Part shown: positions 1 through 64,000 of the stretch, one piece after another
Layout: each line of letters opens with the position of its first letter
Position numbering within the stretch: the first letter of the stretch is position 1
DNA from: Escherichia coli
Lineage (GTDB): Bacteria; Pseudomonadota; Gammaproteobacteria; Enterobacterales; Enterobacteriaceae
Assembly (NCBI RefSeq): GCF_044647545.1
Contig: NZ_CP172818.1
Direction: 5' to 3' (one strand)
DNA: 64,000 bases
Translations under genes and position numbers: made by a program
The notes under the pieces: generated by a model
Databases searched by the model: none
Told to the model about the DNA's origin: nothing
What the model saw: the letters and a program-made list of their open reading frames with translations, nothing else

Positions 1-1008
<1,008 letters not shown>

Positions 1009-1027
1009 CTCGCACTTTATTAACAAG

Positions 1028-1052
1028 CTAAAAAGGCGCCGAAGCGCCTTTA
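1028..1052. terminator. Bidirectional rho-independent terminator between convergent bglA and gcvP
   Basis: GC hairpin aggcgcc-gaa-gcgcct with A-run on one side and T-rich on the other. Confidence 0.6.
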
Positions 1053-1073
1053 GAAGATAGTCGAATCAGTGAA

Positions 1074-3947
1074 TTACTGGTATTCGCTAATCGGTACGCA
1101 GGAGCAGAACAGGTTACGGTCGCCGTAAACATCATCCAGACGTTTCACTGTCGGCCAGTATTTGTCTGCCACGCCTGCCGGGAATACCGCAACTTCACGG
1201 CTGTACGGATGCGCCCACTCGGCGACCAGTTCGCTCTGAATGTGCGGCGCGTTCACCAGCGGGTTATCTTCCAGCGGCCAGACACCGGCTTTCACCTGGT
1301 CAATTTCTGCGCGGATAGCCAGCATCGCGTCGATAAAGCGATCCAGTTCCACTTTGCTTTCAGATTCAGTCGGTTCAACCATCAGCGTACCCGCCACCGG
1401 GAACGACATGGTCGGCGCGTGGAAACCGTAGTCGATCAGACGCTTGGCAATATCCAGTTCGCTGATGCCGGTTTCTTCTTTCAGCGGGCGAATATCGAGA
1501 ATACATTCGTGCGCCACGCGACCGTCGCGACCGGTATACAGCACCGGGAAGGCATCCTGCAGGCGGCTGGCAATATAGTTGGCGTTAAGAATTGCCACCT
1601 GGCTTGCTTTTTTCAGCCCTTCTGCGCCCATCATGCGGATGTACATCCAGCTGATTGGCAGAATGGATGCGCTACCGAACGGTGCCGCAGAAACCGCGCC
1701 CTGACGGGTTAACATGCCTTCAATTTGTACCACGCTATGACCTGGCACAAACGGTGCCAGATGCGCTTTCACGCCGATCGGTCCCATACCAGGGCCGCCG
1801 CCACCGTGCGGAATGCAGAAAGTTTTATGCAGGTTAAGGTGCGAGACGTCCGCGCCAATAAAGCCCGGTGAGGTGATGCCGACCTGGGCGTTCATGTTCG
1901 CGCCATCAAGGTAAACCTGACCGCCGAACTGATGCACGACTTCACACACTTCACGGATCGTTTCTTCATACACGCCGTGGGTGGAAGGATAGGTCACCAT
2001 GATACAGGAGAGGTTATCGCCCGCCTGTTCCGCTTTCGCGCGCAGATCAGTCAGATCGATGTTGCCGTTTTTATCACACGCCACAACCACCACCTGCATT
2101 CCTGCCATATGTGCAGAAGCGGGGTTAGTTCCGTGCGCAGAAGCCGGGATCAGGCAGATATCACGATGCCCTTCGTTGCGGCTTTCATGATAATGACGAA
2201 TCGCCAGCAGGCCCGCGTATTCGCCCTGTGCGCCAGAGTTCGGCTGCATACAAACGGCGTCGTAACCGGTCAGTTTCACCAGCCAGTCAGCCAGCTGCGC
2301 AATCATCTGCTGATAACCTTCGGCCTGCTCCGGCGGGCAGAACGGGTGCAGTTCGGCAAATTCCGGCCAGGTGATTGGGATCATCTCGGCGGCGGCGTTC
2401 AGTTTCATGGTGCAGGAACCCAGCGGGATCATCGCCTGATTCAGCGCCAGATCTTTACGCTCCAGCGAGTGCATATAGCGCATCATTTCGGTTTCGCTGT
2501 GGTAGCGATTAAACACCGGATGGGTGAGGATTTCGACGTCGCGCAGCATCGCAGGCTGAATAGAGCGGCTGTCGTGAGCCACGTCTTTGTCCAGCGTGTC
2601 GATGTCCAGGCCGTGGTTATCCCCCAGCAGTACGCTGAAAAGCTGCATCACGTTTTCACGCGTGGTGGTTTCATCAAGGGTGATCCCAACCGCGTTCAGG
2701 ATATCGCTACGCAGGTTGATTTCAGCCGCTTCGGCACGCGCCAGTACGCCCGCCTTGTCTGCCACTTCCACACACAAAGTGTCGAAATAGTGCGCATGAC
2801 GCAGTTTCAGACCTTTTTGTTGCAGGCCCGCCGCCAGGATATCGGTCAGACGGTGGATGCGGTTAGCGATACGTTTCAGGCCAACCGGGCCGTGATAAAC
2901 GGCATACAGGCTGGCGATGTTTGCCAGCAGTACCTGGGAAGTACAAATGTTGGAGTTCGCTTTCTCACGGCGAATATGTTGCTCGCGAGTCTGCATCGCC
3001 ATGCGCAGAGCGGTATTGCCAGCTGCATCTTTCGATACACCGATAATACGGCCCGGCATTGAGCGTTTGTATTCATCTTTCGCCGCAAAGAATGCTGCGT
3101 GTGGGCCACCGTAGCCCATCGGCACACCGAAGCGTTGCGCCGAACCAAAGACAATATCCGCGCCCTGTTTACCCGGCGCAGTTAACAGCACCAGCGCCAT
3201 AATATCGGCGGCGACACTGACCACAATTTTGCGTGATTTCAGTTCGCTGATGAGCGCAGTGTAGTCGTGGATTTCACCGGTTGTGCCAACCTGCTGTAAC
3301 AGCACGCCGAAGACGTCCTGATGGTCGAGCACTTTTTGCGCGTCATCGACAATCACTTCAAAACCAAAGGTTTCAGCACGAGTACGGACCACATCGAGCG
3401 TTTGCGGATGAACGTCAGAAGCAACGAAGAAGCGGTTGGCATTTTTCAGTTTGCTGACGCGTTTCGCCATCGCCATTGCTTCGGCGGCAGCAGTGGCCTC
3501 GTCCAGAAGAGAGGCAGAGGCCATATCCAGCCCGGTCAAATCCAGCGTTACCTGCTGGAAGTTGAGCAGTGCTTCAAGGCGGCCCTGGGAGACTTCAGGT
3601 TGATACGGAGTATACGCGGTATACCAGCCCGGATTTTCCAGCATGTTACGCAGAATAACCGGCGGTAGCTGCACGGCGGTGTAACCCATGCCGATGTAAG
3701 ACGTGAAGCGTTTATTGCGACTGGCAATAGCCTTGAGTTCCGCCAGCGCGGCGTATTCGGTCGCCGGTGCGCCAACCTGCGGCGGGGTCGCAAGCTGAAT
3801 ATCTTTCGGCACAATCTGGCCGGTCAGCGCGTTTAACGATTGTGCGCCAACGGCATTCAGCATTTCTTGCTGTTGCGCGGCGTCCGGTCCGATATGGCGT
3901 TCAATAAAAGCGCCGCTGTTTTCAAGCTGGCTTAACGTCTGTGTCAT
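1074..3947 (-). CDS. gcvP: Glycine dehydrogenase (decarboxylating), glycine cleavage P-protein
   Basis: 957-aa product from canonical start [10 protein letters not shown] (ORF track extends further upstream in frame); PLP-dependent P-protein sequence. Confidence 0.95.
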
Positions 3948-4065
3948 GAGCGATGGTTCCTGAAACGTGCAGTGAATTGTGAACCTCTCTCCTTGCGAAG
4001 AGAGTGAGGGTGAGGCGTAAAAGTTCCTCACCCTGATCCTCTCCCGCAGAAGAGGAATAAAGCCG

Positions 4066-4455
4066 TTACTCGTCTTCTAACAATGCTTCGTATGCGGTCG
4101 CATCCAGCAGTGATTCCAGTTCGCTTTCATCGCTGGCTTTGATTTTAAAGATCCAGCCGCCTGCATACGGTTCGCTGTTCACCAGTTCCGGGGAATCGCT
4201 CAGTGCGTCGTTTACCGCCACGATTTCACCGCTTACTGGCGCATAAATGTCTGACGCCGCTTTTACTGATTCGGCAACCGCGCAGTCATCGCCCGCGCTA
4301 ACCGTTGCGCCCACTTCCGGCAGGTCAACAAACACCATATCGCCTAACAGCTCCTGGGCATGTTCGGTGATACCAACGGTGTAAGTGCCGTCGGCTTCTT
4401 TACGCAGCCATTCGTGTTCTTTGCTGTATTTCAGTTCTGCTGGTACGTTGCTCAT
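4066..4455 (-). CDS. gcvH: Glycine cleavage system H protein (lipoyl carrier)
   Basis: 129-aa product [16 protein letters not shown]..., lipoyl-lysine region [19 protein letters not shown]. Confidence 0.95.
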
Positions 4456-4478
4456 CAATCAATCTCCAAAAAAGTAAA

Positions 4479-5573
4479 TCACGCGACGGCTTTACCGTTA
4501 CGCACAAAAACAGGTTTCGTCACTTTAACCGGCATTTCACGGTTGCGAATTTGTACAATCGCTGTTTCACCAATACCTTCCGGCACGCGCGCCAGCGCAA
4601 TGCTGTAACCCAGCGTCGGGGAGAAAGTACCGCTGGTGATAATGCCTTCATGCTGGTTGCCCTGCGCATCGGTAAAGCGTACCGGCAGTTCATTACGCAG
4701 CACGCCTTTTTCGGTCATCACCAGACCAACCAGTTTTTCTGTGCCATGCTCACGCTGCACTTCCAGGGCTTCACGACCGATGAAGTCACGATCTGCCGGT
4801 TCCCAGGCGATAGTCCAGCCCATATTGGCGGCTAAAGGAGAGATGGTTTCGTCCATCTCCTGACTATAAAGATTCATACCCGCTTCCAGACGCAGCGTGT
4901 CACGCGCGCCCAGGCCGCATGGCTTAACGCCCGCTTCCACCAGCGCGCGCCAGAAATCCGCCGCTTTTTCATTGGGCAGCGCAATTTCATAGCCCGCTTC
5001 ACCGGTATAACCAGTGGTGGCAATAAACAGATCGCCCGCCTGCACGCCAAAGAACGGTTTCATCCCTTCCACCGCCTGACGCTGGGCGTCATTAAACAGT
5101 GTGGCAGCTTTTGCCTGCGCATTCGGCCCTTGTACGGCGATCATGGAAAGGTCATCACGAACGGTAATTTCGATGCCGAAAGGTTCAGCGTGTTGGGTAA
5201 TCCAGGAGAGGTCTTTTTCGCGGGTGGCGGAGTTAACAACGAGGCGGAAGAAATCTTCAGTAAAGTAGTAGACGATGAGGTCATCTATCACACCGCCAGA
5301 GGCATTCAACATCCCCGAGTAAAGGGCTTTGCCGCTTTTGGTGAGTTTCGCCACATCGTTCGCCAGCAGATAACGCAGAAACTCCCGAGTGCGGCTGCCG
5401 CGAAGATCGACGATGGTCATATGTGACACATCAAACATTCCGGCATCGGTACGTACCGCATGATGTTCGTCGATTTGCGAACCGTAATGCAGCGGCATCA
5501 TCCAGCCGTGGAAATCCACCATGCGAGCGCCGCAAAGCGTGTGTTGTTCGTACAAAGGAGTCTGTTGTGCCAT
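4479..5573 (-). CDS. gcvT: Aminomethyltransferase, glycine cleavage T-protein
   Basis: 364-aa product from [13 protein letters not shown]...; ORF track includes an in-frame upstream extension that I do not call. Confidence 0.95.
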
Positions 5574-6020
5574 CTTGTCCTCATTGAATAAGCGGGGCTG
5601 ACAACTTTTCCATGGCGAAATTATCACCACGAAACCCAGCATCGGAGCCACTCCCGGTCCCCAACGCAATCGTTCTCTTTTGCCTGAACTTACCACCGAA
5701 ACAGACTGTTAACCATAAGGTAAAATTGATCATCACATTAGCTTATGGTTAAAAAATGCAAAAATCGCAACAGAATAAAAAACCAAAAAATGAACAAATC
5801 TCTATATAAAGATAAACAGATGAGAAAGTTAATTTGATTAATGCAATATTAAGAACTAAAAAAATGTCAAAAAACACTAAATCAAAAAATCATGACATTA
5901 GAAAATATAATGCGAAAACGGAGGTGAAATTAGTTTATTTCAAATGAGGAAAATCTCCCGGCGAAAAAACCGGGAGATGAAAGTGTGATGGGTATCAAAT
6001 AAACAACAGAGGAGAAATTT
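5574..6020 (-). promoter_or_regulatory. gcvTHP promoter/upstream regulatory region (AT-rich, ~450 bp)
   Basis: Long AT-rich non-coding interval upstream of gcvT; in E. coli this region carries GcvA/Lrp/CRP/PurR sites (not individually mapped here). Confidence 0.5.
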
Positions 6021-7223
6021 TTAACGCAGCCATTCAGGCAAATCGTTTAATCCCATTGCCTGGCGGATAAGTTGTGGTTTAACGCCAGGAAGCGTGTCGG
6101 CCAGTTTTAAACCAATATCACGCAGCAATTTTTTCGCCGGATTGGTACCGGAAAACAGATCGCGGAATCCCTGCATACCAGCCAGCATCAGCGCCGCACT
6201 GTGCTTACGGCTACGCTCATAGCGACGCAGGTAAATGTACTGCCCGATGTCTTTACCCTGACGATGCAACCGTTTCAGTTCAGCAATCAGCTCTGCAGCA
6301 TCCATAAAGCCGAGATTTACCCCCTGCCCCGCCAGCGGGTGAATAGTATGCGCGGCGTCGCCCACCAGCGCCAGACGGTGTGCGGCAAACTGGCGCGCAT
6401 AACGCCCCGTTAGCGGGAACACCAGGCGCTCACTTTCAACCTTGCATAAGCCCAGGCGATTATCAAAAGCGATATTTAACGCGCGATTAAATTCGTCTTC
6501 GCCTGCCTGCTGCATCCGCTGCGCTTCCTCTGGCGACAGTGACCAGACAATCGAGCAAAGATGCGGATCGCTAAGCGGCAAAAAGGCCAGAATGCCTTCG
6601 CCATGAAAAACCTGCCGCGCCACCGCATCATGCGGTTCTTCCGTGCGAATGGTCGCTACCAGCGCGTGATGCTGATAATCCCAGAAAGTCAGCGGAATAT
6701 CGGCTTTGTTGCGCAACCAGGAATTAGCGCCGTCCGCGCCAATCACCAGACGCGCCGTTAACATACTGCCATCTTTCAACGTCAGGAAGGTTTCATTTTC
6801 TCCCCAGGCGACCTGCTGTAATTCTGCGGGGGCCAACAGAGTGATATCTGACGACTGCTGCGCTTTGTTCCACAGCGCGTAGTGAATCACCGAGTTTTCA
6901 ACGATATGCCCAAGATGGCTATAGCCCATGCTTTGATCGTCAAACGAAATGTGACCAAAACTGTCTTTGTCCCACACTTCCATACCGTGATAACAACTGG
7001 CCCTACGAGAGAGAATGTCCTGCCAGACGCCAAGACGGGTGAGTAATTTTTCGCTGGCGGCATTGATAGCCGAAACGCGCAGTTGTGGTGGTGCATCCGC
7101 CGCCAGAGGTTCCGGTACGCGCTGCTCCAGTACGGCAACGCGTAAGCCGCTACCCTGCAAGCCGCAGGCAACCGCCAGCCCCACCATGCCGCCGCCAACA
7201 ATGGCTACATCAACACTTTGCAT
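6021..7223 (-). CDS. ubiI: FAD-dependent 2-octaprenylphenol hydroxylase
   Basis: 400-aa product with N-terminal FAD-binding GGGMVG motif; matches VisC/UbiI. Confidence 0.9.
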   Translation of the reverse strand: MQSVDVAIVGGGMVGLAVACGLQGSGLRVAVLEQRVPEPLAADAPPQLRVSAINAASEKLLTRLGVWQDILSRRASCYHGMEVWDKDSFGHISFDDQSMGYSHLGHIVENSVIHYALWNKAQQSSDITLLAPAELQQVAWGENETFLTLKDGSMLTARLVIGADGANSWLRNKADIPLTFWDYQHHALVATIRTEEPHDAVARQVFHGEGILAFLPLSDPHLCSIVWSLSPEEAQRMQQAGEDEFNRALNIAFDNRLGLCKVESERLVFPLTGRYARQFAAHRLALVGDAAHTIHPLAGQGVNLGFMDAAELIAELKRLHRQGKDIGQYIYLRRYERSRKHSAALMLAGMQGFRDLFSGTNPAKKLLRDIGLKLADTLPGVKPQLIRQAMGLNDLPEWLR

Positions 7224-7245
7224 TGTTTATTCCTTAAAACCGCCT

Positions 7246-8424
7246 TCAACGCGCCACCCACCCGAGGGTGCGCTGCGCCAGCACATCGCGTGCTGGGGTG
7301 AATAATTCCATTGCCATCAGCCCGATGTTGCGCCCGACAACCAGCGGCCCCCAACGGTTGGCAAAAAGATGTACAAGGCTGTCCGTGACGCCGATGGTTG
7401 CTTCGCGATCGCGCTGTCGACGCTGCTGATAACGGCACAATACGCCGTAATCACCCATGTCTTCTCCGCGCTCCTGCGCCTGAGTCAGGGTTTCCGCAAG
7501 GCTCATGACATCTCGCATACCGAGGTTGAACCCTTGCCCGGCAATCGGGTGCAGAGTTTGCGCCGCATTGCCCACCAGCACGGTACGATGGGTAATAGGT
7601 CTGGCGGCGCGGGTTAACGCCAGCGGATAAGCACTGCGTTTACCAGCGTGGGTAATTTTCCCAAGTCGCCAACCAAAGGCCGACTGGAGTTCACGGCAAA
7701 ACTTCTCGTCGCTCCAAGACAGTACCTCTTCGCGCCGTTCCAGTGGATGACACCAGACCAGCGAACAGCGTCCGTCAGACATCGGCAACATCGCCAGCGG
7801 GCCATATTGTGTAAAGCGTTCAAAAGCGCGCCCTTCATGCGCAACGGAAGTCGCAACGTTGGCAATCACAGCCAGTTGTTCGTAAGGCTCCTGCTGCCAG
7901 TCAACGCCGCACACGGTGGCTAACGCTGAATGGGTGCCATCAGCGGCTACCAGCACGCAGCCCGTCAGCGTCTCGCCACTCTCCAGCGTCACTTCAACGT
8001 GACTCTGAGTACGGGCAACGTTAGCCACGCGATCAGGACAATGCAGCGTTACGCCAGGTGCTTTGCGCAGCAATGCAAACAGCCGTTGCCCGACATTATG
8101 CAATTCGACAACCTGCCCCAGCGCCGCCAGTTGGTAATCTTCTGCGGCGAGGGTGACGAATCCGGCATGACCACGATCGCTGACATGCACGGTAGTGATG
8201 GCGGTTGCGCAATCAGCCAGAGATTGCCAGACGCCGATGCGCGCCAGTTGCTGACAGGTACCCGCCGCCAGCGCAATAGCCCGTCCATCAAAGCCCGGAT
8301 GAGCATGTGACTCTGGCGCAGTCGCTTCAATCAAATGTACCGGCAGCGCCCCGTGACTTAACCGGGAAATAGCCAGCGCCAGCGTCGCGCCCGCCATGCC
8401 GCCACCGACGATGATTACGCTCAT
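7246..8424 (-). CDS. ubiH: 2-octaprenyl-6-methoxyphenol hydroxylase
   Basis: 392-aa FAD monooxygenase, N-terminal IVGGGMAG; matches UbiH. Confidence 0.9.
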   Translation of the reverse strand: MSVIIVGGGMAGATLALAISRLSHGALPVHLIEATAPESHAHPGFDGRAIALAAGTCQQLARIGVWQSLADCATAITTVHVSDRGHAGFVTLAAEDYQLAALGQVVELHNVGQRLFALLRKAPGVTLHCPDRVANVARTQSHVEVTLESGETLTGCVLVAADGTHSALATVCGVDWQQEPYEQLAVIANVATSVAHEGRAFERFTQYGPLAMLPMSDGRCSLVWCHPLERREEVLSWSDEKFCRELQSAFGWRLGKITHAGKRSAYPLALTRAARPITHRTVLVGNAAQTLHPIAGQGFNLGMRDVMSLAETLTQAQERGEDMGDYGVLCRYQQRRQRDREATIGVTDSLVHLFANRWGPLVVGRNIGLMAMELFTPARDVLAQRTLGWVAR

Positions 8425-9746
8425 TGCTTTCTCGCAGCAGCCATCAACGCTTCGATTTCTTCCGGCTTTTTCACCACGCTGGCGGTGAGGTTTTCGTTGC
8501 CGGTTTCGGTAATCACAATGTCGTCTTCAATACGAATGCCGATACCGCGATATTGTTCTGGCACTTCTGCATCCGGCGCAATATACAGACCAGGCTCTAC
8601 GGTCAGTACCATCCCCGGTTCCAGAATACGCGAGCGATCCTGACCATAAACACCAACGTCATGAACATCCAGTCCTAACCAGTGGCTAAGGCCATGCATA
8701 AAGAAAGGACGATGGGCGTTCTGAGCGATCAGTTCATCAACATCACCTTTCAGGATGCCGAGTTTTACCAGGCCGCTAACCATGATGCGCACCACTTCAC
8801 CAGTGACTTCCTGCATGGAAGTTCCCGGACGATACAGCCGCAGGCTGGTTTCAAGAGACTCCAGCACAATGTCGTAGATTTCACGCTGGGCCAGGGTGAA
8901 TTTGCCGTTGACCGGGAAGGTGCGGGTAATATCGCCCGCGTAACCTTTGTATTCACAACCCGCGTCAATCAACACCAGGTCACCGTCGCGCAGTTCACTC
9001 TCGTTTTCGGTGTAGTGCAGAATGCAGCCATTTTCACCGCTGCCGACAATGGTGTTATAGGAAGGATAGCGCGCACCGTGGCGGTTAAATTCGTGGTGAA
9101 TTTCGCCTTCCAGGTGGTACTCGAACATTCCCGGACGGCATTTTTCCATCGCCCGGGTATGCGCCAGGGCGGTGATTTCCCCCGCGCGGCGAAGTACGGC
9201 AATCTCTTCTGGTGATTTGAACAGGCGCATTTCATGAACAATGGGACGCCAGTCGATCATCGTTGCCGGGGCAGTGAGATTCTGTCGCGAGCCTTTACGC
9301 AGCTTTTCCAGCGCGCTGTTCACGATTTCATCAGCATAGGTATATTCGCCCTGAGCGTGATAAACCACATCCAGACCATTAAGCAGTTGATAAAGTTGCT
9401 GATTGATTTCGCTGAATGCCAGTGCGCGGTCAACGCCCAGTTTCTCTGGCGCGGCATCCTGGCCTAAGCGACGACCAAACCAGATCTCTGCCGTCAGGTC
9501 GCGAACGCGGTTAAACAAAACGCTGTGGTTATGAGTGTCGTCGCTTTTAATCAGCACCAGCACCGCTTCCGGTTCGTTAAAGCCGGTGAAGTACCAGAAG
9601 TCACTGTTCTGACGATAGGGGTATTCGCTGTCGGCGCTACGTGTTACTTCTGGTGCAGCAAAAATCAGCGCGGCGCTGCCGGGTTGCATTTGCTCCACCA
9701 GGGCCTGACGGCGACGCTGAAACTCTTGCCGGGATATCTCACTCAT
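8421..9746 (-). CDS. pepP: Xaa-Pro aminopeptidase (aminopeptidase P)
   Basis: 441-aa product from MSEISRQEFQRRRQAL; M24 family; 4-bp overlap with ubiH. Confidence 0.95.
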   Translation of the reverse strand: MSEISRQEFQRRRQALVEQMQPGSAALIFAAPEVTRSADSEYPYRQNSDFWYFTGFNEPEAVLVLIKSDDTHNHSVLFNRVRDLTAEIWFGRRLGQDAAPEKLGVDRALAFSEINQQLYQLLNGLDVVYHAQGEYTYADEIVNSALEKLRKGSRQNLTAPATMIDWRPIVHEMRLFKSPEEIAVLRRAGEITALAHTRAMEKCRPGMFEYHLEGEIHHEFNRHGARYPSYNTIVGSGENGCILHYTENESELRDGDLVLIDAGCEYKGYAGDITRTFPVNGKFTLAQREIYDIVLESLETSLRLYRPGTSMQEVTGEVVRIMVSGLVKLGILKGDVDELIAQNAHRPFFMHGLSHWLGLDVHDVGVYGQDRSRILEPGMVLTVEPGLYIAPDAEVPEQYRGIGIRIEDDIVITETGNENLTASVVKKPEEIEALMAAARKQ

Positions 9747-9771
9747 AACACTCTCCTTACGTTTTTTGTTT

Positions 9772-10350
9772 TTAGTGTAGAGTCGGTTTTTGTACTTCTG
9801 GCGCGGTCGGTTGCGGATGAGTAAAGGTGTCGTGGCATAACAGCGCGGCAACACGAACGTATTCGATGATCTCTTCAAGCGACATTTCAAGCTCTTCCTG
9901 ATCTTCGTCTTCGTCGTAGCCCAGCTGCGCGATGTTACGCAGATCGTCGATGGCTTCACCGGTTTCTCCGGTCACTTTGTCCAGCTTCGGTTGCGTAACG
10001 CCAAGACCAAGCAGGAAGTGATTGACCCAACCTGCCAGCGCATCAGCCCGATCGAAAACGCTGACATCATCGCCATCAGGCAGATAAAGCTGAAAAAGGA
10101 AGCCGTCATCCTGCAGGGCATCGCTGGTGGCAGAGTGCATTTTACGCAGTGCCTGTGCCAGCTCATGACCGAAAGCCATGCCTTCGTTCGTCAGGTCGTG
10201 AAGTAGCGGCAGCCATGAGCTGTCATCGTTACCGCCACATATCATCCCACTGATTAAACCATGCATCTCAGCAGGGGTCAGACCCGTCCCTTGTTGGTTC
10301 AGATACTGGTTCATTTCGTTGTAACCAGGCATTTCGTTCTGTATAGACAT
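9772..10350 (-). CDS. ygfB: UPF0149 family protein YgfB
   Basis: 192-aa product [15 protein letters not shown]... Confidence 0.85.
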
Positions 10351-10451
10351 AAGCATTCGTCGTCAAAGGGAGGAATATTCATGATATGCTACCACTTTGG
10401 GCCCTGGTGGACCAGAAAAGGGCTTGTCTCTTCTCATCAGGGTAGCTATAG

Positions 10452-10847
<396 letters not shown>

Positions 10848-10888
10848 CACTTTTCGGTTTACTGTGGTAGAGTAACCGTGAAGACAAA

Positions 10889-11072
10889 ATTTCTCTGAGA
10901 TGTTCGCAAGCGGGCCAGTCCCCTGAGCCGATATTTCATACCACAAGAATGTGGCGCTCCGCGGTTGGTGAGCATGCTCGGTCCGTCCGAGAAGCCTTAA
11001 AACTGCGACGACACATTCACCTTGAACCAAGGGTTCAAGGGTTACAGCCTGCGGCGGCATCTCGGAGATTCC
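10889..11072 (+). ncRNA. ssrS: 6S RNA (RNA polymerase sigma70-holoenzyme regulator)
   Basis: Sequence atttctctgagatgttcgcaagcgggccagtcccctgagccgatatttcatacc...ggagattccc recognised as E. coli 6S RNA; -10-like tagagtaacc just upstream. Confidence 0.9.
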
Positions 11073-11146
11073 CTTCTTATCTGGCACCAGCCATGACGCA
11101 ACTACCCGAACTCCCACTGACATTATCCCGACAAGAAATCCGCAAA

Positions 11147-11695
11147 ATGATTCGGCAACGTCGTCGTACGTTAACGCCGGAACAACAGCAGGAAATGGGT
11201 CAACAAGCCGCTACCCGGATGATGACTTATCCCCCGGTGGTGATGGCACATACGGTCGCTGTATTCCTCTCTTTTGATGGCGAACTCGACACCCAGCCAC
11301 TCATAGAACAACTCTGGCGCGCCGGTAAGCGCGTATATCTTCCAGTTTTGCATCCCTTTAGTGCCGGTAATTTGCTGTTCCTGAATTACCATCCGCAAAG
11401 CGAACTGGTGATGAACAGGTTGAAGATCCATGAGCCAAAACTGGATGTGCGTGACGTGCTACCCCTTTCCCGATTAGACGTGTTGATCACACCGCTGGTC
11501 GCCTTTGATGAGTACGGTCAGCGCCTGGGAATGGGCGGTGGTTTTTATGATCGGACCTTACAAAACTGGCAGCACTATAAAATGCAACCGGTGGGTTATG
11601 CGCATGATTGTCAGTTGGTGGAAAAACTCCCCGTTGAAGAGTGGGATATCCCTCTTCCTGCGGTGGTTACACCGTCGAAAGTCTGGGAGTGGTAA
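11147..11695 (+). CDS. ygfA: 5-formyltetrahydrofolate cyclo-ligase
   Basis: 182-aa product MIRQRRRTLTPEQQQEMGQQAA...; lies immediately downstream of ssrS (ORF track shows a longer in-frame ORF overlapping 6S RNA). Confidence 0.85.
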   Translation: MIRQRRRTLTPEQQQEMGQQAATRMMTYPPVVMAHTVAVFLSFDGELDTQPLIEQLWRAGKRVYLPVLHPFSAGNLLFLNYHPQSELVMNRLKIHEPKLDVRDVLPLSRLDVLITPLVAFDEYGQRLGMGGGFYDRTLQNWQHYKMQPVGYAHDCQLVEKLPVEEWDIPLPAVVTPSKVWEW

Positions 11696-11754
11696 GGGCG
11701 ACACACCTGCATCGCCCTGATTGACATCGTTGATTCTTTAACCTAATTTAGTGA

Positions 11755-11897
11755 GTAAGGGTAAGGGAGGATGACTCCTCCCCTGAGACTGACTGTTAAT
11801 AAGCTGGGAAACTTATGAGTAACAGTACAATCAGTATGATGACAAGTCGCATCATAACCCTTCTCCTTCAAGCCCTCGCTTCGGTGAGGGCTTTACC
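11755..11897 (+). ncRNA. sibC: SibC antitoxin sRNA antisense to ibsC (boundaries approximate)
   Basis: Antisense to ibsC; ends at intrinsic terminator hairpin gccctcgc-ttcg-gtgagggc followed by ttt (11872-11894). Confidence 0.55.
11796..11855 (-). CDS. ibsC: Type I toxin IbsC (19-aa hydrophobic peptide)
   Basis: Minus-strand translation gives MMRLVIILIVLLLISFPAY*; too short for the ORF track. Confidence 0.8.
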   Translation of the reverse strand: MMRLVIILIVLLLISFPAY

Positions 11898-12030
11898 GTT
11901 ACAGCCCCATGCTGCCCTGCCATCGTAAATCCCCATTAAATAAACACAACGCATTGATCTGACTTTGATTTATTTTCTGGAGCAGACTCGCAAAGTAGAA
12001 TGCGCAATGCGGCAACGGTGTGGAGAAGGG

Positions 12031-12063
12031 ATAAAAAAATCGGGCAAGTCAGTGACCTGCCCG
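12031..12063 (-). terminator. Rho-independent terminator downstream of serA
   Basis: Hairpin cgggcaagtcagtgacctgcccg; on the minus strand it is followed by a T-run (plus-strand ataaaaaaat). Confidence 0.65.
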
Positions 12064-12084
12064 TTAATTTTCAGAGAAGGGGAA

Positions 12085-13317
12085 TTAGTACAGCAGACGG
12101 GCGCGAATGGTACCCGGAATAGCTTTCATTGCCTGCAGCGCTTTTTCGGCAACGTCTTCGTCGGCTTCAATATCAATAACTACATAACCCATCTGGGCGG
12201 AAGTTTGTAGATATTGCGCGGCGATGTTGACGCCCTGCTCGGCAAAAATTTTGTTGAGCGCAGTTAGCACGCCCGGACGGTTTTCGTGGATGTGCATCAG
12301 ACGACGCCCACCGTGCAGTGGCAGCGAGACTTCCGGGAAGTTCACCGCAGAGAGCGTTGAGCCATTGTCAGAATACTTGATCAATTTACCCGCAACTTCC
12401 AGGCCGATATTCTCCTGCGCTTCCTGAGTCGAACCGCCAATGTGTGGCGTCAGAAGGACGTTGTCGAATTCACACAGCGGAGAGGTAAATGGATCGCTAT
12501 TGGTTGCCGGTTCCGTCGGGAATACGTCGATTGCCGCCCCCGCCAGATGTTTGCTCGCCAGCGCGTCACACAGCGCCGGAATATCCACCACAGTACCGCG
12601 CGAAGCATTAATCAGCAGCGAGCCGGGCTTCATTAGTGAAATCTCTTTCGCACTCATCATATTTTTGGTGGACGGATTCTCTGGTACATGCAGACTCACC
12701 ACATCGCTCATATTCAGCAGGTCAGAAAGATGCTGTACCTGAGTGGCGTTGCCCAGCGGCAGTTTGTTTTCAATATCATAAAAGTAAACATACATTCCCA
12801 GCGATTCAGCCAGAATGCCCAATTGAGTACCAATATGACCATAGCCGATGATACCCAGCTTTTTGCCGCGCGCTTCAAAAGAACCCGCCGCCAGTTTGTT
12901 CCACACGCCACGGTGCGCTTTAGCATTGGCTTCCGGCACGCCGCGCAATAGCAGCAGCAGTTCGCCAATCACCAGCTCCGCAACAGAGCGCGTATTTGAG
13001 AACGGTGCGTTAAATACCGGGATACCGCGTTTTGCCGCCGCATCCAGATCAACCTGGTTTGTTCCGATACAGAAACAGCCAATAGCGACCAGTTTTTCTG
13101 CGGCGTTGATCACGTCTTCAGTCAGATGGGTACGGGATCGCAGGCCGATGAAGTGGGCATCGCGGATGGATTCTTTTAATTGTTCATCATCCAGCGCGCC
13201 TTTGTGAAATTCGATGTTGGTGTAACCCGCTGCACGAAGGCTTTCAAGCGCCTTTTGGTGCACGCCTTCTACCAGCAGAAACTTAATCTTGTCTTTCTCC
13301 AGCGATACCTTTGCCAT
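12085..13317 (-). CDS. serA: D-3-phosphoglycerate dehydrogenase
   Basis: 410-aa product MAKVSLEKDKIKFLLVEGVHQ... with C-terminal ACT domain. Confidence 0.95.
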   Translation of the reverse strand: MAKVSLEKDKIKFLLVEGVHQKALESLRAAGYTNIEFHKGALDDEQLKESIRDAHFIGLRSRTHLTEDVINAAEKLVAIGCFCIGTNQVDLDAAAKRGIPVFNAPFSNTRSVAELVIGELLLLLRGVPEANAKAHRGVWNKLAAGSFEARGKKLGIIGYGHIGTQLGILAESLGMYVYFYDIENKLPLGNATQVQHLSDLLNMSDVVSLHVPENPSTKNMMSAKEISLMKPGSLLINASRGTVVDIPALCDALASKHLAGAAIDVFPTEPATNSDPFTSPLCEFDNVLLTPHIGGSTQEAQENIGLEVAGKLIKYSDNGSTLSAVNFPEVSLPLHGGRRLMHIHENRPGVLTALNKIFAEQGVNIAAQYLQTSAQMGYVVIDIEADEDVAEKALQAMKAIPGTIRARLLY

Positions 13318-13572
13318 TTACCCAATCCTGTCTTTTGAAATGTTGTGTGCGGATTTGCATCCGCCTTTCAACATATCAAAAAATAATATTGCGGCAATAT
13401 GAACGTTTGCGTCGCGATGTTGAGGAAATATCACGCAAAGGTATTTCTTGGATGAATATGCTGGTTTAGAGGATTTATTTAGAGCAATCGACAATAGCCA
13501 GGTAAAAACGTGACACATGTCACCAAATTTAATGAAGAGAATTTTTTTAACGGGGGAGGTTCCCCCGTCAGA

Positions 13573-14232
13573 TCATTTCACAATGGTTTTGACACCGTCA
13601 GGTGTGCCAATCAGCGCAACGTCCGCGCCACGGTTAGCAAACAAGCCAACAGTCACCACGCCAGGAATCGCATTTATGGCGTTTTCCATCGCTATCGGGT
13701 CAAGGATTTCCATGCCGTGGACGTCGAGGATCACGTTGCCGTTATCGGTCACCACGCCCTGACGGTATTCCGGACGACCGCCCAGTTTCACCAGCTGGCG
13801 CGCCACTGCACTACGTGCCATCGGGATAACTTCTACTGGCAGCGGGAATTTGCCCAGAATATCAACCTGCTTGGAGGCGTCGGCAATACAGATAAATTTT
13901 TCCGCAACCGAAGCAATGATTTTTTCACGGGTCAGCGCCGCGCCGCCGCCTTTGATCATTTGCATGTGGCCGTTGATTTCATCTGCGCCATCAACGTAGA
14001 TGCCAAGGCTGTCGACTTCGTTGAGATCAAAAACGTGAATGCCGAGGCTTTTCAGTTTTTCAGTGGAAGCATCTGAACTGGAAACGGCCCCTTCAATCTG
14101 GCCTTTCATTGTACCGAGCGCGTCAATAAAGTGTGCGGCGGTGGAACCTGTACCTACACCAACAATGGTGCCGGGCTGAACATACTGAAGTGCCGCCCAT
14201 CCTACTGCTTTTTTCAATTCATCCTGGGTCAT
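13573..14232 (-). CDS. rpiA: Ribose-5-phosphate isomerase A
   Basis: 219-aa product [32 protein letters not shown]... Confidence 0.95.
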
Positions 14233-14287
14233 GATCGTTTCGCCTGTGGTATGAAATTTCACACGCATTATATACAAAAAAAGCGAT

Positions 14288-14518
14288 TCAGACCCCGTTG
14301 GCAAGCCGCGTGGTTAACTCATCCATAAAATATCGCGCAATGGCGGGCATCCCCTTTCGCCCGGCAAATAAAGCATACAACGGTCTGGGTATGCCGCTCC
14401 ACGGTGCAAACAGGCGCACCAGTTCACCGTTCGCAAGCCCCTGTTTACAGGCAAATTGAGGCAATAACGCCACGCCATTCAACCCAACCGGGACGCGAAC
14501 TCGCCGAGCAAAATGCAT
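14288..14518 (-). pseudogene. yqfE: C-terminal fragment of a LysR-family regulator
   Basis: 76-aa ORF resembling only the C-terminal tail of a LysR-type effector domain; no N-terminal HTH portion upstream. Confidence 0.6.
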
Positions 14519-14584
14519 TAGCGCAAATCCCTGATCTTATTACACAAGTATTTAATCATTATCTTTAATATAAAAGGAGTTATT

Positions 14585-14845
14585 ATGTCTATTAAGCAAA
14601 ATTTATTTGCCGCATTATTTCTTTGCACTCTCACAGGACACGCATTTGCCGCAACCGAGATACACAAACCGGACAATAATCTTGAACAGTTATCAAAAGT
14701 GAGCATGTCCACACACAATAGCAATCCAGCGGGCGTTGAAAGCCAAATCAAAAGAGAAAGCGGAAGAGTTACAAGCCAGCAATTACTACATCAGTTCTTT
14801 CTCCGTAAAAATTATATCCACGCCACTGTAATTTTCTATAAATAG
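14585..14845 (+). CDS. Hypothetical small exported protein (86 aa)
   Basis: Strong SD (aaggag) 7 nt upstream of ATG; N-terminal signal-peptide-like segment MSIKQNLFAALFLCTLTGHAFAA. Confidence 0.45.
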   Translation: MSIKQNLFAALFLCTLTGHAFAATEIHKPDNNLEQLSKVSMSTHNSNPAGVESQIKRESGRVTSQQLLHQFFLRKNYIHATVIFYK

Positions 14846-15528
14846 CCCCTCTGTTTAACGGAAGCATGGAATTATTCCATGCTCCTCTGCCAAAATGAAA
14901 TAAAAAATGAAAAAAGCTAATCTTACAGGTACGTTGGTTTGCTTTGTCGCATGCCTTATTTTTTTGTCGTCCGGTGATATTTTTCGTGAAAAGCCAATCG
15001 CTCTAATATGGTTCCTTCGACAAAACATACTCTTTTTTACGGGAACTCTTGCGTGGTGTCTGATGACGCTGACGATGTGTTTATCGTTGCGTTCATCATG
15101 GCTTAACAAAGTGCTGGGCGGTCTGGATAAAGTATGGCGAATCACATAAGTGGGCAGGAATATGCGCCATAGCGTTTGCTTTCGCCCACTGGCTGGATGA
15201 AAAATTACCCCAGTTATTCGTCGCCTTTGGCTGGCTTACTCACCCTGGTAAAATCGTTGATATTAACCTGACGCCAGTACAAGAAAATTGGCTTCATGCG
15301 GGACTGTTAGCGGGTGAATGCGCAATGTTTATTATTATAGCGATGGTTTGCGTATCTCTTAGCAAAAGAGTTCCCTATCATTTATTTCATCTTGTTCACC
15401 GTTTGTTCCCCGTCTTTTATCTGGCAATTGCCTTTCATGTGTTTACTGCTTTGTTTAAATCATACTGGTGGAACTCCTGCTGCGTATTTATTAATTTTAA
15501 TTACTATTCCGGGCGTCTTTGCGGCTTT

Positions 15529-15537
15529 CATTTCGCT
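15529..15537. repeat. Left copy of 9-bp target-site duplication (catttcgct) flanking IS1
   Basis: Identical 9-mer directly abuts both IS1 ends. Confidence 0.85.
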
Positions 15538-16307
15538 GGTAATGACTCCAACTTACTGATAGTGTTTTATGTTCAGATAATGCCCGATGACTTTGTCATG
15601 CAGCTCCACCGATTTTGAGAACGACAGTGACTTCCGTCCCAGCCTTGCCAGATGTTGTCTCAGATTCAGGTTATGTCGCTCAATGCGCTGAGTGTAACGC
15701 TTGCTGATTACGTGCAGCTTTCCCTTCAGGCGGGATTCATACAGCGGCCAGCCATCCGTCATCCATACCACGACCTCAAAGGCCGACAGCAGGCTCAGAA
15801 GACGCTCCAGTGTGGCCAGAGTGCGTTCACCGAAGACGTGCCACAACCGTCCTCCGTATCCTGTCATACGCGTAAAACAGCCAGCGCTGACGTGATTTAG
15901 CACCGACGTAGCCCCACTGTTCGTCCATTTCAGCGCAGACAATCACATCACTGCCCGGCTGTATGCGCGAGGTTACCGACTGCGGCCTGAGTTTTTTAAT
16001 AAAGTGACGTAAAATCGTGTTGAGGCCAACGCCCATAATGCGGGCGGTCGCCCGGCATCCAACACCATTCATGGCCATATCAATGATTTTCTGGTGTGTA
16101 CCGGGTTGAGAAGCGGTGTAAGTGAACTGCAGTTGCCATGTTTTACGGCAGTGAGAGCAGAGATAGCGCTGATGTCCGGCAGTACTTTTACCGTTACGCA
16201 CCACGCCTTCAGTAGCTGAGCAGGAGGGACAACTGATGGAGATGGAAGCCACGGGAGCACCTCAAAAACACCATCATACACTAAATCAGTAAGTTGGCAC
16301 CATTACC
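15538..16307 (-). mobile_element. IS1-family insertion sequence (770 bp), divergent isoform
   Basis: Terminal inverted repeats ggtaatgactccaacttactgat / atcagtaagttggcaccattacc; InsA and InsB homologous ORFs on minus strand; flanked by 9-bp direct repeat. Confidence 0.92.
15553..16252 (-). pseudogene. insAB: IS1 insA-insB region; insA fused in-frame to insB' but insB then frameshifted (defective transposase)
   Basis: ORF 15827-16252 = [13 protein letters not shown]...[16 protein letters not shown]...[13 protein letters not shown]; 4-nt insertion at the A6C slippery site (cgtcactttattaaaaaactc) puts insA in the insB frame; a further indel (~2 nt) shifts frame so the rest of InsB is ORF 15553-15942. 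Confidence 0.8.
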
Positions 16308-16316
16308 CATTTCGCT
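16308..16316. repeat. Right copy of 9-bp target-site duplication (catttcgct) flanking IS1
   Basis: Identical to 15529-15537. Confidence 0.85.
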
Positions 16317-17082
16317 GCTGAAATTCAAACGGTAGTAAAAACAAGCATCAGGCTACCATTAAAAACATTGTTAACCATCCAGGACAAATTACCGAAGTCA
16401 CCCTGGAACTGGAACATGCCATCGACTATTCTCCGGGGCAGTTTGCATTCTTAACGTTCGCACACAGTAAAGAATCTCACCCTTTTACTATCGCTTCATA
16501 CACCAAAGAGAAGAACACGTTGCGCTTTGCCATCAAAAATTTAGGGGATTATACCTCTACCCTTGCATCCTCGATAAAAATCGGCCAGTCCGCCTTCGTT
16601 GAAGGGCCATGGGGAAAGTTTGATTTAGACTCTCCCTTGCTCCCACCAGGTCTGGATAGCAGGAGGCATCGGCATTACCCCCTTTATCGCCCAGCTTGAG
16701 TATCGTAAACATCATGGCGCGTCCTCTGTTCCTGTGGATCTCTGGTATTACGTCAGCCGAAGCGAGGATGCCTGGTATGTTGATAAACTGACCTCACTTT
16801 GTGCCCAGGCCAGGGTCACACTGCATCTGCTTGATGCGCATAAAGGTGAGCGCCTACAGGCGCACTATCTTACTGATAAAATAGCAAATAAAGGTGACAC
16901 CCATTTCTGGTTTTGCGGCCCACAGAGTTTTGCCAAAGCGCTCAGCAAAGGGTTATATGAAAATGGGATTGCCAGCCAAAACTTCCATTACGACCGTTTT
17001 TGTATGCGTTAAATGCTCTGTACCCAACGCAAAATTGTGTCATAGTGCAGGAAAAAGCATTTACCAGGAGCAGACAACAGCA

Positions 17083-17976
17083 ATGAAACGCCCGGACTAC
17101 AGAACATTACAGGCACTGGATGCGGTGATACGTGAACGAGGATTTGAACGCGCGGCACAAAAGCTGTGCATTACACAATCAGCCGTCTCACAGCGCATTA
17201 AGCAACTGGAAAATATGTTCGGGCAGCCGCTGTTGGTGCGTACCGTACCGCCGCGCCCGACAGAACAAGGGCAAAAACTGCTGGCACTGCTACGCCAGGT
17301 GGAGTTGCTGGAAGAAGAGTGGCTGGGCGATGAACAAACCGGTTCGACTCCGCTGCTGCTTTCACTGGCGGTCAACGCCGACAGTCTGGCGACGTGGTTG
17401 CTTCCGGCGCTGGCTCCTGTGTTGGCTGATTCGCCTATCCGCCTCAACTTGCAGGTAGAAGATGAAACCCGCACTCAGGAACGTCTGCGCCGCGGCGAAG
17501 TGGTCGGCGCGGTGAGTATTCAACATCAGGCGCTGCCGAGTTGCCTTGTCGATAAGCTCGGTGCGCTTGACTATCTGTTCGTCAGCTCAAAACCGTTTGC
17601 CGAAAAATATTTCCCTAACGGCGTAACGCGTTCGGCATTATTGAAAGCACCTGTGGTCGCCTTTGACCATCTTGACGATATGCACCAGGCCTTTTTGCAG
17701 CAAAACTTCGATCTGCCCCCAGGCAGCGTACCGTGCCATATCGTTAATTCTTCAGAAGCGTTCGTACAACTTGCTCGCCAGGGCACCACCTGCTGTATGA
17801 TCCCGCACCTGCAAATCGAGAAAGAACTGGCCAGCGGCGAACTGATTGACTTAACGCCGGGGCTATTTCAACGCCGGATGCTCTACTGGCACCGCTTTGC
17901 TCCTGAAAGCCGCATGATGCGTAAAGTCACTGATGCGTTGCTCGATTATGGTCACAAAGTCCTTCGTCAGGATTAA
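17083..17976 (+). CDS. argP: LysR-family regulator ArgP/IciA
   Basis: 297-aa product [43 protein letters not shown]... (HTH at N-terminus); ORF track has an in-frame upstream extension. Confidence 0.95.
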
Positions 17977-18179
17977 TCCATCAAATAATGCCTGATAGCA
18001 CATATCAGGCGTTATCCTCACTTCTTTTTGTATTCCTTGAATCACATCACAAAATAGACAAATCTCAGGCGGCAAAAAACGACGTCTGAATGCATTTTTT
18101 TTGCTGGCGACAAACCCACGTAAAAAGCTCACCGTAAGCGCAAATACCCTCATTTTGATTGCGTTTTACGGAGCAAATA

Positions 18180-20323
18180 ATGTCTAACGTGCAGGAGTGG
18201 CAACAGCTTGCCAACAAGGAATTGAGCCGTCGGGAGAAAACTGTCGACTCGCTGGTTCAGCAAACCGCGGAAGGGATCGCCATCAAGCCGCTGTATACCG
18301 AAGCCGATCTCGATAATCTGGAGGTGACAGGTACCCTTCCTGGTTTGCCCCCTACGTTCGTGGCCCGCGTGCCACTATGTATACCGCCCAACCGTGGACC
18401 ATCCGTCAGTATGCTGGTTTTTCAACAGCAAAAGAGTCCAACGCTTTTTATCGCCGTAACCTGGCCGCCGGGCAAAAAGGTCTTTCCGTTGCGTTTGACC
18501 TTGCCACCCACCGAGGCTACGACTCCGATAACCCGCGCGTGGCGGGCGACGTCGGCAAAGCGGGCGTTGCTATCGACACCGTGGAAGATATGAAAGTCCT
18601 GTTCGACCAGATCCCGCTGGATAAAATGTCGGTTTCGATGACCATGAATGGCGCAGTACTACCAGTACTGGCGTTTTATATTGTCGCCGCAGAAGAGCAA
18701 GGTGTTACACCCGATAAACTGACCGGCACCATTCAAAACGATATCCTCAAAGAGTATCTTTGCCGCAACACCTATATTTACCCGCCAAAACCGTCAATGC
18801 GTATTATCGCAGACATCATCGCCTGGTGTTCCGGCAACATGCCGCGATTTAATACCATCAGTATCAGCGGTTACCATATGGGTGAAGCGGGTGCCAACTG
18901 CGTGCAGCAGGTAGCATTTACGCTCGCTGATGGGATTGAGTACATCAAAGCAGCAATCTCCGCCGGGCTGAAAATTGATGACTTCGCTCCTCGCCTGTCG
19001 TTCTTCTTCGGCATTGGCATGGATCTGTTTATGAACGTCGCCATGTTGCGTGCGGCACGTTATTTATGGAGCGAAGCGGTCAGTGGATTTGGCGCACAGG
19101 ATCCGAAATCACTGGCGCTGCGTACCCACTGCCAGACCTCAGGCTGGAGCCTGACTGAACAGGATCCGTATAACAACGTTATACGCACCACCATTGAAGC
19201 ACTGGCTGCAACGCTGGGCGGTACTCAGTCACTGCATACCAACGCCTTTGATGAAGCGCTTGGTTTGCCTACCGATTTCTCAGCACGCATTGCCCGCAAT
19301 ACCCAGATCATCATTCAGGAAGAATCAGAACTCTGCCGCACCGTCGATCCACTGGCCGGATCCTATTACGTTGAATCGCTGACCGATCAAATCGTCAAAC
19401 AAGCCAGAGCCATTATCCAACAGATCGACGAAGCCGGTGGCATGGCGAAAGCGATCGAAGCAGGTCTGCCAAAACGAATGATCGAAGAGGCCTCAGCGCG
19501 CGAACAGTCGTTGATCGACCAGGGCAAGCGTGTCATCGTTGGTGTCAACAAGTACAAACTGGATCACGAAGACGAAACCGATGTACTTGAGATCGACAAC
19601 GTGATGGTGCGTAACGAGCAAATTGCTTCGCTGGAACGCATTCGCGCCACCCGTGATGATGCCGCCGTAACCGCCGCGTTGAACGCCCTGACTCACGCCG
19701 CACAGCATAACGAAAACCTGCTGGCTGCCGCTGTTAATGCCGCTCGCGTTCGCGCAACGCTTGGTGAAATTTCCGATGCACTGGAAGCGGCATTTGACCG
19801 TTATCTGGTGCCAAGCCAGTGTGTTACCGGCGTGATTGCGCAAAGCTATCATCAGTCTGAGAAATCGGCCACCGAGTTCGATGCCATTGTTGCGCAAACG
19901 GAGCAGTTCCTTGCCGACAATGGTCGTCGCCCGCGCATTCTGATCGCCAAAATGGGCCAGGATGGGCACGATCGCGGCGCGAAAGTGATCGCCAGCGCCT
20001 ATTCCGATCTCGGTTTCGACGTAGATTTAAGCCCGATGTTCTCTACACCTGAAGAGATCGCCCGCCTGGCAGTAGAAAACGACGTTCACGTAGTGGGCGC
20101 ATCTTCACTGGCTGCCGGTCATAAAACGCTGATCCCGGAACTGGTCGAAGCGCTGAAAAAATGGGGACGCGAAGATATCTGCGTGGTCGCGGGTGGCGTC
20201 ATTCCGCCGCAGGATTACGCCTTCCTGCAGGAGCGCGGCGTGGCGGCGATTTATGGTCCAGGTACGCCTATGCTCGACAGCGTGCGCGACGTACTGAATC
20301 TGATAAGCCAGCATCATGATTAA
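18180..20323 (+). pseudogene. scpA: Methylmalonyl-CoA mutase (sleeping beauty mutase) with a -1 frameshift after codon ~57
   Basis: N-terminus MSNVQEWQQLANKELSRREK...TGTLPGLPP in frame 0 (ORF 18159-18593), then conserved [30 protein letters not shown]... continues in frame 2 (ORF to 20323); shift occurs in the C5 run at 18348-18352. Confidence 0.8.
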
Positions 20324-21311
20324 TGAAGCCACGCTGGCAGAAAGTATTCGCCGCTTACGTCAGGGTGAGCGTGCCACGCTCGCCCAGGCCATGACGCTGG
20401 TGGAAAGCCGTCACCCGCGTCATCAGGCGCTAAGTACGCAACTGCTTGATGCCATTATGCCGTTCTGTGGTAACGCCCTGCGACTGGGTGTTACCGGCAC
20501 ACCCGGCGCGGGGAAAAGTACCTTTCTTGAAGCCTTTGGCATGTTGTTGATTCGTGAGGGACTAAAGGTTGCGGTTATTGCGGTCGATCCCAGCAGCCCG
20601 GTCACTGGCGGTAGCATTCTCGGAGATAAAACCCGCATGAATGATCTGGCGCGTGCCGAGGCGGCGTTTATTCGCCCGGTACCCTCCTCCGGTCATCTGG
20701 GCGGTGCCAGTCAGCGAGCGCGGGAATTAATGCTGTTATGCGAAGCGGCGGGTTATGACGTAGTGATTGTCGAAACGGTTGGCGTCGGACAGTCGGAAAC
20801 GGAAGTCGCCCGCATGGTGGACTGTTTTATCTCGTTGCAAATTGCCGGTGGCGGCGATGATCTGCAGGGCATTAAAAAGGGGCTGATGGAAGTGGCAGAT
20901 CTGATCGTTATCAACAAAGACGATGGCGATAACCATACCAATGTCGCCATTGCCCAGCATATGTACGAGAGTGCCCTGCATATTCTGCGACACAAATACG
21001 ACGAATGGCAGCCACGGGTTCTGACTTGTAGCGCACTGGAAAAACGTGGAATCAATGAGATCTGGCACGCCATCATCGACTTCAAAACCGCGCTAACTGC
21101 CAGTGGTCGTTTGCAACAAGTACGGCAACAACAATCAGTGGAATGGCTGCGTAAACAAACCGAAGAAGAAGTACTGAATCACCTGTTCGCGAATGAAGAT
21201 TTCGATCGCTATTACCGCCAGACGCTTTTAGCGGTCAAAAACAATACGCTCTCACCGCGCACCGGCCTGCGACAGCTCAGTGAATTTATCCAGACGCAAT
21301 ATTTTGATTAA
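20316..21311 (+). CDS. argK: Mutase-associated GTPase (MeaB/ArgK family)
   Basis: 331-aa product with P-loop GTPGAGKST; overlaps scpA stop. Confidence 0.9.
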
Positions 21312-21321
21312 AGGAATTTTT

Positions 21322-22107
21322 ATGTCTTATCAGTATGTGAACGTTGTCACTATCAACAAAGTGGCGGTCATTGAGTTTAACTATGGCCGAAAACTTAATG
21401 CCTTAAGTAAAGTCTTTATTGATGATCTTATGCAGGCATTAAGCGATCTCAACCGGCCGGAAATTCGCTGTATCATTTTGCGCGCGCCGAGTGGATCCAA
21501 AGTCTTCTCCGCAGGTCACGATATTCACGAACTGCCGTCTGGCGGTCGCGATCCGCTCTCCTATGATGATCCGTTGCGTCAAATCACCCGCATGATCCAA
21601 AAATTCCCGAAACCGATCATTTCGATGGTGGAAGGTAGTGTTTGGGGTGGCGCATTTGAAATGATCATGAGTTCCGATCTGATTATCGCCGCCAGTACCT
21701 CAACCTTCTCAATGACACCTGTAAACCTCGGTGTCCCGTATAACCTGGTCGGCATTCACAATCTGACCCGCGACGCGGGCTTCCACATTGTCAAAGAGCT
21801 GATTTTTACCGCTTCGCCAATCACCGCCCAGCGCGCGCTGGCTGTCGGCATCCTCAACCATGTTGTGGAAGTGGAAGAACTGGAAGATTTCACCTTACAA
21901 ATGGCGCACCACATCTCTGAGAAAGCGCCGTTAGCCATTGCCGTTATCAAAGAAGAGCTGCGTGTACTGGGCGAAGCGCACACCATGAACTCCGATGAAT
22001 TTGAACGTATTCAGGGGATGCGCCGCGCGGTTTATGACAGCGAAGACTACCAGGAAGGGATGAACGCTTTCCTCGAAAAACGTAAACCTAATTTCGTTGG
22101 TCATTAA
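21322..22107 (+). CDS. scpB: Methylmalonyl-CoA decarboxylase (crotonase fold)
   Basis: 261-aa product MSYQYVNVVTINKVAVIEFNYGRKLNAL... Confidence 0.9.
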   Translation: MSYQYVNVVTINKVAVIEFNYGRKLNALSKVFIDDLMQALSDLNRPEIRCIILRAPSGSKVFSAGHDIHELPSGGRDPLSYDDPLRQITRMIQKFPKPIISMVEGSVWGGAFEMIMSSDLIIAASTSTFSMTPVNLGVPYNLVGIHNLTRDAGFHIVKELIFTASPITAQRALAVGILNHVVEVEELEDFTLQMAHHISEKAPLAIAVIKEELRVLGEAHTMNSDEFERIQGMRRAVYDSEDYQEGMNAFLEKRKPNFVGH

Positions 22108-22130
22108 TCCCTGCGAACGAAGGAGTTAAA

Positions 22131-23609
22131 ATGGAAACTCAGTGGACAAGGATGACCGCCGATGAAGCGGCAGAAATTATCCAGCATAACGACATGGTGG
22201 CATTTAGCGGCTTTACCCCAGCGGGTTCGCCGAAAGCCTTACCCACCGCGATTGCCCGCAGAGCTAACGAACAGCATGAGGCCAAAAAGCCGTATCAAAT
22301 TCGCCTGCTGACGGGGGCGTCAATCAGCGCCACCGCTGACGATGTACTTTCTGACGCCGATGCTGTTTCCTGGCGTGCGCCATATCAAACATCGTCCGGT
22401 TTACGTAAAAAGATCAATCAGGGCGCGGTGAGTTTCGTTGACCTGCATTTGAGCGAAGTGGCGCAAATGGTCAATTACGGTTTCTTCGGCGACATTGATG
22501 TTGCCGTCATCGAAGCATCGGCACTGGCACCGGATGGTCGAGTCTGGTTAACCAGCGGGATCGGTAATGCGCCGACCTGGCTGCTGCGAGCGAAGAAAGT
22601 GATCATTGAACTTAATCACTATCACGATCCGCGCGTTGCAGAACTGGCAGATATTGTGATTCCTGGCGCGCCACCGCGGCGCAATAGCGTGTCGATCTTC
22701 CATGCAATGGATCGCGTCGGTACCCGCTATGTGCAAATCGATCCGAAAAAGATTGTCGCCGTCGTGGAAACCAACTTGCCTGACGCCGGTAATATGCTGG
22801 ATAAGCAAAATCCCATGTGCCAGCAGATTGCCGATAACGTGGTCACGTTCTTGTTGCAGGAAATGGCGCATGGGCGTATTCCGCCGGAATTTCTGCCGCT
22901 GCAAAGTGGCGTGGGCAATATCAATAATGCGGTAATGGCGCGTCTGGGGGAAAACCCGGAAATTCCTCCGTTTATGATGTATTCGGAAGTGCTACAGGAA
23001 TCGGTGGTGCATTTACTGGAAACCGGCAAAATCAGCGGGGCCAGCGCCTCCAGCCTGACAATCTCGGCCGATTCCCTGCGCAAGATTTACGACAATATGG
23101 ATTACTTTGCCAGCCGCATTGTGTTGCGTCCGCAGGAGATTTCCAATAACCCGGAAATCATCCGTCGTCTGGGCGTCATCGCTCTGAACGTCGGCCTGGA
23201 GTTTGATATTTACGGGCATGCCAACTCAACGCACGTAGCCGGGGTCGATCTGATGAACGGCATCGGCGGCAGCGGTGATTTTGAACGCAACGCGTATCTG
23301 TCGATCTTTATGGCTCCGTCGATTGCTAAAGAAGGCAAGATCTCAACCGTCGTGCCAATGTGCAGCCATGTTGATCACAGCGAACACAGCGTCAAAGTGA
23401 TCATCACCGAACAAGGGATCGCCGATCTGCGCGGTCTTTCCCCGCTTCAACGCGCCCGCACTATCATTGATAATTGTGCACATCCTATGTATCGGGATTA
23501 TCTGCATCGTTATCTGGAAAATGCGCCCGGCGGACATATTCACCACGATCTTAGCCACGTCTTCGACTTACACCGTAATTTAATTGCAACCGGCTCGATG
23601 CTGGGTTAA
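22131..23609 (+). CDS. scpC: Propionyl-CoA:succinate CoA-transferase
   Basis: 492-aa product, acetyl-CoA hydrolase/transferase family. Confidence 0.9.
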   Translation: METQWTRMTADEAAEIIQHNDMVAFSGFTPAGSPKALPTAIARRANEQHEAKKPYQIRLLTGASISATADDVLSDADAVSWRAPYQTSSGLRKKINQGAVSFVDLHLSEVAQMVNYGFFGDIDVAVIEASALAPDGRVWLTSGIGNAPTWLLRAKKVIIELNHYHDPRVAELADIVIPGAPPRRNSVSIFHAMDRVGTRYVQIDPKKIVAVVETNLPDAGNMLDKQNPMCQQIADNVVTFLLQEMAHGRIPPEFLPLQSGVGNINNAVMARLGENPEIPPFMMYSEVLQESVVHLLETGKISGASASSLTISADSLRKIYDNMDYFASRIVLRPQEISNNPEIIRRLGVIALNVGLEFDIYGHANSTHVAGVDLMNGIGGSGDFERNAYLSIFMAPSIAKEGKISTVVPMCSHVDHSEHSVKVIITEQGIADLRGLSPLQRARTIIDNCAHPMYRDYLHRYLENAPGGHIHHDLSHVFDLHRNLIATGSMLG

Positions 23610-24502
23610 TGGTTTGTCCCGTCACGATCTTCAGCAATATGCTGAAGCATCGTGGCGGTATAACGATGATTTCTGATTGAATAAAGATATTCCTGCATAT
23701 ACATCGGCCTGTGCGGCGCATCAAAATATTTCAGCGTTGCCGGATTCACCAGTCGCCAGGCAAAATGCGGGATCACCGTCAGAAAATGTCCGCGCTCCAC
23801 GGCGCTGATTTTGGCCATAAAACTGTAGGGACGATAAATAATGGTGGGATTGATCCCACAAGGTCGCATATTCGCATCAATCATTGCTTCGAAGTTAGCC
23901 CGGTTCTGAAAGCGCATTTGCAGCCAGGGTAGCTCCTGAAGCAGCTCTTGCTCTTGTCGCTCTTCATAACGGCGAGAAACGAGAAAGCCCAATCGCAGCG
24001 GTGGTAGTTCACTGATAGTCAGGTTTTCCAGTTCCTGAACTCGTGCAGATACATGCTGTGGGGAGATAATAAAATCTAACTGACGGTCAAAAAGATTATC
24101 GATAACGCCGTTTTCGCTGAACTCAACTGGCTGGGCGGTCACGCCTTCATACTTATCTCCGAGACTAATCAACTGATCGAAAATAATTGTCGGATAAGTA
24201 TTATCTATGCCAATCACAATTTCTCGTGAACGACGCCCTGAGTTATGGATTTCATTATCAATCGCAGAAAGTCGTTGATAAACCGGGAACAGTTTTTGAT
24301 ACAGTTCCTGTCCGGCTTTATTGAGGCTGATATTATTATCTTTGCGGGTAAATAGCGTATAGCCAATTTGTTCTTCCAGCGCGGCAATGCTTTTACCAAA
24401 TGGCGAAGCCGTCATATGGATTTTTTCTGCCGCCCGGGCAATATTATTGGTTTGCGCTAATAAAATGAAATTGCGCATCTTTTTCGAAATAAAAATGTCC
24501 AT
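23606..24502 (-). CDS. ygfI: LysR-family transcriptional regulator
   Basis: 298-aa product with N-terminal HTH (QTNNIARAAEKIHMTASPFGKSIAALEEQIG). Confidence 0.85.
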   Translation of the reverse strand: MDIFISKKMRNFILLAQTNNIARAAEKIHMTASPFGKSIAALEEQIGYTLFTRKDNNISLNKAGQELYQKLFPVYQRLSAIDNEIHNSGRRSREIVIGIDNTYPTIIFDQLISLGDKYEGVTAQPVEFSENGVIDNLFDRQLDFIISPQHVSARVQELENLTISELPPLRLGFLVSRRYEERQEQELLQELPWLQMRFQNRANFEAMIDANMRPCGINPTIIYRPYSFMAKISAVERGHFLTVIPHFAWRLVNPATLKYFDAPHRPMYMQEYLYSIRNHRYTATMLQHIAEDRDGTNH

Positions 24503-24669
24503 ACCCCCTCCCCCGCATCCTTGTCCGCTTAACCGTTTCAGTCAGCCTATCCTTGATGAAACCGCGAGCAAAGATAGGTGATTACGTCATGGTTTTACAG
24601 AAAATTACAGAAAAAGGAGGCAATATCGGGTAAAGGCATTAGCCCGACGAATACGTCGGGCTACAAATA

Positions 24670-25410
24670 TTATTGTGCTGCAGGTGTTTTAGCGGGTTGT
24701 TGATCCACAGGTTCTAACTGGAAGACCACATCGACCTGATCATCAAACTGAATAGCGGCCTGCTCGTAAGTTTCCTGGGCGGACACCGGCGCGGCATCGG
24801 CTTTCATCATCCGCACCATTGGGCTGGGCTGATAGTTGGAAACATGGTAGCGCACGCTATATACCGGCCCCAGTTTACGATGAAAGCCGTTCGCCAGTTC
24901 CTGCGCCTGATGAATCGCGTTATCAATCGCTGCCTTACGCGCTTTGTCTTTATAGGCATCCGGCTGCGCCACGCCCAGCGACACAGAACGAATTTCGTTA
25001 AGACCCGCCTTCAGCGCGCCATCCAGCAAGGAATTCAGTTTGTCTAACTGACGGAGCGTGACTTCCACCGTTCTCACAGCACGGTAGCCTTTCAGGATAC
25101 TTTTACCATCCTGATAATCATAATCTGGCTGGGTGCGTAAGTTCGCTGAGCTGATATCTTTTTTCGCGATCTGATTGAGTTCAAGGAAGGAAATGTATTG
25201 TGCGACGCGCTCATCCGCCTGTTTCTTGGCAGTAGCGGCATCCTTCGCGGCCACGTTGACTTCAATCGCAAGAGTGGCAATGTCTGGCACCGCATCCACG
25301 CTTGCCGTACCGGAGGTGACAATATGCGGTCCATCCGGCAATTCGTTAGCCTGCGCTGCCATCCCGCTAATACCCATTAATGCCGCCAGGGCGATAACTT
25401 TGAACTTCAC
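24670..25410 (-). CDS. yggE: Periplasmic SIMPL/DUF541 protein
   Basis: 246-aa product with signal peptide MKFKVIALAALMGISGMAAQA. Confidence 0.85.
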   Translation of the reverse strand: MKFKVIALAALMGISGMAAQANELPDGPHIVTSGTASVDAVPDIATLAIEVNVAAKDAATAKKQADERVAQYISFLELNQIAKKDISSANLRTQPDYDYQDGKSILKGYRAVRTVEVTLRQLDKLNSLLDGALKAGLNEIRSVSLGVAQPDAYKDKARKAAIDNAIHQAQELANGFHRKLGPVYSVRYHVSNYQPSPMVRMMKADAAPVSAQETYEQAAIQFDDQVDVVFQLEPVDQQPAKTPAAQ

Positions 25411-25502
25411 GTTAGTCTCTCCGTGTTAATTGACTTGCCCAAAATTCAGGACCTCTGGAGGCAAGCTTAGCGCCTCTGTTTTATTTTTCCATCAGATAGC
25501 GC

Positions 25503-26138
25503 CTAACTGAACAAGGCTTGTGCATGAGCAATACCGTCTCTCGCCAGCTGCAAGGCAATAAACCACATAACACATCCCACTACCAGATTGATAATGCGTT
25601 GTGATTTTGCCGTGCGCAGGCGCGGTGCCAGCCAGGCTGCGAGAATAGCCAGACCAAAGAACCACAGGAAAGAGGCGCTAATTGTCCCGAGCGCAAACCA
25701 ACGTTTTGGTTCGACGTCAAGCTGCCCACCAAGGCTGCCCAGTACAACAAAAGTATCCAGGTAAACATGCGGATTCAGCCAGGTCACTGCCAACATGGTG
25801 GCGATAATTTTCCATCTGCCTTGCTTCAGGACTTCGGCACTGGCTAACTCAATATTACTGCTCATTGCTGTTTTAAAAGCGCCAAAACCATACCACAGCA
25901 AGAAGGCTACGCCGCCCCAGGTGACCAGCGCCAGCAACCACGGCGACTGCATCAATAACGCACTGCCACCAAAAATCCCGGCGCAAATCAGGACCAAATC
26001 GCTGATAGCGCAAAGTAAGGCAATCATAATGTGGTACTGACGACGAATGCCCTGATTCATCACAAAAGCATTTTGTGGACCGAGCGGTAGGATCATAGCC
26101 GCCCCAAGCGCAAGACCTTGAAAGTAATAAGAAAACAC
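25503..26138 (-). CDS. argO: Arginine exporter (LysE family)
   Basis: 211-aa multi-TM product [34 protein letters not shown]. Confidence 0.9.
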
Positions 26139-26276
26139 GTTGGATATTCCGAATTAAGTATCTGATGCAGAGACTATATCGCGGGATTGTTATTAGCGGA
26201 AATTGATAATATTAATTGGCAATCAGAAAAACTAATAAGAGAGAGGCCAGAGAGTATTATCTGGCCTCAGCGTTGA

Positions 26277-27137
<861 letters not shown>

Positions 27138-27269
27138 TCAATATTCCTTTTCAACTGACTCAAAATGGAGAAATACACTCCGCCGCCTTATGACGGGCAG
27201 TCTGACAAGGGTAAACAATAAAGCATAATTTTGCCAAATAGATCACAGATTTCTCATCTGTATCCTCTG

Positions 27270-27300
27270 GCGAAAAAAAGACCCGCAGAGCGGGCCTTGA
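27270..27300 (-). terminator. Rho-independent terminator downstream of fbaA
   Basis: Minus-strand hairpin ggcccgc-tctg-cgggtc followed by tttttttc. Confidence 0.65.
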
Positions 27301-27320
27301 GATAAGCAGAAAGGAATGAC

Positions 27321-28400
27321 TTACAGAACGTCGATCGCGTTCAGTTCCTGGAATGCTTTTTCCAGACGAGCGATCATCGAAGTCTGACCGGCACGCAGCC
27401 ATACGCGCGGATCGTAGTATTTCTTGTTCGGCTGATCTTCGCCTTTCGGGTTACCCAGCTGACCCTGCAGGTAAGCTTCGTTCGCTTTGTAGTAGTTCAG
27501 AACGCCTTCCCAGGTTGCCCATTGGGTATCGGTATCGATGTTCATTTTCACTACGCCGTAGCTTACGGAGTCTTTGATTTCCTGAGCAGTAGAACCGGAA
27601 CCACCGTGGAATACGAAGTTCAGGCTGTTGTGCGGCAGGTTGTGTTTCTTAGAAACATATTCCTGAGAATCACGCAGGATGGTCGGAGTCAGAACCACGT
27701 TACCCGGCTTGTAAACACCGTGTACGTTACCGAAGGACGCTGCGATGGTGAAACGCGGGCTGATTTTGCTCAGCTCGGTATACGCATAATCAACGTCTTC
27801 CGGCTGGGTGTACAGTGCAGAAGCGTCCATGTGGCTGTTGTCCACGCCGTCTTCTTCACCACCGGTGCAACCCAGTTCGATTTCCAGAGTCATGCCGATT
27901 TTGGACATGCGCTCCAGGTATTTAGAGCAGATTTCGATGTTCTCTTGCAGAGATTCTTCAGACAGGTCGATCATGTGAGAAGAGAACAGCGGCTTGCCGG
28001 TAGCTGCGAAGTGTTTTTCACCAGCGTCCAGCAGACCGTCGATCCACGGCAGCAGTTTCTTCGCGCAGTGGTCGGTGTGCAGGATAACCGGAACACCATA
28101 ATGTTCAGCCATCTGGTGAACGTGATGCGCACCAGAGATCGCGCCCAGGATAGCAGCACCCTGCGGAACGTCAGATTTCACGCCTTTACCAGCGATAAAG
28201 GAAGCACCACCGTTGGAGAACTGAACGATAACCGGCGCTTTAACTTTAGCAGCGGTTTCCAGCACGGCGTTGATGGAGTCAGTACCGACGCAGTTTACTG
28301 CTGGCAGTGCGAAGTTGTTTTCTTTTGCTACCTGGAAAACTTTCTGTACGTCATCACCAGTGATTACGCCAGGTTTTACGAAATCAAAAATCTTAGACAT
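27321..28400 (-). CDS. fbaA: Fructose-bisphosphate aldolase class II
   Basis: 359-aa product MSKIFDFVKPGVITGDDVQKVFQ...; ORF track has upstream in-frame extension. Confidence 0.95.
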   Translation of the reverse strand: MSKIFDFVKPGVITGDDVQKVFQVAKENNFALPAVNCVGTDSINAVLETAAKVKAPVIVQFSNGGASFIAGKGVKSDVPQGAAILGAISGAHHVHQMAEHYGVPVILHTDHCAKKLLPWIDGLLDAGEKHFAATGKPLFSSHMIDLSEESLQENIEICSKYLERMSKIGMTLEIELGCTGGEEDGVDNSHMDASALYTQPEDVDYAYTELSKISPRFTIAASFGNVHGVYKPGNVVLTPTILRDSQEYVSKKHNLPHNSLNFVFHGGSGSTAQEIKDSVSYGVVKMNIDTDTQWATWEGVLNYYKANEAYLQGQLGNPKGEDQPNKKYYDPRVWLRAGQTSMIARLEKAFQELNAIDVL

Positions 28401-28613
28401 GTCTCTTGTCCTGTATCGTCGGGCCTTATACTCGTCATACTTCAAGTTGCATGTGCTGCGTCTGCGTTCGCTCACCCCAGTCACTTACTTATGTAAGCTC
28501 ATGGGATTCACTCTCTTGTCGCCTTCCTGCAACTCGAATTATTTAGAGTATGAAAAAGTGCGTGCTTTAAAAGCGCGCTGCAACAAGGGCAGGTTTCCCT
28601 GCCCTGTGATTTT

Positions 28614-29777
28614 TTACTTCTTAGCGCGCTCTTCGAGCATCGCTACTGCAGGCAGTACTTTACCTTCCACGAATTCGAGGAATGCGCCGCCGCCAGTGGA
28701 GATGTAGGAGATTTTGTCAGCAATGCCGAACAGGTCGATTGCTGCCAGAGTGTCGCCGCCGCCAGCGATGGAGAACGCTTCGCTGTCTGCGATAGCGTTA
28801 GCCACGATTTCAGTACCTTTGCGGAAGTTCGGGAATTCGAACACGCCAACCGGACCGTTCCACAGAATGGTTTTCGCATTCTTCAGGATTTCAGCCAGTT
28901 CCTGAGCGGAAGCATCACCGATATCCAGGATCTGCTCGTCAGCTTTCACATCGTTAACAGATTTCAGGGTAGCCGGTGCAGTTTCAGAGAACTCAGTTGC
29001 TACACGAACATCAGACGGAACCGGGATGTTGCAGGTGGTCAGCAGACGTTTTGCTTCGTCAACCAGATCAGCTTCGTACAGGGATTTACCCACATCGTGG
29101 CCTTGTGCCGCGATAAAGGTGTTAGCGATACCACCACCAACAATCAGCTGGTCAGCGATTTTAGACAGGGAGTCCAGAACGGTCAGTTTGGTAGATACTT
29201 TAGAACCACCAACGATAGCCACCATCGGGCGAGCAGGTTCTTTCAGTGCTTTACCCAGCGCGTCCAGTTCAGCTGCCAGCAGCGGGCCTGCGCACGCAAC
29301 GTCAGCGAATTTACCGATACCGTGAGTAGAAGCCTGCGCGCGGTGAGCAGTACCGAATGCGTCCATTACGAACACGTCACACAGTGCAGCGTATTTTTTG
29401 GACAGGGTTTCGTCGTCTTTCTTCTCGCCTTTGTTGAAGCGAACGTTTTCCAGAACAACCAGTTCACCTTCAGCAACGTCAACGCCGTCGAGGTAATCTT
29501 TAACCAGACGAACCGGGTTAGACAGTTTGTCTTTCAGGTAGTTAACAACCGGCAGCAGAGAGAATTCTTCGTTGTACTCGCCTTCGGTAGGACGACCCAG
29601 GTGGGAAGTTACCATCACTTTTGCGCCTTGTTTCAGGGCCAGTTCGATGGTCGGCAGAGAAGCACGGATACGCGCGTCGCTGGTTACTTTCCCGTCTTTT
29701 ACTGGTACGTTCAGATCCGCACGGATAAATACACGTTTCCCAGCAAGATCCAGATCGGTCATCTTAATTACAGACAT
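28614..29777 (-). CDS. pgk: Phosphoglycerate kinase
   Basis: 387-aa product [25 protein letters not shown]... Confidence 0.95.
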
Positions 29778-29826
29778 GGTGAATCCTCTCGTTGATTCTA
29801 AAAGTTTTGCAGACGCTGCTTGCGTC

Positions 29827-30846
29827 TTACCTGAAAGCAACAGTAGCCATAGCTAACGTCGTGTCGAGCATTCGGTTAGCAAAGCCCCATTCGTTATCGC
29901 ACCAGACCAACGTTTTGATCAGGTGTGCGCCACTGACCCGGGTTTGAGTGCCATCGACAATGGCACTGTGCGGATCGTGGTTAAAATCTACAGAGACCAA
30001 CGGCAATTCCGTATAGTCAACTATACCATGAAATGCACCTTGTGCTGCTTTTTGCAGCAACAGGTTGACTTCATTGGCTTTTACAGGTTTCTTCACCGTC
30101 ACGCTTAAATCGATTGCCGTCACATTTATGGTTGGCACACGTACCGCAATCGCTTCAAAGCGATCGTTAAATTGCGGAAAAAATCGTGTGATACCGGCGG
30201 CCAGTTTAGTATCGACCGGAATGATCGACTGGCTGGCTGCCCGGGTGCGACGCAGGTCAGGATGGTATGCATCAATAACCTGTTGATCGTGCATGGCGGA
30301 GTGAATTGTGGTCACAGTGCCGGACTCAATACCGTACGCATCATCTAACAATTTGATGACGGGAATTATGCAATTCGTGGTACAGGAAGCGTTAGAAACG
30401 ATGCGGTGTTCCGCACGAAGTTGATCCTGATTGACGCCGTAAACAACGGTCGCGTCGAGATCGTTACTGCCAGGATGTGAAAAGAGCACTTTTTTAGCCC
30501 CGGCGGCAATGTGTGCTTCACCATGCTCGCGGGAGCCATATACGCCGGTGCAGTCGAGGACTACATCAACGCCAAGTTCACGCCAGGGGAGCGATTGCAG
30601 TGAACGTTCATGCAATACACGGATGGCGTCATCACCAACAAAAAGTTGATTGCGTTCCTGTCGTACTTCCCATGCAAAACGGCCATGGCTGGTGTCATAT
30701 TTCAACAAATGCGCCATGCCCGCAGCATCCGCCAGTTCGTTGATTGCCACCACGGTAATTTCCGCCCGGCGTCCGGATTCATACAAAGCACGAACCACAT
30801 TACGCCCGATGCGACCGAAGCCATTTATCGCTACGCGTACGGTCAT
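29827..30846 (-). CDS. epd: D-erythrose-4-phosphate dehydrogenase
   Basis: 339-aa product [21 protein letters not shown]... (GAPDH family). Confidence 0.95.
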
Positions 30847-31130
30847 AGATCTCCTGCAAGGTTTTCCCTGAGCAAATTTGCCAGACAGAGTAATCCAGCA
30901 AATCGTCCGGGGAAACCTTACCTGTCGCAAACTGCGACTGATTGGTTAATTGTCGAACATTTAATCGACTGAAACGCTTCAGCTAGGATAAGCGAAACGT
31001 GGAATAAAAGGAATGTTTGTCCAGCCGAAGAAGACATTTATCTGACTCACATCACACTTTTATCCCCTTTTGTGGGAAGCTTTATTCCAGGCTGGCGTAA
31101 TAATAACCCTGCAATAACTGGAATAAATTG

Positions 31131-31844
31131 TCAGCTTGTGAAGTAATACCGGCCTTCTTCAGTCATCTCTACTATCAGATTGGCCTGACGACTATTCATC
31201 AGCACACGCTCGACATTGGGGCCATCGGTTCGGGCATAAAATGCTTCGGCTTCTTGCCGCGATAATCCTCCCGCAATTTTACGACTAATCAAGCGCTCCC
31301 GCAGAATTTGAGCAGGTGCATGAATAAAAATAGAAAAATCGCAGAAAGATGCCAATTCCTGCCACTTTTCATCATCCAGTAATAGCCAGTTTCCTTCGAC
31401 GATGACGAGTGGTGCGGTAACGTGCAACGCATCTTCAACAGGATCATGCTTTTGTCGATCGTACTGCGGCCACGTACAATCCCCTTCCACGACCTGGCGC
31501 AGATTTTCCGCCAGTTTCGCAACGTCAAATGTCTCTGGTGCGCCTTTGAAGGGGCGCAATTGATGCGCATCCAGCCAGCTATTGTAATGGTGAAAACCAT
31601 CCATCGGTAGCGTCTGAATAGCGGGCAGTTCCGGGTCTTGTTGCGCGATATATTCCCAGAAGGTGGTTAGGGTAGATTTACCCGTCCCCGGCGGAGCGCA
31701 AAGAAAAACCACCGTACGCCGCTGCGGATTTACCGTCTGTAAGGCCGCCAACATGTGCAGCAACGGTTTATGTACATTTTCAATCTCTTCGTTCTGGTAC
31801 TGTGCCTGTATCTTCAGCCCATTCACCGTTAATTCAATTTTCAC
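31131..31844 (-). CDS. yggC: P-loop kinase-like protein YggC
   Basis: 237-aa product with Walker A CAPPGTGKST. Confidence 0.85.
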   Translation of the reverse strand: MKIELTVNGLKIQAQYQNEEIENVHKPLLHMLAALQTVNPQRRTVVFLCAPPGTGKSTLTTFWEYIAQQDPELPAIQTLPMDGFHHYNSWLDAHQLRPFKGAPETFDVAKLAENLRQVVEGDCTWPQYDRQKHDPVEDALHVTAPLVIVEGNWLLLDDEKWQELASFCDFSIFIHAPAQILRERLISRKIAGGLSRQEAEAFYARTDGPNVERVLMNSRQANLIVEMTEEGRYYFTS

Positions 31845-32350
31845 GGCGTTAATTCCTTTAAGGTGGTCGTTACTGCCAGCGTCAGCGCCGTTTTGACCAT
31901 CCCGCTAAAACGCGCCTCTGACCAGACGGCGAAATCGGCGAACTTCATCGCTTTCAATGCGTCATAGAGCGTCGCATTGCGGGTTATGCTATTGACGTTG
32001 CTGATAAAATCCCAGGTCATGTCATCGGCAAATCCGGGCGTTTCATCCTGTTCGTTCAGGTAATGCCAGAACTGGGAAAAATGCGTGATATCGGCGTACA
32101 GCCATTTATCCATTTTCCCCAGCGCATAAATCAAACGCAGCGCAACATCAATATCGTCAAGCGGGCCGCTTTGGGCGAGTAACGGCTTCACTGCATATTC
32201 GACGATCTCTTCATCGTTATCGACAAACAGCGACGGCAGAAACTGGCGTATCCCCTGGAGCAAAATAGAATGCGCAGTTTTCATAAATGAAAATAAATTG
32301 TCCTGTGCGTCCAGTTGCTCAAGCACATCATCTTCTGTCAGCGTCGCCAT
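31841..32350 (-). CDS. fumE: YggD/FumE family protein (169 aa)
   Basis: 169-aa product MATLTEDDVLEQLDAQDNLFSFMKTAHSILLQ... Confidence 0.8.
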   Translation of the reverse strand: MATLTEDDVLEQLDAQDNLFSFMKTAHSILLQGIRQFLPSLFVDNDEEIVEYAVKPLLAQSGPLDDIDVALRLIYALGKMDKWLYADITHFSQFWHYLNEQDETPGFADDMTWDFISNVNSITRNATLYDALKAMKFADFAVWSEARFSGMVKTALTLAVTTTLKELTP

Positions 32351-32371
32351 TGGTCTTCCGATAGATCACCA

Positions 32372-33337
32372 TCAATGCAGGGAGTCTATTATATTACACG
32401 TTTGGTCCGCGCCGCCGATCAGTAATGTCTGCGTCCGCACCCCATTCGCCGTCTGTTGGATACCGTTCACCAACTCGCCACCCGTCACGCCCGTAGCGCT
32501 AAAGAGGATATCGTTCCCCCTCACCAGTTCATCGAGCGAGTACACACGGTTAACGTCAACGCCCATTGCCTTGCAACGCTTGCGCTCCTGCTCTGCAATC
32601 TGCCGATTTTCCGTGTAATCCCCTTTAGCCTGACAAAAGTCAATCAGCTGGGCCTGCATATCCCCGCCTAATGCTTTAACGGCACAGGCAGAAATCACGC
32701 CTTCTGGCGCACCGCCGATGGTGTACATCACATCGTAAGGATTATCCTGCCAGCAGGTCAGCACGCTGGCGGCGACATCGCCATCCGGCAGAGCGAAAAC
32801 CTTCACGCCCAGCTGTGTTGCTTCTTCAATCGCGGCACTCAGGCGCGGTTTATCCAGCGTAACCATGCGCAGCTTGTCCAGCGGTTTGCCTAACGCTTTC
32901 GCCACGTTGCGCAGGTTGTCCACCAGTGGCAAAGACAGATCAATCGCGCCCGCCGCCAGCCGATTAACAACCAGTTTTTTCATATACATATCGGGAGCGT
33001 GTAGCAGGCTGCCTCGTGGGGCGAAGGCCATGACTGCCAGCGCATTGCTCTGCCCCATCGCCACCATCCTGGTGCCTTCAATCGGATCAACCGCGATATC
33101 GACTTCTGGCCCATCGCCTTTGCCCACCTCTTCGCCAATCCACAGCATCGGCGCATGGTCAATTTCTCCTTCGCCGATAACCACTCGTCCACGAAAAGCG
33201 ACGTCGTTTAATGCCTGGCGCATCGCGGTGACCGCCAGGCCATCAATTTTATTTTTGTCGCCACATCCGGTTTGCGGCCAGGCAGCCAACGCTGCCTGTT
33301 CCGTAACGCGAAATAATGGCCACGCCAGGGACATCAT
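32372..33337 (-). CDS. yggF: Fructose-1,6-bisphosphatase class II (GlpX paralogue)
   Basis: 321-aa product, GlpX-like. Confidence 0.85.
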   Translation of the reverse strand: MMSLAWPLFRVTEQAALAAWPQTGCGDKNKIDGLAVTAMRQALNDVAFRGRVVIGEGEIDHAPMLWIGEEVGKGDGPEVDIAVDPIEGTRMVAMGQSNALAVMAFAPRGSLLHAPDMYMKKLVVNRLAAGAIDLSLPLVDNLRNVAKALGKPLDKLRMVTLDKPRLSAAIEEATQLGVKVFALPDGDVAASVLTCWQDNPYDVMYTIGGAPEGVISACAVKALGGDMQAQLIDFCQAKGDYTENRQIAEQERKRCKAMGVDVNRVYSLDELVRGNDILFSATGVTGGELVNGIQQTANGVRTQTLLIGGADQTCNIIDSLH

Positions 33338-34611
33338 TGCGCGGCCTCCCCGATATCAACGCCAAATTGCGCCAGCAGATATTTCTCGGCCTGCTCATTC
33401 CAGATGCCGTGCGTTTCCTCAACCAGCCGCGCCAACTCTTTAAACAGCGGATCGGTTTTGCCTTTTTCGGCAAAATCGGCAATGGCAGTGAGCGGCATGG
33501 TCACGCCGTTATAAATGAGTTTTTTACCGCCTGGGATATCCGGCAGATTGAGCACGGTTTCTGGCACCGCATCCAGGCCACCAATATGGGTCACCATAAA
33601 CGACGGCTGTAACTGCCCCGTGGCGCTAAGGGCAATCGCCTCTTTCATGTCGTCCGTTGAACCGCCAGATGTACCGACGACGTGCGTGCTGTTGTAATGG
33701 ACGTTGTAGAAATTAAACGGCACTTTGAAGTTTTTATCCGTCGGCCCGGCAAAGAAGTTCAGGCAGCCATCTTCCGCCAGTAATTCGTCAGCCATCTCAA
33801 CGACAGCAGGCACCGCCGCATAAACAAAAATGTCATCGAACCCGACATCTCCTGTCAGCGCCCGCAGCTTCTGTACCGGATCGCTCATCCCTTTGGTATT
33901 CACATACACCAGCTCAATGCCTTTACTGGCCGCCAGCTCCACCGGCAGCAGCTTCTGTACCTGCGCCAGGCGTTTGTCGTCGATATCGACCACCACCACC
34001 CGCGACGGTTGTATACCGCCGTTAATGGCGTAATCGATAGCGCCAATGCCCATTGGGCCAGCACACGCCAGCAGTGCAATATTGCCGCCAGGTTTGACGC
34101 CCATGCGATGCTCATAAACATATTGCGTGGTGTGATAATTGGCATGATAAGCGCCAATAATGCAGCACATAGGCTCTGCCAGCGACGCCGCAGCAAAATA
34201 AGAGCCGTGATAGGGTAATACGCAGCCCAGGTTAATGGCGATCTCGGGAATAATCATATAGGTGGCGTTACCGCCAAAATATTCGTAGCTGTAGCCCGCT
34301 GAATATCCGCCTGGTAACCCCATCGCCGGTTGCAATACAAAACGCTGGCCTTTTTTATATTTGTCGGTGAGATTTTTACCCACTTCAACAATAACCCCGG
34401 CACATTCATGCCCGGTAATGACCGGATGATTTTCTAAATCGTCGGGTACGCGTTTATGTTCACTACCGAGTAACGCCGCTTTCTAGGTCGATAAACAGAC
34501 GCTGTCAGAAATTACACTCACTAACAGTTCATTATCGGTAATTTCTGGCAGTTCAAATTCGCGCAGACGGACATCCCGCTTGCCATAAATAGCAGCAACT
34601 TTGGTTTTCAT
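33334..34611 (-). pseudogene. yggP: Zn-dependent dehydrogenase (MDR family) interrupted by in-frame TAG at codon 43
   Basis: ATG at 34609-34611 opens MKTKVAAIYGKRDVRLREFELPEITDNELLVSVISDSVCLST then TAG (plus-strand cta at 34483-34485), then same frame continues KAALLGSEHKRVP...GHECAG... to 33334; full frame = 425 codons. Confidence 0.8.
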
Positions 34612-34625
34612 TTTTACCTCTGTAA

Positions 34626-36014
34626 TCAGTGTTTATGTTCGGCGGTTAATTGATTAAATAAAGTGTCGAGTTTGGGATCGCCAATATAGTTATTAATCAG
34701 TATCAGCGGTTTATCCGTCACACGTTTCACGCGCCCTTCCAGACTAGCGTGAGTAACGACGATATCCGCATCCGCAGGCACGTTTTCTATCGCGTAATGT
34801 TTTACTTCAATTGCCAGCCCCGCTTTTTCCAGGCGTTTACGGAAGGTGGTTGCGCCCATCGCGCTGGAGCCCATCCCCGCATCGCAAACAAAGGCGATAC
34901 GCTTAACTCTGCTTAGCGAGAATGCACCCTCTTGTTTCATCGCCTTAACCGCATTGGCTGACTGAGCAAACTCATCTTCGCTCTCCGTTTCCACCGTTTT
35001 TTCCATCTTCAGTATCAGCGAAGTGATAGCAAAGGACACCAGGGTACCTACCGTAACACCAGCAATTGTCGCCAGGAATGAGCCTTTCGGCGTCAGCGCC
35101 AGGTAAGCAAAGATAGACCCCGGACTTGGGCCAGCCACCAGACCACCGTCCAGTAAGTTAAACATCCAGGTGCCAGACATACCGCCCGCAATCATGGCAA
35201 TAATGGTCAGCGGCTTCATCAGCACATATGGGAAATACAGTTCGTGGATCCCACCGAGGAAGTGAATAATCATCGCCCCGGGCGCAGAACGTTTACTCAT
35301 CCCTTTACCAAACAAGGTAAACGCCAGCAGCAGCCCCAGGCCCGGACCTGGGTTAGAGGCCACCATAAAGAAGATGGATTTACCGTTAACCGAAGCCTGT
35401 TGCATTCCCAGCGGATAATAGACGCCCTGATCGATCGCATTATTAAGGAAAAGCACTTTCGCCGGTTCATTGATGACTGACAGCAGAGGCAGATAACCCG
35501 CATGTACCAGCGCCTCAATACACTCTTTGACGAAAGTATTGGCAATTAACACCGCCGGGCCGATCACTTCAAAACCCAGCAGACAAAGGAGCATCCCCGC
35601 GATACCTAATGAGAAGTTATTGATAACCATCTCAAAACCAGCAGGTATGCGTTTTTCCAGTGCCTTATCGACATATTTTATGACCAGCCCACCGAGCGGC
35701 CCCATAATCATTGAGCCAAGGAACATCGGGATCTCTGCGCCGACGATCACACCAATAGTACCAATTCCGCCCATGACCGCGCCGCGTTTACCGCCGACCA
35801 GATGACCACCGGTAGAACCAATCATCACGGGCAATAAATAGGTAATCATCGGGCCGACAATTTTGGCGAAATGTTCGTTAGGCAGCCAACCGGTGGGAAT
35901 AAATAACGCAGTAATAAAACCCCAGGCAATAAAAGCACCAATATTGGGGATGACCATTGCAGTCAAAAAGCCCCCAAAAGCCTGGACCTTTGCACGAGCA
36001 GACTTGTTTTCCAT
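34626..36014 (-). CDS. cmtA: PTS mannitol-family EIICB component (cryptic)
   Basis: 462-aa multi-TM product MENKSARAKVQAFGGFLTAMVIPNIGAFIAWG... Confidence 0.9.
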   Translation of the reverse strand: MENKSARAKVQAFGGFLTAMVIPNIGAFIAWGFITALFIPTGWLPNEHFAKIVGPMITYLLPVMIGSTGGHLVGGKRGAVMGGIGTIGVIVGAEIPMFLGSMIMGPLGGLVIKYVDKALEKRIPAGFEMVINNFSLGIAGMLLCLLGFEVIGPAVLIANTFVKECIEALVHAGYLPLLSVINEPAKVLFLNNAIDQGVYYPLGMQQASVNGKSIFFMVASNPGPGLGLLLAFTLFGKGMSKRSAPGAMIIHFLGGIHELYFPYVLMKPLTIIAMIAGGMSGTWMFNLLDGGLVAGPSPGSIFAYLALTPKGSFLATIAGVTVGTLVSFAITSLILKMEKTVETESEDEFAQSANAVKAMKQEGAFSLSRVKRIAFVCDAGMGSSAMGATTFRKRLEKAGLAIEVKHYAIENVPADADIVVTHASLEGRVKRVTDKPLILINNYIGDPKLDTLFNQLTAEHKH

Positions 36015-36041
36015 AATATTATCCTGTAGAGGAGAGAGTAA

Positions 36042-36485
36042 TTATCCGCGGCTGATAATGTCCGCTAATTGTTTTTCTGATGATGCTGTTAAGAGTTGTT
36101 CGAGTATTTCTTCTTCGCACAGTAATTCACTTAACGCCTGAATAGCGCCAATGTGCGAATCGGCATCGGCAGCAGAGAGTCCGATGAGTAATTTAATTGG
36201 TTCGTCATTCCCCGGAAAATAAACACCTTGTTCAAGTAATGTCAAAGACATCCCGGTTTTAAGCGCCCCACATTCCGGTCGCGCATGAGGCATTGCCACG
36301 CCTGGTGCGAGAATATAATAAGGGCCATTGTTAATGGTGGAATCTTTAATTGCCTGAATGTAATTCTCGCTGATATAGTTTTTATCCAGCAATGATACCA
36401 TCGAGAAATCGATAGCTTCCTGCCAATCTTTTGCTGAATGTATAACTGAGATTGATGATTCTGGAAAATAATCACTAAGCCGCAT
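36042..36485 (-). CDS. cmtB: PTS mannitol-family EIIA component (cryptic)
   Basis: 147-aa product MRLSDYFPESSISVIHSAKDWQEAIDF... Confidence 0.9.
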   Translation of the reverse strand: MRLSDYFPESSISVIHSAKDWQEAIDFSMVSLLDKNYISENYIQAIKDSTINNGPYYILAPGVAMPHARPECGALKTGMSLTLLEQGVYFPGNDEPIKLLIGLSAADADSHIGAIQALSELLCEEEILEQLLTASSEKQLADIISRG

Positions 36486-36779
36486 AAATTATCCTTATTT
36501 TATTTTTAGGGTACCGTCCGGCGGTAAAAATAAAATACTCGTGCGGTTTAATGAAAGCAATTGAGAAGAAAAACCCCATAAACCAAAATAATAAAACCTT
36601 AAATAACAACAATATGAAATTGATATTTTTAAAGTCAACTTTGTATTTGTTATATTTATCACAAAATCAACATTTTGTTTGTTATTGTATTTGTGATGCA
36701 TATCTCTATTTATTTATTGAATGTTCGAAAACATACTTTTCTAATGCAATGTTTTTTCGCTATACCCCTTTATAGATTC

Positions 36780-37321
36780 TGAATTCTCACCTGTCGGCTA
36801 TTTTCTCCTTACCTCATGTGACATATTCCCCATTTTACTCAAAAAAAATTTATATAAAAGCACCTTTTTCATAAACCTTATTTCCCCCAAAAAAATCTTT
36901 TTTTATCCCTTTGGGCGTTTTTCCTGTTTTTTCCCCCTTTTTTTCTTTTTTACCCCTTAAAAAAAGGAACGCGGCATTTTTTTGCCCTACGAAAAAATCG
37001 TAAAATTTGCCGAGCCGGGTCTGGGTTTTAAGATCCCGTTTTTGAAAAGGGGAAAAAAATTTCCACCCGTAATAAGGCGGGGGTTTATCAGGGATTAAAG
37101 CCTTCAACCCCCCACCAGAAACCGGCAAAAAAAAAAATTGAGTGAGCTTCCACATAAAAAATTCAGAAAAAGGCGCGGTTTATACCACCTACAACACCAT
37201 TGAAGCATTAAAAGATCGTCTGATTGTCCGTCAGTTGCCAACTCAACTGGAGAATTCCCATATACATACAACTACAAAACAACAAACATAAACAAAACCC
37301 ACAAAAAAAAATATCTCTAAA
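36780..37321. other. Compositionally aberrant homopolymer-rich non-coding segment (origin unresolved; possible assembly/synthetic artefact)
   Basis: Dense runs of A7-11, T5-9, C5-6, G5; no credible ORF, RBS or RNA fold; cmtB-tktA spacer is ~885 bp here versus a few hundred bp as I recall for K-12. Confidence 0.5.
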
Positions 37322-37350
37322 GTAATAAAAAGGGCCGCTTTCGCGGCCCT
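37322..37350 (-). terminator. Rho-independent terminator immediately downstream of tktA
   Basis: Minus-strand hairpin agggccgc-gaaa-gcggccct followed by ttttattac. Confidence 0.75.
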
Positions 37351-37371
37351 TCTCACAAAGCATCTTACCGA

Positions 37372-39363
37372 TTACAGCAGTTCTTTTGCTTTCGCAACAA
37401 CGTTGTCAACGGTGAAGCCGAACTCTTCAAACAGCAGCTCTGCCGGAGCAGATTCACCGAAGGTGGTCATGCCGACGATAGCACCGTTCAGGCCAACATA
37501 CTTGTACCAGTAGTCAGCAATACCCGCTTCCACCGCAACGCGTGCAGTAACCGCTTTCGGCAGGACGGATTCACGGTAAGCCGCATCCTGCTTGTCGAAT
37601 GCATCGGTAGACGGCATGGAAACCACGCGCGCCTTCACGCCTTCGGCAGTCAGTTTTTCGTAGGCAGCAACCGCCAGTTCAACTTCCGAACCGGTCGCGA
37701 TGAAGATCAGTTCCGGCTGACCGGCACAGTCTTTCAGCACATAACCACCGCGCGCGATGTTTGCCAGCTGCTCTTCAGTACGCTCCTGCTGCGCCAGGTT
37801 CTGACGGGAGAGGATAAGCGCAGTCGGGCCGTCCTGACGCTCAACGCCGTATTTCCATGCCACTGCAGATTCAACCTGGTCACACGGACGCCATGTAGAC
37901 ATGTTCGGGGTCACGCGCAGTGAAGCGACCTGCTCAACCGGCTGGTGAGTCGGGCCATCTTCGCCCAGACCGATGGAGTCGTGGGTGTAAACCATCACCT
38001 GACGCTGTTTCATCAGCGCAGCCATACGTACGGCGTTACGTGCGTATTCCACGAACATCAGGAAGGTGGAGGTGTACGGCAGGAAGCCACCGTGCAGGGA
38101 GATACCGTTAGCAATCGCGGTCATACCGAACTCGCGAACACCGTAGTGGATGTAGTTACCCGCAACATCTTCGTTGATTGCTTTAGAACCAGACCACAGG
38201 GTCAGGTTAGACGGTGCCAGGTCAGCAGAGCCGCCGAGGAATTCCGGCAACAGCGGGCCGAACGCTTCAATCGCATTCTGAGACGCTTTACGGCTGGCGA
38301 TTTTCGCCGGATTAGCCTGCAGTTTAGCGATGAATTCTTTCGCTTTGGCATCGAAGTCAGACGGCATTTCGCCTTTCATACGGCGGGTAAATTCAGCGGC
38401 TTCCTGCGGATAAGCTTTCGCGTAAGCAGCGAATTTCTCGTTCCATGCGGATTCTTTCGCCTGGCCTGCTTCTTTCGCATCCCACTGAGCATAGATTTCA
38501 GACGGGATTTCGAACGGTGCATATTTCCAGCCCAGCTGTTCGCGGGTCAGGGCAATTTCAGCGTCGCCCAGCGGCGCACCGTGGGAGTCGTGCGTACCGG
38601 CTTTGTTCGGTGAACCGAAACCGATGATGGTTTTGCACATCAGCAGGGACGGTTTGTCAGTCACTGCGCGCGCTTCTTCTACTGCGCGTTTGATGGATGC
38701 CGCGTCATGACCGTCGATGCCGCGAATAACGTGCCAGCCGTAAGCTTCGAAACGCATTGCGGTGTCGTCGGTGAACCAGCCTTCAACGTGACCATCGATA
38801 GAGATACCGTTGTCATCGTAGAACGCAATCAGTTTACCCAGCTTCAGCGTACCCGCCAGAGAACAAACTTCGTGGGAGATGCCTTCCATCATGCAGCCGT
38901 CGCCCATGAAGGCGTAGGTGTAGTGGTCGACGATGTCGTGGCCCGGACGGTTAAACTGCGCCGCCAGCGTTTTTTCTGCAATCGCCATACCGACTGCGTT
39001 GGCAATACCCTGACCCAGCGGACCTGTAGTGGTTTCCACGCCAGCGGTGTAACCCACTTCCGGGTGGCCCGGAGTTTTAGAGTGCAGCTGACGGAAGTTT
39101 TTCAGTTCTTCCATCGGCAGATCGTAACCGGTGAGGTGCAGCAGGCTGTAGATCAGCATGGAGCCGTGGCCGTTGGACAGCACGAAGCGGTCACGGTCAG
39201 CCCAGGACGGATTCTGCGGGTTGTGTTTCAGGAAATCACGCCACAGGACTTCGGCAATGTCAGCCATACCCATAGGGGCACCCGGGTGACCGGATTTGGC
39301 TTTCTGTACTGCGTCCATGCTCAGCGCACGAATAGCATTGGCAAGCTCTTTACGTGAGGACAT
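37372..39363 (-). CDS. tktA: Transketolase 1
   Basis: 663-aa product [41 protein letters not shown]... Confidence 0.95.
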
Positions 39364-39640
39364 TTTGACTCCAGATCGGATGATGAAGGGCACGCCCTTA
39401 ACGACTTGACGACAGCGCGTTTTGGGCTACGCCGGAAAATTTGCCAACAATTTACCGCAAGCCGCGCGTCATGTACATGGAACATCCTTTTGCCGCTTCA
39501 GAAATCTCTGGATCATGCTCGCATGTTGCGCAATCTGCTCGCCCGTCCGCTGCGCTTTTCCTTATACTGAGACTGAGCGTCGATTCACCTGCAAACGGCG
39601 CATTTTTAGAATAATCCTGACCTTGTGCGGAAGAGAAAAC

Positions 39641-40399
39641 ATGAAAATTCGCGCCTTATTGGTAGCAATGAGCGTGGCAACGGTACTGACCGGTTGCCAG
39701 AATATGGACTCCAACGGACTGCTCTCATCAGGAGCGGAAGCTTTTCAGGCTTACAGTTTGAGTGATGCGCAGGTGAAAACCCTGAGCGATCAGGCATGTC
39801 AGGAGATGGACAGCAAGGCGACGATTGCGCCAGCCAATAGCGAATACGCTAAACGTCTGACAACTATTGCCAATGCGCTAGGCAACAATATCAACGGTCA
39901 GCCGGTGAATTACAAAGTGTATATGGCGAAGGATGTGAACGCCTTTGCAATGGCTAACGGCTGTATCCGCGTCTATAGCGGGCTGATGGATATGATGACG
40001 GATAACGAAGTCGAAGCGGTGATCGGTCACGAGATGGGGCACGTAGCGTTGGGCCATGTGAAAAAAGGGATGCAGGTGGCACTTGGTACAAATGCCGTAC
40101 GAGTAGCTGCGGCCTCTGCGGGCGGGATTGTCGGCAGTTTATCTCAATCACAACTCGGTGATCTGGGCGAGAAATTAGTTAATTCGCAATTCTCCCAGCG
40201 CCAGGAAGCAGAAGCCGATGATTATTCTTACGATCTTCTGCGCCAACGCGGCATCAGCCCGGCAGGTCTTGCCACCAGCTTTGAAAAACTGGCGAAGCTG
40301 GAAGAAGGCCGTCAAAGCTCAATGTTTGACGACCATCCAGCATCCGCCGAACGCGCCCAGCATATTCGCGATCGTATGAGCGCGGATGGAGTTAAGTAA
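39641..40399 (+). CDS. loiP: M48 family metalloprotease lipoprotein
   Basis: 252-aa product with lipobox LTGC and HEMGH zinc motif. Confidence 0.9.
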   Translation: MKIRALLVAMSVATVLTGCQNMDSNGLLSSGAEAFQAYSLSDAQVKTLSDQACQEMDSKATIAPANSEYAKRLTTIANALGNNINGQPVNYKVYMAKDVNAFAMANGCIRVYSGLMDMMTDNEVEAVIGHEMGHVALGHVKKGMQVALGTNAVRVAAASAGGIVGSLSQSQLGDLGEKLVNSQFSQRQEAEADDYSYDLLRQRGISPAGLATSFEKLAKLEEGRQSSMFDDHPASAERAQHIRDRMSADGVK

Positions 40400-40441
40400 T
40401 TTATTACGCCGGATTTGACGCATAACGCATCTTATCCGGGC

Positions 40442-41362
40442 TTACTCGCCCTTTTTCGCCGCCTGAATATACAGCATTTCCAGCGCCAGCGTCGCCGCAG
40501 CCAGAGCGGTGATTTCCGACTGATCGTATGCCGGAGCCACTTCCACTACGTCCATCCCAACAATGTTGAGATCTTTCAGGCCGCGTACCAGTTTAATAGC
40601 GCGATCGGAGGTCAGGCCGCCAATTACTGGCGTACCTGTTCCCGGCGCGAAAGCAGGATCCAGGCAGTCGATATCAAAGGTCAGGTAAACCGGCATATCA
40701 CCTACAATCTGTTTCACCTGAGCGATAACGTCATCCACGCTGCGATCGTTCACCTGGCAGGCGTCCAGCACGGTAAAACCGTTGTCTTTATCAAACTCGG
40801 TACGAATACCAATCTGCACGGAATGATTCGGGTCGATCAGACCTTCTTTCGGCGCGGTATAGAACATGGTGCCGTGGTCAAATTCACAACCGTTAGCGTA
40901 GGTATCGGTGTGGGCGTCAAAGTGTACCAGCGCCATTTTACCGAAATGCTTCGCATGAGCACGCAGCAGCGGCAGCGTAACAAAGTGGTCACCACCGAAG
41001 GAGAGCATACGCTTACCGGCAGCCAGCAGCTTCTCGGCGTGCGCCTGCAGCTTCTCGCTCATCTCACGGGCATCTCCGAAGGCATATACCAGATCGCCGC
41101 AGTCCACGACGTTCAGGCGCTCACGCATGTCGAAATTCCACGGGAAGCGATTGTGTTCCCAGGCCAGATTCGTCGAAACCTGACGGATCGCTGCCGGACC
41201 GTGGCGACCACCCGCACGACCAGAAGTGGCCATATCGAACGGCACGCCAGTAATCACCCAGTCAGCATCGCTGTCATATGGCTGGAAGTTCATCGGCAGG
41301 CGTAAAAAACCAAAGGCGTTGGAAACCAGTGAGTTATCGTATTGATGACCTAAGGTGCTCAT
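40442..41362 (-). CDS. speB: Agmatinase
   Basis: 306-aa product [29 protein letters not shown]... Confidence 0.95.
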
Positions 41363-41385
41363 GGATGGACTCCTATTACAAAGTC

Positions 41386-41425
41386 GATATAAAAAAACCC
41401 TTCCGCGTCGTTAGGCCCGACGAGG
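41386..41425 (-). terminator. Rho-independent terminator between speA and speB
   Basis: Minus-strand hairpin cccttcctcgtcgggcctaacgacgcggaaggg followed by tttttttat. Confidence 0.6.
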
Positions 41426-41528
41426 AAGGGTTGGATTTGCGAAACACAAGTATGCGCTAATTATCGCCTTAAATGAAAAGAGGGCCGCATCAAGGACTAA
41501 CACAGGTCCCATACCACCAAACTCCAAC

Positions 41529-43542
<2,014 letters not shown>

Positions 43543-43550
43543 AGCGAACC

Positions 43551-43682
43551 TCAAATTATTTTATTAAGTGTAAAACAGTTAACGACTATCGCAGCCTGGA
43601 ACTGCGATAACAACCCATAAGCACATGGATTTTCCAGCAGTGAATGCTGACGCTCCAACTGCGCAACCGGTTTCTTTTTCAT
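43551..43682 (-). CDS. yqgB: Small protein YqgB (43 aa)
   Basis: Minus-strand [46 protein letters not shown] just upstream of speA. Confidence 0.7.
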
Positions 43683-43817
43683 AACATTATTAAGCACATA
43701 ACCGAACGTAAGTGTGACAGTTCGGCGAAACCACGAGAAAACTCTTGTTTTTACAAGAGCGCCCTTGTTCAGTCCTCAGTAACTGTAACCAGCTCTTGAA
43801 TCCTGAGAAGCGCCGAG

Positions 43818-44033
43818 ATGGGTATAACATCGGCAGGTATGCAAAGCAGAGATGCAGAGTGCGGGGAACGAATCTTCACCAGAACGGTGAGACAGGTTAA
43901 GCAGCAGACAACGGTTCATTATTTCGTATCACCTCCACGGCCGCCTGTTAAGACGAACCCACAAGCCAAAACTCTGATTTCAACCCGGCTGGAAGTGGCA
44001 ACACGAAAGAAACGTCGTGTGCTTTTTATTTAA
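43818..44033 (+). CDS. yqgC: Small hypothetical protein (71 aa), possibly YqgC
   Basis: ORF of the expected size and position in the speA-metK interval; no other support. Confidence 0.35.
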
Positions 44034-44296
44034 GCCGCGCGCCGCGTTTTATACCCCACAATGGCAGAAAATTGCAAAAGATAAATACGCAGAATGCCAG
44101 CATTGTCAGGAAAAATTTCCAGCCACGTTTTTAAAAGAATGAGACACGATTCAAAAAAAAGTGGAAATCGGGTGAAGAATTGACCTAAAATAGCCATCCA
44201 GATGTTAATCCATCCATACCGATTAACACTCAGACTGCCAGTGTTTTTAACCTGCAGAGTCGTGGTAGGATCCGCTACCACAGAAAATCCACACAA
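44030..44296 (-). CDS. yqgD: Small hypothetical protein, possibly YqgD
   Basis: 88-aa ORF in metK upstream region; weak. Confidence 0.3.
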
Positions 44297-44336
44297 CAGT
44301 TTGAGCTAACCAAATTCTCTTTAGGTGATATTAAAT

Positions 44337-45491
44337 ATGGCAAAACACCTTTTTACGTCCGAGTCCGTCTCTGAAGGGCATCCTGACAAAATTGCTGACC
44401 AAATCTCTGATGCCGTTTTAGACGCGATCCTCGAACAGGATCCGAAAGCACGCGTTGCTTGCGAAACCTACGTAAAAACCGGCATGGTTTTAGTTGGCGG
44501 CGAAATCACCACCAGCGCCTGGGTAGACATCGAAGAGATCACCCGTAACACCGTTCGCGAAATTGGCTATGTACATTCCGACATGGGCTTTGACGCTAAC
44601 TCCTGTGCGGTTCTGAGCGCTATCGGCAAACAGTCTCCTGACATCAACCAGGGCGTTGACCGTGCCGATCCGCTGGAACAGGGCGCGGGTGACCAGGGTC
44701 TGATGTTTGGCTACGCAACCAATGAAACCGACGTGCTGATGCCAGCGCCTATCACCTATGCACACCGTCTGGTACAGCGTCAGGCTGAAGTGCGTAAAAA
44801 CGGCACTCTGCCGTGGCTGCGCCCGGACGCGAAAAGCCAGGTGACTTTCCAGTATGACGACGGCAAAATCGTTGGTATCGATGCTGTCGTGCTTTCCACT
44901 CAGCACTCTGAAGAAATCGACCAGAAATCGCTGCAAGAAGCGGTAATGGAAGAGATCATCAAGCCGATTCTGCCGGCTGAATGGCTGACTTCTGCCACCA
45001 AATTCTTCATCAACCCGACCGGTCGTTTTGTTATCGGTGGCCCGATGGGTGACTGCGGTCTGACTGGTCGTAAAATTATCGTTGATACCTACGGCGGCAT
45101 GGCACGTCACGGTGGTGGTGCATTCTCTGGTAAAGATCCATCAAAAGTGGACCGTTCCGCAGCGTACGCAGCACGTTATGTCGCGAAAAACATCGTTGCT
45201 GCTGGCCTGGCCGATCGTTGTGAAATTCAGGTTTCCTACGCAATCGGCGTGGCTGAACCGACCTCTATCATGGTGGAAACTTTCGGTACCGAGAAAGTGC
45301 CTTCTGAACAACTGACTCTGCTGGTACGTGAGTTCTTTGACCTGCGTCCATACGGTCTGATTCAGATGCTGGATCTGCTGCACCCGATCTACAAAGAAAC
45401 CGCAGCATACGGTCACTTTGGTCGCGAACATTTCCCGTGGGAAAAAACCGACAAAGCGCAGCTGCTGCGCGATGCTGCCGGTCTGAAGTAA
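44337..45491 (+). CDS. metK: S-adenosylmethionine synthetase
   Basis: 384-aa product [32 protein letters not shown]... Confidence 0.97.
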
Positions 45492-45511
45492 TCTTTCTTC
45501 ACCTGCTTTCA

Positions 45512-45542
45512 AAGGCCAGCCTCGCGCTGGCCTTTTTCTTTT
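45512..45542 (+). terminator. Rho-independent terminator of metK
   Basis: Hairpin aaggccagc-ctcgc-gctggcctt followed by tttctttt. Confidence 0.75.
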
Positions 45543-45926
45543 ACCTCACCGCGGTGGATAGGCGTTCACGCGGCATCCGGCAAAAAGCTGCCCGCACAAT
45601 AACATCATTCTTCCTGAACACGTTTTACCGCAAATTATCATCGCTACTGAAACCGATTACACCAACCACACCAGACAAAGATTTGTAATATTTTCATATT
45701 ATTATTCGGTTTTCACAGTTGTTACATTTCTTTTCAGTAAAGTCTTAATTGCAGATAACAGCGTTTAATCTATGATGATATAACTCAATTATTTTCATGC
45801 ACTTAAATCATAACTAAGATAAATGTTAGTGTAAGCGATTACACTGATGTGATTTGCTTCACATCTTTTTACGTCGTACTCACCTATCTTAATTCACAAT
45901 AAAAAATAACCATATTGGAGGGCATC

Positions 45927-47321
45927 ATGCCTGACGCTAAAAAACAGGGGCGGTCAAACAAGGCAATGACGTTTTTCGTCTGCTTCCTTGCTGCTCTGGC
46001 GGGATTACTCTTTGGCCTGGATATCGGTGTAATTGCTGGCGCACTGCCGTTTATTGCAGATGAATTCCAGATTACTTCGCACACGCAAGAATGGGTCGTA
46101 AGCTCCATGATGTTCGGTGCGGCAGTCGGTGCGGTGGGCAGCGGCTGGCTCTCCTTTAAACTCGGGCGCAAAAAGAGCCTGATGATCGGCGCAATTTTGT
46201 TTGTTGCCGGTTCACTGTTCTCTGCGGCTGCGCCAAACGTTGAAGTACTGATTCTTTCCCGCGTTCTGCTGGGGCTGGCGGTGGGTGTGGCCTCTTATAC
46301 CGCACCACTGTACCTGTCAGAAATTGCGCCGGAAAAAATTCGCGGCAGTATGATCTCGATGTATCAGTTGATGATCACTATCGGGATCCTCGGTGCTTAT
46401 CTTTCTGATACCGCCTTCAGCTACACCGGTGCATGGCGCTGGATGCTGGGTGTGATTATCATCCCGGCAATTTTGCTGCTGATTGGTGTCTTCTTCCTGC
46501 CAGACAGCCCTCGTTGGTTTGCCGCCAAACGCCGTTTTGTTGATGCCGAACGCGTGCTGCTGCGCCTGCGTGACACCAGCGCGGAAGCGAAACGTGAACT
46601 GGATGAAATCCGTGAAAGTTTGCAGGTTAAACAGAGTGGCTGGGCGCTGTTTAAAGAGAACAGCAACTTCCGTCGCGCGGTGTTCCTTGGCGTACTGTTG
46701 CAGGTAATGCAGCAATTCACCGGGATGAACGTCATCATGTATTACGCGCCGAAAATCTTCGAACTGGCGGGTTATACCAACACTACCGAGCAAATGTGGG
46801 GGACGGTGATCGTCGGCCTGACTAACGTACTCGCCACCTTTATCGCAATCGGCCTTGTTGACCGCTGGGGACGTAAACCAACGCTAACGCTGGGCTTCCT
46901 GGTGATGGCTGCTGGCATGGGCGTACTCGGTACAATGATGCATATCGGTATCCACTCTCCGTCGGCGCAGTATTTCGCTATCGCCATGCTGCTGATGTTT
47001 ATTGTCGGTTTTGCCATGAGTGCCGGTCCGCTGATTTGGGTACTGTGCTCCGAAATTCAGCCGCTGAAAGGCCGCGATTTTGGCATCACCTGCTCCACCG
47101 CCACCAACTGGATTGCCAACATGATCGTTGGCGCAACGTTCCTGACCATGCTCAACACGCTGGGTAACGCCAACACCTTCTGGGTGTATGCGGCTCTGAA
47201 CGTACTGTTTATCTTGCTGACATTGTGGCTGGTACCGGAAACCAAACACGTTTCGCTGGAACATATTGAACGTAATCTGATGAAAGGTCGTAAACTGCGC
47301 GAAATCGGCGCTCACGATTAA
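45927..47321 (+). CDS. galP: Galactose:H+ symporter (MFS)
   Basis: 464-aa product [40 protein letters not shown]... Confidence 0.95.
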
Positions 47322-47397
47322 TCTCCTCAGGCTTCCTCCCGTCGCGGAGGAAGCCACCTCTTGCAGTCATCTTTTCTTCGCTCTATCCTCTGCCGCT

Positions 47398-47895
47398 ATG
47401 AAAACATCCCGTCTCCCTATCGCCATCCAACAGGCCGTTATGCGTCGCCTGCGGGAAAAACTCGCCCAGGCCAACCTGAAGCTAGGACGTAACTACCCGG
47501 AGCCAAAACTCTCTTACACCCAGCGCGGCACCTCCGCCGGAACAGCCTGGCTGGAAGGCTATGAAATTCGCCTCAATCCCGTTTTGCTGTTGGAAAACAG
47601 TGAAGCCTTTATTGAAGAAGTGGTGCCGCACGAACTGGCACATTTGCTGGTATGGAAACATTTCGGCCGCGTAGCACCACATGGCAAAGAGTGGAAGTGG
47701 ATGATGGAAAGCGTGCTGGGCGTTCCCGCCCGTCGTACGCATCAGTTTGAACTGCAATCCGTGCGCCGCAACACCTTCCCCTACCGCTGTAAGTGCCAGG
47801 AACATCAGCTTACCGTACGCCGCCATAATCGCGTAGTTCGTGGCGAAGCCGTCTATCGCTGTGTTCACTGCGGCGAACAGCTGGTTGCGAAATAA
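47398..47895 (+). CDS. sprT: SprT family protein
   Basis: 165-aa product with HELAH zinc motif and C-terminal Cys pairs. Confidence 0.85.
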
Positions 47896-47989
47896 CCACC
47901 TGAACTATCAGGAACTTTCCTGACCTGGCTGATTGCATACCAAAACAACTTTCGCTACGTTGCTGGCTCGTTTTAACACGGAGTAAGTG

Positions 47990-48697
47990 ATGTACCGTTA
48001 TTTGTCTATTGCTGCGGTGGTACTGAGCGCAGCATTTTCCGGCCCGGCGTTGGCCGAAGGTATCAATAGTTTTTCTCAGGCGAAAGCCGCGGCGGTAAAA
48101 GTCCACGCTGACGCGCCCGGTACGTTTTATTGCGGATGTAAAATTAACTGGCAGGGCAAAAAAGGCGTTGTTGATCTGCAATCGTGCGGCTATCAGGTGC
48201 GCAAAAATGAAAACCGCGCCAGCCGCGTAGAGTGGGAACACGTCGTTCCCGCCTGGCAATTCGGTCACCAGCGCCAGTGCTGGCAGGACGGTGGACGTAA
48301 AAATTGCGCCAAAGATCCGGTCTATCGCAAGATGGAAAGCGATATGCATAACCTGCAACCGTCAGTCGGCGAGGTGAATGGCGATCGCGGCAACTTTATG
48401 TACAGCCAGTGGAATGGCGGCGAAGGCCAGTACGGTCAATGCGCCATGAAGGTCGATTTCAAAGAAAAAGCTGCCGAACCACCAGCGCGTGCACGCGGTG
48501 CCATTGCGCGCACCTACTTCTATATGCGCGACCAATACAACCTGACACTCTCCCGCCAGCAAACGCAGCTGTTCAACGCATGGAACAAGATGTATCCGGT
48601 TACCGACTGGGAGTGCGAGCGTGATGAACGCATCGCGAAGGTGCAGGGCAATCATAACCCGTATGTGCAACGCGCTTGCCAGGCGCGAAAGAGCTAA
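47990..48697 (+). CDS. endA: Periplasmic DNA-specific endonuclease I
   Basis: 235-aa product [22 protein letters not shown]... (signal peptide). Confidence 0.95.
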
Positions 48698-48776
48698 CCT
48701 ACACTAGCGGGATTCTTTTTGTTAACCCCTACCCCACGCGTACAACCGCGTGGGGAGACGACGCGGATTTTTAACT

Positions 48777-49508
48777 ATGCGTATCCCCCGCATTTATCAT
48801 CCTGAACCACTGACCAGCCATTCTCACATCGCGCTTTGCGAAGATGCCGCCAACCATATCGGGCGCGTACTGCGCATGGGGCCGGGGCAGGCGTTGCAAT
48901 TGTTTGACGGCAGCAACCAGGTCTTTGACGCCGAAATTACCAGCGCCAGCAAAAAAAGCGTGGAAGTGAAGGTGCTGGAAGGCCAACTCGACGATCGTGA
49001 ATCTCCGCTGCATATTCACCTCGGTCAGGTGATGTCGCGTGGCGAAAAAATGGAATTTACTATCCAGAAATCGATCGAACTCGGTGTAAGCCTCATTACG
49101 CCACTTTTTTCTGAACGCTGCGGCGTTAAACTGGATAGTGAACGTCTGAACAAGAAGCTCCAGCAGTGGCAGAAGATTGCAATTGCTGCCTGTGAGCAGT
49201 GTGGTCGTAACCGGGTGCCGGAAATCCGTCCAGCGATGGATCTGGAAGCCTGGTGTGCAGAGCAGGATGAAGGACTGAAACTGAATCTTCACCCGCGCGC
49301 CAGTAACAGCATCAATACGTTGCCGTTACCGGTTGAACGCGTCCGCCTGCTGATTGGCCCGGAAGGCGGTTTATCGGCAGATGAAATTGCCATGACTGCC
49401 CGCTATCAATTTACTGATATCCTGTTGGGACCTCGCGTTTTGCGTACAGAGACAACTGCGCTCACCGCCATTACCGCGCTACAAGTACGATTTGGCGATT
49501 TGGGCTAA
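48777..49508 (+). CDS. rsmE: 16S rRNA (uracil1498-N3)-methyltransferase
   Basis: 243-aa product [37 protein letters not shown]... Confidence 0.9.
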
Positions 49509-49520
49509 CGGAGAAGAATA

Positions 49521-50471
49521 ATGATCAAGCTCGGCATCGTGATGGACCCCATCGCAAACATCAACATCAAGAAAGATTCCAGTTTCGCTATGTTGCTGGA
49601 AGCACAGCGTCGTGGTTACGAACTTCACTATATGGAGATGGGCGATCTGTATCTGATCAATGGCGAAGCCCGCGCCCATACCCGCACGCTGAACGTGAAG
49701 CAGAACTACGAAGAGTGGTTTTCGTTCGTCGGTGAACAGGATCTGCCGCTGGCCGATCTCGATGTGATCCTGATGCGTAAAGACCCGCCGTTTGATACCG
49801 AGTTTATCTACGCGACCTATATTCTGGAACGTGCCGAAGAGAAAGGGACGCTGATCGTTAACAAGCCGCAGAGCCTGCGCGACTGTAACGAGAAACTGTT
49901 TACTGCCTGGTTCTCTGACTTAACGCCAGAAACGCTGGTTACGCGCAATAAAGCGCAGCTAAAAGCGTTCTGGCAGAAACACGGCGACATCATTCTTAAG
50001 CCACTGGACGGTATGGGCGGCGCGTCGATTTTCCGCGTGAAAGAAGGCGATCCAAACCTCGGCGTGATTGCCGAAACCCTGACTGAGCATGGCACTCGCT
50101 ACTGCATGGCGCAAAATTACCTGCCAGCCATTAAAGATGGCGACAAACGCGTGCTGGTAGTGGATGGCGAGCCGGTGCCGTATTGCCTGGCGCGTATTCC
50201 GCAGGGGGGCGAAACCCGTGGCAATCTGGCTGCCGGTGGTCGCGGTGAACCTCGTCCGCTGACGGAAAGTGACTGGAAAATCGCCCGTCAGATTGGGCCG
50301 ACGCTGAAAGAAAAAGGGCTGATTTTTGTTGGTCTGGATATCATCGGCGACCGTCTGACTGAAATTAACGTCACCAGCCCAACCTGTATTCGTGAGATTG
50401 AAGCAGAGTTTCCGGTGTCGATCACCGGAATGTTAATGGATGCCATCGAAGCACGTTTACAGCAGCAGTAA
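49521..50471 (+). CDS. gshB: Glutathione synthetase
   Basis: 316-aa product MIKLGIVMDPIANINIKKDSSFAMLLEAQRRGYELHYMEMGDLY... Confidence 0.95.
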   Translation: MIKLGIVMDPIANINIKKDSSFAMLLEAQRRGYELHYMEMGDLYLINGEARAHTRTLNVKQNYEEWFSFVGEQDLPLADLDVILMRKDPPFDTEFIYATYILERAEEKGTLIVNKPQSLRDCNEKLFTAWFSDLTPETLVTRNKAQLKAFWQKHGDIILKPLDGMGGASIFRVKEGDPNLGVIAETLTEHGTRYCMAQNYLPAIKDGDKRVLVVDGEPVPYCLARIPQGGETRGNLAAGGRGEPRPLTESDWKIARQIGPTLKEKGLIFVGLDIIGDRLTEINVTSPTCIREIEAEFPVSITGMLMDAIEARLQQQ

Positions 50472-50579
50472 CCCACCTTAGCGAGAAGGATCTCGTTGAG
50501 ACTCTGAGTGACAGCGCCCTTCTTTCCACGCATACTGGGCGCTGTTGCTTTTTTGAACCAGGAAACAGAACCTCTGACA

Positions 50580-51143
50580 ATGAATTTACAGCATCACTTT
50601 CTTATTGCCATGCCTGCTCTCCAGGATCCGATTTTCCGTCGTTCCGTGGTCTACATTTGCGAACATAATACCAATGGTGCAATGGGGATCATCGTCAACA
50701 AGCCGCTGGAAAATCTCAAAATTGAAGGGATTCTGGAAAAGCTGAAGATCACGCCGGAGCCGCGTGATGAATCAATCCGTCTGGATAAACCGGTTATGCT
50801 CGGCGGTCCGCTGGCTGAAGATCGCGGGTTTATTTTGCATACTCCGCCCTCCAATTTTGCTTCCAGCATTCGCATTTCAGACAACACGGTGATGACCACT
50901 TCCCGCGATGTGCTGGAAACGCTCGGCACCGATAAACAACCGTCTGACGTATTGGTGGCTCTGGGTTATGCCTCCTGGGAGAAAGGTCAACTGGAACAAG
51001 AAATTCTCGATAACGCGTGGCTAACGGCCCCGGCAGATCTGAATATTCTGTTCAAAACGCCGATTGCCGACCGCTGGCGCGAGGCGGCAAAACTGATTGG
51101 TGTGGATATTCTCACCATGCCTGGTGTGGCAGGACACGCCTGA
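50580..51143 (+). CDS. yqgE: UPF0301 family protein YqgE
   Basis: 187-aa product [29 protein letters not shown]... Confidence 0.85.
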
Positions 51144-51559
51144 TGAGTGGAACCTTACTCGCCTTCGACTTCGGTACCAAAAGCATTGGTGTAGCGGTCG
51201 GCCAACGCATTACCGGCACCGCTCGCCCATTGCCTGCAATTAAAGCACAGGACGGTACGCCGGACTGGAATCTCATCGAACGTTTACTGAAAGAGTGGCA
51301 GCCGGACGAAATCATCGTTGGTTTGCCGCTGAATATGGATGGCACCGAGCAACCATTGACTGCCAGAGCCCGTAAATTTGCCAACCGTATTCATGGCCGT
51401 TTCGGTGTTGAAGTAAAGCTCCATGACGAGCGTCTTAGCACCGTGGAGGCACGTTCCGGTCTGTTTGAACAGGGCGGCTATCGGGCGCTCAACAAAGGCA
51501 AAGTTGACTCTGCCTCTGCGGTTATTATTCTCGAAAGCTATTTCGAGCAGGGATATTAA
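51143..51559 (+). CDS. ruvX: RuvC-like pre-16S rRNA nuclease / putative Holliday junction resolvase
   Basis: 138-aa product [30 protein letters not shown]...; start overlaps yqgE stop. Confidence 0.9.
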
Positions 51560-51564
51560 GGCGA

Positions 51565-51770
51565 TTTAAAAGCCTGGCGGATAGTCGTACCATCCCGCCA
51601 TCTTGCCGGATGCGGCGTGAACGCCTTATCCAGCACACATCTGGCAGCGGCTGTAGGTCTGATAAGACGCGTTAGCGTCGCATCAGACGTTTATTGCCGG
51701 GTGCTGCGTTTGTATGCCTGATAAGCGTAGCGCATCAGGCATATTTACTAAACTAATCAATCACTTTAGC
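51565..51770. repeat. REP/BIME cluster
   Basis: Palindromic units gccggatgcggcgtgaacgccttatccagc and gcctgataagcgtagcgcatcaggc. Confidence 0.8.
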
Positions 51771-51771
51771 C

Positions 51772-52752
51772 TCACAAACGTCCTTCCCCCACCCGCTGCT
51801 GATAACTCTGCTGAAACGTTAACATCCCCACCTGCTGCCCGGTTTGAATAACATGCGGCAACTGGTGGGTTTTCCCTTCGCGAATCAAATTCCCCACCGC
51901 GGGAGTGTTAATCAGTAATTCAAACAGCGCCACGCGTCCTTCCTGTTTATCCACTTCCAGCTTTTGTGACAGCACTGCCCGTAAACTACCCGCCAGTTGA
52001 TTACGTACGGGATCTTTTTCCTGCGCCGGAAATGAATCCACCAGTCGCTCAACTGCCTGCGCGGCACCACGCGTATGTAAAGTTGCCAGCACCAGGTGTC
52101 CGGTTTCTGCTGCCGTCAGCGCCAGACGGATTGTCTCGCTGTCACGCAGCTCTCCGAGCAAAATCACATCGGGATCTTCCCGCAATGCGGCCCGCAATCC
52201 CGATGCGAACGTCATACAGTGCAAACCAATCTCCCGCTGCTGGATCAAACATCGCTGGCTGGCATAGAGATATTCCACAGGATCTTCCAGCGTCAGAATA
52301 TGCGCATCGGCATGTTGATTGAGATAGCCAACCATCGCCGCCAGCGTGGTAGATTTGCCGCTCCCCGTCGCCCCCGTCACCAGAATCAGGCCATTCTCGC
52401 TCTTGAGTAATTCCGGCAATACCGGTGGCGCACCAAGCTGTTCGAGCTGTGGACAGTGCGAAGGTAACAACCGTAATGCCAGAGAAATACCTTGCCGTTG
52501 CGCGAACGCACTGCCACGCAACCGCTGATTTTCCGCCAGCGACACAGCAAAATCCAGCTGACCATTCTCCAGCAATATTGCCCGCTGATCGTCATCCAGC
52601 CACTCCCGCAGTAGCTCTTCGACGCCCGGCGCATCAAACGGCGCAGCTTCCATTCGCCCGCGAATACGCCATCGTGCGGGCCAGGCGCTGCACAGGTGTA
52701 GATCCGAGACGTTATGCTTTACACTAAGGGCCACAATTTCTTCCATATTCAT
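51772..52752 (-). CDS. yggR: PilT-like type IV pilus retraction ATPase homologue
   Basis: 326-aa product MNMEEIVALSVKHNVSDLHL... with Walker A GATGSGKST. Confidence 0.85.
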   Translation of the reverse strand: MNMEEIVALSVKHNVSDLHLCSAWPARWRIRGRMEAAPFDAPGVEELLREWLDDDQRAILLENGQLDFAVSLAENQRLRGSAFAQRQGISLALRLLPSHCPQLEQLGAPPVLPELLKSENGLILVTGATGSGKSTTLAAMVGYLNQHADAHILTLEDPVEYLYASQRCLIQQREIGLHCMTFASGLRAALREDPDVILLGELRDSETIRLALTAAETGHLVLATLHTRGAAQAVERLVDSFPAQEKDPVRNQLAGSLRAVLSQKLEVDKQEGRVALFELLINTPAVGNLIREGKTHQLPHVIQTGQQVGMLTFQQSYQQRVGEGRL

Positions 52753-52769
52753 ACTAAGATCCTCGGAAA

Positions 52770-53474
52770 ATGAACGATATTGCGCATAACCTGGCACAGG
52801 TCCGGGACAAAATCTCAGCGGCTGCAACGCGTTGCGGCCGTTCTCCAGAAGAAATTACGCTGCTTGCAGTCAGTAAAACAAAACCTGCGAGCGCCATCGC
52901 AGAAGCCATTGATGCCGGGCAGCGTCAATTTGGTGAAAACTACGTTCAGGAAGGGGTAGATAAAATTCGCCACTTTCAGGAACTGGGCGTAACAGGATTA
53001 GAATGGCATTTTATTGGCCCGTTGCAGTCTAATAAAAGCCGCCTGGTGGCAGAGCATTTCGACTGGTGTCATACCATCGACCGTTTGCGCATTGCTACCC
53101 GCCTCAACGATCAGCGCCCGGCAGAACTTTCCCCTCTTAACGTACTGATTCAAATTAATATTAGTGATGAAAACAGTAAGTCCGGGATTCAACTGGCAGA
53201 ACTGGACGAGCTGGCAGCTGCGGTCGCTGAACTACCGCGTTTACGTCTGCGCGGGCTGATGGCAATCCCTGCGCCTGAGTCAGAATATGTAAGGCAGTTT
53301 GAAGTTGCACGCCAAATGGCTGTAGCATTTGCCGGACTGAAAACGCGCTACCCGCATATCGACACGCTCTCTCTGGGAATGTCGGACGATATGGAAGCCG
53401 CCATTGCGGCAGGTAGCACGATGGTTCGTATCGGCACTGCAATTTTTGGTGCGCGTGATTACTCTAAAAAATAA
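52770..53474 (+). CDS. yggS: PLP homeostasis protein (YggS/PLPBP family)
   Basis: 234-aa product MNDIAHNLAQVRDKISAAATRCGRSPEEITLLAVSKTKP... Confidence 0.9.
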   Translation: MNDIAHNLAQVRDKISAAATRCGRSPEEITLLAVSKTKPASAIAEAIDAGQRQFGENYVQEGVDKIRHFQELGVTGLEWHFIGPLQSNKSRLVAEHFDWCHTIDRLRIATRLNDQRPAELSPLNVLIQINISDENSKSGIQLAELDELAAAVAELPRLRLRGLMAIPAPESEYVRQFEVARQMAVAFAGLKTRYPHIDTLSLGMSDDMEAAIAAGSTMVRIGTAIFGARDYSKK

Positions 53475-53491
53475 GGAATTAAAGGAACGCC

Positions 53492-54058
53492 ATGAATACG
53501 TTGACTTTCCTGCTTTCAACGGTCATTGAGCTGTATACCATGGTGCTGTTATTACGCATCTGGATGCAGTGGGCTCATTGTGATTTTTACAACCCCTTCT
53601 CACAGTTTGTGGTGAAGGTAACGCAGCCAATTATCGGGCCACTGCGCCGCGTTATTCCGGCAATGGGTCCCATTGATAGCGCCTCGCTGCTGGTTGCGTA
53701 CATTCTCAGTTTCATCAAAGCCATCGTGCTGTTTAAAGTGGTGACCTTCCTGCCAATCATCTGGATTGCCGGTTTACTGATTCTGCTGAAAACCATCGGC
53801 CTGCTGATTTTCTGGGTCCTGCTGGTGATGGCGATTATGAGCTGGGTAAGCCAGGGTCGTAGCCCGATTGAATACGTGCTGATTCAGCTGGCAGATCCGC
53901 TGCTGCGCCCGATTCGCCGCTTGCTACCGGCAATGGGTGGGATTGATTTCTCGCCGATGATCCTCGTTCTGCTGCTGTATGTCATCAATATGGGTGTCGC
54001 AGAAGTATTACAGGCAACCGGAAACATGCTGCTGCCGGGGCTGTGGATGGCGTTATGA
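53492..54058 (+). CDS. yggT: YggT family integral membrane protein
   Basis: 188-aa hydrophobic product. Confidence 0.85.
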
Positions 54059-54345
54059 GTGCCGTAACAGTTAATGATGACGGTCTGGTTTTACGGCTCT
54101 ATATTCAGCCGAAAGCCAGCCGTGATTCTATTGTCGGTTTACATGGCGACGAGGTAAAAGTCGCCATTACCGCGCCGCCGGTTGACGGCCAGGCCAACAG
54201 CCATCTGGTGAAGTTTCTCGGTAAGCAATTCCGGGTTGCCAAAAGCCAGGTGGTGATTGAAAAAGGCGAACTTGGCCGCCACAAACAAATTAAAATCATT
54301 AATCCGCAACAAATCCCGCCAGAAATCGCGGCGTTAATTAATTAG
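54055..54345 (+). CDS. yggU: DUF167 family protein YggU
   Basis: 96-aa product [36 protein letters not shown]... Confidence 0.85.
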
Positions 54346-54352
54346 GTATCAT

Positions 54353-54946
54353 ATGCAAAAAGTTGTCCTCGCAACCGGCAATGCCGGTAAAGTGCGTGAG
54401 CTGGCGTCGCTGCTTAGCGACTTCGGTCTTGATATCGTGGCCCAAACAGACCTCGGCGTAGATTCCGCTGAAGAAACCGGCCTGACCTTTATTGAAAACG
54501 CGATTCTGAAAGCGCGCCATGCGGCAAAAGTGACCGGTTTACCGGCAATTGCCGACGACTCCGGTCTGGCGGTAGATGCGCTGGGTGGCGCGCCGGGTAT
54601 TTACTCCGCGCGTTATTCCGGTGAAGACGCGACCGATCAAAAGAATCTGCAAAAACTGCTGGAAACGATGAAAGACGTACCGGACGACCAACGTCAGGCG
54701 CGTTTCCACTGCGTGCTGGTATATCTGCGTCACGCGGAAGATCCCACTCCGCTGGTATGCCACGGTAGCTGGCCAGGCGTGATTACTCGTGAACCAGCGG
54801 GCACTGGTGGCTTTGGTTATGATCCAATCTTCTTCGTACCTTCCGAAGGGAAAACCGCTGCCGAACTGACCCGCGAAGAAAAGAGCGCCATTTCCCACCG
54901 TGGTCAGGCGTTGAAACTGCTGCTGGACGCTTTACGTAATGGTTAA
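54353..54946 (+). CDS. rdgB: dITP/XTP pyrophosphatase
   Basis: 197-aa product [21 protein letters not shown]... Confidence 0.95.
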
Positions 54947-56075
54947 ATTACCGCCGCTGAGTCTCTACATTCACATCCCGTGGTGCGTGCAGAAATGCCC
55001 GTACTGCGATTTCAACTCTCACGCGTTGAAAGGAGAAGTGCCGCACGACGATTATGTTCAGCATCTGCTTAACGATCTGGACAACGATGTGGCTTACGCT
55101 CAGGGCCGTGAAGTAAAGACAATCTTTATTGGCGGTGGTACGCCGAGCCTGCTTTCCGGCCCGGCGATGCAAACGCTGCTGGACGGCGTGCGTGCGCGTT
55201 TGCCGCTGGCAGCGGATGCAGAAATTACTATGGAAGCGAACCCTGGTACGGTAGAAGCCGATCGCTTTGTCGATTATCAGCGTGCTGGTGTGAACCGCAT
55301 CTCTATTGGTGTGCAGAGTTTTAGCGAAGAAAAGCTGAAACGACTTGGGCGCATTCATGGCCCGCAAGAAGCGAAACGAGCTGCGAAGCTGGCGAGCGGT
55401 TTAGGGTTACGTAGCTTTAACCTTGATTTGATGCATGGGCTGCCGGATCAATCACTGGAAGAGGCGCTAGGCGATCTGCGCCAGGCTATTGAACTGAATC
55501 CGCCGCATCTTTCCTGGTATCAACTGACCATCGAACCTAATACGCTGTTTGGCTCTCGCCCGCCGGTGCTGCCGGACGACGATGCGTTGTGGGATATATT
55601 CGAACAGGGGCATCAGTTATTAACCGCAGCGGGCTATCAGCAGTATGAAACATCCGCTTACGCCAAACCAGGTTATCAGTGCCAGCACAATCTCAACTAC
55701 TGGCGTTTTGGCGACTACATCGGTATTGGCTGCGGCGCGCACGGCAAAGTGACCTTCCCGGATGGGCGCATTCTGCGTACCACCAAAACGCGTCATCCGC
55801 GTGGTTTTATGCAGGGAAGATATCTGGAAAGCCAGCGTGATGTCGAAGCCGCAGATAAGCCGTTTGAGTTCTTTATGAATCGCTTCCGTCTGTTGGAAGC
55901 CGCGCCGCGCGTGGAGTTTAGCCAGTATACTGGCCTTTCTGAAGAAGTTATTCGCTCTCAGTTAGACGAGGCCATCGCTCAGGGTTATCTCACAGAATGT
56001 GCGGATTACTGGCAGATAACGGAACATGGTAAATTATTCTTAAACTCACTTCTTGAATTATTCCTCGCTGAGTAA
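54939..56075 (+). CDS. hemW: Radical SAM heme chaperone HemW
   Basis: 378-aa product with CxxxCxxC ([14 protein letters not shown]). Confidence 0.9.
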
Positions 56076-57265
56076 TCATTAATGCCGCATGCGGCGTTAA
56101 TCACTTCTATAATAAATATAATTATATATTAAACATATATTAAAATAACACAACAATAATATTCTTCAATCAAAAATAAACAAAAACACACGATGAACCG
56201 AACAACATGCAAAAACAAATCACATCTCAAAAATTTATAACACTCTTCCCCTCCAACAACGAAAACAAAGAAAAATACGTTAAAAAACAAAAAATATCGA
56301 AACAGAAAAACGAAAAAAAAATAAAGTAATGAATCACCACACGAGAACAAGAAAAAAACAACAAAATATATACTAATAACACAGTAGGAAAGGAATAAGA
56401 ATCAACAAAGAAATTTTTACCATCATCAAACGATAACAAACAACCGAAGAGGGAGATAGTTGCCACACCGACACAGAACATCTCTCCACATCACAACAAT
56501 AACAGGTAGCGGAGCACCCCCAATAACCAAAACACAGACCCATACTTGACAACCAGAACAAAAAAACACAACGACAAAAACCAAACAACGAAGAATGAAA
56601 AATGATAAAGAAGAAATTGAATAATTAACACTATCACCCCTACATCAAACTAGAAAAGAAATCGTTGTTAGATATGCGCGGTGTGGTGGTCCTGTGATGC
56701 GCGAACTAGGCGTGACGCCTTTTCTGTCGCCGTCATGCTTGCTCTGGTTGTATGCGTAGTCTGATAAGACGCTCCAAACCACAAAAGCACAGCATCCCAT
56801 TCAGACCAAAGAAGGTTATGATTGCCGGCATTTTCTACCGCTGTCAACGTCTCATCTTGTTATAACTGGATTACTGATACCGCCCTCAAACGTGTTAATT
56901 GTTTTTCCCTACACTGCGCGTTTCTAGCACGCTATTAGCGGGATATGCAAGGGACTAAGAGTCGCGGTAAAAACCGGCATATCAAACGCGGCTACCCGCT
57001 TCAGAAAAAGCAACCTCCAGGCCTAAAGCGTTCGACCTACCAAGTTCTCGTCAAGGCGGCATCGGCGGCATTTTACGCAACGAAGGCCGATCTTCACAAT
57101 TATGATTACCGGGAATAAAATCGCGATTTACCCAAACGATCGAACGGTTACAAATAATTCGCACCGCAAACCAACAATCCAAAAACTAGGATTCAAACCC
57201 ACCAAATAAAAAAAAAAAAAAAAAGGAAAAACAAAAAAAAAAACAACAAAAAAAAAAAAAAGAAA
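56076..57265. other. ~1.2 kb non-coding segment of aberrant composition: A/C-rich block (~56100-56640), ORF-free block with REP-like fragment (~56640-57180), A-rich tail (57181-57265)
   Basis: Strong strand-asymmetric A+C bias with very little G/T in the first block; runs A17, A11, A14 abutting yggM stop; only low-complexity ORFs in the track; hemW-yggM spacer is <100 bp in K-12 as I recall. Confidence 0.5.
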
Positions 57266-58273
57266 TTACTTAATCACACCATTGCGCCGCAATTGTTCGG
57301 TATCTTTTTTCCAGCGTTCATTAGCCTGGTTGATATCGTCAATTTTCATCAAAATCGTGACTTTTTTACTGTTTATTTCTGAAACTTTCATCGTTAACGG
57401 ATATTGCCCTTTTTCGAGCGTTATCCAGTCATCCTGCAATTTACGGCTAAGTTTTTGTGATTGCAGGAAAGTCTGTCGCCGTTGTTCGTTGATATCGAAA
57501 TCTCGCTTCTGCTGAATCGGCACTTCATAACACTCTTCACTCTGTTTATGACATGCCGCAATCGCCGGTTGATAAACCTCTTTGTCATATTTAACCGCGA
57601 ACGCCTCGCTATCGTTCTGTTTATTAAACTCATCACGCTGTTGGTGAATTTTTTTAAAGGCGTCTTCGCGGGTCATTTGCTTACCATTTGCATCTTTTCC
57701 CCAATATGCATCCGCTGCTTTCTGCGCCGCCACCATTTGCTTATCAAGCGCTTTCACTTCCTTTTCCAGCGCAGGAATCGAGTTCTTCTGGGTATTCAAC
57801 GCAGTCTCAAGCTGACTAAAGCGATAATTGAAATCTTCGCTATTCACGATCAGATATTTATTATTCGTTTTGATATCGTCGACCACCCGCCCACGATCGC
57901 TGGCTGCCGCCTGAAAAGAGTAAAAGTTCACCGACCAGCCAGACGCGGGCGTTCCTTTACTGGTTAACATCGCCGAGAATTTTACCGGTTTATCTTTCGT
58001 CCAGGTCTGTTCGAGCAGTTCGTAATCTGCCAACTGACCGACCCAGGTATAGAGATCGTCACTGGAAGATACATCGCCTTCCGCTGACCAGGTGGCCTGA
58101 TTACCCTTAGCATCAAGATTTTTTAAGCTGATGGCATCAAGCTTGAGAATGCCGTGATACTGCTTTTTGAATTGATCTTTTAAGATATTTTCAGTTGGCG
58201 ATTCGCCATCTGCCCAGACATTACCAGTCATCAACATAAGCAGCGCCGTGCCAACAATCCATTGCTTTTTCAC
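57266..58273 (-). CDS. yggM: Periplasmic protein YggM
   Basis: 335-aa product with signal peptide MKKQWIVGTALLMLMTGNVWA. Confidence 0.85.
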   Translation of the reverse strand: MKKQWIVGTALLMLMTGNVWADGESPTENILKDQFKKQYHGILKLDAISLKNLDAKGNQATWSAEGDVSSSDDLYTWVGQLADYELLEQTWTKDKPVKFSAMLTSKGTPASGWSVNFYSFQAAASDRGRVVDDIKTNNKYLIVNSEDFNYRFSQLETALNTQKNSIPALEKEVKALDKQMVAAQKAADAYWGKDANGKQMTREDAFKKIHQQRDEFNKQNDSEAFAVKYDKEVYQPAIAACHKQSEECYEVPIQQKRDFDINEQRRQTFLQSQKLSRKLQDDWITLEKGQYPLTMKVSEINSKKVTILMKIDDINQANERWKKDTEQLRRNGVIK

Positions 58274-58352
58274 CCGAAAACCCTCGCGCGGAATAATTTA
58301 TTCCGGTGATTATCATCAGGGTAATGAAAATTGGCAATGGACGTAAGTCTGA

Positions 58353-58386
58353 AGTGAAAAAGCCCCGGCACGATACCGGGGCGAGG
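58353..58386 (-). terminator. Rho-independent terminator downstream of ansB
   Basis: Minus-strand hairpin gccccggtatcgtgccggggc followed by tttttcac. Confidence 0.7.
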
Positions 58387-58389
58387 TGA

Positions 58390-59436
58390 TTAGTACTGAT
58401 TGAAGATCTGCTGGATCTGCTGCGGATCTTTGGTTTGCGTCAGAGCCAGTTGCAGCAGAACGCGCGCTTTTTGCGGGTTCAACGTGCCAGAGGCGACGAA
58501 GCCGTATTTCGCATCATCGACTTCGGCATCCTGAGTGGTAGCGCCCGTCGGTACGCGGGAAGAACGCACGACTGCAGTGCCGTTTTTCGCGGCGGTCGCC
58601 AGAGTGTCAAATACGGATTTATACAGGTTACCGTTACCCACACCAGCGCTAACAATGCCATCATAGCCCGCATCTACCAGTGCTTTAGCCGGAAGATCGG
58701 ATGCGTTAGCGTAGTTATAAACAATGCCGACTTTCGGCAGTTCATTCAGTTTAGAGACATCGAACGGCGTGTCGCTGGTGTGCTTACGTGCCGGGGTACG
58801 TTGGTAGTCAATCTTACCGTTGTGAATGTAACCCAGAGGACCGTAGTTAACAGACTTGAAGGTCGCTACGTCGGTGGTGTTGGTTTTAGTGACATCACGG
58901 CCATCAAGCACGGTGTCGTTCATCACTACCAGTACGCCACGATTAGCGGAGGCTTTATCAGCTGCGGTCACTACCGCGTTATACAGGTTGAATGGACCGT
59001 CTGCGCTCATGGACGTGGACGGGCGCATTGCACCGACCATCACCACCGGTTTGTCGCATTTTACCGTCAGGTCGAGGAAGTAAGCGGTTTCTTCCATCGT
59101 GTCGGTACCGTGGGTAATGACGAAGCCGTCGGTTTTATCGCAGTCGGTGTTAATTTTTTTCGCCAGTGTCAGCCAGACATTATCGTTCATGTCCTGGGAG
59201 CCGATATTCACTACCTGCTCGCCTTTAACGTTCGCAATGTCCTTCAGTTGCGGCACCGCATTAACCAGATTTTCTACGCCAACTTTACCCGCTGTGTAGT
59301 TAGATTTGGTTGCGGAGTCACCACCACCGGCAATGGTCCCGCCGGTTGCTAAAATGGTGATATTGGGTAATGCCAATGCTGCACCACTAAAACCCATAAC
59401 CAGTGCGGCAAGTGCCGTCTTTTTGAAAAACTCCAT
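58390..59436 (-). CDS. ansB: Periplasmic L-asparaginase II
   Basis: 348-aa product MEFFKKTALAALVMGFSGAALALPNITILATGGTIAGGG... Confidence 0.95.
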   Translation of the reverse strand: MEFFKKTALAALVMGFSGAALALPNITILATGGTIAGGGDSATKSNYTAGKVGVENLVNAVPQLKDIANVKGEQVVNIGSQDMNDNVWLTLAKKINTDCDKTDGFVITHGTDTMEETAYFLDLTVKCDKPVVMVGAMRPSTSMSADGPFNLYNAVVTAADKASANRGVLVVMNDTVLDGRDVTKTNTTDVATFKSVNYGPLGYIHNGKIDYQRTPARKHTSDTPFDVSKLNELPKVGIVYNYANASDLPAKALVDAGYDGIVSAGVGNGNLYKSVFDTLATAAKNGTAVVRSSRVPTGATTQDAEVDDAKYGFVASGTLNPQKARVLLQLALTQTKDPQQIQQIFNQY

Positions 59437-59611
59437 TTCATTCCTCCAGTTACGTGAACGCTACGCATTATCCCTTAGCTTTGTATGGGAAATTTGACGT
59501 TAAACAATTTACAACGTGAATATATTTTGGAGATCTACAAAGTTAGAGGCAGGTAACAAAACGAAGAATTAAACGGCATAAAAAAGTATTATGCCGTCTT
59601 AAAATAGAGGA

Positions 59612-60331
59612 TTATTTTAAATTCCCGACCAGGGCTTTGCGACTATCTTCCAGAGTCACAACGCGGCTACAAACATCTTTGCCAAACTGTTGGAAATCTT
59701 TTTCCTGCTTTTTCCATTCGGTTTGGATTGAGGATTGCAGACCGCCCAGGCTTCCCAGCACATTCTGTAATGGGTTACCACCGCTTTTCAGCACCGCTTT
59801 CGCACCCATTTCATTAATGCTGTCCTGTAAAATTCCGCCCATTGCCTGATTCACTAATTGCTGGCCTTCGGCGCGAACCTGATCAATGGCTTTATAGTGG
59901 AACGTCAGGCCATCGCTGCGCGTTTCGATAATGCGGTTCATCTGCTCTTTCAGCTGCGCATCAAGTTTGGTCAGACGGCTGCGCATTTTGCTGCTTTCGC
60001 CCATCTCCTGAACGATAATTTTATCCAGCGCAATACGGGCTTTTTCGACGCGGCTTTTCGCGCCTTCATCAATCCACGGCAGGGTGCTACGGAGTTCAGC
60101 CTGATAATCCTTCGCCTGCTCGCGCTGGGCGGCATTCAGGGAATATTGCTTACCGTTATACATCACGTTGCCGTCTGGCGTGATCACCAGATTGCCGTTT
60201 TCGCCCTTCACCTGCACGGTTTGCGGGCTGACAATCACATCGTCACGCGGCGTGACGCTGCACTGGTAGTCGGCGTGAGCGGTCATTGCCGTCACTGAAA
60301 GTGCTGCCGCCAGCAGCATTTTGCGCATCAT
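59612..60331 (-). CDS. yggN: Periplasmic DUF2884 protein YggN
   Basis: 239-aa product with signal peptide MMRKMLLAAALSVTAMTAHA. Confidence 0.85.
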   Translation of the reverse strand: MMRKMLLAAALSVTAMTAHADYQCSVTPRDDVIVSPQTVQVKGENGNLVITPDGNVMYNGKQYSLNAAQREQAKDYQAELRSTLPWIDEGAKSRVEKARIALDKIIVQEMGESSKMRSRLTKLDAQLKEQMNRIIETRSDGLTFHYKAIDQVRAEGQQLVNQAMGGILQDSINEMGAKAVLKSGGNPLQNVLGSLGGLQSSIQTEWKKQEKDFQQFGKDVCSRVVTLEDSRKALVGNLK

Positions 60332-60339
60332 AGTCTTCC

Positions 60340-60510
60340 CTCAAGAACAAATCAGGCCAGCATTTGCTGGCCCCAGATTGATAACAAAGTGCGCGTTTTC
60401 CATGCCGGATGCGGCGTAAACGCCTTATCCAGCCTACTCGATCGTGCATCTTTATAGGCCTGATAAGCGTAGCACATCAGGCAGTTTTGCATTTGTCATC
60501 GCCCGTATGT
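60340..60510. repeat. REP/BIME cluster
   Basis: gccggatgcggcgtaaacgccttatccagcc and gcctgataagcgtagcacatcaggc palindromic units. Confidence 0.8.
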
Positions 60511-60514
60511 TTTC

Positions 60515-60841
60515 TTAGTCCCACCAAACGTCGAAAAGTTCGCTGGTGCGTACCTCGCCCAGTTTGCGCTCTTCCAGCCACTTACGCACAATCGCCTGAT
60601 GTTCTTCGGTGCATTTGCCGATTTCCTGCATGCAGATCAGACCTTCCCAGGCCAGATAACCGCTGCCGTCAAAGGCCAGTTTGTTCGGTTCGATAACCTC
60701 GTTAATAAAGTCATCAACGGTTTTATCAATCTGTTCTTCCGATGTACCTTCCGGGAATCGCCATGCCACCGAAAATCCTAATTCCTGGAATTCGTCGATG
60801 TGCATTTTTTTACGCAGACGACGGCTACGGTTCTTTGCCAT
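60515..60841 (-). CDS. yggL: DUF469 family protein YggL
   Basis: 108-aa product [29 protein letters not shown]... Confidence 0.85.
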   Translation of the reverse strand: MAKNRSRRLRKKMHIDEFQELGFSVAWRFPEGTSEEQIDKTVDDFINEVIEPNKLAFDGSGYLAWEGLICMQEIGKCTEEHQAIVRKWLEERKLGEVRTSELFDVWWD

Positions 60842-61560
60842 TATTTCACCCTCTCGAACATTAAGTCCCATACTCCGTGACCAAGACGATGACCACGTTG
60901 TTCAAATTTCGTCACCGGACGTGATGCCGGACGCGGTACGTAATCATTGCTCTCTGACAGGTTTTTATAACCGTCAATAGAAGACATCACTTCAAGCATA
61001 TGTTCCGCATAAGGTTCCCAGTCGGTCGCCATATGGAATACGCCCCCCAGTTGCAGTTTGCTTTTTACCAGTTCGGCAAACGGCACCTGAACGATACGGC
61101 GTTTATTATGGCGCGCTTTGTGCCACGGGTCAGGGAAAAAGAGCTGCACCATGCGCAATGAATTGTCAGGAATCATTTTATGCAGCACTTCAACCGCATC
61201 GTGACACATCACGCGCAGGTTGCTTAAGCCCTCTTCATGCGCAGAAGCCAGGCACGCACCAACGCCCGGTGAATGCACTTCAATGCCGAGGAAGTCCTGC
61301 TCGGGGCGATCTTTAGCCATTGCCACCAGCGACGCCCCCATGCCGAAACCAATCTCAAGCGTCACCGGCGCTTCACGGCCAAAAAGCGCAGGGAAATCCA
61401 GCATATCTTCGCTGAACTCAACGCCCATCACCGGCCAGTAGTTTTCCAGCGCATGTTCCTGGCCTTTGGTCAGTCGCCCCTGGCGGCGCACAAAACTACG
61501 GATACGGCGCAGCGGGCGGCCGTTTTCATCAAATTCCGGTGAGATGACGTCGTTTTTCAT
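60841..61560 (-). CDS. trmB: tRNA (guanine46-N7)-methyltransferase
   Basis: 239-aa product [39 protein letters not shown]... Confidence 0.95.
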
Positions 61561-61720
61561 AAAGATTTAGTCGCTTGTGAAAGTGTTCTGAAAACGGGCA
61601 TTATCCAAAGTTAGTTGCCGGATGCAAGCATGATAAGGCCGTGGCTGCGGAAAGTTCCGGTTTACACCCTGCCGTCGCTGTGCTGCAATCTTGCCCCCAA
61701 CAACAGTGAATTCGGTGACC

Positions 61721-62773
61721 ATGCAAGCGTCGCAATTTTCAGCCCAGGTTCTGGACTGGTACGATAAATACGGGCGGAAAACGCTGCCCTGGCAAATTGA
61801 CAAGACGCCCTACAAAGTATGGCTCTCAGAAGTGATGTTGCAACAAACTCAGGTTGCGACCGTTATCCCCTATTTTGAACGCTTTATGGCGCGCTTCCCA
61901 ACGGTGACCGATCTCGCCAATGCGCCGCTCGACGAAGTTCTCCACTTGTGGACCGGGCTTGGCTATTACGCCCGCGCGCGCAACCTACATAAAGCGGCAC
62001 AACAAGTGGCGGCCTTACACGGCGGTAAATTCCCGGAAACTTTTGAGGAAGTTGCAGCACTGCCAGGCGTCGGGCGTTCCACCGCAGGCGCGATTCTCTC
62101 GCTTTCTCTGGGTAAGCACTTTCCGATTCTCGACGGTAACGTCAAACGCGTGCTGGCGCGCTGCTATGCTGTAAGCGGCTGGCCTGGGAAAAAAGAGGTC
62201 GAGAATAAACTATGGAGTTTGAGCGAGCAGGTGACGCCCGCGGTCGGCGTGGAGCGGTTTAATCAGGCGATGATGGATTTGGGCGCGATGATTTGCACGC
62301 GCTCGAAGCCGAAATGCTCGCTCTGTCCGCTACAAAACGGGTGTATTGCCGCCGCCAACAATAGCTGGTCGCTTTATCCGGGCAAAAAACCAAAGCAGAC
62401 GCTACCGGAGCGCACGGGTTACTTTTTACTGTTACAGCATGATGATGAGGTATTGCTGGCGCAACGCCCGCCGAGTGGATTGTGGGGCGGTTTATACTGT
62501 TTCCCACAGTTTGCCGACGAAGAAAGTTTGCGGCAGTGGCTGGCGCAACGGCAGATTGCTGCCGATAACCTGACGCAACTGACCGCGTTTCGGCATACCT
62601 TCAGCCATTTCCACTTAGATATTGTGCCTATGTGGCTTCCCGTGTCGTCATTCACCGGCTGCATGGATGAAGGCAATGCGCTCTGGTATAACTTAGCGCA
62701 ACCGCCGTCAGTTGGCCTGGCGGCTCCCGTGGAGCGTTTGTTACAGCAGTTACGCACTGGCGCGCCGGTTTAG
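61721..62773 (+). CDS. mutY: Adenine DNA glycosylase
   Basis: 350-aa product [25 protein letters not shown]... with HhH-GPD and 4Fe-4S Cys cluster ([17 protein letters not shown]). Confidence 0.95.
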
Positions 62774-62797
62774 CGCGTGAGTCGATAAAGAGGATGA

Positions 62798-63076
<279 letters not shown>

Positions 63077-63113
63077 AAACAGTGCCGGAGCACGCCTCCG
63101 GCAACTTGCATAA

Positions 63114-64000
<887 letters not shown>

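Follow-up and report, generated by a model that had tools for sequence, protein, structure and literature searches.

Genes and features of the locus

The locus described here lies in a window of 64,000 nucleotides of Escherichia coli DNA, the window being the whole stretch that was analysed. On its plus strand, zapA (10518-10847), assigned from a Pfam ZapA match of 74.5 bits and from the PGAP and K-12 annotations, is followed by the 6S RNA gene, ssrS (10889-11072), and by fau, also called ygfA, which is predicted to encode a 5-formyltetrahydrofolate cyclo-ligase of 200 amino acids and most likely occupies 11093-11695. The minus strand carries pepP (8421-9746) and ygfB (9772-10350) to one side and ibsC (11796-11855) and serA (12085-13317) to the other, at the coordinates given by PGAP for an identical genome. 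The gene order zapA-ssrS-fau-ibsC-serA appears in both the PGAP and the K-12 annotations. For two of the minus-strand genes the longest open frame exceeds the annotated gene: that of pepP (8421-9959, 512 amino acids) reaches a GTG at 9959 and overlaps ygfB, and that of ygfB (9772-10356) begins two codons before the annotated start at 10350.

At its gathering thresholds Rfam gave two matches across all 64 kb of the window, one to 6S and one to SIB_RNA; a search for tRNA and tmRNA genes found none there. The SIB_RNA match (11721-11871, plus strand, 136.5 bits) corresponds to the SibC antitoxin RNA and lies opposite the 19-amino acid ORF of the IbsC toxin. By K-12 coordinates sibC would extend from about 11757 to 11897; PGAP annotates ibsC, and not sibC, on the identical genome. 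Of 16 differences from K-12 in the 1.7-kb stretch around the locus, 6 fall in sibC, among them three consecutive bases (11805-11807) that replace Ser with Pro at residue 17 of IbsC. E. albertii (L017) and Citrobacter werkmanii (L003) likewise have SIB_RNA after fau.

Of 5426 complete E. coli genomes, megablast located the segment 10400-12100 in 5425, and many E. coli chromosomes carry it with 100% identity; one complete genome had no match. The search gave 6059 places in the 5425 genomes, with two places in some genomes and one place on a plasmid, and the extra places may be Sib paralogues. Published work or current annotation already covers the locus, including the alternative start of fau discussed below. 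As textbook material, the ssrS-fau pair carries little weight as a discovery.

The 6S RNA gene

The segment 10889-11072 is ssrS, the ordinary and well-studied 6S RNA gene of E. coli. The Rfam model RF00013 (6S/SsrS), for which the gathering threshold is 46.4 bits, matched the plus strand at exactly these coordinates with 139.8 bits (E = 2.2e-28), and the match takes in the full model, positions 1-187 of 187. The original prediction had placed the gene here from the letters alone and had proposed an Rfam search and a comparison with K-12 coordinates as checks; both bear it out. The K-12-annotated gene, 183 nt and equivalent to 10889-11071, is the same as the window sequence at every base (183/183), with ssrS ending at 3056165 and fau starting at 3056241 in the K-12 annotation. 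The 3' end differs by one base between sources, Rfam and PGAP giving 184 nt and the K-12 annotation 183 nt. We considered whether the match might be a paralogue or a pseudogene and rejected this, given identity to K-12, a single copy and a full-length match to the model.

The predicted fold of the segment is unusually stable, with a minimum free energy of -80.5 kcal/mol and z = -5.62; none of 200 shuffled sequences was as stable. The minimum free energy and centroid structures both show the expected rod, in which a long closing stem leads through an open central region to a terminal stem, and the structure line of the covariance model is concordant with it. Nucleotide 44 of the RNA is a U (10932), the published start point of the product RNA (pRNA), for which lengths of 13-20 nt are reported (PMC9670815). 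The corresponding template, nt 25-44 of the RNA, occupies 10913-10932, and a transcript read from U44, computed as the reverse complement, is predicted to be 5'-AUCGGCUCAGGGGACUGGCC.

Binding to the sigma70 RNA polymerase holoenzyme and accumulation in stationary phase have been established for the identical K-12 6S RNA (PMC3299989, PMC9670815). The RNA of the window would accordingly be expected to act as a rod whose central bubble mimics an open promoter and to sequester the sigma70 holoenzyme in stationary phase. Release would come when the polymerase copies the short product RNA, beginning opposite U44.

Promoter-like sites upstream of ssrS

Two promoter-like sites precede the gene. The proximal one (P1-like, 10844-10873, plus strand) consists of ATGACA, an 18-nt spacer and TG-TAGAGT, an extended -10 element, and was recovered by the promoter scan with 9 of 12 matches plus the TG. 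The distal one (P2-like, 10629-10657, plus strand), TTGCAA and TAGAGT separated by 17 nt, was read from the sequence; its 8 of 12 matches are under the threshold of the scan. The -10 hexamer is identical in the two sites. The stop codon of zapA (10845-10847) falls inside the proximal -35 element (10844-10849), and all of the distal site is zapA coding sequence.

Transcription from the P1-like site would be expected to begin at G10880, position -9 relative to the mature 6S 5' end, and from the P2-like site at A10665, position -224. Kim and Lee (2004) reportedly mapped the ssrS start sites to these positions. In our reading tandem promoters probably drive ssrS, P1 immediately before the gene and P2 within zapA, and the resulting precursors are trimmed at both ends. 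Published work describes tandem ssrS promoters, the proximal dependent on sigma70 and the distal on sigma70/sigmaS, and 6S precursors of 194 nt (the short form) and 404 nt (PMC10406553, PMC12152304).

Conservation of the 6S-fau neighbourhood

The product of the co-oriented ORF ending at 11695 matches Pfam PF01812 (5-FTHF cyclo-ligase) with 160.8 bits against a cut-off of 27 bits, over profile positions 1-186 of 186 and residues 61-242 of the 248-amino acid ORF. It also matches four solved structures of the MTHFS family (E = 7e-23 to 5.5e-16). By these sequence matches the gene is fau/ygfA, directly downstream of ssrS and in the same orientation, as had been proposed, and both PGAP and the K-12 annotation agree. 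The enzyme would recycle 5-formyl-THF, an inhibitory folate by-product; an E. coli ygfA deletant accumulates this compound (PMC3223725).

The arrangement was compared across species by scanning one genome per species with a pattern for the 6S core, which gave at least 120 loci. All 20 loci sampled from these were confirmed as 6S by Rfam, with 93-140 bits. Seven of the at least 120 have too little flanking sequence to judge the presence of fau and stand outside the 113 that are testable. Among the matches listed, fau lies less than 400 nt downstream and on the same strand in 99 of these 113, in Enterobacterales, Vibrio, Pseudomonas and others. In the loci that were compared manually, Rfam placed the 3' end of 6S 30-33 nt beyond the last base of the search pattern, so gap estimates assume the pattern end plus 31 nt. 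On this footing 1-272 nt (median 41) separate the end of 6S from the candidate fau ATG among the matches listed; in E. coli the gap is 20 nt.

The exceptions among the matches listed are of two kinds. Five loci of the Idiomarina group (L008, L046, L052, L068 and L094) have fau at a distance of 1.6-2.5 kb downstream; in L052 an ORF of 522 amino acids on the opposite strand (772-2340) is inserted between the two genes. Nine loci, each with more than 800 nt of sequence after 6S, show no fau there: three from Pseudoalteromonas (L026, L057, L069), one from Acinetobacter (L076) and five others (L058, L085, L087, L118, L120).

Co-transcription and termination

These exceptions are what could be expected if ssrS and fau were merely adjacent, each transcribed independently and without functional coupling, and the description of the wider gene array, in which FAU1 is not strictly required (PMC7641849), points the same way. 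Against this reading stand the neighbourhood kept in 99 of the 113 loci and the layout of the locus itself. The two genes lie on the same strand with a gap of 20 nt (74 nt by the K-12 start of fau), and a scan of 10400-12100 found no site resembling an intrinsic terminator or a promoter between 11072 and 11147. Furthermore, a dicistronic transcript of ssrS and ygfA has been reported (PMC2848244, PMC3299989, PMC7641849). We consider mere adjacency highly improbable, and favour the bicistronic ssrS-ygfA transcript that the original prediction had assumed.

The scan did find one terminator-like site on the plus strand inside fau (11522-11537). It was treated as a chance match, since the number of sites found (2) is close to that expected from shuffled sequence (1.7).

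The 74 nt that follow 6S (11073-11146), made up of the 20-nt spacer (11073-11092) plus the first 18 codons of fau, are rich in C (36%) and poor in G (14%), a C/G ratio of 2.7, and the region 11060-11200 is unstructured, with a fold z of +0.43. This composition is rut-like and suggests that 11073-11146 may be a loading site for Rho; it fits the published Rho-dependent termination within ygfA (PMC3299989). In the resulting scheme transcription, meeting no intrinsic terminator after 6S, would continue into fau. Some transcripts would be ended by Rho early in fau and then be trimmed back to mature 6S, and the remainder would read through and serve as mRNA for Fau. The present analysis itself shows what the 6S RNA is, where it lies and how it folds, what Fau is and how the two genes are arranged, and it supplies the evidence on the start codon and the finding that no intrinsic terminator separates the genes; for co-transcription, processing, Rho termination and the enzyme function of Fau the scheme relies on the literature.

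The start codon of fau

Three in-frame ATGs have to be weighed as the start of fau. The first, at 10949-10951, opens the longest frame (10949-11695, 248 amino acids), which appears in the ORF list and, if it were the true coding sequence, would overlap the 3' two-thirds of the 6S gene. Its length is what speaks for it. Homology is absent from its first 48 residues, with the Pfam match beginning only at residue 61, and the region in question encodes a highly structured, abundant RNA. Among the matches listed, an in-frame stop codon blocks any comparable extension into 6S in 91 of the 99 6S-fau loci. Neither PGAP nor the K-12 annotation uses this ATG. We reject the 248-amino acid ORF as a real coding sequence and assign it next to no probability, in agreement with the earlier caution that the frame overlaps the RNA gene and that 10949 should not be taken as the start. 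More generally, mechanical tracks of longest ORFs can run into RNA genes.

The second and third candidates are ATG 11093, which gives a protein of 200 amino acids, and ATG 11147 (11147-11149), the codon of Met19 in that protein, which gives 182 amino acids. The latter is the start in the curated K-12 reference, NC_000913.3, where fau is annotated at 3056241-3056789. The codon is present in the window and in frame, and both starts are possibly in use. UniProt presumably also keeps the 182-amino acid form. With this start an untranslated spacer of 74-75 nt would follow 6S, and the same model was implicit in the original prediction, which gave the spacing of ssrS and ygfA as about 75 nt.

Several lines of evidence argue for 11093 instead. 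In the PGAP annotation of an identical genome, fau starts at 11093 (WP_000192751.1), 20 nt past ssrS. Position 1 of the PF01812 profile aligns at nt 11129, residue 61 of the long ORF and six codons before 11147, and all four strong alignments to solved structures start at residues 12-15 of the 200-amino acid form, upstream of Met19. Starting at 11147 would remove R13 and R17, which lie inside the Pfam profile and the structure-aligned regions; the N-terminal basic motif to which they belong, R/K-x-x-[LI]-R, is present in Fau with the 11093 start and absent from the 182-amino acid K-12 model.

The comparison across gammaproteobacteria points in the same direction. Among the matches listed, 84 of the 99 6S-fau loci have a non-start codon at the position of Met19, such as CTA, CTG, CTC, CAG, CTT, TTA, GTT or ACC. 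This holds even in Citrobacter, Enterobacter and Kosakonia, with 80-86% protein identity. Among the matches listed, Arg occupies the R17 position in 99 of 99 loci; at the R13 position 92 loci have Arg and 3 have Lys (95 of 99). Every one of the 99 loci listed has a start codon after 6S and before the R13 equivalent, an ATG in 93 of them.

Experimental data from K-12 agree. Tetracycline-inhibited ribosome profiling (TetRP) lists "ECK2907 ygfA ATG -54" in category "1. new site", and gives a 200-amino acid "alt-N'(new)" ygfA product whose sequence starts ATGACGCAACTACCAGAACTC (PMC4909307). Within fau codons 1-18 the sole difference between K-12 and the window is at 11107 (C/A), a synonymous third position in this frame. 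The N-terminal peptide expected of the 11093 form is MTQLPELPLTLSR (or TQLPE...).

No Shine-Dalgarno match of 4 nt or more was found within 20 nt upstream of any of the three candidate ATGs, and sequence context therefore does not discriminate between 11093 and 11147. Low-level dual initiation at the two codons may occur. Nevertheless, we consider that fau most likely starts at 11093, with a gap of 20 nt rather than about 75, and a start at 11147 appears very improbable. The K-12 reference start is probably 18 codons short and loses two essentially invariant arginines, a point of practical weight when E. coli Fau is cloned or modelled on the basis of the reference. With the 11093 start, moreover, the reported Rho termination "within ygfA" would fall in translated sequence rather than in a leader. 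Taken together, an ssrS gene with tandem promoters, read-through into fau partitioned by Rho and a fau start at 11093 form a reading in which we have high confidence.

A possible switch between 6S and Fau mRNA

The corrected start places most of 11073-11146 in translated sequence, so initiation at 11093 might compete with Rho. The fau ATG is 20 nt from the 6S closing stem and lacks a Shine-Dalgarno sequence, and the rut-like stretch consists largely of fau codons 1-18; this geometry makes a switch possible. A ribosome initiating at 11093 would mask the putative Rho loading site, so that read-through to give Fau mRNA would be favoured. Without such initiation Rho would terminate transcription and the transcript would be trimmed to mature 6S. 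The partition of the ssrS transcript between 6S regulator and Fau mRNA would then be set by the capacity for translation, an idea that we put forward as speculative and rather unlikely.

In 9 of the 99 loci among the matches listed (L064, L073, L092, L121, L047, L037, L114, L078 and L034, from Vibrio, other gammaproteobacteria and MAGs) the candidate fau ATG follows the estimated 3' end of 6S at a distance of 1-5 nt. With so short a gap, an initiating ribosome would have to sit on the 6S closing stem or melt it. Folding and maturation of 6S and translation of fau may thus be mutually exclusive on one transcript.

Comparison with known systems

The closest known system is K-12 itself. Its ssrS (b2911, RF00013) has the same flanking genes, the same two promoter-like sites and the same U44 pRNA template as the window, and the 6S RNA shows no sequence difference. 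Its fau/ygfA (b2912, NP_417387.3) is the same gene in the same position. Over the 603-nt frame the two differ by 5 substitutions and 2 amino acids, T26A and M164T in the numbering of the 200-amino acid form; the K-12 annotation, in contrast to PGAP with its 200-amino acid form, sets the start 54 nt further downstream (182 amino acids).

No structure of E. coli Fau was found among the solved structures matched. The four MTHFS structures, 2jcb (B. anthracis), 1ydm (B. subtilis YqgN), 1sou and 3hxt (human), can be aligned over nearly the whole of Fau and are distant from it, with bit scores of 62-85. In the human structure 3hxt, A9-K-R-S-L-R14 aligns with S12-R-Q-E-I-R17 of E. coli Fau, the N-terminal basic motif. 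The N-terminal basic residues of MTHFS may have a role in nucleotide binding. A literature search on the role of these residues (Lys10/Arg14) returned nothing relevant, the "Arg14" matches in one MTHFS paper being to Arg145.

A conserved proteobacterial array, ZapB-ZapA-SsrS-(FAU1)-EVE with a divergent YgfB-PepP-UbiH-UbiI, has been described by Bell et al. (2020, PMC7641849). The window likewise shows a divergent arrangement, with ygfB and pepP on the minus strand facing away from zapA-ssrS-fau. It differs from the array in having no EVE-domain gene after fau, as the same paper states for E. coli K-12; in the window the sibC/ibsC toxin-antitoxin pair, followed by serA, stands in its place.

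What the first reader, a model, noticed from the sequence alone, without database searches (positions are those of the whole stretch)
11755..11897. ibsC/SibC type I toxin-antitoxin locus in the ygfA-serA spacer
A 19-codon minus-strand ORF encodes MMRLVIILIVLLLISFPAY, the hydrophobic Ibs-type membrane toxin. It is fully overlapped by a plus-strand region ending in a strong intrinsic terminator, consistent with the SibC antisense RNA. It is easily missed because the ORF is far below any length cutoff. This is a known system, included for completeness; the P-for-S difference near the C-terminus relative to the K-12 IbsC I remember is unverified.
Basis: partly seen in the sequence, partly recalled or inferred. 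Interest (0 to 1): 0.3.

Follow-up and report, generated by a model that had tools for sequence, protein, structure and literature searches.

The report
Known ibsC/sibC toxin-antitoxin locus
This is the already well-described E. coli ibsC/sibC pair, a 19-residue membrane toxin gene silenced by an overlapping antisense RNA, and its proline-for-serine change from strain K-12 is simply the commonest natural allele.

Summary
The observation and the interpretation both hold. Window 11796..11855 (-) encodes MMRLVIILIVLLLISFPAY. It lies wholly inside an antisense RNA gene on the + strand. Rfam SIB_RNA scores 136.5 bits there (gathering score 56, E=5e-28). The curated K-12 record maps sibC to 11757..11897 and ibsC to 11796..11855. 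The locus sits in the fau(ygfA)-serA spacer and is 100% identical to E. coli FDAARGOS_497, where RefSeq names the same peptide IbsC.

The Pro-for-Ser difference is real. Codon 17 is CCA instead of K-12 AGC, so all three bases differ. It is not rare: the CCA allele is in 2,789 of 5,426 complete E. coli genomes (51%), and the K-12 allele is in 2,165 (40%).

The changed triplet is SibC G49-C50-U51. It lies in the apical loop of hairpin P5, within TRD1, the domain Han et al. 2010 showed sets target specificity. Toxin and antitoxin are encoded on opposite strands of the same DNA, so they stay fully complementary. TRD2 is unchanged.

One claim needs softening. The "strong terminator" is a strong hairpin (-17.8 kcal/mol) followed by only three U.

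Verdict: already known, low interest. Separately, the window carries odd A-rich degenerate patches elsewhere, for example 56109..57265.

The parts
11721..11749 (+). Putative sibC promoter: -35 TTGACA (11721-11726), 17-nt spacer, -10 TAATTT (11744-11749), 7 nt before the mapped K-12 5' end
   Evidence: Read directly from the sequence. It is included in the 5' part of the Rfam SIB_RNA model match. It is identical to K-12 except for one spacer base at 11740. The consensus promoter scan did not list it because the -10 matches only 3 of 6. sigma-S binding at the K-12 sibC promoter is reported in PMC4447067.
11757..11897 (+). sibC antitoxin RNA, 141 nt
   Evidence: The K-12 ncRNA sibC b4446 coordinates were transferred through an indel-free alignment. 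Rfam SIB_RNA scores 136.5 bits. The MFE is -55.3 kcal/mol with z=-4.9, and the dot-bracket structure is the same as for K-12 SibC. The consensus fold of 8 Sib RNAs has 9 pairs with compensatory changes.
11796..11855 (-). ibsC toxin ORF, 19 codons plus TAA: MMRLVIILIVLLLISFPAY
   Evidence: Translation. It is identical to the CDS annotated as ibsC (WP_071525914.1) in FDAARGOS_497 and differs from K-12 IbsC only at residue 17.
11802..11824 (+). TRD1 of SibC (+46..+68), the P5 hairpin and its loop, complementary to ibsC codons 11-18
   Evidence: Positions come from Han et al. 2010, PMC2943612, mapped from +1 = 11757. The 8-nt apical loop is predicted.
11805..11807 (.). Variable triplet: TGG here and GCT in K-12 on the Sib strand (SibC 49-51), which is ibsC codon 17, CCA (Pro) here and AGC (Ser) in K-12
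   Evidence: Alignment. Among 10 Ibs genes compared, codon 17 has 7 different codons and 5 amino acids, the most variable position in the ORF. Han et al. changed exactly G49CU51 to UGC to redirect SibC to ibsD.
11855..11871 (+). TRD2 of SibC (+99..+115), complementary to the ibsC start codon and Shine-Dalgarno region
   Evidence: Positions from PMC2943612. This stretch is identical to K-12.
11863..11868 (-). ibsC Shine-Dalgarno AAGGAG, 7 nt before the ATG
   Evidence: Read from the sequence. Identical to K-12.
11870..11897 (+). SibC 3' hairpin P7 (10 bp, UUCG loop) followed by UUUACC; transcript end
   Evidence: Folds at -17.8 kcal/mol, z=-5.05. The K-12 annotated 3' end falls here. Han et al. 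call it the 'P7 transcription terminator stem'. Four pairs in this stem covary among paralogs. The T-run-based scan did not call it.
11915..11949 (-). Inferred ibsC promoter and start: -35 TTGTGT (11949..11944), 16-nt spacer, -10 TACGAT (11927..11922), start near 11915
   Evidence: This is an inference. Han et al. report a 159-nt ibsC mRNA with an 18-nt 5' overhang beyond SibC in the full duplex, and conserved promoter elements upstream. 11897 + 18 = 11915. The hexamers were read from the sequence, which is identical to K-12 here.

Best explanation
This is the chromosomal ibsC/sibC type I toxin-antitoxin pair of E. coli, present as a single copy in the fau(ygfA)-serA spacer.

The minus strand gives an mRNA of about 160 nt. 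It carries a strong Shine-Dalgarno sequence and a 19-codon ORF for the hydrophobic inner-membrane peptide IbsC. The plus strand gives the 141-nt SibC RNA, which covers the whole ORF and its ribosome-binding site and is therefore perfectly complementary to the mRNA.

SibC first contacts the mRNA through two exposed elements. TRD1 is the P5 loop and pairs inside the ORF around codon 17. TRD2 is the single-stranded J1/7 segment and pairs over the start codon and SD. Pairing then spreads, translation is blocked, and the duplex is degraded, so the toxin is not normally made. If IbsC is made, it inserts in the inner membrane, dissipates membrane potential and lowers ATP, and growth stops.

The allele here differs from K-12 in the three bases of codon 17 (Ser AGC to Pro CCA), which are SibC G49CU51 to UGG in the TRD1 loop. 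Both partners are read from the same DNA, so they change together and the pair stays matched.

Shown here: the sequence anatomy, family membership of the RNA and the peptide, synteny, allele frequencies, and the position of the change in the predicted loop. Taken from K-12 and Salmonella experiments in the literature and inferred for this allele: transcription of both strands, toxicity, and repression.
For: ORF translation. Rfam SIB_RNA at 136.5 bits against a gathering score of 56. 100% identity of the spacer to FDAARGOS_497, where the CDS is annotated ibsC. The K-12 curated sibC and ibsC features map onto 11757..11897 and 11796..11855. Within sibC only 5 bases differ from K-12: 11773-74 in the P2 loop and 11805-07. 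The predicted SibC fold is identical for both alleles, with the triplet in the 8-nt P5 loop. The consensus fold of 8 Sib RNAs shows 9 covarying pairs. Outside codons 3 and 17, variable sites fall 6/2/9 over codon positions 1/2/3 and all replacements are hydrophobic-for-hydrophobic, as expected of a translated peptide. TRD1/TRD2 mapping, the G49CU51 swap experiment, the 159-nt mRNA, and RNase III cleavage of the duplex are in PMC2943612. Depolarisation within minutes, loss of viability, alpha-helix confirmation, and the need for residues 6-19 are summarised in PMC8309996. Salmonella IbsA binds Fo subunits a and b and lowers ATP (bioRxiv 10.1101/2025.05.26.656083). The allele is in 2,789 of 5,426 genomes.
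Against: Nothing in the sequence argues against it. The caveats are as follows. No expression or toxicity data exist for this allele. Pro at residue 17 lies in the C-terminal part that mutagenesis found important for IbsC toxicity (secondary source), so toxicity of the Pro form is assumed rather than shown. The consensus scans did not call either promoter or the terminator. The ibsC start site is transferred from K-12 plasmid fusions.
Confidence: 0.95

Rival explanations
1. The Pro17 form is a decayed, non-toxic allele. The helix-breaking proline in the C-terminal segment abolishes membrane activity, so the locus is now just an sRNA gene with a vestigial ORF.
For: The C-terminal residues 6-19 are reported as needed for IbsC toxicity (PMC8309996 summarising Mok et al. 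2010). K-12 IbsB, which has Pro at the equivalent position, is annotated only as a 'putative' toxic peptide.
Against: The ORF, the SD and both TRDs are intact. Pro is also the native residue at this position in K-12 IbsE, annotated 'toxic peptide IbsE'. The allele is the commonest in E. coli at 51%. Position 17 naturally tolerates S, P, G, A and Q across family members. Even frame-shifted IbsC variants stay toxic (abstract of PMC7192591).
Confidence: 0.04
2. The ORF is incidental. The conserved element is only an sRNA (Sib) that acts on other targets, and the 19 codons are a by-product of the RNA sequence.
For: A 19-codon ORF is expected by chance many times in 64 kb. RNA-structure constraints overlap every codon, so coding and RNA constraints cannot be cleanly separated.
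Against: All ten compared copies keep ATG-ATG, a strong SD, the same length and stop, and an unbroken hydrophobic core, despite 23 variable nucleotide sites. K-12 experiments show toxicity of the peptide and lethality of unrepressed ibs.
Confidence: 0.01

Closest known systems
IbsC/SibC of E. coli K-12 MG1655 (b4665/b4446)
   Same: Same locus between fau and serA, and the same lengths (19 aa, 141 nt). It shares 136 of 141 SibC bases and 18 of 19 residues. The SD, TRD2, terminator hairpin and ibsC promoter region are identical, and the predicted SibC fold is identical.
   Different: Codon 17 is CCA (Pro) instead of AGC (Ser), which is SibC 49-51 UGG instead of GCU in the TRD1 loop. Two bases differ in the P2 loop (11773-74) and one base in the sibC promoter spacer. 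The window's allele is commoner in E. coli than the K-12 allele.
Paralogous Ibs/Sib pairs of K-12 (IbsA/SibA, IbsB/SibB, IbsD/SibD, IbsE/SibE)
   Same: Same architecture and same RNA family. The peptide pattern is MM-K/R-hydrophobic core-SF-x-A/T-Y. IbsB and IbsE also have Pro at the position equivalent to 17.
   Different: Different chromosomal sites (yegL-mdtA, yqiK-hldE). Over the 23 nt of TRD1 they differ from the window by 2 (SibD), 4 (SibE) and 7 (SibA) mismatches; SibB was not scored because it is one codon shorter. TRD2 also differs. The window's SibC TRD1 differs by one base (G51 against C51) from the engineered SibC1d that represses ibsD (primer C1d-F).
Tandem two-copy fau-serA loci of O111, O157:H7 and many other E. 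coli
   Same: Copy 1 in O111 RM9322 has the same TRD1 and the same Pro17 codon CCA.
   Different: Those strains carry a second ibs/sib unit about 390 nt further on, with Gly17 (GGA). The 65-nt core query gave 7,283 places in 5,422 genomes, so roughly one third of genomes have a second place, which was the tandem copy in the two loci inspected. The window has a single unit.
Salmonella IbsA/SibA
   Same: A 19-aa Ibs-family type I toxin that causes growth arrest and an ATP drop.
   Different: Different species and paralog. Its reported requirement for His3 and Leu11, and its targeting of Fo subunits a and b, have not been tested for IbsC.

Membership tests
Sib RNA family (Rfam RF00113 SIB_RNA) | Match to the family covariance model at or above the curated gathering score | tested here: met
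   136.5 bits against a gathering score of 56, E=5.4e-28, full model 1-147. The Rfam model starts at the promoter (11721) and stops before the terminator (11871), so it is offset from the mapped transcript 11757..11897.
Sib RNA family (Rfam RF00113 SIB_RNA) | Conserved secondary structure (P1, P2, P5, P6, terminator P7) supported by covariation | tested here: met
   The MFE fold has z=-4.9. The RNAalifold consensus of 8 Sib RNAs has 41 pairs, 9 of them with compensatory changes, mostly in P2, P5 and P7. The sample is small and the sequences are related.
Ibs/Sib type I toxin-antitoxin | A hydrophobic ORF of about 18-19 codons on the opposite strand, lying entirely within the Sib RNA gene, with its own SD | tested here: met
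   ORF at 11796..11855 (-) inside sibC 11757..11897 (+), with AAGGAG 7 nt upstream.
Ibs/Sib type I toxin-antitoxin | Peptide homology to characterised Ibs toxins | tested here: met
   18 of 19 residues identical to K-12 IbsC. Identical to RefSeq WP_071525914.1, named IbsC by PGAP. Profile libraries could not be used because the tool requires at least 20 residues.
Ibs/Sib type I toxin-antitoxin | Orthologous position for ibsC/sibC (fau/ygfA-serA spacer, downstream of ssrS) | tested here: met
   6S RNA at 10889..11072, fau ending at 11695, serA at 12085..13317 (-).
Ibs/Sib type I toxin-antitoxin | Both target-recognition domains (TRD1, TRD2) complementary to the cognate mRNA | tested here: met
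   The pair is cis-encoded, so complementarity is perfect by construction. TRD2 is identical to K-12. TRD1 carries the 3-nt change on both partners.
Ibs/Sib type I toxin-antitoxin | Both strands transcribed (SibC about 141 nt, ibsC mRNA about 160 nt) | not testable with these tools
   Known only from K-12 northern blots and primer extension. The promoter regions here are identical to K-12 except for one spacer base.
Ibs/Sib type I toxin-antitoxin | Peptide toxic on overproduction, and toxicity repressed by the cognate Sib RNA | not testable with these tools
   Shown for K-12 IbsC-S17 and SibC (PMC2943612; PMC8309996). Not shown for the Pro17 allele.

The most novel reading that the evidence does not exclude
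The codon-17/TRD1-loop triplet may be more than a paralog discriminator, as Han et al. 2010 proposed. It may be an intraspecific 'specificity barcode' that turns over by whole-triplet replacement within E. coli. The two major alleles differ at all three bases, and ten copies show seven codons. This turnover would keep the Sib/ibs pairs that share a cell orthogonal as copy number changes.

A corollary follows. The window's SibC (UGG) is one base from the engineered SibC1d (UGC) that represses ibsD. It could therefore cross-repress a K-12-type ibsD, and strains with this allele should carry a shifted D/E-locus barcode. In the one near-identical genome examined, FDAARGOS_497, this holds: the D/E-locus copy reads GTGGC there and lies 5 mismatches away over TRD1.
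Probability: 0.2. Interest if true: 0.35.

Novelty: already known. Interest (0 to 1): 0.1.

Why it matters
It matters little beyond correct annotation. The locus is a textbook type I toxin-antitoxin pair, and the exact peptide is already named IbsC in RefSeq.

Two small points are useful:
- The laboratory K-12 IbsC (Ser17), used in all toxicity, mutagenesis and peptide-design studies, is not the commonest natural form. Pro17 is in about half of complete E. coli genomes.
- The natural S/P polymorphism coincides with the three SibC bases shown experimentally to set TRD1 target specificity. Natural alleles therefore offer ready-made material for testing how cis-antisense pairs stay orthogonal.

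PGAP-annotated genomes list ibsC but not the sibC RNA. The antitoxin half is therefore the part that routine annotation misses.

Tried and rejected
1. The consensus promoter/terminator scan over 11600..12150 found no promoter and only the serA terminator (12041..12063, -). This is uninformative. The sibC -10 matches only 3 of 6, and the SibC hairpin is followed by three U, which is below the scan's rule.

2. Fozo et al. 2008 (PMC2597788) and Mok et al. 2010 (PMC3009890) are not held. Their results are cited only through PMC2943612 and PMC8309996.

3. Pfam, NCBIfam and PADLOC scans of the peptide were not possible, because 19 aa is below the 20-residue minimum.

4. A crude regex for Ibs-like ORFs gave a second hit in the window, 56373..56426 (-), MMVKISLLILIPFLLCY. 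I rejected it. It has no Sib model hit and sits in a T-rich, C-poor low-complexity patch on that strand, where hydrophobic ORFs arise from composition alone.

5. I tested whether that A-rich patch is a one-type hypermutated copy of the TRAP operon by collapsing base pairs before alignment. The result was only noisy low-complexity hits, so it is inconclusive.

6. A search of the paper library for the exact Pro17 peptide string found nothing.

7. I did not locate the yegL-mdtA (sibA/B) locus of FDAARGOS_497. I could not intersect genome lists to test co-variation of the C-locus and D/E-locus barcodes, because the tool returns counts and at most 60 rows.

Full report
**The observation**

The sequence at the given coordinates is as described. 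The minus strand of window 11796..11855 reads ATG ATG CGA CTT GTC ATC ATA CTG ATT GTA CTG TTA CTC ATA AGT TTC CCA GCT TAT TAA. This translates to MMRLVIILIVLLLISFPAY. The ORF listing has a 20-aa floor and cannot show it. A 19-codon ORF is not significant on its own, so the case rests on what surrounds it.

**Identity of the RNA**

A gathering-threshold scan of the whole window against Rfam gave two hits:
- 6S RNA at 10889..11072.
- SIB_RNA (RF00113, type 'antitoxin') at 11721..11871 on the + strand, at 136.5 bits against a gathering score of 56, E=5.4e-28, over the full model.

It is the only Sib unit in the 64 kb.

**Organism and locus**

The 389-nt spacer between the end of fau and the end of serA (11696..12084) matches 5,425 of 5,426 complete E. 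coli genomes, with ibsC annotated under the match. It is 100% identical to strain FDAARGOS_497. In that RefSeq record the CDS is ibsC, WP_071525914.1, 'type I toxin-antitoxin system toxin IbsC'.

In the curated K-12 MG1655 record the same spacer carries the ncRNA sibC (b4446, 141 nt) and the CDS ibsC (b4665) on opposite strands. The pairwise alignment has no indels in this stretch. K-12 sibC therefore maps to window 11757..11897 (+) and ibsC to 11796..11855 (-).

**Anatomy on the + strand**

- A TTGACA hexamer at 11721-11726, a 17-nt spacer and TAATTT at 11744-11749 precede the mapped 5' end by 7 nt. The consensus scan did not list this promoter because its -10 matches only 3 of 6.
- The 141-nt RNA folds at -55.3 kcal/mol, z=-4.9.
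- The fold has a closing helix P1, a GC-rich hairpin P2, a long hairpin P5 with an 8-nt apical loop, hairpin P6, a single-stranded segment, and a terminal hairpin.
- An RNAalifold consensus of eight Sib RNAs recovers the same helices, with 9 of 41 pairs showing compensatory changes. The eight are this one, the five from K-12, the second copy from O111 and the yqiK-hldE copy from FDAARGOS_497.
- The terminal hairpin (11870..11893) has 10 bp and a UUCG loop, and folds at -17.8 kcal/mol, better than all 200 shuffles. Only UUUACC follows it, so the T-run-based scan did not call it.
- The K-12 3' end is annotated exactly there, and Han et al. call it the P7 terminator stem.

**Anatomy on the minus strand**

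- AAGGAG lies 7 nt before the ATG (11863..11868).
- Han et al. 2010 (PMC2943612) mapped the K-12 ibsC start by primer extension. They used a 159-nt mRNA whose duplex with SibC leaves an 18-nt 5' overhang. That places the start near 11915.
- The hexamers TTGTGT (11949..11944) and TACGAT (11927..11922) sit at the right distance from that start.
- This region is identical to K-12. The assignment is an inference by transfer.

**The Pro-for-Ser difference**

K-12 IbsC is MMRLVIILIVLLLISFSAY, so the difference is real. At the DNA level, all three bases of codon 17 differ: AGC in K-12 and CCA here. On the Sib strand this is GCT against TGG at 11805..11807.

The only other differences inside sibC are two bases in the P2 loop (11773-74). 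The predicted SibC structure is identical for both alleles, with the triplet in the P5 apical loop.

The two sequences can also be related by a +2/-2 indel pair (TTC-CC-AGC-TTAT against TTC-AGC-GC-TTAT) instead of three substitutions. That is my reading of the sequence and was not tested.

**How common the allele is**

I used 33-nt queries centred on the triplet. Any 28-nt seed then has to span the triplet. The results were:
- The window allele is in 2,789 of 5,426 complete genomes, or 51%.
- The K-12 allele is in 2,165, or 40%.
- The rest carry other forms, such as CCG (Pro) in AH21G053 and Leu16-Pro17 in O157:H7.

The Pro form is thus the commonest natural IbsC allele, and K-12 carries the less common one.

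**Functional meaning of the triplet**

Han et al. 2010 defined two independent target-recognition domains in SibC. TRD1 (+46..+68, the P5 loop) pairs inside the ORF. TRD2 (+99..+115, J1/7) pairs over the translation-initiation region. They showed that changing G49CU51 to UGC, together with or separately from a TRD2 swap, redirects SibC to ibsD.

With +1 at 11757, positions 49-51 are exactly 11805..11807. The natural allele here is UGG, one base from their engineered SibC1d (primer C1d-F). TRD2 (11855..11871) is unchanged.

Among ten Ibs genes compared, codon 17 is the most variable position, with 7 codons and 5 amino acids (S, P, G, A, Q). The rest of the peptide changes only conservatively. 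Because the RNA and the mRNA are read from the same duplex, the pair in this window remains perfectly matched.

**Mechanism**

I take the mechanism to be that established for K-12:
- SibC contacts the ibsC mRNA through TRD1 and TRD2.
- Pairing then spreads, translation initiation is blocked, and the duplex is cleaved.
- If IbsC is made, it forms a transmembrane helix, depolarises the inner membrane within minutes, and stops growth (PMC8309996).
- For the Salmonella paralog IbsA, a 2025 preprint reports binding to Fo subunits a and b and inhibition of proton translocation.
- sigma-S RNA polymerase binds the K-12 sibC promoter (PMC4447067).

None of this was or could be tested for the Pro17 allele here.

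**Rival readings**

*Decayed allele.* The main rival is that Pro17 inactivates the toxin. I give it about 4%. Pro is native at that position in IbsB and IbsE. The allele is the majority form. Every expression signal is intact. IbsC toxicity is reported to survive even frameshifts (abstract of PMC7192591).

*Incidental ORF.* The idea that the ORF is a by-product is contradicted by conservation across ten copies. All keep the start, length, stop, SD and hydrophobic character, despite 23 variable nucleotide sites.

**Context and copy number**

O111 RM9322 and O157:H7 TX 265-1 carry two tandem ibs/sib units in this spacer, with Pro-type then Gly-type. The 65-nt core query gave 7,283 places in 5,422 genomes. 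Roughly one third of genomes therefore have a second place, which was the tandem copy in the two loci inspected. Copy-number variation of Ibs is already documented, with seven in O157:H7 Sakai (PMC2887945). The window has one unit.

FDAARGOS_497 also has only one unit between yqiK and hldE (MMKLVIILIVLLLVSFATY), where K-12 has ibsD and ibsE. Its TRD1 is 5 mismatches from the window's SibC. K-12 SibD would be only 2 away. This fits the idea that co-resident pairs stay distinct, but it is a single genome and could simply reflect clonal linkage.

**Verdict**

The system is already known and already annotated in RefSeq, at least for the toxin half. Interest is low. The one addition is that the S/P difference is the major natural polymorphism of IbsC and coincides with the experimentally defined TRD1 specificity triplet.

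**Outside the finding**

Comparing the whole window with FDAARGOS_497 shows long blocks of 100.000% identity, including 1011..14480, which holds this locus. These blocks are interrupted by deletions and by A-rich, G-poor degenerate patches at 37254..37312, 41475..41566 (ending in about 35 A), and 56109..56712 with 57140..57265. The last pair flanks an 80-83%-identical, indel-rich remnant of the TRAP transporter genes.

No complete E. coli genome contains the 56-57 kb patch. Perfect flanks combined with locally garbled text is not what natural divergence produces. I suspect an assembly or gap-fill artefact, or some other corruption of the source sequence. This does not touch ibsC/sibC.

Noticed in passing
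window 56076..57265: A 1.19-kb segment lies between hemW and yggM. It has A-rich, G-poor text (A 45-63%, G 2-13% per 100 nt) at 56109..56712 and 57140..57265. These tracts flank an 80-83%-identical, indel-rich remnant of the TRAP permease genes. FDAARGOS_497 has an intact 3.2-kb TRAP operon here and K-12 has only 154 nt. No complete E. coli genome matches the A-rich part, even with blastn. I suspect an assembly artefact or corrupted sequence.
   Followed up: partly
window 37254..37312 and 41475..41566: Two more short A-rich fillers, the second ending in about 35 consecutive A. They replace about 490 nt of a prohibitin-family gene and about 900 nt holding a hypothetical-protein gene of FDAARGOS_497. 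The flanks are 99.8-100% identical, but 36833..37170 carries 75 clustered differences.
   Followed up: partly
window 1007..1011, 14480/14481, 15075..15537: Relative to FDAARGOS_497 there are three changes. About 100 nt are missing between bglA and gcvP. 1,346 nt are missing, covering a LysR regulator and the 5' part of an azoreductase gene. There are 463 extra nt where FDAARGOS_497 has an IS1, so the window probably shows the uninterrupted gene.
   Followed up: no
window 56373..56426 (-): A 17-codon ORF, MMVKISLLILIPFLLCY, was picked up by a loose Ibs-like regex. It lies in the T-rich strand of the degenerate patch, has no Sib RNA match, and is most likely a compositional by-product.
   Followed up: yes
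window 10889..11072 (+) and 10949..11695 (+): 6S RNA (ssrS) scores 139.8 bits just upstream of fau. The mechanical 248-aa ORF for fau runs back across ssrS. The annotated fau starts differ between K-12 (182 aa) and the PGAP records (200 aa).
   Followed up: no
L005 721..1172 (O111 RM9322) and L006 721..1173 (O157:H7 TX 265-1): Many E. coli carry two tandem ibs/sib units in the fau-serA spacer. Copy 1 has Pro17 (O157:H7 has Leu16-Pro17) and copy 2 has Gly17. By place counts, roughly a third of complete genomes have a second place.
   Followed up: partly
L011 23830..23889 (FDAARGOS_497, yqiK-hldE spacer): There is only one ibs unit here (MMKLVIILIVLLLVSFATY), where K-12 has ibsD and ibsE. Its TRD1 loop reads GTGGC, which is distinct both from K-12 SibD/E and from the window's SibC.
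   Followed up: partly
RefSeq records under window 11757..11897: PGAP-annotated genomes list the ibsC CDS but no sibC ncRNA feature. Only the curated K-12 record carries sibC.
   Followed up: no

Follow-up and report, generated by a model that had tools for sequence, protein, structure and literature searches.

A decayed, non-functional four-gene redox cassette in the rpiA-argP interval of Escherichia coli

Remnants of four genes in the window

What was the stretch of DNA between rpiA and argP before it decayed, and how much of its present damage was inflicted by evolution? In the window, that is, the whole analysed stretch of 64,000 nucleotides, this interval covers positions 14233-17083 and measures 2851 bp (rpiA start at 14232, argP ATG at 17084), as against 427 bp in K-12 MG1655, where it holds a 231-bp LysR-fragment ORF; the first-pass annotation, which gave about 2.85 kb here and a few hundred bp with yqfE in K-12, was correct on both counts. 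The interval is a non-functional remnant of a four-gene redox cassette, with the following features between its two intact flanks.

13573-14232, minus strand: rpiA, left flank, intact (219-aa ORF, 100% identical to ECONIH1 rpiA)
14288-14518, minus strand: C-terminal fragment of a LysR-family regulator, the equivalent of K-12 yqfE (tblastn, 76 codons)
14480/14481, no strand: junction of a 1346-bp deletion (alignment to the ECONIH1 locus L001)
14482-14568, plus strand: 3′ remnant of an AzoR-like FMN-dependent NADH reductase gene (last 28 codons, 14482-14565, and stop)
14585-14845, plus strand: gene for a DUF1471 (YhcN/BhsA/RclB-like) periplasmic protein, frame-scrambled inside (86-aa ORF, family profile)
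14907-15537, plus strand: predicted NOX gene, transmembrane (ferric-reductase-like, di-heme) part, frameshifted at 15140 (+1) and 15471 (-2)
15538-16307, minus strand: IS1 (inverted repeats, target duplication), at NOX codon ~211, between the transmembrane and dehydrogenase domains
16317-17012, plus strand: predicted NOX gene, FAD/NAD(P)H dehydrogenase part, frameshifted at 16326 (+1) and 16627 (+1)
17084-17979, plus strand: argP, right flank, intact (297-aa product identical to WP_000828351.1, the annotated product in ECONIH1 and K-12)

Rfam and tRNA scans of positions 13300-18300 yielded nothing above noise, the single sub-threshold match having an E-value of 0.07.

The LysR fragment lies where it had been reported, and residues 233-298 of the 298-residue regulator map to 14488-14291 with 97% identity (tblastn). 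Its ORF, which is annotated with the same length in K-12-type genomes, takes 66 of its 76 codons from the regulator C-terminus, while the first ten or so are antisense to the 3′ end of another gene. In alignment with the ECONIH1 locus, window 14233-14480 corresponds to L001 3001-3248, and window 14481 onward to L001 4595 onward; the intervening deletion takes out residues 1-232 of LysR together with the divergent promoter region, as well as residues 1-181 of the AzoR-like reductase, and its junction, which is devoid of microhomology, is identical in K-12-type genomes. The reductase had escaped the first-pass annotation, which described a module of three genes instead of four: 87% of the gene is deleted, with residues 182-209 remaining at 100% identity (tblastn). 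Its intact 209-aa orthologue matches FMN-dependent NADH-azoreductase families (PRK13556, E 7.5e-20, under the subfamily cut-off) and the Pfam domains Flavodoxin_2 and FMN_red. The intact LysR orthologue comprises HTH_1 and LysR_substrate domains.

The 86-aa ORF has the features of an exported protein that were previously ascribed to it, namely a strong Shine-Dalgarno sequence (AAGGAG, 7 nt ahead of the ORF) and a signal peptide of the Sec type (...GHAFA/ATE), but its interior does not correspond to any natural allele: in comparison with all of them it has gained an A at 14750 and lost a G at 14804, and residues 58-75 differ. Because these residues are frame-shifted, the window copy scores merely 21.8 bits against the BhsA family, where the natural allele scores 53.1 bits. 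The intact orthologue combines a size of about 85 aa, a Sec signal peptide and a family-profile match (Pfam YdgH_BhsA-like; BhsA E 3.6e-14, YhcN 1e-9, RclB 2e-6), and, since all scores are under the equivalog cut-offs, it is a member of the family and not the orthologue of any named protein.

The flavocytochrome, originally described as a broken protein of about 440 residues, was recovered as a 441-aa match in five frame pieces (tblastn; aa 1-79, 72-195, 161-212; 215-317, 315-441), with its HPFTIAS, GGIGITPF and CGP motifs all in place. Between them, the four frameshifts and IS1 leave no uninterrupted reading frame, and the first frameshift already puts the His80/His94 heme ligands out of frame.

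The IS1 element is 770 bp long, has 23-nt inverted repeats at 15538-15560 and 16285-16307 (87% complementarity), and the 9-bp target sequence CATTTCGCT is duplicated on either side of it, at 15529-15537 and 16308-16316. An identical insertion in ECONIH1 is annotated as an IS1 family transposase, the same element occupies the same site in about 35 complete E. coli genomes, and the 217-aa NOX product that it cuts short occurs in 1,900 index blocks; the insertion is genuine biology, common to the ECONIH1 lineage. The window copy resembles other IS1 elements in length (768-770 bp), 23-nt repeats, 9-bp duplication and minus-strand transposase, but departs from them in its indels and lost coding capacity: compared with the ECONIH1 copy, it lacks 2 nt at 15839, has 4 extra nt at 15998-16001 by the A6C frameshift motif and carries one substitution, and its broken reading frames would not encode InsAB′.

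Identity, spread and loss of the cassette

Intact homologues of the reconstructed flavocytochrome do exist, and, as judged from its sequence, it is a bacterial NOX-family (SpNOX-like) protein. We assessed membership by the filter motifs of Hajjar et al. 2017 (PMC5676040). The FAD motif H[PSA]F[TS][LIMV] is represented by HPFTI at residue 265 (window ~16479-16493), the NADPH motif by GIGITP at residue 327, which in the window lies downstream of two frameshifts, and the bis-histidyl H-X12-14-H motifs by H80-X13-H94 and H164-X12-H177 in the intact orthologue; in the alignment, both pairs fall on the heme ligands that PMC11031084 identified in TM3 and TM5 of SpNOX. The intact orthologue also contains the Pfam domains Ferric_reduct (residues 45-174), FAD_binding_8 and NAD_binding_1. 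In phmmer searches it matched the SpNOX structures 8qq7, 8qt6 and 8qta with E~1e-26 over residues 136-425, the TM3 His pair also aligning, and further matches were to the SpNOX DH domain, NOX5 and CsNOX5. For comparison with the roughly six transmembrane helices that the family carries N-terminal to its dehydrogenase domain, a crude hydropathy scan revealed five clear hydrophobic segments, the His80-His94 helix falling under the cut-off. Hajjar et al. expressed an “EcNOX” (L2VL28, from E. coli KTE10) with spectra weaker than those of SpNOX, which may or may not be the cassette gene (PMC5676040). A second NOX homologue, 38% identical, adjoins IS66 in some E. coli, and remoter homologues (~40% identity) stand alone, without a cassette.

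In its intact form, the cassette consists of a LysR regulator gene that reads away from a predicted three-gene operon for the AzoR-like FMN reductase, the DUF1471 protein and the 441-aa NOX. We found the NOX-like gene in 248 of the 5,426 complete genomes of E. coli examined (4.6%), where it is always chromosomal and single-copy and falls into three allele classes within the species (>=99%, ~98% and ~95%). E. coli IMT16316, PCN033 and F2_81 have intact cassettes in the rpiA-argP interval, and the same site is occupied in E. whittamii, Escherichia sp. E1V33 and Escherichia sp. MOD1-EC7003, each with independent and differing NOX lesions. Salmonella enterica has the four genes in the same order at another locus, with 52% aa identity in NOX; one S. 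enterica strain carries an Escherichia-type four-gene cassette at rpiA-argP, where dS is 0.17-0.57 for the cassette versus 0.9-1.4 for the flanks, indicating cross-genus transfer into the same site. The cassette shows signs of purifying selection, with dN/dS of 0.05-0.23, and the 100-bp LysR-azoR intergenic region hardly varies from E. coli to Salmonella; it includes ATTGTT-N10-AACAAT, an interrupted dyad of the T-N11-A type expected in divergent promoters of LysR-type regulators. A scan of the intact cassette for sigma-70 promoters and terminators gave no more sites than shuffled sequence.

In K-12, the yqfE fragment (b2915, annotated as a LysR-family C-terminal fragment or a pseudogene) agrees with the LysR fragment of the window in position and in its 231-bp ORF, and the junction of the 1346-bp deletion coincides base for base, but the K-12 locus additionally lacks window ~14539-17021 (DUF1471, NOX and IS1) and has about 60 bp instead. 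We found no convincing alignment of this filler to either strand of the cassette, and the right-hand boundary could therefore be set only to about window 17022. The flanks of K-12-type genomes differ from the window at 3-9% of positions (identity at most 96.3%), and these genomes keep the 3′ ends of LysR and azoR at 91-97% identity, from which it follows that the cassette is older than the split between K-12-type and cassette-bearing E. coli. The earlier idea of an ancestral LysR-regulated redox module largely deleted in K-12 is thus borne out: the cassette, intact in about 5% of E. coli, sits at this very position there and also in other Escherichia. Most E. coli, K-12 included, kept the yqfE stub alone, and loss of the cassette in Escherichia is ordinary gene decay. 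Our literature search for yqfE found no paper on the rpiA-argP locus.

These comparisons explain the K-12 yqfE fragment as the stub of a NOX-containing cassette, with its deletion junctions defined. They also place a bacterial NOX homologue of E. coli and Salmonella in a conserved four-gene context with a conserved regulatory region, and reveal that this gene was repeatedly lost or broken in Escherichia and swapped with Salmonella at the same chromosomal site.

Alternative readings of the damage and of the ancestry

Of all lesions at this locus, only the IS1 insertion is common to real genomes. The window has no differences from the ECONIH1 core over blocks of 13.5 kb and 14.5 kb, yet at this locus 12 window-private events fall within 2.6 kb, versus 9 in 58 kb elsewhere (Poisson P~2.5e-14), which is statistically incompatible with neutral decay. 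The private lesions are mostly indels (indels to substitutions 2:1), and include the four NOX frameshifts, two more inside the 86-aa ORF, and a deletion of the K-12 type that lies on an ECONIH1 haplotype: its junction is that of K-12, and the flanks on which it sits are 100% ECONIH1-type. The remaining accessory segments of the window are low-complexity or A-rich junk, including a 35-nt poly-A run. None of the 5,426 complete E. coli genomes has the configuration of the window, and its 86-aa and 76-aa products are absent from an index of 153 billion genes; an exact scan of JGI metagenome contigs for the deletion junction returned no matches either, but carries no information, since its positive control, the IS1/NOX junction of real ECONIH1-type genomes, returned none as well.

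The lineage-specific erosion proposed in the first pass is probably not the source of the small indels and of the deletion on the ECONIH1 haplotype, given that they are private to the window, do not fit neutral decay and are accompanied by corrupted sequence elsewhere. Because there are 12 private lesions, a K-12 junction on an ECONIH1 haplotype, junk in other segments and no public genome alike, these lesions most likely represent corruption of the sequence as supplied, through assembly, polishing or synthetic generation, rather than mutations of a living lineage. Two more specific explanations were rejected. Recombination with K-12-type DNA does not account for the deletion, as the nearest K-12-type SNPs, 25 bp to the left and 4 bp to the right of the junction, are absent from the window, and unpolished long-read error does not suffice as the sole cause in view of the two core blocks with zero differences.

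It could be argued that every lesion is genuine, and that the window comes from an unsampled close relative of ECONIH1 in which the cassette, already inactivated by IS1, kept eroding by the 1346-bp deletion and by eight small indels. Other genomes do share the IS1 insertion, which is real, decay of the remaining cassette would be expected once NOX was dead, natural frameshifts and deletions in the NOX gene of other Escherichia lineages make a heavily decayed copy not implausible, and the source strain could indeed be unsampled. We nevertheless regard this history as unlikely: the ECONIH1-identical core leaves only a tiny divergence time for so dense a cluster of private events, in which indels prevail over substitutions; the junction reproduces that of K-12 to the base, without microhomology, on ECONIH1-type flanks; neither the configuration nor its products were found in the genome set or the exact-product index; and poly-A and A-rich junk stand in place of other accessory genes of the window. 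Equally improbable, in our estimate, is a cassette that was never ancestral, having been imported horizontally into the carrier lineages while the K-12 stub testifies to an older, separate gain and loss. Cross-genus transfer of the Escherichia-type cassette did occur, as seen in the Salmonella strain, and less than one E. coli genome in twenty is a carrier; but the same site is occupied in E. whittamii and two cryptic Escherichia clades, K-12-type genomes retain closely similar remnants of two cassette genes, and the three E. coli allele classes look like vertical diversification.

There is also a very slight chance that part of the remnant still works here, through production of the 86-aa protein or separate action of the split NOX halves. 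The ORF of the former is open, with a strong Shine-Dalgarno sequence and an intact signal peptide, and the annotation of ECONIH1-type genomes gives each NOX half as an intact CDS of its own. However, the operon promoter region and the first gene are deleted from the window, the scrambling of DUF1471 residues 58-75 makes its family score collapse, and both NOX halves are further frameshifted, with His80 and His94 out of frame after the first of these lesions. A dead four-gene NOX cassette, with a genuine IS1 insertion and additional window-private lesions most likely due to corruption, is in our judgement a quite probable explanation of the whole locus. It should be kept in mind that, with part of the damage at this locus probably artefactual, other findings from the window require a provenance check.

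Proposed function and comparison with known systems

By analogy with SpNOX structures and enzymology, the intact NOX would move hydride from NAD(P)H to FAD, and single electrons would then cross the inner membrane by way of two b-hemes, ligated by His80/His94 and His164/His177, and reach an acceptor in the periplasm. For bacterial NOX, the acceptor in vitro is O2, and the physiological role and in vivo acceptor are stated as open questions (PMC11564096). The LysR regulator probably turns the operon on via the conserved dyad, a putative site in the divergent promoter region. None of this would be able to work in the window, where the DNA-binding half of LysR, the promoter region and most of the reductase are deleted, DUF1471 is scrambled and NOX is broken. 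Tentatively, and with considerable doubt, we suggest that the cassette may be a dedicated envelope redox-stress system, in which NOX would pass NAD(P)H electrons to a periplasmic target together with the DUF1471 protein, and that its repeated inactivation in Escherichia may reflect a fitness cost, such as self-inflicted superoxide. Should this be true, the cassette would make the physiological role of bacterial NOX accessible to genetics. Beyond Hajjar 2017, we found no papers tying bacterial NOX to DUF1471.

SpNOX of Streptococcus pneumoniae (PMC5676040; 8QQ7, 8QT6-8QTA; PMC11031084, PMC11564096) shares with the intact orthologue a ferric-reductase-like domain with two bis-His sites, which in the orthologue too may have six helices, an FAD/NAD(P)H dehydrogenase domain after it, and the HPFT and GIGITP motifs. 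In contrast to SpNOX, the cassette NOX is Gram-negative and chromosomal and resides inside a LysR/AzoR-like/DUF1471 cassette, and its window copy is a pseudogene. The proposed route of electrons is reminiscent of MsrPQ (YedYZ) of E. coli, in which MsrQ, a di-heme membrane protein of the FRD superfamily, hands reducing power from the cytoplasm on to a partner in the periplasm; in the SpNOX work this system is cited as the model for a protein that might be the acceptor of bacterial NOX (PMC11564096). MsrQ, however, relies on Fre in place of a fused dehydrogenase and works with MsrP, a molybdoenzyme, whereas the cassette NOX is fused to its dehydrogenase and its DUF1471 neighbour is without cofactor or cysteines. 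A parallel in overall make-up is RclR-RclABC, the reactive-chlorine resistance system of E. coli, which likewise combines a divergent regulator, a cytoplasmic flavoenzyme, a DUF1471 protein (RclB) and an inner-membrane protein. Its regulator is of the AraC type, its flavoenzyme is RclA and RclC is unrelated to NOX, and the likeness is thus organisational, homology having been compared for DUF1471 alone, where the cassette protein matches the RclB model with E-values from 2e-6 to 1.5e-11.

The rpiA–argP interval and its intact counterpart

In the window, the rpiA start codon (14232) and the argP ATG (17084) are separated by 2851 bp, versus a spacing of 427 bp in K-12 MG1655 that contains a 231-bp LysR-fragment ORF, and measurement thus bears out the expansion to about 2.85 kb from a few hundred bp proposed in the first-pass annotation. 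The LysR fragment, the 86-aa ORF with its strong Shine-Dalgarno sequence and the flavocytochrome remnants split by an IS1, which had been recognized there, were all located, as were the motifs HPFTIAS, GGIGITPF and CGP:

14288-14518, minus strand: C-terminus of a LysR-type regulator, in a 231-bp ORF of which the last 66 codons match
14482-14568: 3′ end of another gene (AzoR-like reductase), last 28 codons and stop
14585-14845: 86-codon ORF, preceded at 7 nt by AAGGAG; its signal peptide ends in ..GHAFA, followed by ATE
14907-15537 and 16317-17012: fragments of a large membrane flavoprotein gene
15538-16307: IS1 between these fragments, with 23-nt terminal inverted repeats and the 9-bp target duplication CATTTCGCT

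When the interval was searched by megablast in 5,426 complete E. coli genomes, other strains proved to have a longer, annotated form of the locus. The suggested search for intact homologues and their neighborhood thus yielded a full four-gene cassette, which in IMT16316, PCN033 and F2_81 is arranged in the order rpiA, LysR, a 100-bp gap, AzoR-like, DUF1471, the 441-aa gene and argP:

LysR regulator, 298 aa, minus strand
FMN-dependent NADH-azoreductase-like protein, 209 aa
DUF1471 protein, 86 aa
NOX-family protein, 441 aa, annotated as ‘ferredoxin reductase family protein’

All of these components fall into known families, and RefSeq genomes already annotate them; our literature search turned up nothing that places the E. 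coli NOX homologue in its cassette or connects it with yqfE, the K-12 LysR fragment, and herein lies the modest added value of the present analysis. The 441-aa gene occurs in 248 of the 5,426 genomes, chromosomal and single-copy in every case, and its alleles form three classes (≥99%, ~98% and ~95% identity). The same IS1 occupies the identical NOX position in about 35 genomes, among them that of ECONIH1, a strain that the window matches essentially perfectly in core genes, and the 217-aa truncated product of the IS1-cut gene is common in public assemblies (1,900 index blocks). In five genomes (e.g. NZ_AP024687.1) the element at this site is of IS1A type and not the ECONIH1-type IS1, which could reflect IS1 sequence conversion or a second insertion into the same target.

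Ancestry and natural decay of the cassette

Among GTDB species representatives, the cassette was found at rpiA–argP in three other Escherichia, with a different natural lesion in each:

Escherichia whittamii: NOX gene lacking residues 72-326 through an internal deletion, and also frameshifted
Escherichia sp. E1V33: frameshifts and truncation
Escherichia sp. MOD1-EC7003: LysR frameshift, and a deletion joining DUF1471 residue 43 to NOX residue 279

In the window and in K-12-type genomes, a 1346-bp deletion has exactly the same junction to the base (…GCCACGCCATTC joined to AAC…), which connects the LysR gene at codon ~233 with the azoR-like gene at its 3′ end; K-12-type genomes further lack sequence equivalent to window positions ~14539 to 17021. 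The proposed alignment with K-12 thereby defined the extent of the loss, and the view of an ancestral module largely deleted in K-12 gains support. Given its presence at the same site in three other Escherichia and the junction shared with K-12-type genomes, the cassette is old in Escherichia; its NOX gene has been repeatedly inactivated within the genus, and yqfE is a cassette stub. An Escherichia-type cassette also lies between rpiA and argP in a strain assigned to Salmonella enterica by its exact SerA and ArgP sequences (locus L009, 4048-7338, on a Logan SRR1264948 contig). Its dS (0.17-0.57) is below that of the flanks (0.9-1.4), indicating that the cassette has also been transferred between genera into the homologous site.

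Provenance of the window-private lesions

Relative to ECONIH1, the window copy of the locus carries four substitutions and the following lesions:

1346-bp deletion
+A 14750 and -G 14804: DUF1471 gene, compensating, with residues 58-75 scrambled
+A 15140 and -GA 15471
-GC 15839: IS1, insB
+AATA 15998-16001: IS1, directly beside the A6C programmed-frameshift motif
+C 16326 and +A 16627

The NOX gene is left in five frame pieces. The regulator has lost its HTH domain and the reductase gene 181 of its 209 codons, and the promoter region is gone. The IS1, otherwise identical to the ECONIH1 copy, would, judging from its reading frames, not make the InsAB′ transposase. No functional element is left in the interval.

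Are these lesions natural? The window matches ECONIH1 without a difference over 1011-14480 and 41566-56085, yet 12 private events fall within 2.6 kb of the locus versus 9 in ~58 kb elsewhere (Poisson P~2.5e-14), with indels outnumbering substitutions 2:1. The private variants occur in none of the natural alleles examined (the three E. coli classes, the Salmonella copy, E. whittamii and E1V33). The deletion junction is that of K-12, although it lacks microhomology, and both of its flanks are 100% ECONIH1-type; across this junction, identity to real K-12-type genomes does not exceed 96.3%. Such a combination of junction and flanks is difficult to explain by descent from the K-12-type deletion, by its independent recurrence or by recombinational import. 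The deletion together with a retained DUF1471 gene was found in 0 of 5,426 complete genomes, and an exact-match index of 153 billion genes has no entry for the 86-aa or the 76-aa product of the window, whereas the ECONIH1-type product is common there.

Moreover, all other accessory segments separating ECONIH1 from K-12 are represented in the window by low-complexity sequence:

36562-37319: 757 bp, 33% GC, homopolymer-rich (CCCCCTTTTTTTCTTTTTTACCCC...AAAAAAAGG), replacing the prohibitin-family gene (909 bp) that ECONIH1 has between cmtB and tkt
41476-41565: ~90 bp ending in a 35-nt poly-A (A35), replacing a 732-bp hypothetical gene of ECONIH1 between speB and speA
56108-57265: 1.16 kb, A-rich (44% A), with runs A17, A14 and A11, replacing the 3.2-kb TRAP transporter operon of ECONIH1 between hemW and yggM

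The first of these is only ~75% identical to the real prohibitin-family gene, with GC-to-AT changes and many 1-bp gaps, and looks corrupted or synthetic; K-12 has a different 58-bp sequence at the speB–speA site; and part of the third aligns to the TRAP permease gene only if G and T bases are dropped. In view of the event rate, the privacy of the variants, the junction, the absence from public data and the junk elsewhere, we consider it probable that the sequence as supplied is corrupted at accessory loci and, jointly with this, that the actual locus of the source resembles that of ECONIH1, its sole lesion being the IS1. Reference-guided assembly or polishing, or synthetic generation, could be the cause.

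Further differences from ECONIH1 were located at 1007-1011, 27264-27267, 40399-40439 and 58617-58888. Between bglA and gcvP, ~100 bp of intergenic sequence are missing; other intergenic deletions are small (7, 4 and 1 bp) and fall at sites of structural difference between K-12 and ECONIH1; and ansB has a cluster of three substitutions. Otherwise the core genes are identical. In scpA (methylmalonyl-CoA mutase, 18159-20323; 714 aa in ECONIH1 and K-12), a 1-bp deletion at 18347 (C7 to C6) yields ORFs of 144 and 648 aa.

The locus, then, is of an ordinary kind, an accessory cassette reduced to pseudogenes at a site already known for a pseudogene in K-12. To this extent the decayed module of the first-pass annotation stands; the erosion specific to the window is probably not biology, and any biological reading of it should await the provenance of the sequence.

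The intact cassette and related systems

The 209-aa protein is AzoR-like (Flavodoxin_2 and FMN_red domains), the 86-aa protein is a DUF1471 family member, matching BhsA, YhcN, RclB and McbA, all under equivalog cut-offs, and the regulator is a generic LysR-type protein. An identical four-gene set and order occurs at an unrelated locus in Salmonella enterica (identities: NOX 52%, AzoR-like 72%, LysR 70%, DUF1471 37%), while more distant NOX homologues at ~40% identity (Pantoea, Trabulsiella and a second E. coli paralogue) occur without the cassette. Comparison of E. coli with the nearest copy outside it gives dN/dS values of 0.05-0.23 for the four genes. The LysR–azoR intergenic region (3453-3552 of L004, a locus of another genome), deleted in the window, is near-invariant from E. 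coli to Salmonella, with synonymous sites of flanking genes saturated, and includes a candidate LysR operator, the dyad ATTGTT-N10-AACAAT, of a type typical of such regulators. The shared gene order, the dN/dS and the near-invariant region with its dyad support, without proving, a LysR-controlled operon.

The 441-aa protein contains Ferric_reduct (residues 45-174), FAD_binding_8 and NAD_binding_1 domains. Its best solved relatives are structures of the Streptococcus pneumoniae NADPH oxidase SpNOX (8qq7, 8qt6, 8qta; E~1e-26), followed by the SpNOX dehydrogenase domain, NOX5 and CsNOX5. It passes all sequence filters for bacterial NOX of Hajjar et al. 2017 (PMC5676040), with HPFTI at 265, GIGITP at 327, H80-X13-H94 and H164-X12-H177, and both His pairs align with the heme ligands in TM3 and TM5 of SpNOX (PMC11031084). 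The candidates of Hajjar et al. include the E. coli KTE10 protein L2VL28, ‘EcNOX’ (PMC5676040), which we do not equate here with the cassette gene. Some E. coli possess a second, 38%-identical NOX-family paralogue, which adjoins IS66 outside the rpiA–argP cassette (4001-5308 of L015, a locus from GCA_050547405.1).

By analogy with SpNOX, FAD in the cytoplasmic domain would be reduced by NAD(P)H, and electrons would then pass via the inner and the outer heme to the periplasmic side of the membrane. SpNOX shows constitutive activity, accepts NADH as well as NADPH, and has O2, cytochrome c and SOD as in vitro acceptors; its authors state that the acceptor under physiological conditions may be something other than O2 and could be a protein, as in MsrPQ (PMC11564096). 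The neighboring AzoR-like reductase and DUF1471 stress protein suggest that the cassette may act in a context of quinone or oxidant stress, and its organization recalls that of RclR-RclABC.

Follow-up and report, generated by a model that had tools for sequence, protein, structure and literature searches.

The open reading frame described here lies at 14585–14845 on the plus strand, in the serA–rpiA ... argP–scpA region of an Escherichia coli chromosome and within what we call the window, namely the whole 64,000-nucleotide stretch of DNA that was analyzed. Sequence comparison indicates that it is almost certainly, by descent, an orthologue of the DUF1471 (YdgH/BhsA/McbA) family, with a middle part that is read out of frame. 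It is preceded by the remnants of a LysR-family regulator gene and an FMN-dependent NADH-azoreductase gene, which are joined at a deletion junction, and is followed by an interrupted gene for a NOX-like ferric-reductase flavocytochrome. The features of the locus are as follows:

14288–14480, minus strand: C-terminal remnant of a LysR-family regulator (PF03466, E 6.9e-7), matching without differences the 3' end of the LysR gene (298 aa) in E. coli FDAARGOS_497
14480–14481, no strand: junction (CCATTC|AACCC) of a 1,346-bp deletion, corresponding to FDAARGOS_497 15636 to 16983 and identical in K-12-type genomes
14481–14568, plus strand: remnant of the FMN-dependent NADH-azoreductase gene, its last ~29 codons and stop, aligning to L001 4990–5088
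14574–14579, plus strand: Shine–Dalgarno sequence AAGGAG, with a 5-nt spacer to the ATG, the same in intact alleles
14585–14845, plus strand: DUF1471 family ORF of 86 codons with ATG start and TAG stop, orthologue of WP_000023744.1 with its middle out of frame
14585–14653, plus strand: predicted Sec signal peptide, residues 1–23, with AFA|A cleavage (heuristic call; AF2 helix 3–16)
14750–14753, plus strand: run of four A where all other genomes have three (+1 frameshift), absent from all 235 gene-carrying complete E. coli genomes
14753–14806, plus strand: codons 57–74 out of frame, RESGRVTSQQLLHQFFLR in place of EKAEELQASNYYISSFSG
14805, plus strand: one G in place of the GG of all other genomes (−1 frameshift), restoring the frame
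14860–14885, plus strand: stem-loop in the 61-nt spacer between the ORF and the reductase gene (−16.1 kcal/mol, z −3.5), with no U-tract
14907–15538, plus strand: 5' portion of the gene for the NOX-like ferric-reductase flavocytochrome, with indels +A at 15140 and −GA at 15471
15539–16307, minus strand: IS1 in the reductase gene, with InsA/InsB ORFs and a target duplication of ~9–10 bp (the flanks overlap at L002 6050–6059)
16308–17012, plus strand: remaining 3' portion of the reductase gene, encoding its FAD/NAD domain and carrying two more indels, at 16326 (+C) and 16627

A preliminary description of this DNA had proposed an ATG at 14585 with an ideally spaced aaggag and a signal-peptide-like start, situated between a LysR fragment and a decayed flavocytochrome gene. 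All of this agrees with the layout above: the LysR fragment was called as a 76-aa ORF at 14288–14518 on the minus strand, which extends from the LysR remnant into azoreductase-derived DNA, and the flavocytochrome gene starts at 14907. The signal peptide was called by a rule of thumb based on the n, h and c regions and the cleavage motif. The N-terminus displays a basic n-region (MSIKQN), a hydrophobic core of 11 residues (LFAALFLCTLT, mean Kyte–Doolittle value 2.32) and a c-region with an A-x-A motif (GHAFA|A), and an AlphaFold2 (AF2) model of the intact allele has an N-terminal helix at residues 3–16 followed by a disordered, low-confidence linker. This N-terminus is thus a putative Sec signal peptide, a reading supported by homology to a family with cleaved signal sequences, for which cleavage has been established experimentally in SrfN and YahO (PMC4092069). 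The predicted mature protein comprises 63 residues, with no cysteine and no cofactor motif. A lipoprotein was considered and rejected: L-F-L-C, the stretch up to Cys14, is not a lipobox, and AFA|A suits signal peptidase I.

The 1,346-bp deletion takes roughly 222 codons from the LysR gene and some 180 from the 209-codon azoreductase gene, together with the 100 bp of divergent promoter region between them, so that of the upstream genes the window keeps 64 codons for the regulator and 29 for the azoreductase. The ORF starts 16 nt past the azoreductase stop and hence has probably lost its promoter with the deletion; no sigma-70-like promoter was found on the plus strand upstream of it. No terminator-like site was called at the stem-loop downstream. 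A diverged, 97%-identical allele (L002) keeps this structure with two substitutions in the stem, and it may be an mRNA-stabilizing or attenuating element. Further on, an 80-aa ORF from 14907 corresponds to the beginning of the ferric-reductase transmembrane domain (a PF01794 fragment); altogether, IS1 interrupts the reductase gene, which also has four small indels. In FDAARGOS_497, the IS1 copy (L003 17576–18343) has the same right junction, with 463 bp absent on its left (an IS1-adjacent deletion). The shared right junction and unequal left side mark the two as sister lineages, neither derived from the other. A search against Rfam returned nothing at the ORF and, in the window, only 6S RNA (ssrS, 10889–11072) and the SibC antitoxin RNA opposite ibsC (11721–11871), both intact and ordinary.

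The DUF1471 gene and its intact cluster

The ORF had been described as unannotated and unrecognized. This does not hold: the window copy is, except for two indels, the gene for RefSeq WP_000023744.1, an 86-aa protein annotated as "DUF1471 domain-containing protein" or "YdgH/BhsA/McbA family protein", and the exact window variant is itself recorded as WP_400164852.1. Public annotation thus already includes the ORF under a name, and it is nothing new in kind. The intact allele matches Pfam PF07338 with an E of 1.8e-9 and 37.9 bits (cut-off 27), whereas the window ORF as written reaches no Pfam family at E ≤ 1 and falls below the PF07338 gathering score. The nearest named NCBIfam families to the intact allele are BhsA, YhcN, YbiJ, RclB and McbA; its scores miss each of their equivalog cut-offs (BhsA, 53.1 vs. 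90; YhcN, 38.6 vs. 125; YbiJ, 30 vs. 110; RclB, 27.7 vs. 100; McbA, 27.8 vs. 110). Since no named equivalog cut-off is reached, we treat the protein as a separate paralogue, to which the name BhsA (NF047859) should not be applied although one source uses it.

The published DUF1471 fold has a long helix lying across a sheet (PMC4092069). The AF2 model of the intact allele likewise packs a long helix (49–62) against an antiparallel sheet (strands 35–44, 66–73 and 77–85), with a pLDDT of 83–91 over the domain. Foldseek places at the top 4EVU_B (probability 1.00, TM 0.63, rmsd 2.4 Å) and 2M2J, the two DUF1471 domains of Salmonella YdgH that have been solved. A PDB search with the single sequence gave nothing relevant, and one with a four-sequence profile gave weak matches to the DUF1471 entries 2JNA, 2NOC and 2MA4; the fold assignment is accordingly based on Pfam together with AF2 and Foldseek. 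The family is confined to the Enterobacterales (PMC4092069; PMC12096828), and the present protein, a small single-domain one of 63 mature residues, has the corresponding distribution across four genera.

Among 5,426 complete E. coli genomes, 231 carry the DNA by a 601-nt query, and 235 by the 3' part of the ORF (~4%), with a CDS annotated in 39 of 40 sampled genomes. The gene is missing from K-12-type genomes, where it has been deleted, in agreement with the earlier remark that it is not a K-12 protein. Within Escherichia, synonymous differences exceed non-synonymous ones by 11 to 1 (E. coli A16), 15 to 1 (E. whittamii) and 17 to 8 (Escherichia sp. E1V33); dN/dS ranges from 0.01 to 0.09, and all six orthologues compared have 86 codons. 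These figures indicate that the gene is under strong purifying selection within the genus. Beyond it, the searches returned orthologues from three genera only: Pseudocitrobacter (86 aa, 44% identical), Ewingella americana (86 aa, 41%) and Salmonella enterica (87 aa, 37%). A word-indexed search gave 13 homologues and an exhaustive phmmer search gave 8, such low numbers being explained by a small subfamily and a domain too short to reach library-wide significance against its paralogues; a scan of 100,044 species genomes returned only three loci.

These data bear directly on whether the ORF is a gene at all. Length by itself says little, as the surrounding 8 kb contains 61 ORFs with 40 aa or more and many of equal size arise by chance; moreover, an overlapping 77-aa ORF on the minus strand (14518–14751) would allow it to be an antisense shadow. 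That it is such a chance ORF or shadow has, nevertheless, a negligible probability: the dN/dS values and the Pfam match of the intact allele already refute it, and there are orthologues of 86–87 aa and 37–44% identity in three other genera with conserved synteny. Hence, the case for a gene is made by homology and protein-level conservation. The preliminary description had named a lack of conservation as protein as one finding that would count against the ORF, and the dN/dS values are the opposite of it.

In the intact Escherichia cluster, found between rpiA and argP, a LysR gene on the minus strand (298 aa) is followed by the FMN-dependent NADH-azoreductase (209 codons; PF02525, E 9e-41), the DUF1471 gene, a 441-aa "ferredoxin reductase family protein" and argP, with a divergent promoter region of 100 bp. 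Given the 16-nt gap to the azoreductase gene, the DUF1471 gene is presumably co-transcribed with it from the divergent LysR/azoreductase promoter region. The 441-aa orthologue combines PF01794, PF08022 and PF00175 (ferric-reductase transmembrane, FAD and NAD domains) in one chain, the architecture of bacterial NOX/ferric reductases, and its best solved relative is Streptococcus pneumoniae NOX (8QT6/8QQ7, E 4e-26), with NOX5 at E 9e-9. The same four genes occur in Salmonella at a different chromosomal site (L019), and Ewingella has LysR, DUF1471 and reductase genes at yet another (L009), whereas in Pseudocitrobacter the LysR and DUF1471 genes are followed by a truncated reductase at the rpiA–argP site (L005). 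The cluster is intact in L002, L009 and L019, and the genes occur at three chromosomal sites across four genera. E. coli SMS-3-5 and the strain of NZ_CM187528.1 also have an intact cluster.

The suggestion in the preliminary description of a link between the ORF product and the neighboring flavocytochrome finds support in this conserved gene order, the support being that of gene order within one subclade: no DUF1471 neighbor was found beside distant NOX-like homologues of ~40% identity (in Pantoea, Entomohabitans and an E. coli paralogue), which confines the linkage to that subclade. A role of the mature protein as an electron acceptor is not supported, as it has neither cysteine nor cofactor motif.

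Several lineages show independent decay of the cluster. In Pseudocitrobacter (L005 5286–6277), the reductase lacks its transmembrane domain beside an intact DUF1471 gene; in E. coli A16 (L018 3208–4532), the reductase gene is split; and further E. coli strains carry an IS1 within the DUF1471 gene itself (P0021, P0022).

The recoded stretch and the origin of the damage

Over 594 nt (14481–15074), the window differs from FDAARGOS_497 at two positions only, the +A that turns A3 into A4 and the −G that turns GG into G. Either indel alone would truncate the product, at 74 or 81 residues, and the two together retain its length and last 12 residues, including the C-terminal KNYIHATVIFYK. The preliminary description, otherwise sound on the ORF, its ribosome-binding site, signal peptide and possible module, missed that residues 57–74 are thereby read out of frame. 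The recoded residues comprise the end of helix 49–62 and the whole of strand 66–73 in the model, and replace seven subfamily-invariant residues (K58, A59, L62, Y67, I69, S73 and G74). Correspondingly, the NCBIfam BhsA score falls from 53 bits for the intact allele to 22 bits for the window variant. With the same family alignment, the mean AF2 pLDDT is 74.9 for the intact allele and 60.8 for the window variant, in which every residue stays below 90; this is a weak test in that the alignment drives the model. The best identity among the 235 gene-carrying complete genomes is 98.6%, the shortfall being the two gaps, and the exact variant, WP_400164852.1 ("hypothetical protein"), is a singleton among 15 billion proteins that occurs on one contig.

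Taken as written, the window copy is very probably non-functional, and its product would at best be an exported but misfolded peptide. The contrary proposal, that the ORF as it stands encodes a functional small exported protein and periplasmic partner of the adjacent module, can point to an open frame, a strong ribosome-binding site, the signal peptide, the kept KNYIHATVIFYK terminus and a second indel that restores the frame. We nonetheless judge it highly improbable: the 18 recoded residues remove invariant positions from the core helix end and strand, the ORF matches no family and the variant is unique, neither the regulator nor the supposed partner has an intact gene left in the window, and there is no promoter-like site upstream.

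The whole window was compared with FDAARGOS_497 and a K-12-type genome. The DNA shared with K-12 is almost perfectly identical to FDAARGOS_497, and about 28 kb of it is 100% identical; blocks of 1.0, 13.5 and 14.5 kb are free of differences, except for a small cluster of differences at the junk-facing edge of the 14.5-kb block. In contrast, every non-K-12 segment of the window is damaged, with six small indels in the DUF1471/reductase segment, and indels outnumber substitutions against FDAARGOS_497 over the window as a whole.

Several of these segments have unusual features of their own. The 5' part of a prohibitin-family gene (36833–37170 and 37254–37312), which FDAARGOS_497 has and K-12 lacks, is ~80% identical to its counterpart. 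In its first piece (36833–37170), 61 of 63 substitutions copy the adjacent base, compared to 27 ± 3.7 expected at random, and give rise to long homopolymers; in the segment as a whole, ~490 bp are absent and A/C-rich low-complexity sequence gives way to perfect identity again. The damage to this segment looks technical rather than biological. At 56108–57266, an A-rich stretch of 1.16 kb (35–51% A, with 51% in the first 600 nt and A17, A11 and A14 runs at its end) replaces the 3.2-kb TRAP-transporter region of FDAARGOS_497, of which a trace is left that is 72–83% identical with many gaps; no close match to this stretch was found among complete E. coli genomes. Between speB and speA, about 90 nt ending in A35 (41475–41566) replace a hypothetical gene of ~730 bp in FDAARGOS_497. 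In scpA (methylmalonyl-CoA mutase, 18159–20323), a change from C6 to C5 at 18347 results in two overlapping ORFs, and this is the only small indel seen inside a K-12-shared gene of the window. Between bglA and gcvP, there are 3 nt (1008–1010) compared to a 101-nt REP-like spacer in FDAARGOS_497 and ygfF (~1 kb) in K-12, and bglA ends in TAG instead of TAA.

Going by the pattern of differences, we consider it fairly probable that the two indels in the ORF are assembly errors and not real mutations, and the upstream 1,346-bp deletion is probably another; the confidence that we place in the explanation as a whole is that of this, its weakest part. The cause would be a reference-guided or poorly polished assembly, and the organism's real gene would then probably be an ordinary intact allele. 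The deletion is informative in this regard, as its junction is exactly that of K-12, yet the bases on both sides are of the FDAARGOS_497 type, the first K-12-specific base lying 5 nt off. The junction and the DUF1471 gene occur together in none of the complete E. coli genomes. As the source of the junction, homologous recombination with an allele of the K-12 type was rejected in view of those 5 nt, and a recurrence of the deletion driven by microhomology was rejected because the junction has none. A consensus assembly on a K-12 backbone would explain the junction at 14480/14481, and the size of the source chromosome, 4.50 Mb (4,499,902 bp) compared to 5.23 Mb in a near-identical relative, is compatible with such a reconstruction.

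The alternative is that the indels and the deletion are real: the regulator and promoter would have been lost and the partner gene hit by IS1, after which compensating slippages would have left a genuine pseudogene that merely looks intact. The locus does decay repeatedly, most E. coli having deleted it (4,655 genomes hold only the LysR/azoreductase remnant), and elsewhere IS1 within the DUF1471 gene and a truncated or split reductase attest to its erosion. In the window itself, the IS1 has a proper target duplication and is common to FDAARGOS_497, the assembly is not error-prone in general, with tens of kilobases free of homopolymer error, and the indels 16326 +C and 15471 −GA are not of the homopolymer kind and so are less typical of basecalling error. 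Two 1-nt indels, once present, compensate each other with a chance of about 1 in 2. Against this, both indels in the ORF are homopolymer-length changes with not one accompanying substitution in 594 nt, beside a core of ~28 kb without differences, which leaves no time for neutral decay; the excess of indels over substitutions is window-wide; and the deletion junction is identical to that of K-12, without microhomology, in a different haplotype. The neighbor-copying and poly-A patterns in other non-K-12 segments also speak for a technical origin, and we know of no mutational process that yields them. We therefore regard real decay as unlikely, and prefer assembly error as the source of the two indels.

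Related systems and biological meaning

The closest relatives with names, BhsA/YcfR, YhcN, YbiJ and McbA, share with the intact protein a precursor of ~86 aa, a signal peptide (predicted in the latter), a single DUF1471 domain, the C-terminal H-A-T-x-x-x-Y-K motif and the predicted fold. Unlike them, it is a separate paralogue with a gene cluster of its own that is present in ~4% of complete E. coli genomes, and in the window copy the frame is scrambled. Members of the family are small proteins that a cleavable Sec signal peptide directs to the periplasm or envelope, and those that have been characterized (BhsA, YhcN, RclB and SrfN) function in responses to envelope stress. By analogy with them (PMC4092069, PMC12096828), the ORF might be labeled an envelope stress protein.

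The closest functional analogy for the product is RclB of the rclABC operon, which confers resistance to reactive chlorine and HOSCN and in which RclB is proposed by the authors to affect envelope permeability (PMC12096828). In both cases, the gene for a cysteine-free DUF1471 protein of periplasmic location (here a predicted one) lies between those for a cytoplasmic flavoenzyme and an inner-membrane protein, next to a divergently transcribed regulator gene (rclR in that operon), and the RclB NCBIfam model matches with an E of 2.3e-6. The other components are, however, non-homologous: RclA, the DUF417 protein RclC and RclR there, compared to an AzoR-type flavodoxin-fold azoreductase, a NOX-like FRD/FAD/NAD flavocytochrome and a LysR regulator here.

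The neighboring 441-aa protein, for its part, resembles the MsrPQ (YedYZ) and SpNOX systems in its ferric-reductase transmembrane domain and FAD/NAD fusion. MsrQ is an example of an FRD membrane protein able to feed electrons to a dedicated periplasmic partner (PMC12525009). The DUF1471 protein differs from such a partner in having no cofactor motif or mature cysteine, and its partnership with the flavocytochrome would follow from gene order only.

The K-12 counterpart of the locus, the pseudogene yqfE (in RefSeq, "LysR substrate-binding domain-containing protein"), occupies the same rpiA–argP site and likewise has a LysR C-terminal fragment and the LysR/azoreductase deletion junction. K-12 differs in a second deletion that has removed the DUF1471 and reductase genes, both of which the window retains. 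We found no literature on WP_000023744 or on yqfE/rpiA/argP.

The practical implication is that findings of a "decayed gene" or an "odd ORF" in the non-K-12 segments of the window should be distrusted until the reads are checked. The ORF itself matters little, being a catalogued family member with an oddity that is best explained by sequence quality.

The linkage of DUF1471 and NOX-like genes in four genera is, on the other hand, a cheap and testable lead. A speculative reading, to which we give rather low credence, is that the cluster of intact relatives, made up of LysR, in some cases AzoR, DUF1471 and NOX-like genes, is a dedicated envelope redox-stress module in which the DUF1471 protein acts directly with the NOX-like flavocytochrome. 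It could, for example, guard or gate the envelope against the oxidant produced by the flavocytochrome, or target the electrons that it passes on. To our knowledge, no stress phenotype has been reported for the LysR/azoreductase/DUF1471/NOX-like cluster. This reading concerns the intact cluster of other strains and not the corrupted copy in the window; if true, it would open a first way into the mechanism of a DUF1471 protein and assign a physiological role to a NOX homologue of enterobacteria.

Follow-up and report, generated by a model that had tools for sequence, protein, structure and literature searches.

The window analysed here, a stretch of 64,000 nucleotides from Escherichia coli, contains a gene for a NOX-like flavocytochrome that is interrupted by IS1 and appears to be broken in several further places. 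The gene was inactivated once, by insertion of IS1 after codon 210, in a clone like that of E. coli ECONIH1. We consider it probable (roughly 0.86), on the sequence comparisons that follow, that IS1 is the only real lesion, and that the remaining frame changes arose as errors of consensus or assembly in a template-dependent record. The consensus in such a record would be exact wherever the structure of the genome agrees with a K-12-like template, and unreliable, shortened or degenerate over DNA of the strain for which the template has no counterpart. The presumed errors of the record are the four gene indels, the +1/−1 pair in a neighbouring DUF1471 gene, and the −2 and +4 indels inside IS1. 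The template is defined by structure alone; an accessory-poor genome other than K-12 could serve equally well.

The window is E. coli chromosome, with the gene order bglA–gcvTHP–ubiHI–pepP–serA–rpiA ... argP–scpABC ... tkt–speAB–metK–galP ... mutY–nupG. The NOX-like gene lies between rpiA and argP, a site at which K-12 has the pseudogene yqfE alone, and at which 248 of 5,426 complete E. coli genomes (~4.6%) carry an accessory island. When intact, the island consists, in order, of genes for a LysR regulator, an FMN-dependent NADH-azoreductase, a DUF1471 (YdgH/BhsA/McbA) protein and a 441-aa flavocytochrome, the last under the name ‘ferredoxin reductase family protein’. K-12 yqfE is the stump of an island that codes for a DUF1471 protein and two flavoproteins, one azoreductase-like and the other a NOX-like flavocytochrome. 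In the window the LysR remnant abuts the 3′ end of the azoreductase gene at a junction between 14480 and 14481, where 1,346 bp of ECONIH1 are absent. Alignment to ECONIH1 places two private changes in the DUF1471 gene, a +A at 14750 and a −G between 14804 and 14805. Together these put 18 codons out of frame, and the product is still 86 aa long. The frameshifted product is a singleton (WP_400164852.1), found on one contig of 4,499,902 bp. The features of the locus are collected in Table 1.

Table 1. Features and lesions at the rpiA–argP site; positions are those of the window
Feature	Position	Strand	Basis
LysR-family regulator remnant (= K-12 pseudogene yqfE)	14288..14518	-	ORF list, K-12 annotation
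DUF1471 (YdgH/BhsA/McbA-family) small gene	14585..14845	+	Pfam, ECONIH1 alignment
NOX-like gene, 5′ part: ferric-reductase transmembrane domain, codons 1 to ~211 of 441	14907..15537	+	alignment, Pfam
Lesion 1: +A at 15140, with C>T at 15133 and T>C at 15143	15133..15143	+	alignment
Lesion 2: −GA between 15471 and 15472 (GGGAAA>GGAA), codon 189	15470..15473	+	alignment
Target-site duplication, left copy, 9 bp, CATTTCGCT	15529..15537	.	sequence
IS1 element, 770 bp here	15538..16307	-	sequence, comparison with relatives
Target-site duplication, right copy, 9 bp, CATTTCGCT	16308..16316	.	sequence
NOX-like gene, 3′ part: FAD- and NAD(P)H-binding dehydrogenase domain; HPFTI, GIGITP and CGP motifs	16317..17012	+	alignment, Pfam, phmmer
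Lesion 3: +C at 16326 (GAAATT[C]AAACGG)	16326	+	alignment
Lesion 4: +A at 16627 with T>G at 16628 (TTTTACT>TTTAGACT)	16627-16628	+	alignment

An earlier note on this DNA had labelled the gene a NOX/ferric-reductase-like flavocytochrome, and domain searches, structural relatives and motif filters all bear the label out. The intact orthologue is a protein of 441 aa (SCU-301, WP_001571863.1), in which Pfam finds Ferric_reduct (residues 45–174), then FAD_binding_8 and NAD_binding_1 (residues 225–420). Its best solved relative, according to phmmer, is SpNOX (8qq7, E = 1.2e-26, residues 136–425; 8qt6 also scores ~1e-26); human NOX5 ranks lower. The 8qq7 match is strong over these residues, which span TM5–6 and the dehydrogenase domain, and falls to 4.1 bits, not significant, over the first transmembrane helices. 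To the same orthologue we applied the prokaryotic NOX filters of Hajjar et al. 2017 (PMC5676040). These call for an FAD-binding motif, H[PSA]F[TS][LIMV]; for two His-X12-14-His haem patterns in transmembrane helices, separated by 20 residues or more; and for a C-terminal dehydrogenase domain preceded by 3–7 predicted transmembrane helices. The orthologue has HPFTI at residue 265 (window position ~16476–16490) and, for the GIGITP filter, that motif at residue 327, inside IAGGIGITPF. Its two histidine pairs, H80-x13-H94 and H164-x12-H177, are wholly or partly inside hydrophobic stretches of the Ferric_reduct region 45–174, and both are encoded in the 5′ part of the window's gene. Hydrophobic segments occur between residues 1 and 216, as judged by a crude Kyte–Doolittle scan. 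The intact protein is thus predicted to be a bacterial NOX/FRE-type membrane flavocytochrome with six transmembrane helices and two b-haems, related to SpNOX. Hajjar et al. (2017, PMC5676040) name an E. coli candidate, ‘EcNOX’, which may or may not be the present gene.

That IS1 interrupts this gene had also been recognized, and the element has the family's usual properties: a length of about 768 bp, terminal inverted repeats of ~23 bp, a 9-bp target duplication, and an insA/insB A6C frameshift site. Its ends are GGTAATGACTCCAACTTACTGAT and ATCAGTAAGTTGGCACCATTACC, and the InsA and InsB reading frames are on the minus strand. In relatives the element is 768 bp long; the greater length in the window comes from private indels. 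The private changes are −GC between 15839 and 15840, +AATA at 15998–16001, and a substitution at 16049. The AATA insertion adjoins the A6C programmed-frameshift site and, if real, the two indels would first fuse InsA and InsB and then truncate the product. Among ~74,846 IS1 places in the 5,426 genomes, megablast found none identical to the window's copy, the best reaching 99.2%. The insertion site itself is shared. ECONIH1 and 32 other complete genomes have IS1 at this position (33 in total, megablast of 5,426), and in ECONIH1 the site and the 9-bp duplication are the same, with the two gene halves in frame, each annotated as an intact CDS (217 and 238 aa).

To place the remaining lesions, the gene, with IS1 removed, was aligned to five orthologues of 94–99% identity (ECONIH1 and four intact genes). 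The window alone deviates at exactly eight columns, and the five orthologues are invariant at all of them. Besides IS1, four frame corrections are needed in 14907–17012, in agreement with the ‘at least three’ reckoned previously. The first, at codon 78 and two codons before haem ligand H80, creates a TAA at 15147–15149 and corresponds to the frame change seen near 15146. The second, the loss of GA, had been overlooked, since by chance the shifted frame contains no stop before IS1. The third had been assigned to the A5 run at 16336–16340. This run is A5 in all of the aligned orthologues and contains no private column; the real change is the C inserted ten bases upstream. The fourth had been expected between 16640 and 16690: it exists, but just upstream of that range. 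The check proposed at the time, alignment to intact orthologues, thus located each of the four indels. The net added length, +1−2+779+1+1 = 780 bases, is a multiple of three, and so the last segment of the gene is back in its starting frame.

None of these four lesions occurs in other sequences that we searched. Over two long intervals, 1011–14480 (13,470 bp) and 41566–46643 (5,078 bp), the window is 100.000% identical to ECONIH1, and on sequence it belongs to the same clone. The gene lesions are absent from the 248 complete genomes that have the gene (megablast of 5,426, queried with the IS1-containing and the IS1-free locus), in which the best identity, 99.4%, reflects all eight deviant columns. 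Nor do the relatives L008, L009 and L011 (NCBI/Logan) have any of the extra lesions. Metagenomes were scanned with a pattern that admitted the lesion as well as the intact form; the 40/41-mers of the lesions were found in none of eight metagenome contigs, and the site of lesion 1 was of intact length in 8/8. In all, k-mers of the lesions were sought in 15 fetched loci, and no genome or contig shares them.

The changes at this locus are part of a wider pattern. We aligned the whole window to ECONIH1, and scored ECONIH1 positions for the presence of a K-12 counterpart. Seven segments, amounting to 9.4 kb of 68.7 kb in ECONIH1, are absent from K-12, and all seven (7/7) are damaged in the window. 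The bglA–gcvP spacer, 117 bp in ECONIH1, is reduced to 20 bp. The LysR/azoR segment (1,346 bp) is excised exactly at K-12's junction, with ECONIH1 bases on both sides. The NOX island (2,485 bp) has 13 lesions. A prohibitin-family gene (1,251 bp) is right for ~270 bp, then continues as homopolymer runs, and is 796 bp long. The loiP–speB spacer (30 bp) lacks 4 bp. A hypothetical gene between speB and speA (935 bp) is cut to ~90 bp and ends in A35. And the TRAP-transporter operon (3.2 kb) is replaced by 1.16 kb of A/C-rich filler around a gap-riddled core of 83% identity. Three of the segments are thereby reduced to low-complexity junk (36833–37312, 41475–41566 and 56108–57266, including the A35 run), and these degenerate homopolymer and filler stretches are not biological. 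The differences are concentrated accordingly: of 174 columns at which the window departs from ECONIH1, 162 fall in DNA that K-12 lacks or no more than 50 bp away (160 inside the seven segments and 2 more close by), versus none in 13,470 + 5,078 + 1,007 bp of core sequence.

The form of the deletions points the same way. The junction between 14480 and 14481 and an 8-bp deletion at 36562 both combine K-12 structure with ECONIH1 bases. No genome among the 5,426 complete ones has the junction joined to the DUF1471 gene. The complete genomes with the same IS1 insertion measure 4.94–5.31 Mb, versus 4,499,902 bp for the contig, a gap that fits a genome-wide loss of accessory DNA. The lesions, in short, are private, over-clustered and co-located with non-K-12 DNA, and the window contains non-biological junk elsewhere. 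From this pattern of sequence differences we infer that the lesions are of technical origin, and the oddities at 36.8–37.3 kb, 41.5 kb and 56.1–57.3 kb probably have the same origin.

Two observations count against this reading. K-12-specific bases, which would have established K-12 as the backbone, were sought in the damaged segments of the window, and none were present. And the NOX island is only lightly damaged (0.5%), and the other accessory segments are wrecked. Specific polishing and consensus programs were considered as the cause and set aside, as none of them explains light damage here together with heavy damage elsewhere. Private differences, moreover, are not all errors. A few in shared DNA look like real variants, namely a −1 change in the scpA C-tract at 18347, a nonsense codon in yggP at 34484, and three substitutions in ansB; the 648-aa scpA product that results from the first is common to 38 contigs. 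The scpA frameshift was also tried, and rejected, as the marker of a sublineage with the NOX-gene lesions: L008 has the scpA state and none of the others.

Errors in the record need not involve a template. Ordinary random sequencing error, in an assembly of generally low quality (e.g. one made from long reads only), would account for several of the changes, those in which a short run gains or loses bases: AAA>AAAA at 14750, GG>G at 14804, GGGAAA>GGAA at 15471 and GCGC>GC at 15839. The difference in the scpA C-tract belongs with these. Error of this kind would be spread evenly, however, and the contrast just described, between core DNA without a single difference and K-12-absent DNA with almost all of them, is anything but even. 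The +C at 16326, the AATA insertion in IS1 and the +A with T>G at 16627 are not homopolymer changes, and the exact copy of K-12's deletion junction is left unexplained. We regard random error as unlikely on this evidence. The earlier note had allowed that the homopolymer-associated lesion might be a sequencing error; the direction was right, but the doubt was confined to one lesion, and it would apply to all four.

The opposite view, that the lesions are real and old, was the one originally favoured: several independent frameshifts, accumulated before or after IS1, were taken to imply long-standing relaxation of selection. In principle such decay is unsurprising. The gene is certainly non-functional through IS1, it is accessory (248/5,426 complete genomes), and the island is deleted in K-12. 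Apart from the identical insertion, however, the relatives carry no lesion, and their flanks are 100.000% identical to those of the window over 18.5 kb, so that almost no evolutionary time can separate them. The amount of change is also excessive. Within the 2,485 bp of the island, 13 events distinguish the window from ECONIH1, versus 6 small differences in the 59,353 bp shared with K-12, a 52-fold excess (Fisher p = 1.5e-14). For the rate of change in a pseudogene, the neutral rate is the upper limit. If all core differences are taken as neutral, and a quarter of core sites as free to vary, ~0.8 events are expected in the island, and the probability of 13 or more is 7e-12. Nor is the kind of change as expected. 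In E. coli mutation-accumulation data, base substitutions exceed indels about tenfold, and real decay consists mostly of substitutions. Here, indel events outnumber substitutions by 8 to 5, and three of the five substitutions have an indel no more than 7 nt away. IS1 and the intact-length DUF1471 gene bear lesions of the same type. An old pseudogene would have lesions in common with related lineages, and substitution divergence in proportion, and this gene does not display that combination. Long-standing decay is therefore highly improbable.

The remaining possibility for real lesions is that they are very recent, the outcome of a local mutational burst, or of a targeted erosion of accessory DNA, in one strain. 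The strict confinement of the damage to particular segments would suit such an event, and the record was accepted and annotated by NCBI (as WP_400164852.1). Against this, A35 runs and A/C-rich filler beside untouched core DNA match no known process in E. coli. What defines the damaged segments, furthermore, is that a different strain, K-12, lacks them, and a cell has no means of ‘knowing’ that. A mutator defective in mismatch repair would also strike homopolymers in the core, and in 13.5 kb of it there are 0 differences. A recent burst thus has very little to recommend it, about as little as old decay, and that the frameshifts and the shortened A-rich stretches are both real DNA of a living strain is more doubtful still. 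Were they real, an unknown process would have to erode horizontally acquired DNA selectively, sparing adjacent core genes. Also rejected, on the grounds that the core is free of error and the substitutions match no other allele, were a mutator lacking mismatch repair, local mutagenesis associated with IS1, and the recombinational import of an allele already decayed; a mixed culture was rejected for the further reason that the majority-rule consensus of a mixture would give another pattern.

If the preferred reading holds, and all lesions other than IS1 are errors of a template-dependent record, no duration of relaxed selection can be read from their number. An accessory gene interrupted by IS1 is ordinary, and this one is already annotated by RefSeq in more than 30 E. 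coli genomes. The accumulation of lesions would carry little biological weight, and its practical value is as a caution for the window as a whole: pseudogenes, frameshifts, odd repeats and low-complexity stretches are to be distrusted wherever they occur in DNA absent from K-12-like genomes.

The intact system and its interruption both have familiar counterparts. The nearest to the interruption are the IS1 insertional pseudogenes of E. coli and Shigella. With these, the copy in the relatives shares the length of 768 bp, the terminal inverted repeats and the 9-bp duplication, and the host gene is likewise left as two in-frame halves, separate CDSs in RefSeq. The window's copy differs in being 770 bp long and in its two private indels, which are probably errors. 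The K-12 yqfE locus (rpiA–yqfE′–argP) has the same 231-bp LysR remnant as the window, with the deletion junction at the same position. K-12 lacks the DUF1471 and NOX-like genes too, whereas the window retains both, with ECONIH1 alleles. With SpNOX, the NADPH oxidase of Streptococcus pneumoniae (8qq7, 8qt6), the protein shares its plan, an N-terminal ferric-reductase domain with two bis-His pairs and a C-terminal FAD/NAD(P)H domain, and with the prokaryotic NOX/FRE family in general it shares the HPFTI and GIGITP motifs. The window's gene for the E. coli protein is broken. Finally, E. coli has a split system of related design in MsrQ (YedZ) with Fre, which likewise includes a haem protein of the ferric-reductase-domain type. 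MsrQ takes its electrons from the flavin reductase Fre (cited in PMC5676040), and has no dehydrogenase domain fused to it, whereas the island protein unites both modules in one chain of 441 aa.

Several segments of ECONIH1, a close E. coli relative with the same IS1 insertion and our reference for differences in the window, are represented by damaged or low-complexity sequence. One of them is a prohibitin-family gene. Its first ~270 bp are an exact copy of the ECONIH1 gene; beyond this, the sequence decays gradually and becomes homopolymer-rich, with G and C residues swapped for the adjacent base, and the length falls from 1,252 bp in ECONIH1 to 796 bp. By its appearance, this degraded gene looks like a consensus artefact. 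Between speB and speA, a 935-bp ECONIH1 segment containing a hypothetical gene is reduced to ~90 bp of filler, closed by a run of 35 A. In place of the TRAP-transporter operon, which spans 3.2 kb in ECONIH1, the window has 1.16 kb that are A/C-rich and of low complexity; an alignment to ECONIH1 is possible for 56788-57032 only, at 83% identity and with 32 gap openings.

Altered segments and genes of the window
Feature	Window position	Detail
Damaged copy of the ECONIH1 prohibitin-family gene	36563-37371	Compared with ECONIH1
Filler in place of the ECONIH1 segment between speB and speA	41475-41566	
Low-complexity stretch in place of the TRAP-transporter operon	56108-57266	
Deletion of LysR N-terminus and azoreductase gene	14480|14481	1,346 bp
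DUF1471 gene	14585-14845	+1 at 14750, -1 at 14804|14805

The IS1 element that splits the NOX-like flavocytochrome gene carries two private differences, that is, differences present in the window record only. A 4-nt insertion (15998-16001) directly adjoins the A6C programmed-frameshift site and would join InsA and InsB in frame (a 141-aa ORF, 15827-16252, minus strand); a 2-nt deletion (15839|15840) would cut this fusion short. Fusion and truncation together are probably a chance combination of errors. Separately, five complete E. coli genomes (e.g. NZ_AP024687.1) have an IS1A-type element that interrupts the NOX-like gene at what seems to be the position used here; over its full length, the locus is 98.1% identical to theirs. 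The presence of an IS1A-type element at this apparently shared site could possibly reflect gene conversion among IS1 copies or independent insertion at a hot-spot.

Smaller differences occur elsewhere. The scpA C-tract at 18347 is C5 in the window, C6 in ECONIH1 and GCCGCCC in K-12, and ranges from 5 to 8 among relatives. The loss of one C breaks scpA in two, and 38 public contigs, in several backgrounds, encode the 648-aa product that this leaves. The tract is either truly hypervariable or the site of a recurrent sequencing error. In yggP (minus strand), a plus-strand C>T at 34484, where ECONIH1 and K-12 both have C, changes TGG (Trp) to TAG near the start of the gene. In ansB, a 272-bp stretch differs from ECONIH1 by three substitutions (58617, 58630 and 58888), the surrounding core being otherwise identical. 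One of the three is the K-12 allele, and the cluster is possibly a small, real recombination patch.

In the DUF1471 gene, the island neighbour of the NOX-like gene, 18 codons between the two indels are out of frame; the product is still 86 aa, and is the NCBI singleton hypothetical protein WP_400164852.1. The deletion junction, joined to the DUF1471 gene, is found in none of the 5,426 complete E. coli genomes compared. Its alleles are those of ECONIH1, and its breakpoints are exactly those of the yqfE pseudogene locus of K-12.

Follow-up and report, generated by a model that had tools for sequence, protein, structure and literature searches.

IS1 transposes by means of InsAB', a transposase that is produced by -1 ribosomal frameshifting at an A6C motif and that binds the 23-bp ends of the element; 9-bp staggered cuts and gap repair duplicate the target, and InsA has an established role as repressor of IS1. 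Fused-frame mutants with an extra A in the A6 run are known from studies of IS1 frameshifting. The type IS1, the IS1A of Escherichia coli K-12 (NC_000913.3 19796-20563), possesses 23-bp terminal inverted repeats, a GTG-start insA, the A6C frameshift motif, insB' and a 9-bp target duplication, all of which recur in the element described here. Insertions of IS1 with 9-bp duplications are textbook material, and IS1X2, IS1X3 and IS1X4 are isoform names in use in papers that do not give the sequences. Bacterial flavocytochromes of the NOX/FRE type combine a Ferric_reduct transmembrane domain with FAD_binding_8/6 and NAD_binding_1 domains, in the same order as the gene that is interrupted here.

The DNA analysed, hereafter the window, is a stretch of 64,000 nucleotides (64 kb) of E. 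coli in which one IS1 interrupts one such gene. With a probability of roughly 0.9, its features are explained by a common non-IS1A isoform that inserted once in the ancestor of a clade, the window copy being inherited and defective, with private indels that are more likely non-biological than not.

The IS1 element and its target-site duplication

An initial annotation of the window had described an IS1-family element of 770 bp, with a perfect 9-bp flanking duplication, an end that differs from that of IS1A, and an isoform distinct from IS1A; each of these points was borne out. Reading of the sequence from 15400 to 16450 and a repeat finder agree in placing the element at 15538-16307 (770 bp), with insA and insB on the minus strand. 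The features at its boundaries are:

15529-15537, no strand: left copy of the target-site duplication, CATTTCGCT (sequence reading, repeat finder; single copy in SCU-301)
15538-15560, plus strand: IRR, the insB-distal end, 23 nt, GGTAATGACTCCAACTTACTGAT (repeat finder, consensus scan, alignment)
16285-16307, minus strand: IRL, the insA-proximal end, 23 nt, GGTAATGGTGCCAACTTACTGAT on the minus strand (repeat finder, consensus scan)
16308-16316, no strand: right copy of the target-site duplication, CATTTCGCT (sequence reading, repeat finder)

The arm at 16285-16307 reads ATCAGTAAGTTGGCACCATTACC, and according to the repeat finder the two 23-nt arms are complementary at 20 of 23 positions (87%). 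They have the form that is typical of the family, imperfect terminal inverted repeats of about 23 bp that start GGT(A/G)ATG...CCAACTTA, and both are intact. The length is likewise that of the family (about 768 bp): the natural copy at this site has 768 bp, to which the window copy adds 4 and from which it lacks 2. Matches to the IS1 end consensus occur at two places in the window, namely the two ends of this element, with none expected in shuffled sequence. CATTTCGCT is present exactly twice in the 64 kb, directly abutting one end of the IS1 each time; any 9-mer is expected about once per window by chance, and the chance of finding CATTTCGCT at both exact boundaries is about 4^-9. The repeat finder extends the direct repeat to 10 nt (CATTTCGCTG) because the first G of the IS1 equals the base after the right-hand CATTTCGCT; the canonical GGT...ACC ends, together with the unoccupied site in SCU-301, set the duplication at 9 bp. 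A 9-bp direct duplication that is represented by a single copy at the unoccupied site is a further mark of the family.

IS copies commonly break or collapse in assemblies, and other anomalous joins are present in the window, so that two alternatives to a simple insertion have to be weighed: that the element marks a chimeric or otherwise false assembly join, or that it is one terminus of a larger composite transposon. The flanks, however, are collinear with the empty site once the IS1 and one copy of the duplication are removed, and the same structure is found in closed genomes; moreover, the scan for the IS1 end consensus revealed neither further IS1 copies nor a composite structure in the 64-kb window, which contains only this one IS1. 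The probability left to a join or a composite is negligible.

Alignment of the element from end to end with the IS1A of K-12 gives 93.1% nucleotide identity, with 53 substitutions. IRL differs from its IS1A counterpart at two positions (GGTAATGGTGCC in the window and GGTGATGCTGCC in K-12) and IRR at one. The isoform is a common one and probably already has a name: among 9,599 E. coli records in which IS1 was matched, 689 contain a copy of at least 99% identity, and the near-identical copy of E138, from which the window copy differs by 2 substitutions and 5 gap columns, is designated 'IS1-like element IS1X4 family transposase' by PGAP. Within that set of E. coli records, no full-length copy is more than 99.2% identical to the window IS1; therefore neither of the private indels described below exists elsewhere in the set.

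The interrupted flavocytochrome gene and its empty site

At this locus of the window, rpiA is followed by a LysR remnant, a DUF1471 gene and the interrupted gene, after which come argP and scpA. The interrupted gene consists of two parts:

14907-15537, plus strand: 5' part, encoding a ferric-reductase-like haem-binding transmembrane domain (Pfam, alignment)
16317-17012, plus strand: 3' part, encoding FAD-binding and NAD(P)-binding domains (Pfam, alignment)

Comparison with the empty site in related strains, as the initial annotation had proposed, is afforded by SCU-301, in which an intact, uninterrupted ORF of 441 aa contains a single CATTTCGCT at nucleotides 624-632 of the gene, beginning in codon 208. 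The intact SCU-301 protein has a Ferric_reduct domain (PF01794) at residues 45-174, FAD_binding_8/FAD_binding_6 (PF08022/PF00970) at residues 225-313 and NAD_binding_1 (PF00175) at residues 324-420: a haem-binding transmembrane domain followed by FAD and NAD(P) domains in one polypeptide. By this domain architecture the target gene is a NOX/FRE-like flavocytochrome, with predicted binding of haem and flavin; the RefSeq annotation is 'ferredoxin reductase family protein'. A query consisting of both flanks and one copy of the duplication located the gene in 247 of 5,426 complete E. coli genomes. Insertion took place in codons 208-211, and the flavin domains of the 441-aa protein are thereby cut off from its membrane haem domain.

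The initial annotation had interpreted the structure as transposition into a flavocytochrome pseudogene and not an assembly join. The transposition and the identity of the gene stand, given the intact 441-aa gene of SCU-301; the prior pseudogene does not. Across 5.6 kb of flanking sequence, just 2 substitutions and not a single indel separate the occupied allele of ECONIH1 from the empty allele of SCU-301; in nature the IS1 is therefore the sole inactivating lesion, in a gene that was no pseudogene beforehand.

In ECONIH1, the 3' half of the split gene has a RefSeq annotation of its own, 'FAD-binding oxidoreductase' (4840-5556 of the examined stretch), with a TTG start 14 nt inside the IRL end of the IS1. 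This is probably a convenience of annotation rather than an expressed fusion.

Probable inheritance of the insertion

ECONIH1 matches the window in isoform, nucleotide position, orientation and duplication, and approximately 33 complete E. coli genomes carry the insertion (33 cover at least 80% of window positions 14300-17000, including the IS1). From the identical junctions and near-identical flanks we infer a single ancestral insertion shared by the clade, although repeated insertion at a hot spot may account for the copies instead of one ancestral event. A recent insertion, private to the window genome and not inherited, might be suspected from the perfect duplication and the intact inverted repeats, which look fresh; it is highly improbable in light of the identical junctions, orientation and isoform in about 33 independently sequenced complete genomes, and of derivatives of the insertion in DETEC-S586 and EC200461 that show it to have a history.

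According to the preferred explanation, a single ancestral event, a non-IS1A isoform would have transposed once, in the ancestor of an E. coli clade that includes ECONIH1, and would have landed in codons 208-211 of the chromosomal flavocytochrome gene between rpiA and argP. Gap repair after 9-bp staggered cuts would have duplicated CATTTCGCT; the haem-binding membrane domain would have been split from the FAD/NAD domain, with inactivation of the gene; and the window would have inherited (or copied) the ancestral insertion.

The site has been modified in some genomes. DETEC-S586 (NZ_CP116074.1; 1733 of the examined stretch) retains the insertion but has lost 820 bp immediately beside IRR, a typical IS1-adjacent deletion that took away part of the DUF1471 gene together with the 5' half of the flavocytochrome gene. 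EC200461 (NZ_CP142956.1; about 710-1477 of the examined stretch) has an IS1 at the same site, with the ends and the first 360 nt or so of the ECONIH1 isoform and an IS1A-like middle (33 differences), annotated by PGAP as IS1A family; judged by its sequence, it looks like the product of gene conversion by another IS1 copy, not of a second insertion. Among the matches listed for the flank query, several genomes match the right flank only.

Transposase genes of the window copy

Three changes set the window copy apart from that of ECONIH1: the insertion of 4 bp, the loss of 2 bp and, at 16049, a synonymous substitution. The reading frames and the sites of the two indels are:

15827-16252, minus strand: 141-aa ORF in which the InsA domains read straight into the insB' frame (ORF list, Pfam, NCBIfam)
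15553-15942, minus strand: insB remnant, a 129-aa ORF out of frame with the upstream part (ORF list, Pfam)
15992-16001, minus strand: A6C programmed-frameshift motif (plus-strand T6 at 15992-15997) with the private AATA insertion at 15998-16001 (alignment)
15839-15840, minus strand: private 2-bp deletion (GC of GTGCGCC) inside insB (alignment to ECONIH1)

Translation indicates that the 4-bp insertion brings insB' into phase 0 with insA, and that alone it yields a fused transposase of 233 aa. The 2-bp deletion, 160 bp downstream of the insertion, shifts the frame, and a stop follows ...TVVARLR at residue 141. Reversion of both the insertion and the deletion restores the InsAB' of ECONIH1 exactly. 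The 141-aa ORF contains Zn_ribbon_InsA and HTH_Tnp_IS1 in full and, of the 131 model positions of DDE_Tnp_IS1, the first 37; the 129-aa ORF contains positions 31-131 of DDE_Tnp_IS1 (PF03811, 1.3e-20; PF12759, 6.4e-27; PF03400, 1.2e-50). The NCBIfam model NF033558 (IS1 family transposase; 8e-43) matches both ORFs. The homology to InsA (zinc ribbon and helix-turn-helix) and to InsB (IS1-type DDE) that characterizes the family is present; the arrangement of a functional transposase, with insA and insB' in phases 0 and -1, a -1 frameshift at A6C and an InsAB' of about 232 aa, is not.

The window IS1 is a member of the family by descent and a defective copy. Fusion of insA to insB' by the 4-bp insertion would be cut short by the 2-bp deletion, so that the product would end at 141 aa, before the catalytic DDE domain. 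As written, the element is predicted to be non-autonomous; since its ends are intact, it could possibly be mobilized in trans by another IS1. The 141-aa product, which keeps the whole DNA-binding module of InsA, would be at most an InsA-like repressor.

Origin of the private indels

The indels of the IS1 are part of a larger pattern. Within the rpiA-argP island (1.9 kb), 8 private indel events stand against 4 substitutions, whereas natural relatives have 0 indels there; besides the two in the IS1, extra private frameshifts are found in the target gene at 15140 (+1), 15471 (-2), 16326 (+1) and 16627 (+1). Positions 1-14480 of the window, on the other hand, are 100% identical to ECONIH1 save for a single intergenic replacement of 101 bp (1008-1010); over the full window, the core genes are identical to those of ECONIH1, with about 5 substitutions in some 60 kb.

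The island also contains, at 14480/14481, a clean deletion of 1346 bp relative to both ECONIH1 and SCU-301, which removes most of the LysR regulator gene and nearly all of the adjacent gene for an FMN-dependent NADH-azoreductase. Its junction has no obvious microhomology and is absent from the complete E. coli genomes searched. An IS1-mediated adjacent deletion was rejected as its cause, because the deletion ends about 1 kb away from the IS1 (14480/14481 as opposed to 15538).

Low-complexity sequence has taken the place of accessory genes in other parts of the window. A prohibitin-family gene has become a homopolymer smear in its 5' part (36833-37170), and 57 nt of A/C filler (37255-37311) stand in for the remainder; an 899-bp segment with a hypothetical gene between speB and speA is reduced to 90 nt ending in A34 (41476-41565); and a 3.2-kb TRAP transporter operon is reduced to 1157 nt of A/C-rich low-complexity sequence with a garbled permease remnant and poly-A (56109-57265). 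The poly-A runs in these fillers reach A34 and longer, and each filler stops exactly where the next conserved gene resumes. A search of complete E. coli genomes found none that shares the aberrant sequence at 36600-37400 or 56000-57400: no match exceeded approximately 89%, and part of the second segment was unmatched.

Smaller changes are present as well. The DUF1471 gene (14585-14845) has a +1 insertion at 14750 and a -1 deletion at 14804, 54 nt apart and both private, which leave the ORF at 86 aa with about 18 residues recoded. A C6-to-C5 frameshift in scpA (methylmalonyl-CoA mutase) at 18347 and a TGG-to-TAG change in yggP (W43*) at 34484 are among the very few differences from ECONIH1 in otherwise identical genes.

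Because the corruption of accessory segments extends across the window amid perfect core genes, the +4 and -2 indels of the IS1 and the four extra frameshifts of the target gene are probably not biological. We know of no natural mutational process that leaves perfect core genes together with garbled accessory segments, and the window resembles a derivative of an ECONIH1-like chromosome that has been corrupted, edited or generated by a model. Homopolymer error of Nanopore or 454 sequencing was rejected as a sufficient cause: 14.5 kb of core sequence, homopolymers included, is 100% identical to ECONIH1, and several of the changes are multi-base and lie outside homopolymers.

If the indels are genuine, InsAB' would first have become constitutively fused and hyperactive through the 4-bp insertion and would then have been silenced by the 2-bp deletion, leaving an extended InsA-like protein. 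Such a history has some appeal, in that the insertion alone yields an uninterrupted fused transposase of 233 aa, a natural fused copy (A7 for A6) exists in E138, and the deletion lies in a GCGC dinucleotide repeat, a plausible site of slippage. It is nevertheless unlikely, since the insertion is found in none of the other IS1 copies searched, the density of private indels in the 1.9-kb island is without parallel in natural relatives, and the smear and poly-A filler of the accessory genes elsewhere in the window are unknown in E. coli genomes. Specifically, the +4 variant was found at none of the more than 70,000 IS1 places in 5,426 complete E. coli genomes (best identity at full coverage, 96.7%), nor in GTDB species representatives (where the canonical motif, as a positive control, was found in 93 stretches) or JGI metagenome contigs. 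Less likely still, by about half, is the proposal that the indels are real and that the genome keeps the 141-aa InsA-plus-linker protein as a brake acting in trans on its other IS1 copies. Accepting instead that the indels are probably artefacts, the 770-bp length, the broken transposase and the extra frameshifts of the target gene belong to the pattern of accessory corruption, and are not to be taken as evolution yet.

Comparison with known IS1 insertions

Both the kind of feature and this particular instance are known, the latter being annotated in genomes that are already public. It is a lineage marker in dozens of public E. coli genomes, marking a clade, and it indicates that the accessory operon between rpiA and argP (LysR, azoreductase, DUF1471, flavocytochrome) is dispensable and decaying in that clade.

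In comparison with the type IS1, the window copy is 770 bp long instead of the 768 bp of IS1A, and its transposase frame is broken. The closest known relative is the 768-bp copy of ECONIH1, found also in about 32 other genomes, to which the window copy is identical in site, orientation, duplication and both inverted repeats, with 99.87% identity over aligned bases; unlike the window copy, the natural copies at this site keep the programmed frameshift and an intact InsAB' of 232 aa. A copy of the same isoform with a different frame arrangement is found in E138 (NZ_AP022351.1; 301-1069 of the examined stretch), at the 3' end of yhfS: it is 769 bp long, has A7 in place of A6 at the frameshift site, and is annotated as a single unframeshifted transposase of 232 aa, that is, a naturally fused InsAB'. 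The 4-bp insertion of the window copy has the same outcome as the extra A of such fused-frame elements, in that insA continues into insB' without slippage; the change, however, is +4 (with an extra codon, L to FI) rather than +1, and, unlike the fused-frame variants, the window copy also has the downstream -2 deletion that abolishes the catalytic domain.

Follow-up and report, generated by a model that had tools for sequence, protein, structure and literature searches.

The IS1 element beside argP in this Escherichia coli sequence is probably an ordinary one. Judging from sequence comparison, we put at about 0.74 the probability that its two indels, a TATT insertion in front of the frameshift heptamer and the loss of a GC dinucleotide within insB', are errors made in the reconstruction of the record and not mutations of the bacterium. 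Beneath them there would be the common 768-bp isoform with its normal A6C programmed -1 frameshift, placed in an oxidoreductase gene by an insertion common to the ECONIH1-like lineage of E. coli. The features to which the argument refers are listed below, with positions in the window, i.e. the whole stretch of 64,000 nucleotides that was analysed.

15538..16307, minus strand: IS1 element, 770 bp, aligned with IS1A, IS1F and the ECONIH1, FDAARGOS_497 and E138 copies
16285..16307, minus strand: left inverted repeat (IRL), GGTAATGGTGCCAACTTACTGAT, from pattern search; same as in the ECONIH1 copy
15538..15560, plus strand: right inverted repeat (IRR), GGTAATGACTCCAACTTACTGAT, from pattern search; same as in the ECONIH1 copy
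16308..16316, no strand: target-site duplication AGCGAAATG on the IRL side, read directly; flanks alike in FUJ80154
15529..15537, no strand: target-site duplication AGCGAAATG on the IRR side, read directly from the sequence
15998..16001, minus strand: 4-nt insertion, TATT on the element strand, directly 5' of A6C, from the alignments
15991..15997, minus strand: AAAAAAC (A6C) heptamer, sequence intact, now read AAA AAA C in the insA frame
15840..15841, minus strand: junction of the 2-nt GC deletion, GTGGCGCACG to GTGGCACG, from the alignments
16049..16049, minus strand: synonymous substitution GCA to GCG (Ala), A>G, relative to the orthologous copy
15827..16252, minus strand: 141-aa ORF, InsA (zinc ribbon and HTH) fused to the first part of InsB', from the ORF list
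15553..15839, minus strand: rest of InsB' (HVFGERT...HYQ and stop), coded at +1 to the fused ORF
14539..17026, no strand: segment absent from K-12 that holds IS1 and the split oxidoreductase gene; 12 private differences, including 8 indels

In its ends and length the element conforms to the IS1 family, which is characterized by imperfect terminal inverted repeats of ~23 bp (GGTRATG...CCAACTTACTGAT) and an element length of ~768 bp. The 770 bp found here exceed the 768 bp of the common isoform by the balance of a gain of 4 nt and a loss of 2 nt, and both 23-bp repeats are present without a mismatch to the pattern (two matches against none expected). The same pattern search, run over the whole window, found no second IS1. 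Target duplications in this family are 8-9 bp long, and a 9-bp direct repeat, AGCGAAATG, was read at both ends; because it flanks the element, the latter is a bona fide product of transposition. The gene split by the insertion codes for a ferric-reductase-like / FAD-binding oxidoreductase and is located just upstream of argP.

The insertion could be placed exactly by alignment. The slippery region reads CACTT-TATT-AAAAAAC in the window as opposed to CACTT-AAAAAAC in IS1A, IS1F and the orthologous copy, the wild-type sequence at this site being CACTTAAAAAAC. All letters of the heptamer are unchanged and its reading phase alone is altered. The first-pass annotation had proposed that an insertion of 4 nt fuses insA with the insB frame, and the alignments bear this out. 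It had also named an intact A6C site, with the differences located elsewhere, as the observation that would speak against this proposal; the heptamer is indeed intact, yet the insertion immediately 5' of it is real in the given sequence. A second indel had been anticipated with the correct size of 2 nt, but at 15920-15945, which is ~80-100 nt away from its actual position at 15840/15841, where the wild type has GTGGCGCACG. A templated or duplication origin of TATT was considered and rejected, as inspection revealed no simple tandem duplication in the flanking sequence.

The GC deletion sits 12 nt upstream of a TGA at 15827-15829 and shifts the frame, so that this stop is read. The resulting ORF begins with a GTG at 16252, ends in ...VVARLR and scores 146.7 bits with the NCBIfam model NF033558. 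Its Pfam domains are PF03811 (residues 1-36), PF12759 (43-84) and PF03400, or DDE_Tnp_IS1 (103-139). Completeness of the DDE domain was judged by Pfam coverage: the ORF comprises profile positions 1-37 of 131 only, while positions 31-131 of 131 are found in the InsB' remainder, the translation of which on its own is not expected. Both protein signatures of the family, the InsA zinc ribbon/HTH and the InsB' DDE_Tnp_IS1 domain, are present, with PF03400 divided over two frames. The arrangement in which insA occupies the 0 frame and insB' the -1 frame, connected by -1 frameshifting at A6C, exists in the orthologous copies. It is missing from the window copy because the heptamer is out of phase, insA continues into insB', and the second shift breaks insB'. 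The uninterrupted InsAB' of ~232 aa which characterizes single-ORF IS1 is not found either, the reading frame being closed after 141 aa. That the fused ORF stops soon and leaves the remainder of InsB in another frame had been recognized in the first reading, and so had its almost certain consequence, a transposition defect unless complemented in trans: as written, the element is unable to make a transposase and could move only with transposase from another IS1 copy.

The identical insertion, with the same 9-bp duplication, was found in 32 complete E. coli genomes, among them ECONIH1, whose alignment with the window spans both IS1 junctions and shows no differences at them. We take the lineage that shares this argP-proximal insertion to be ST648. 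Compared with the orthologous copy of ECONIH1, the window element differs in one mismatch and six gap columns, and the same result was obtained with FDAARGOS_497; ungapped identity is 93.1% to IS1A of K-12 and 95.4% to IS1F. Those orthologues that were inspected (ECONIH1, FDAARGOS_497 and FUJ80154) are 768 bp long and annotated as programmed-frameshift IS1. In ECONIH1, FDAARGOS_497, MS6198 and others, PGAP lists the argP-proximal element as 'IS1 family transposase' with programmed frameshift (WP_223216367.1). Site, orientation, 9-bp duplication and inverted repeats are shared between these elements and the window copy. The latter departs from them in carrying TATT before A6C and lacking GC at 15840/15841, and consequently in having neither an intact InsAB' nor the normal insA stop and -1 frameshift arrangement.

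Five of these genomes have an IS1A-family annotation for the copy at the same insertion site. In FUJ80154 (NZ_AP024687.1 977571-979937), where the 9-bp duplication is as in the window, the copy is a mosaic, its ends matching the common isoform and its interior matching IS1A. The mosaic has the appearance of a gene conversion between IS1 copies, so that the natural variation seen at the locus would be gene conversion and not indels.

Searches for the TATT variant were negative in every collection. E. coli genomes and PLSDB were searched with a 68-nt probe that has the insertion in its middle: 5,426 complete E. coli genomes yielded 69,518 IS1 places, none of them with the variant (best full-length match 95.6%), and there is no exact match among PLSDB plasmids. 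A scan for exact 31-mers in GTDB species representatives gave nothing, and neither did a scan of JGI metagenomes. The exact 141-aa product is known from one NCBI contig only, 4,499,902 bp long, in a collection of 15 billion proteins. The variant is thus private to a single record and absent from orthologous copies of the same insertion, as expected of an artefact. The suggestion made in the first-pass annotation, that a fused transposase intermediate in an unusual evolutionary state had been found, does not hold: the lesions are private, the inspected orthologues are normal frameshift IS1 elements, and fused IS1 is already known.

To place these indels in the context of the whole window, the window and ECONIH1 were both mapped onto K-12 MG1655 and their differences were sorted by homology to K-12. 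Small differences number 105. Ninety of them belong to the 3.3 kb of aligned sequence without a counterpart in K-12 (Fisher p ~1e-98), and 10 are located within 14 nt of the edges of K-12 homology blocks (1007/1028, 14538/17027, 27268-27297, 36575/37371, 40399/40426, 41439/41564 and 56100/57263). The remaining five, a deletion in a C6 run of scpA and four SNPs, lie in 59.1 kb of K-12-homologous interior. Divergence from ECONIH1 in the rest of the window is roughly 1e-4 per bp. Indel-rich private differences therefore track presence or absence in a K-12-like backbone, which is the second mark expected of an artefact, and the other ECONIH1 segments of the region that have no homologue in K-12 have all been lost, have decayed or have given way to A-rich junk.

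Several of these places can be described individually. At 36833-37311 a prohibitin-family gene is decayed and rich in homopolymers; a search of natural genomes with the window segment 36400-37700 yielded at most 93.2% identity, in ECONIH1-like genomes. Between speB and speA, a 90-nt filler ending in 35 A (41476-41565) replaces an 899-nt segment with a hypothetical gene. A TRAP-transporter segment of 3.2 kb has been replaced at 56109-57265 by 1,157 nt of low-complexity, A-rich sequence. The C6 deletion in scpA (methylmalonyl-CoA mutase), 1 nt at 18348, is the only indel within the K-12-homologous interior, and divides the gene into two ORFs, 18159-18593 and 18377-20323.

Around IS1 the boundary is sharp. 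Two stretches upstream of the locus, 13,470 nt and 1,007 nt in length, are 100.000% identical between window and ECONIH1, and all 12 differences of the insert at 14539-17026, including the eight indels, lie within 14750-16628. At the rate of K-12-homologous sequence, 0.45 differences would be expected there (Poisson P ~1e-13). The element itself does not stand out from its surroundings: the patch outside IS1 has nine differences in 1,718 nt, which predicts ~4 per 770 nt, and IS1 shows three. Both halves of the oxidoreductase gene carry private frameshifts relative to ECONIH1. A DUF1471 gene in the same segment (14585-14845) has a compensating pair of frameshifts, +A at 14750 and -G at 14805, by which ~18 codons are scrambled; the gene is intact in relatives. 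Close by, at 14480/14481, a 1,346-bp segment of ECONIH1 is missing, extending from the 3' part of a LysR regulator gene into an FMN-dependent NADH-azoreductase gene, most of which is included. The window is joined there exactly as K-12 is at its yqfE pseudogene.

Two explanations of the pattern could be discarded. Errors caused by AT-rich, low-coverage DNA do not fit, since the affected ECONIH1 segments have 43-52% GC. Neutral decay of pseudogenes would have to account for 12 differences in 2.5 kb beside five in the 59 kb of interior with its many synonymous sites, and was rejected because synonymous sites of the flanking genes would have changed too.

The dependence of fidelity to ECONIH1 on K-12 homology is a direct observation, and no natural process sorts DNA by its presence in K-12. 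The contig from which the window derives, at 4,499,902 bp, is near the 4.64 Mb of K-12 and below the 4.9-5.3 Mb of related genomes. Together, the error pattern and the chromosome size point to a rebuild on a K-12-like backbone. In such a process the sequence of the strain would have been rebuilt on that backbone and its strain-specific insertions, the argP-proximal IS1 among them, would have been rendered poorly.

The alternative with some standing is that both indels are real and private to this strain. The element would then be a decaying, non-autonomous IS1, in which the frames were fused by the 4-nt insertion and the catalytic domain was inactivated, afterwards or beforehand, by the 2-nt deletion. 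We consider this unlikely, if far from absurd. The deposited sequence does read so and the inverted repeats are intact; consensus errors more typically take other forms than a non-homopolymer insertion of 4 nt; and a dead IS1 in an already broken gene could carry true lesions. On the other side, a divergence of ~1e-4 per bp elsewhere leaves no room for three changes in 770 bp or for 12 in 2.5 kb, and neighbouring genes which are intact in relatives also bear private frameshifts, the +A / -G pair of the DUF1471 gene being one case. Nor did any second record with the lesions appear in the E. coli genomes, GTDB, JGI or PLSDB.

That natural IS1 copies with altered A-runs and relics with fused, then truncated ORFs exist also speaks for real lesions, and the comparison with them is instructive. 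Rare copies have A7, A8 or A9 instead of A6 (E138, 162.2, SCU-308 and SCU-176 among complete E. coli genomes). Two A7 copies are single-ORF elements, the 'IS1-like element IS1X4 family transposase' of E138 (WP_101416779.1) and the 'IS1A family' copy of strain 162.2 (WP_001743396.1). As in the window copy, insA and insB' are joined in them without ribosomal frameshifting. They have gained one A in the homopolymer and retain an uninterrupted 232-aa InsAB' (...RHLKKLRPQ...), whereas in the window copy the insertion is of 4 nt and not of the homopolymer type, and the ORF ends at 141 aa.

Relic elements in which small indels leave ORFs of InsA plus partial InsB' are represented by strain 720632 and by EZK34609.1 / KDA62833.1, the latter being 162-aa 'insA N-terminal domain protein' entries of the same fused and truncated class. 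The relic IS1 of 720632 (NZ_CP025842.1 2397329-2398795) adjoins a truncated gene for an MFS transporter of the YbfB/YjiJ family, and eight other genomes give the same match to a 67-nt probe. It has an internal stop and a 1-nt deletion at the same GCGC from which the window copy has lost 2 nt. This is a natural indel precedent for the site, and counts against an error in the record. Many substitutions have accumulated in the 720632 relic, while the window copy is otherwise pristine and confined to one record.

An engineered counterpart is also available. In the frameshift-free element 'IS1.fs' (A6C changed to GA2GA3C) transposition is reported to rise ~1000-fold (PMC12428005). Hard-wired InsAB' and loss of InsA are common to IS1.fs and the window copy; IS1.fs keeps an intact DDE domain and is hyperactive, whereas the window copy is truncated and catalytically dead. 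With natural A7 copies and engineered fusions both known, fused IS1 is not a new state.

Real lesions would also fit into known IS1 biology, since action of InsAB' in trans (PMC12903888) and strong inhibition by InsA (PMC12428005) are both documented. A 141-aa protein would be made from the IS1 promoter in IRL, with the IR-binding zinc ribbon and HTH and without most of the DDE domain. Its predicted role would be that of an InsA-like repressor or competitor, by extension from the described function of InsA (PMC12428005). Intact inverted repeats would permit mobilisation by InsAB' from other copies, given its activity in trans (PMC12903888). The element would be one more dead IS1, adding little to engineered fusions and natural A7 variants.

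A more elaborate possibility is a functional, re-wired IS1, in which the A6C -1 site was hard-fused and a +1 recoding site, CUU-CGG-UGA, was made by the GC deletion. Slippage of Leu-tRNA from CUU to UUC, at the rare CGG beside the stop, would then yield a low level of full-length transposase. Sites of this kind are known, CUU-UGA in prfB and CUU-AGG-C in Ty1 both resembling CUU-CGG-UGA. CTT CGG TGA is indeed located between the GC deletion and the stop, and the C-terminal part of InsB' is +1 to the fused ORF; what this provides is frame arithmetic only. The sequence arises accidentally from the loss of 2 nt, lies in a patch of evident sequence errors, and is a singleton with no sign of spread in the window, E. 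coli genomes, GTDB, JGI or PLSDB. We regard this as very improbable; if true, it would be a natural swap of a -1 for a +1 recoding site within one IS.

A distinct natural isoform or lineage with fused transposase, intact elsewhere, is just as hard to credit and essentially refuted: natural single-ORF copies do exist and are annotated as such, but they are A7 variants and not TATT insertions, a single mismatch separates the window copy from the common isoform when indels are set aside, and the TATT copy had no exact match in any of the four collections, the window itself holding just one IS1.

Reconstruction error thus remains the explanation that we favour for both indels, and its consequences extend beyond IS1. 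Features in 14539-17026, about 36576-37370, 41440-41563 and 56101-57262 should not be interpreted as biology without read support. The window as a whole is a caution that the trustworthiness of a sequence need not be uniform along its length.
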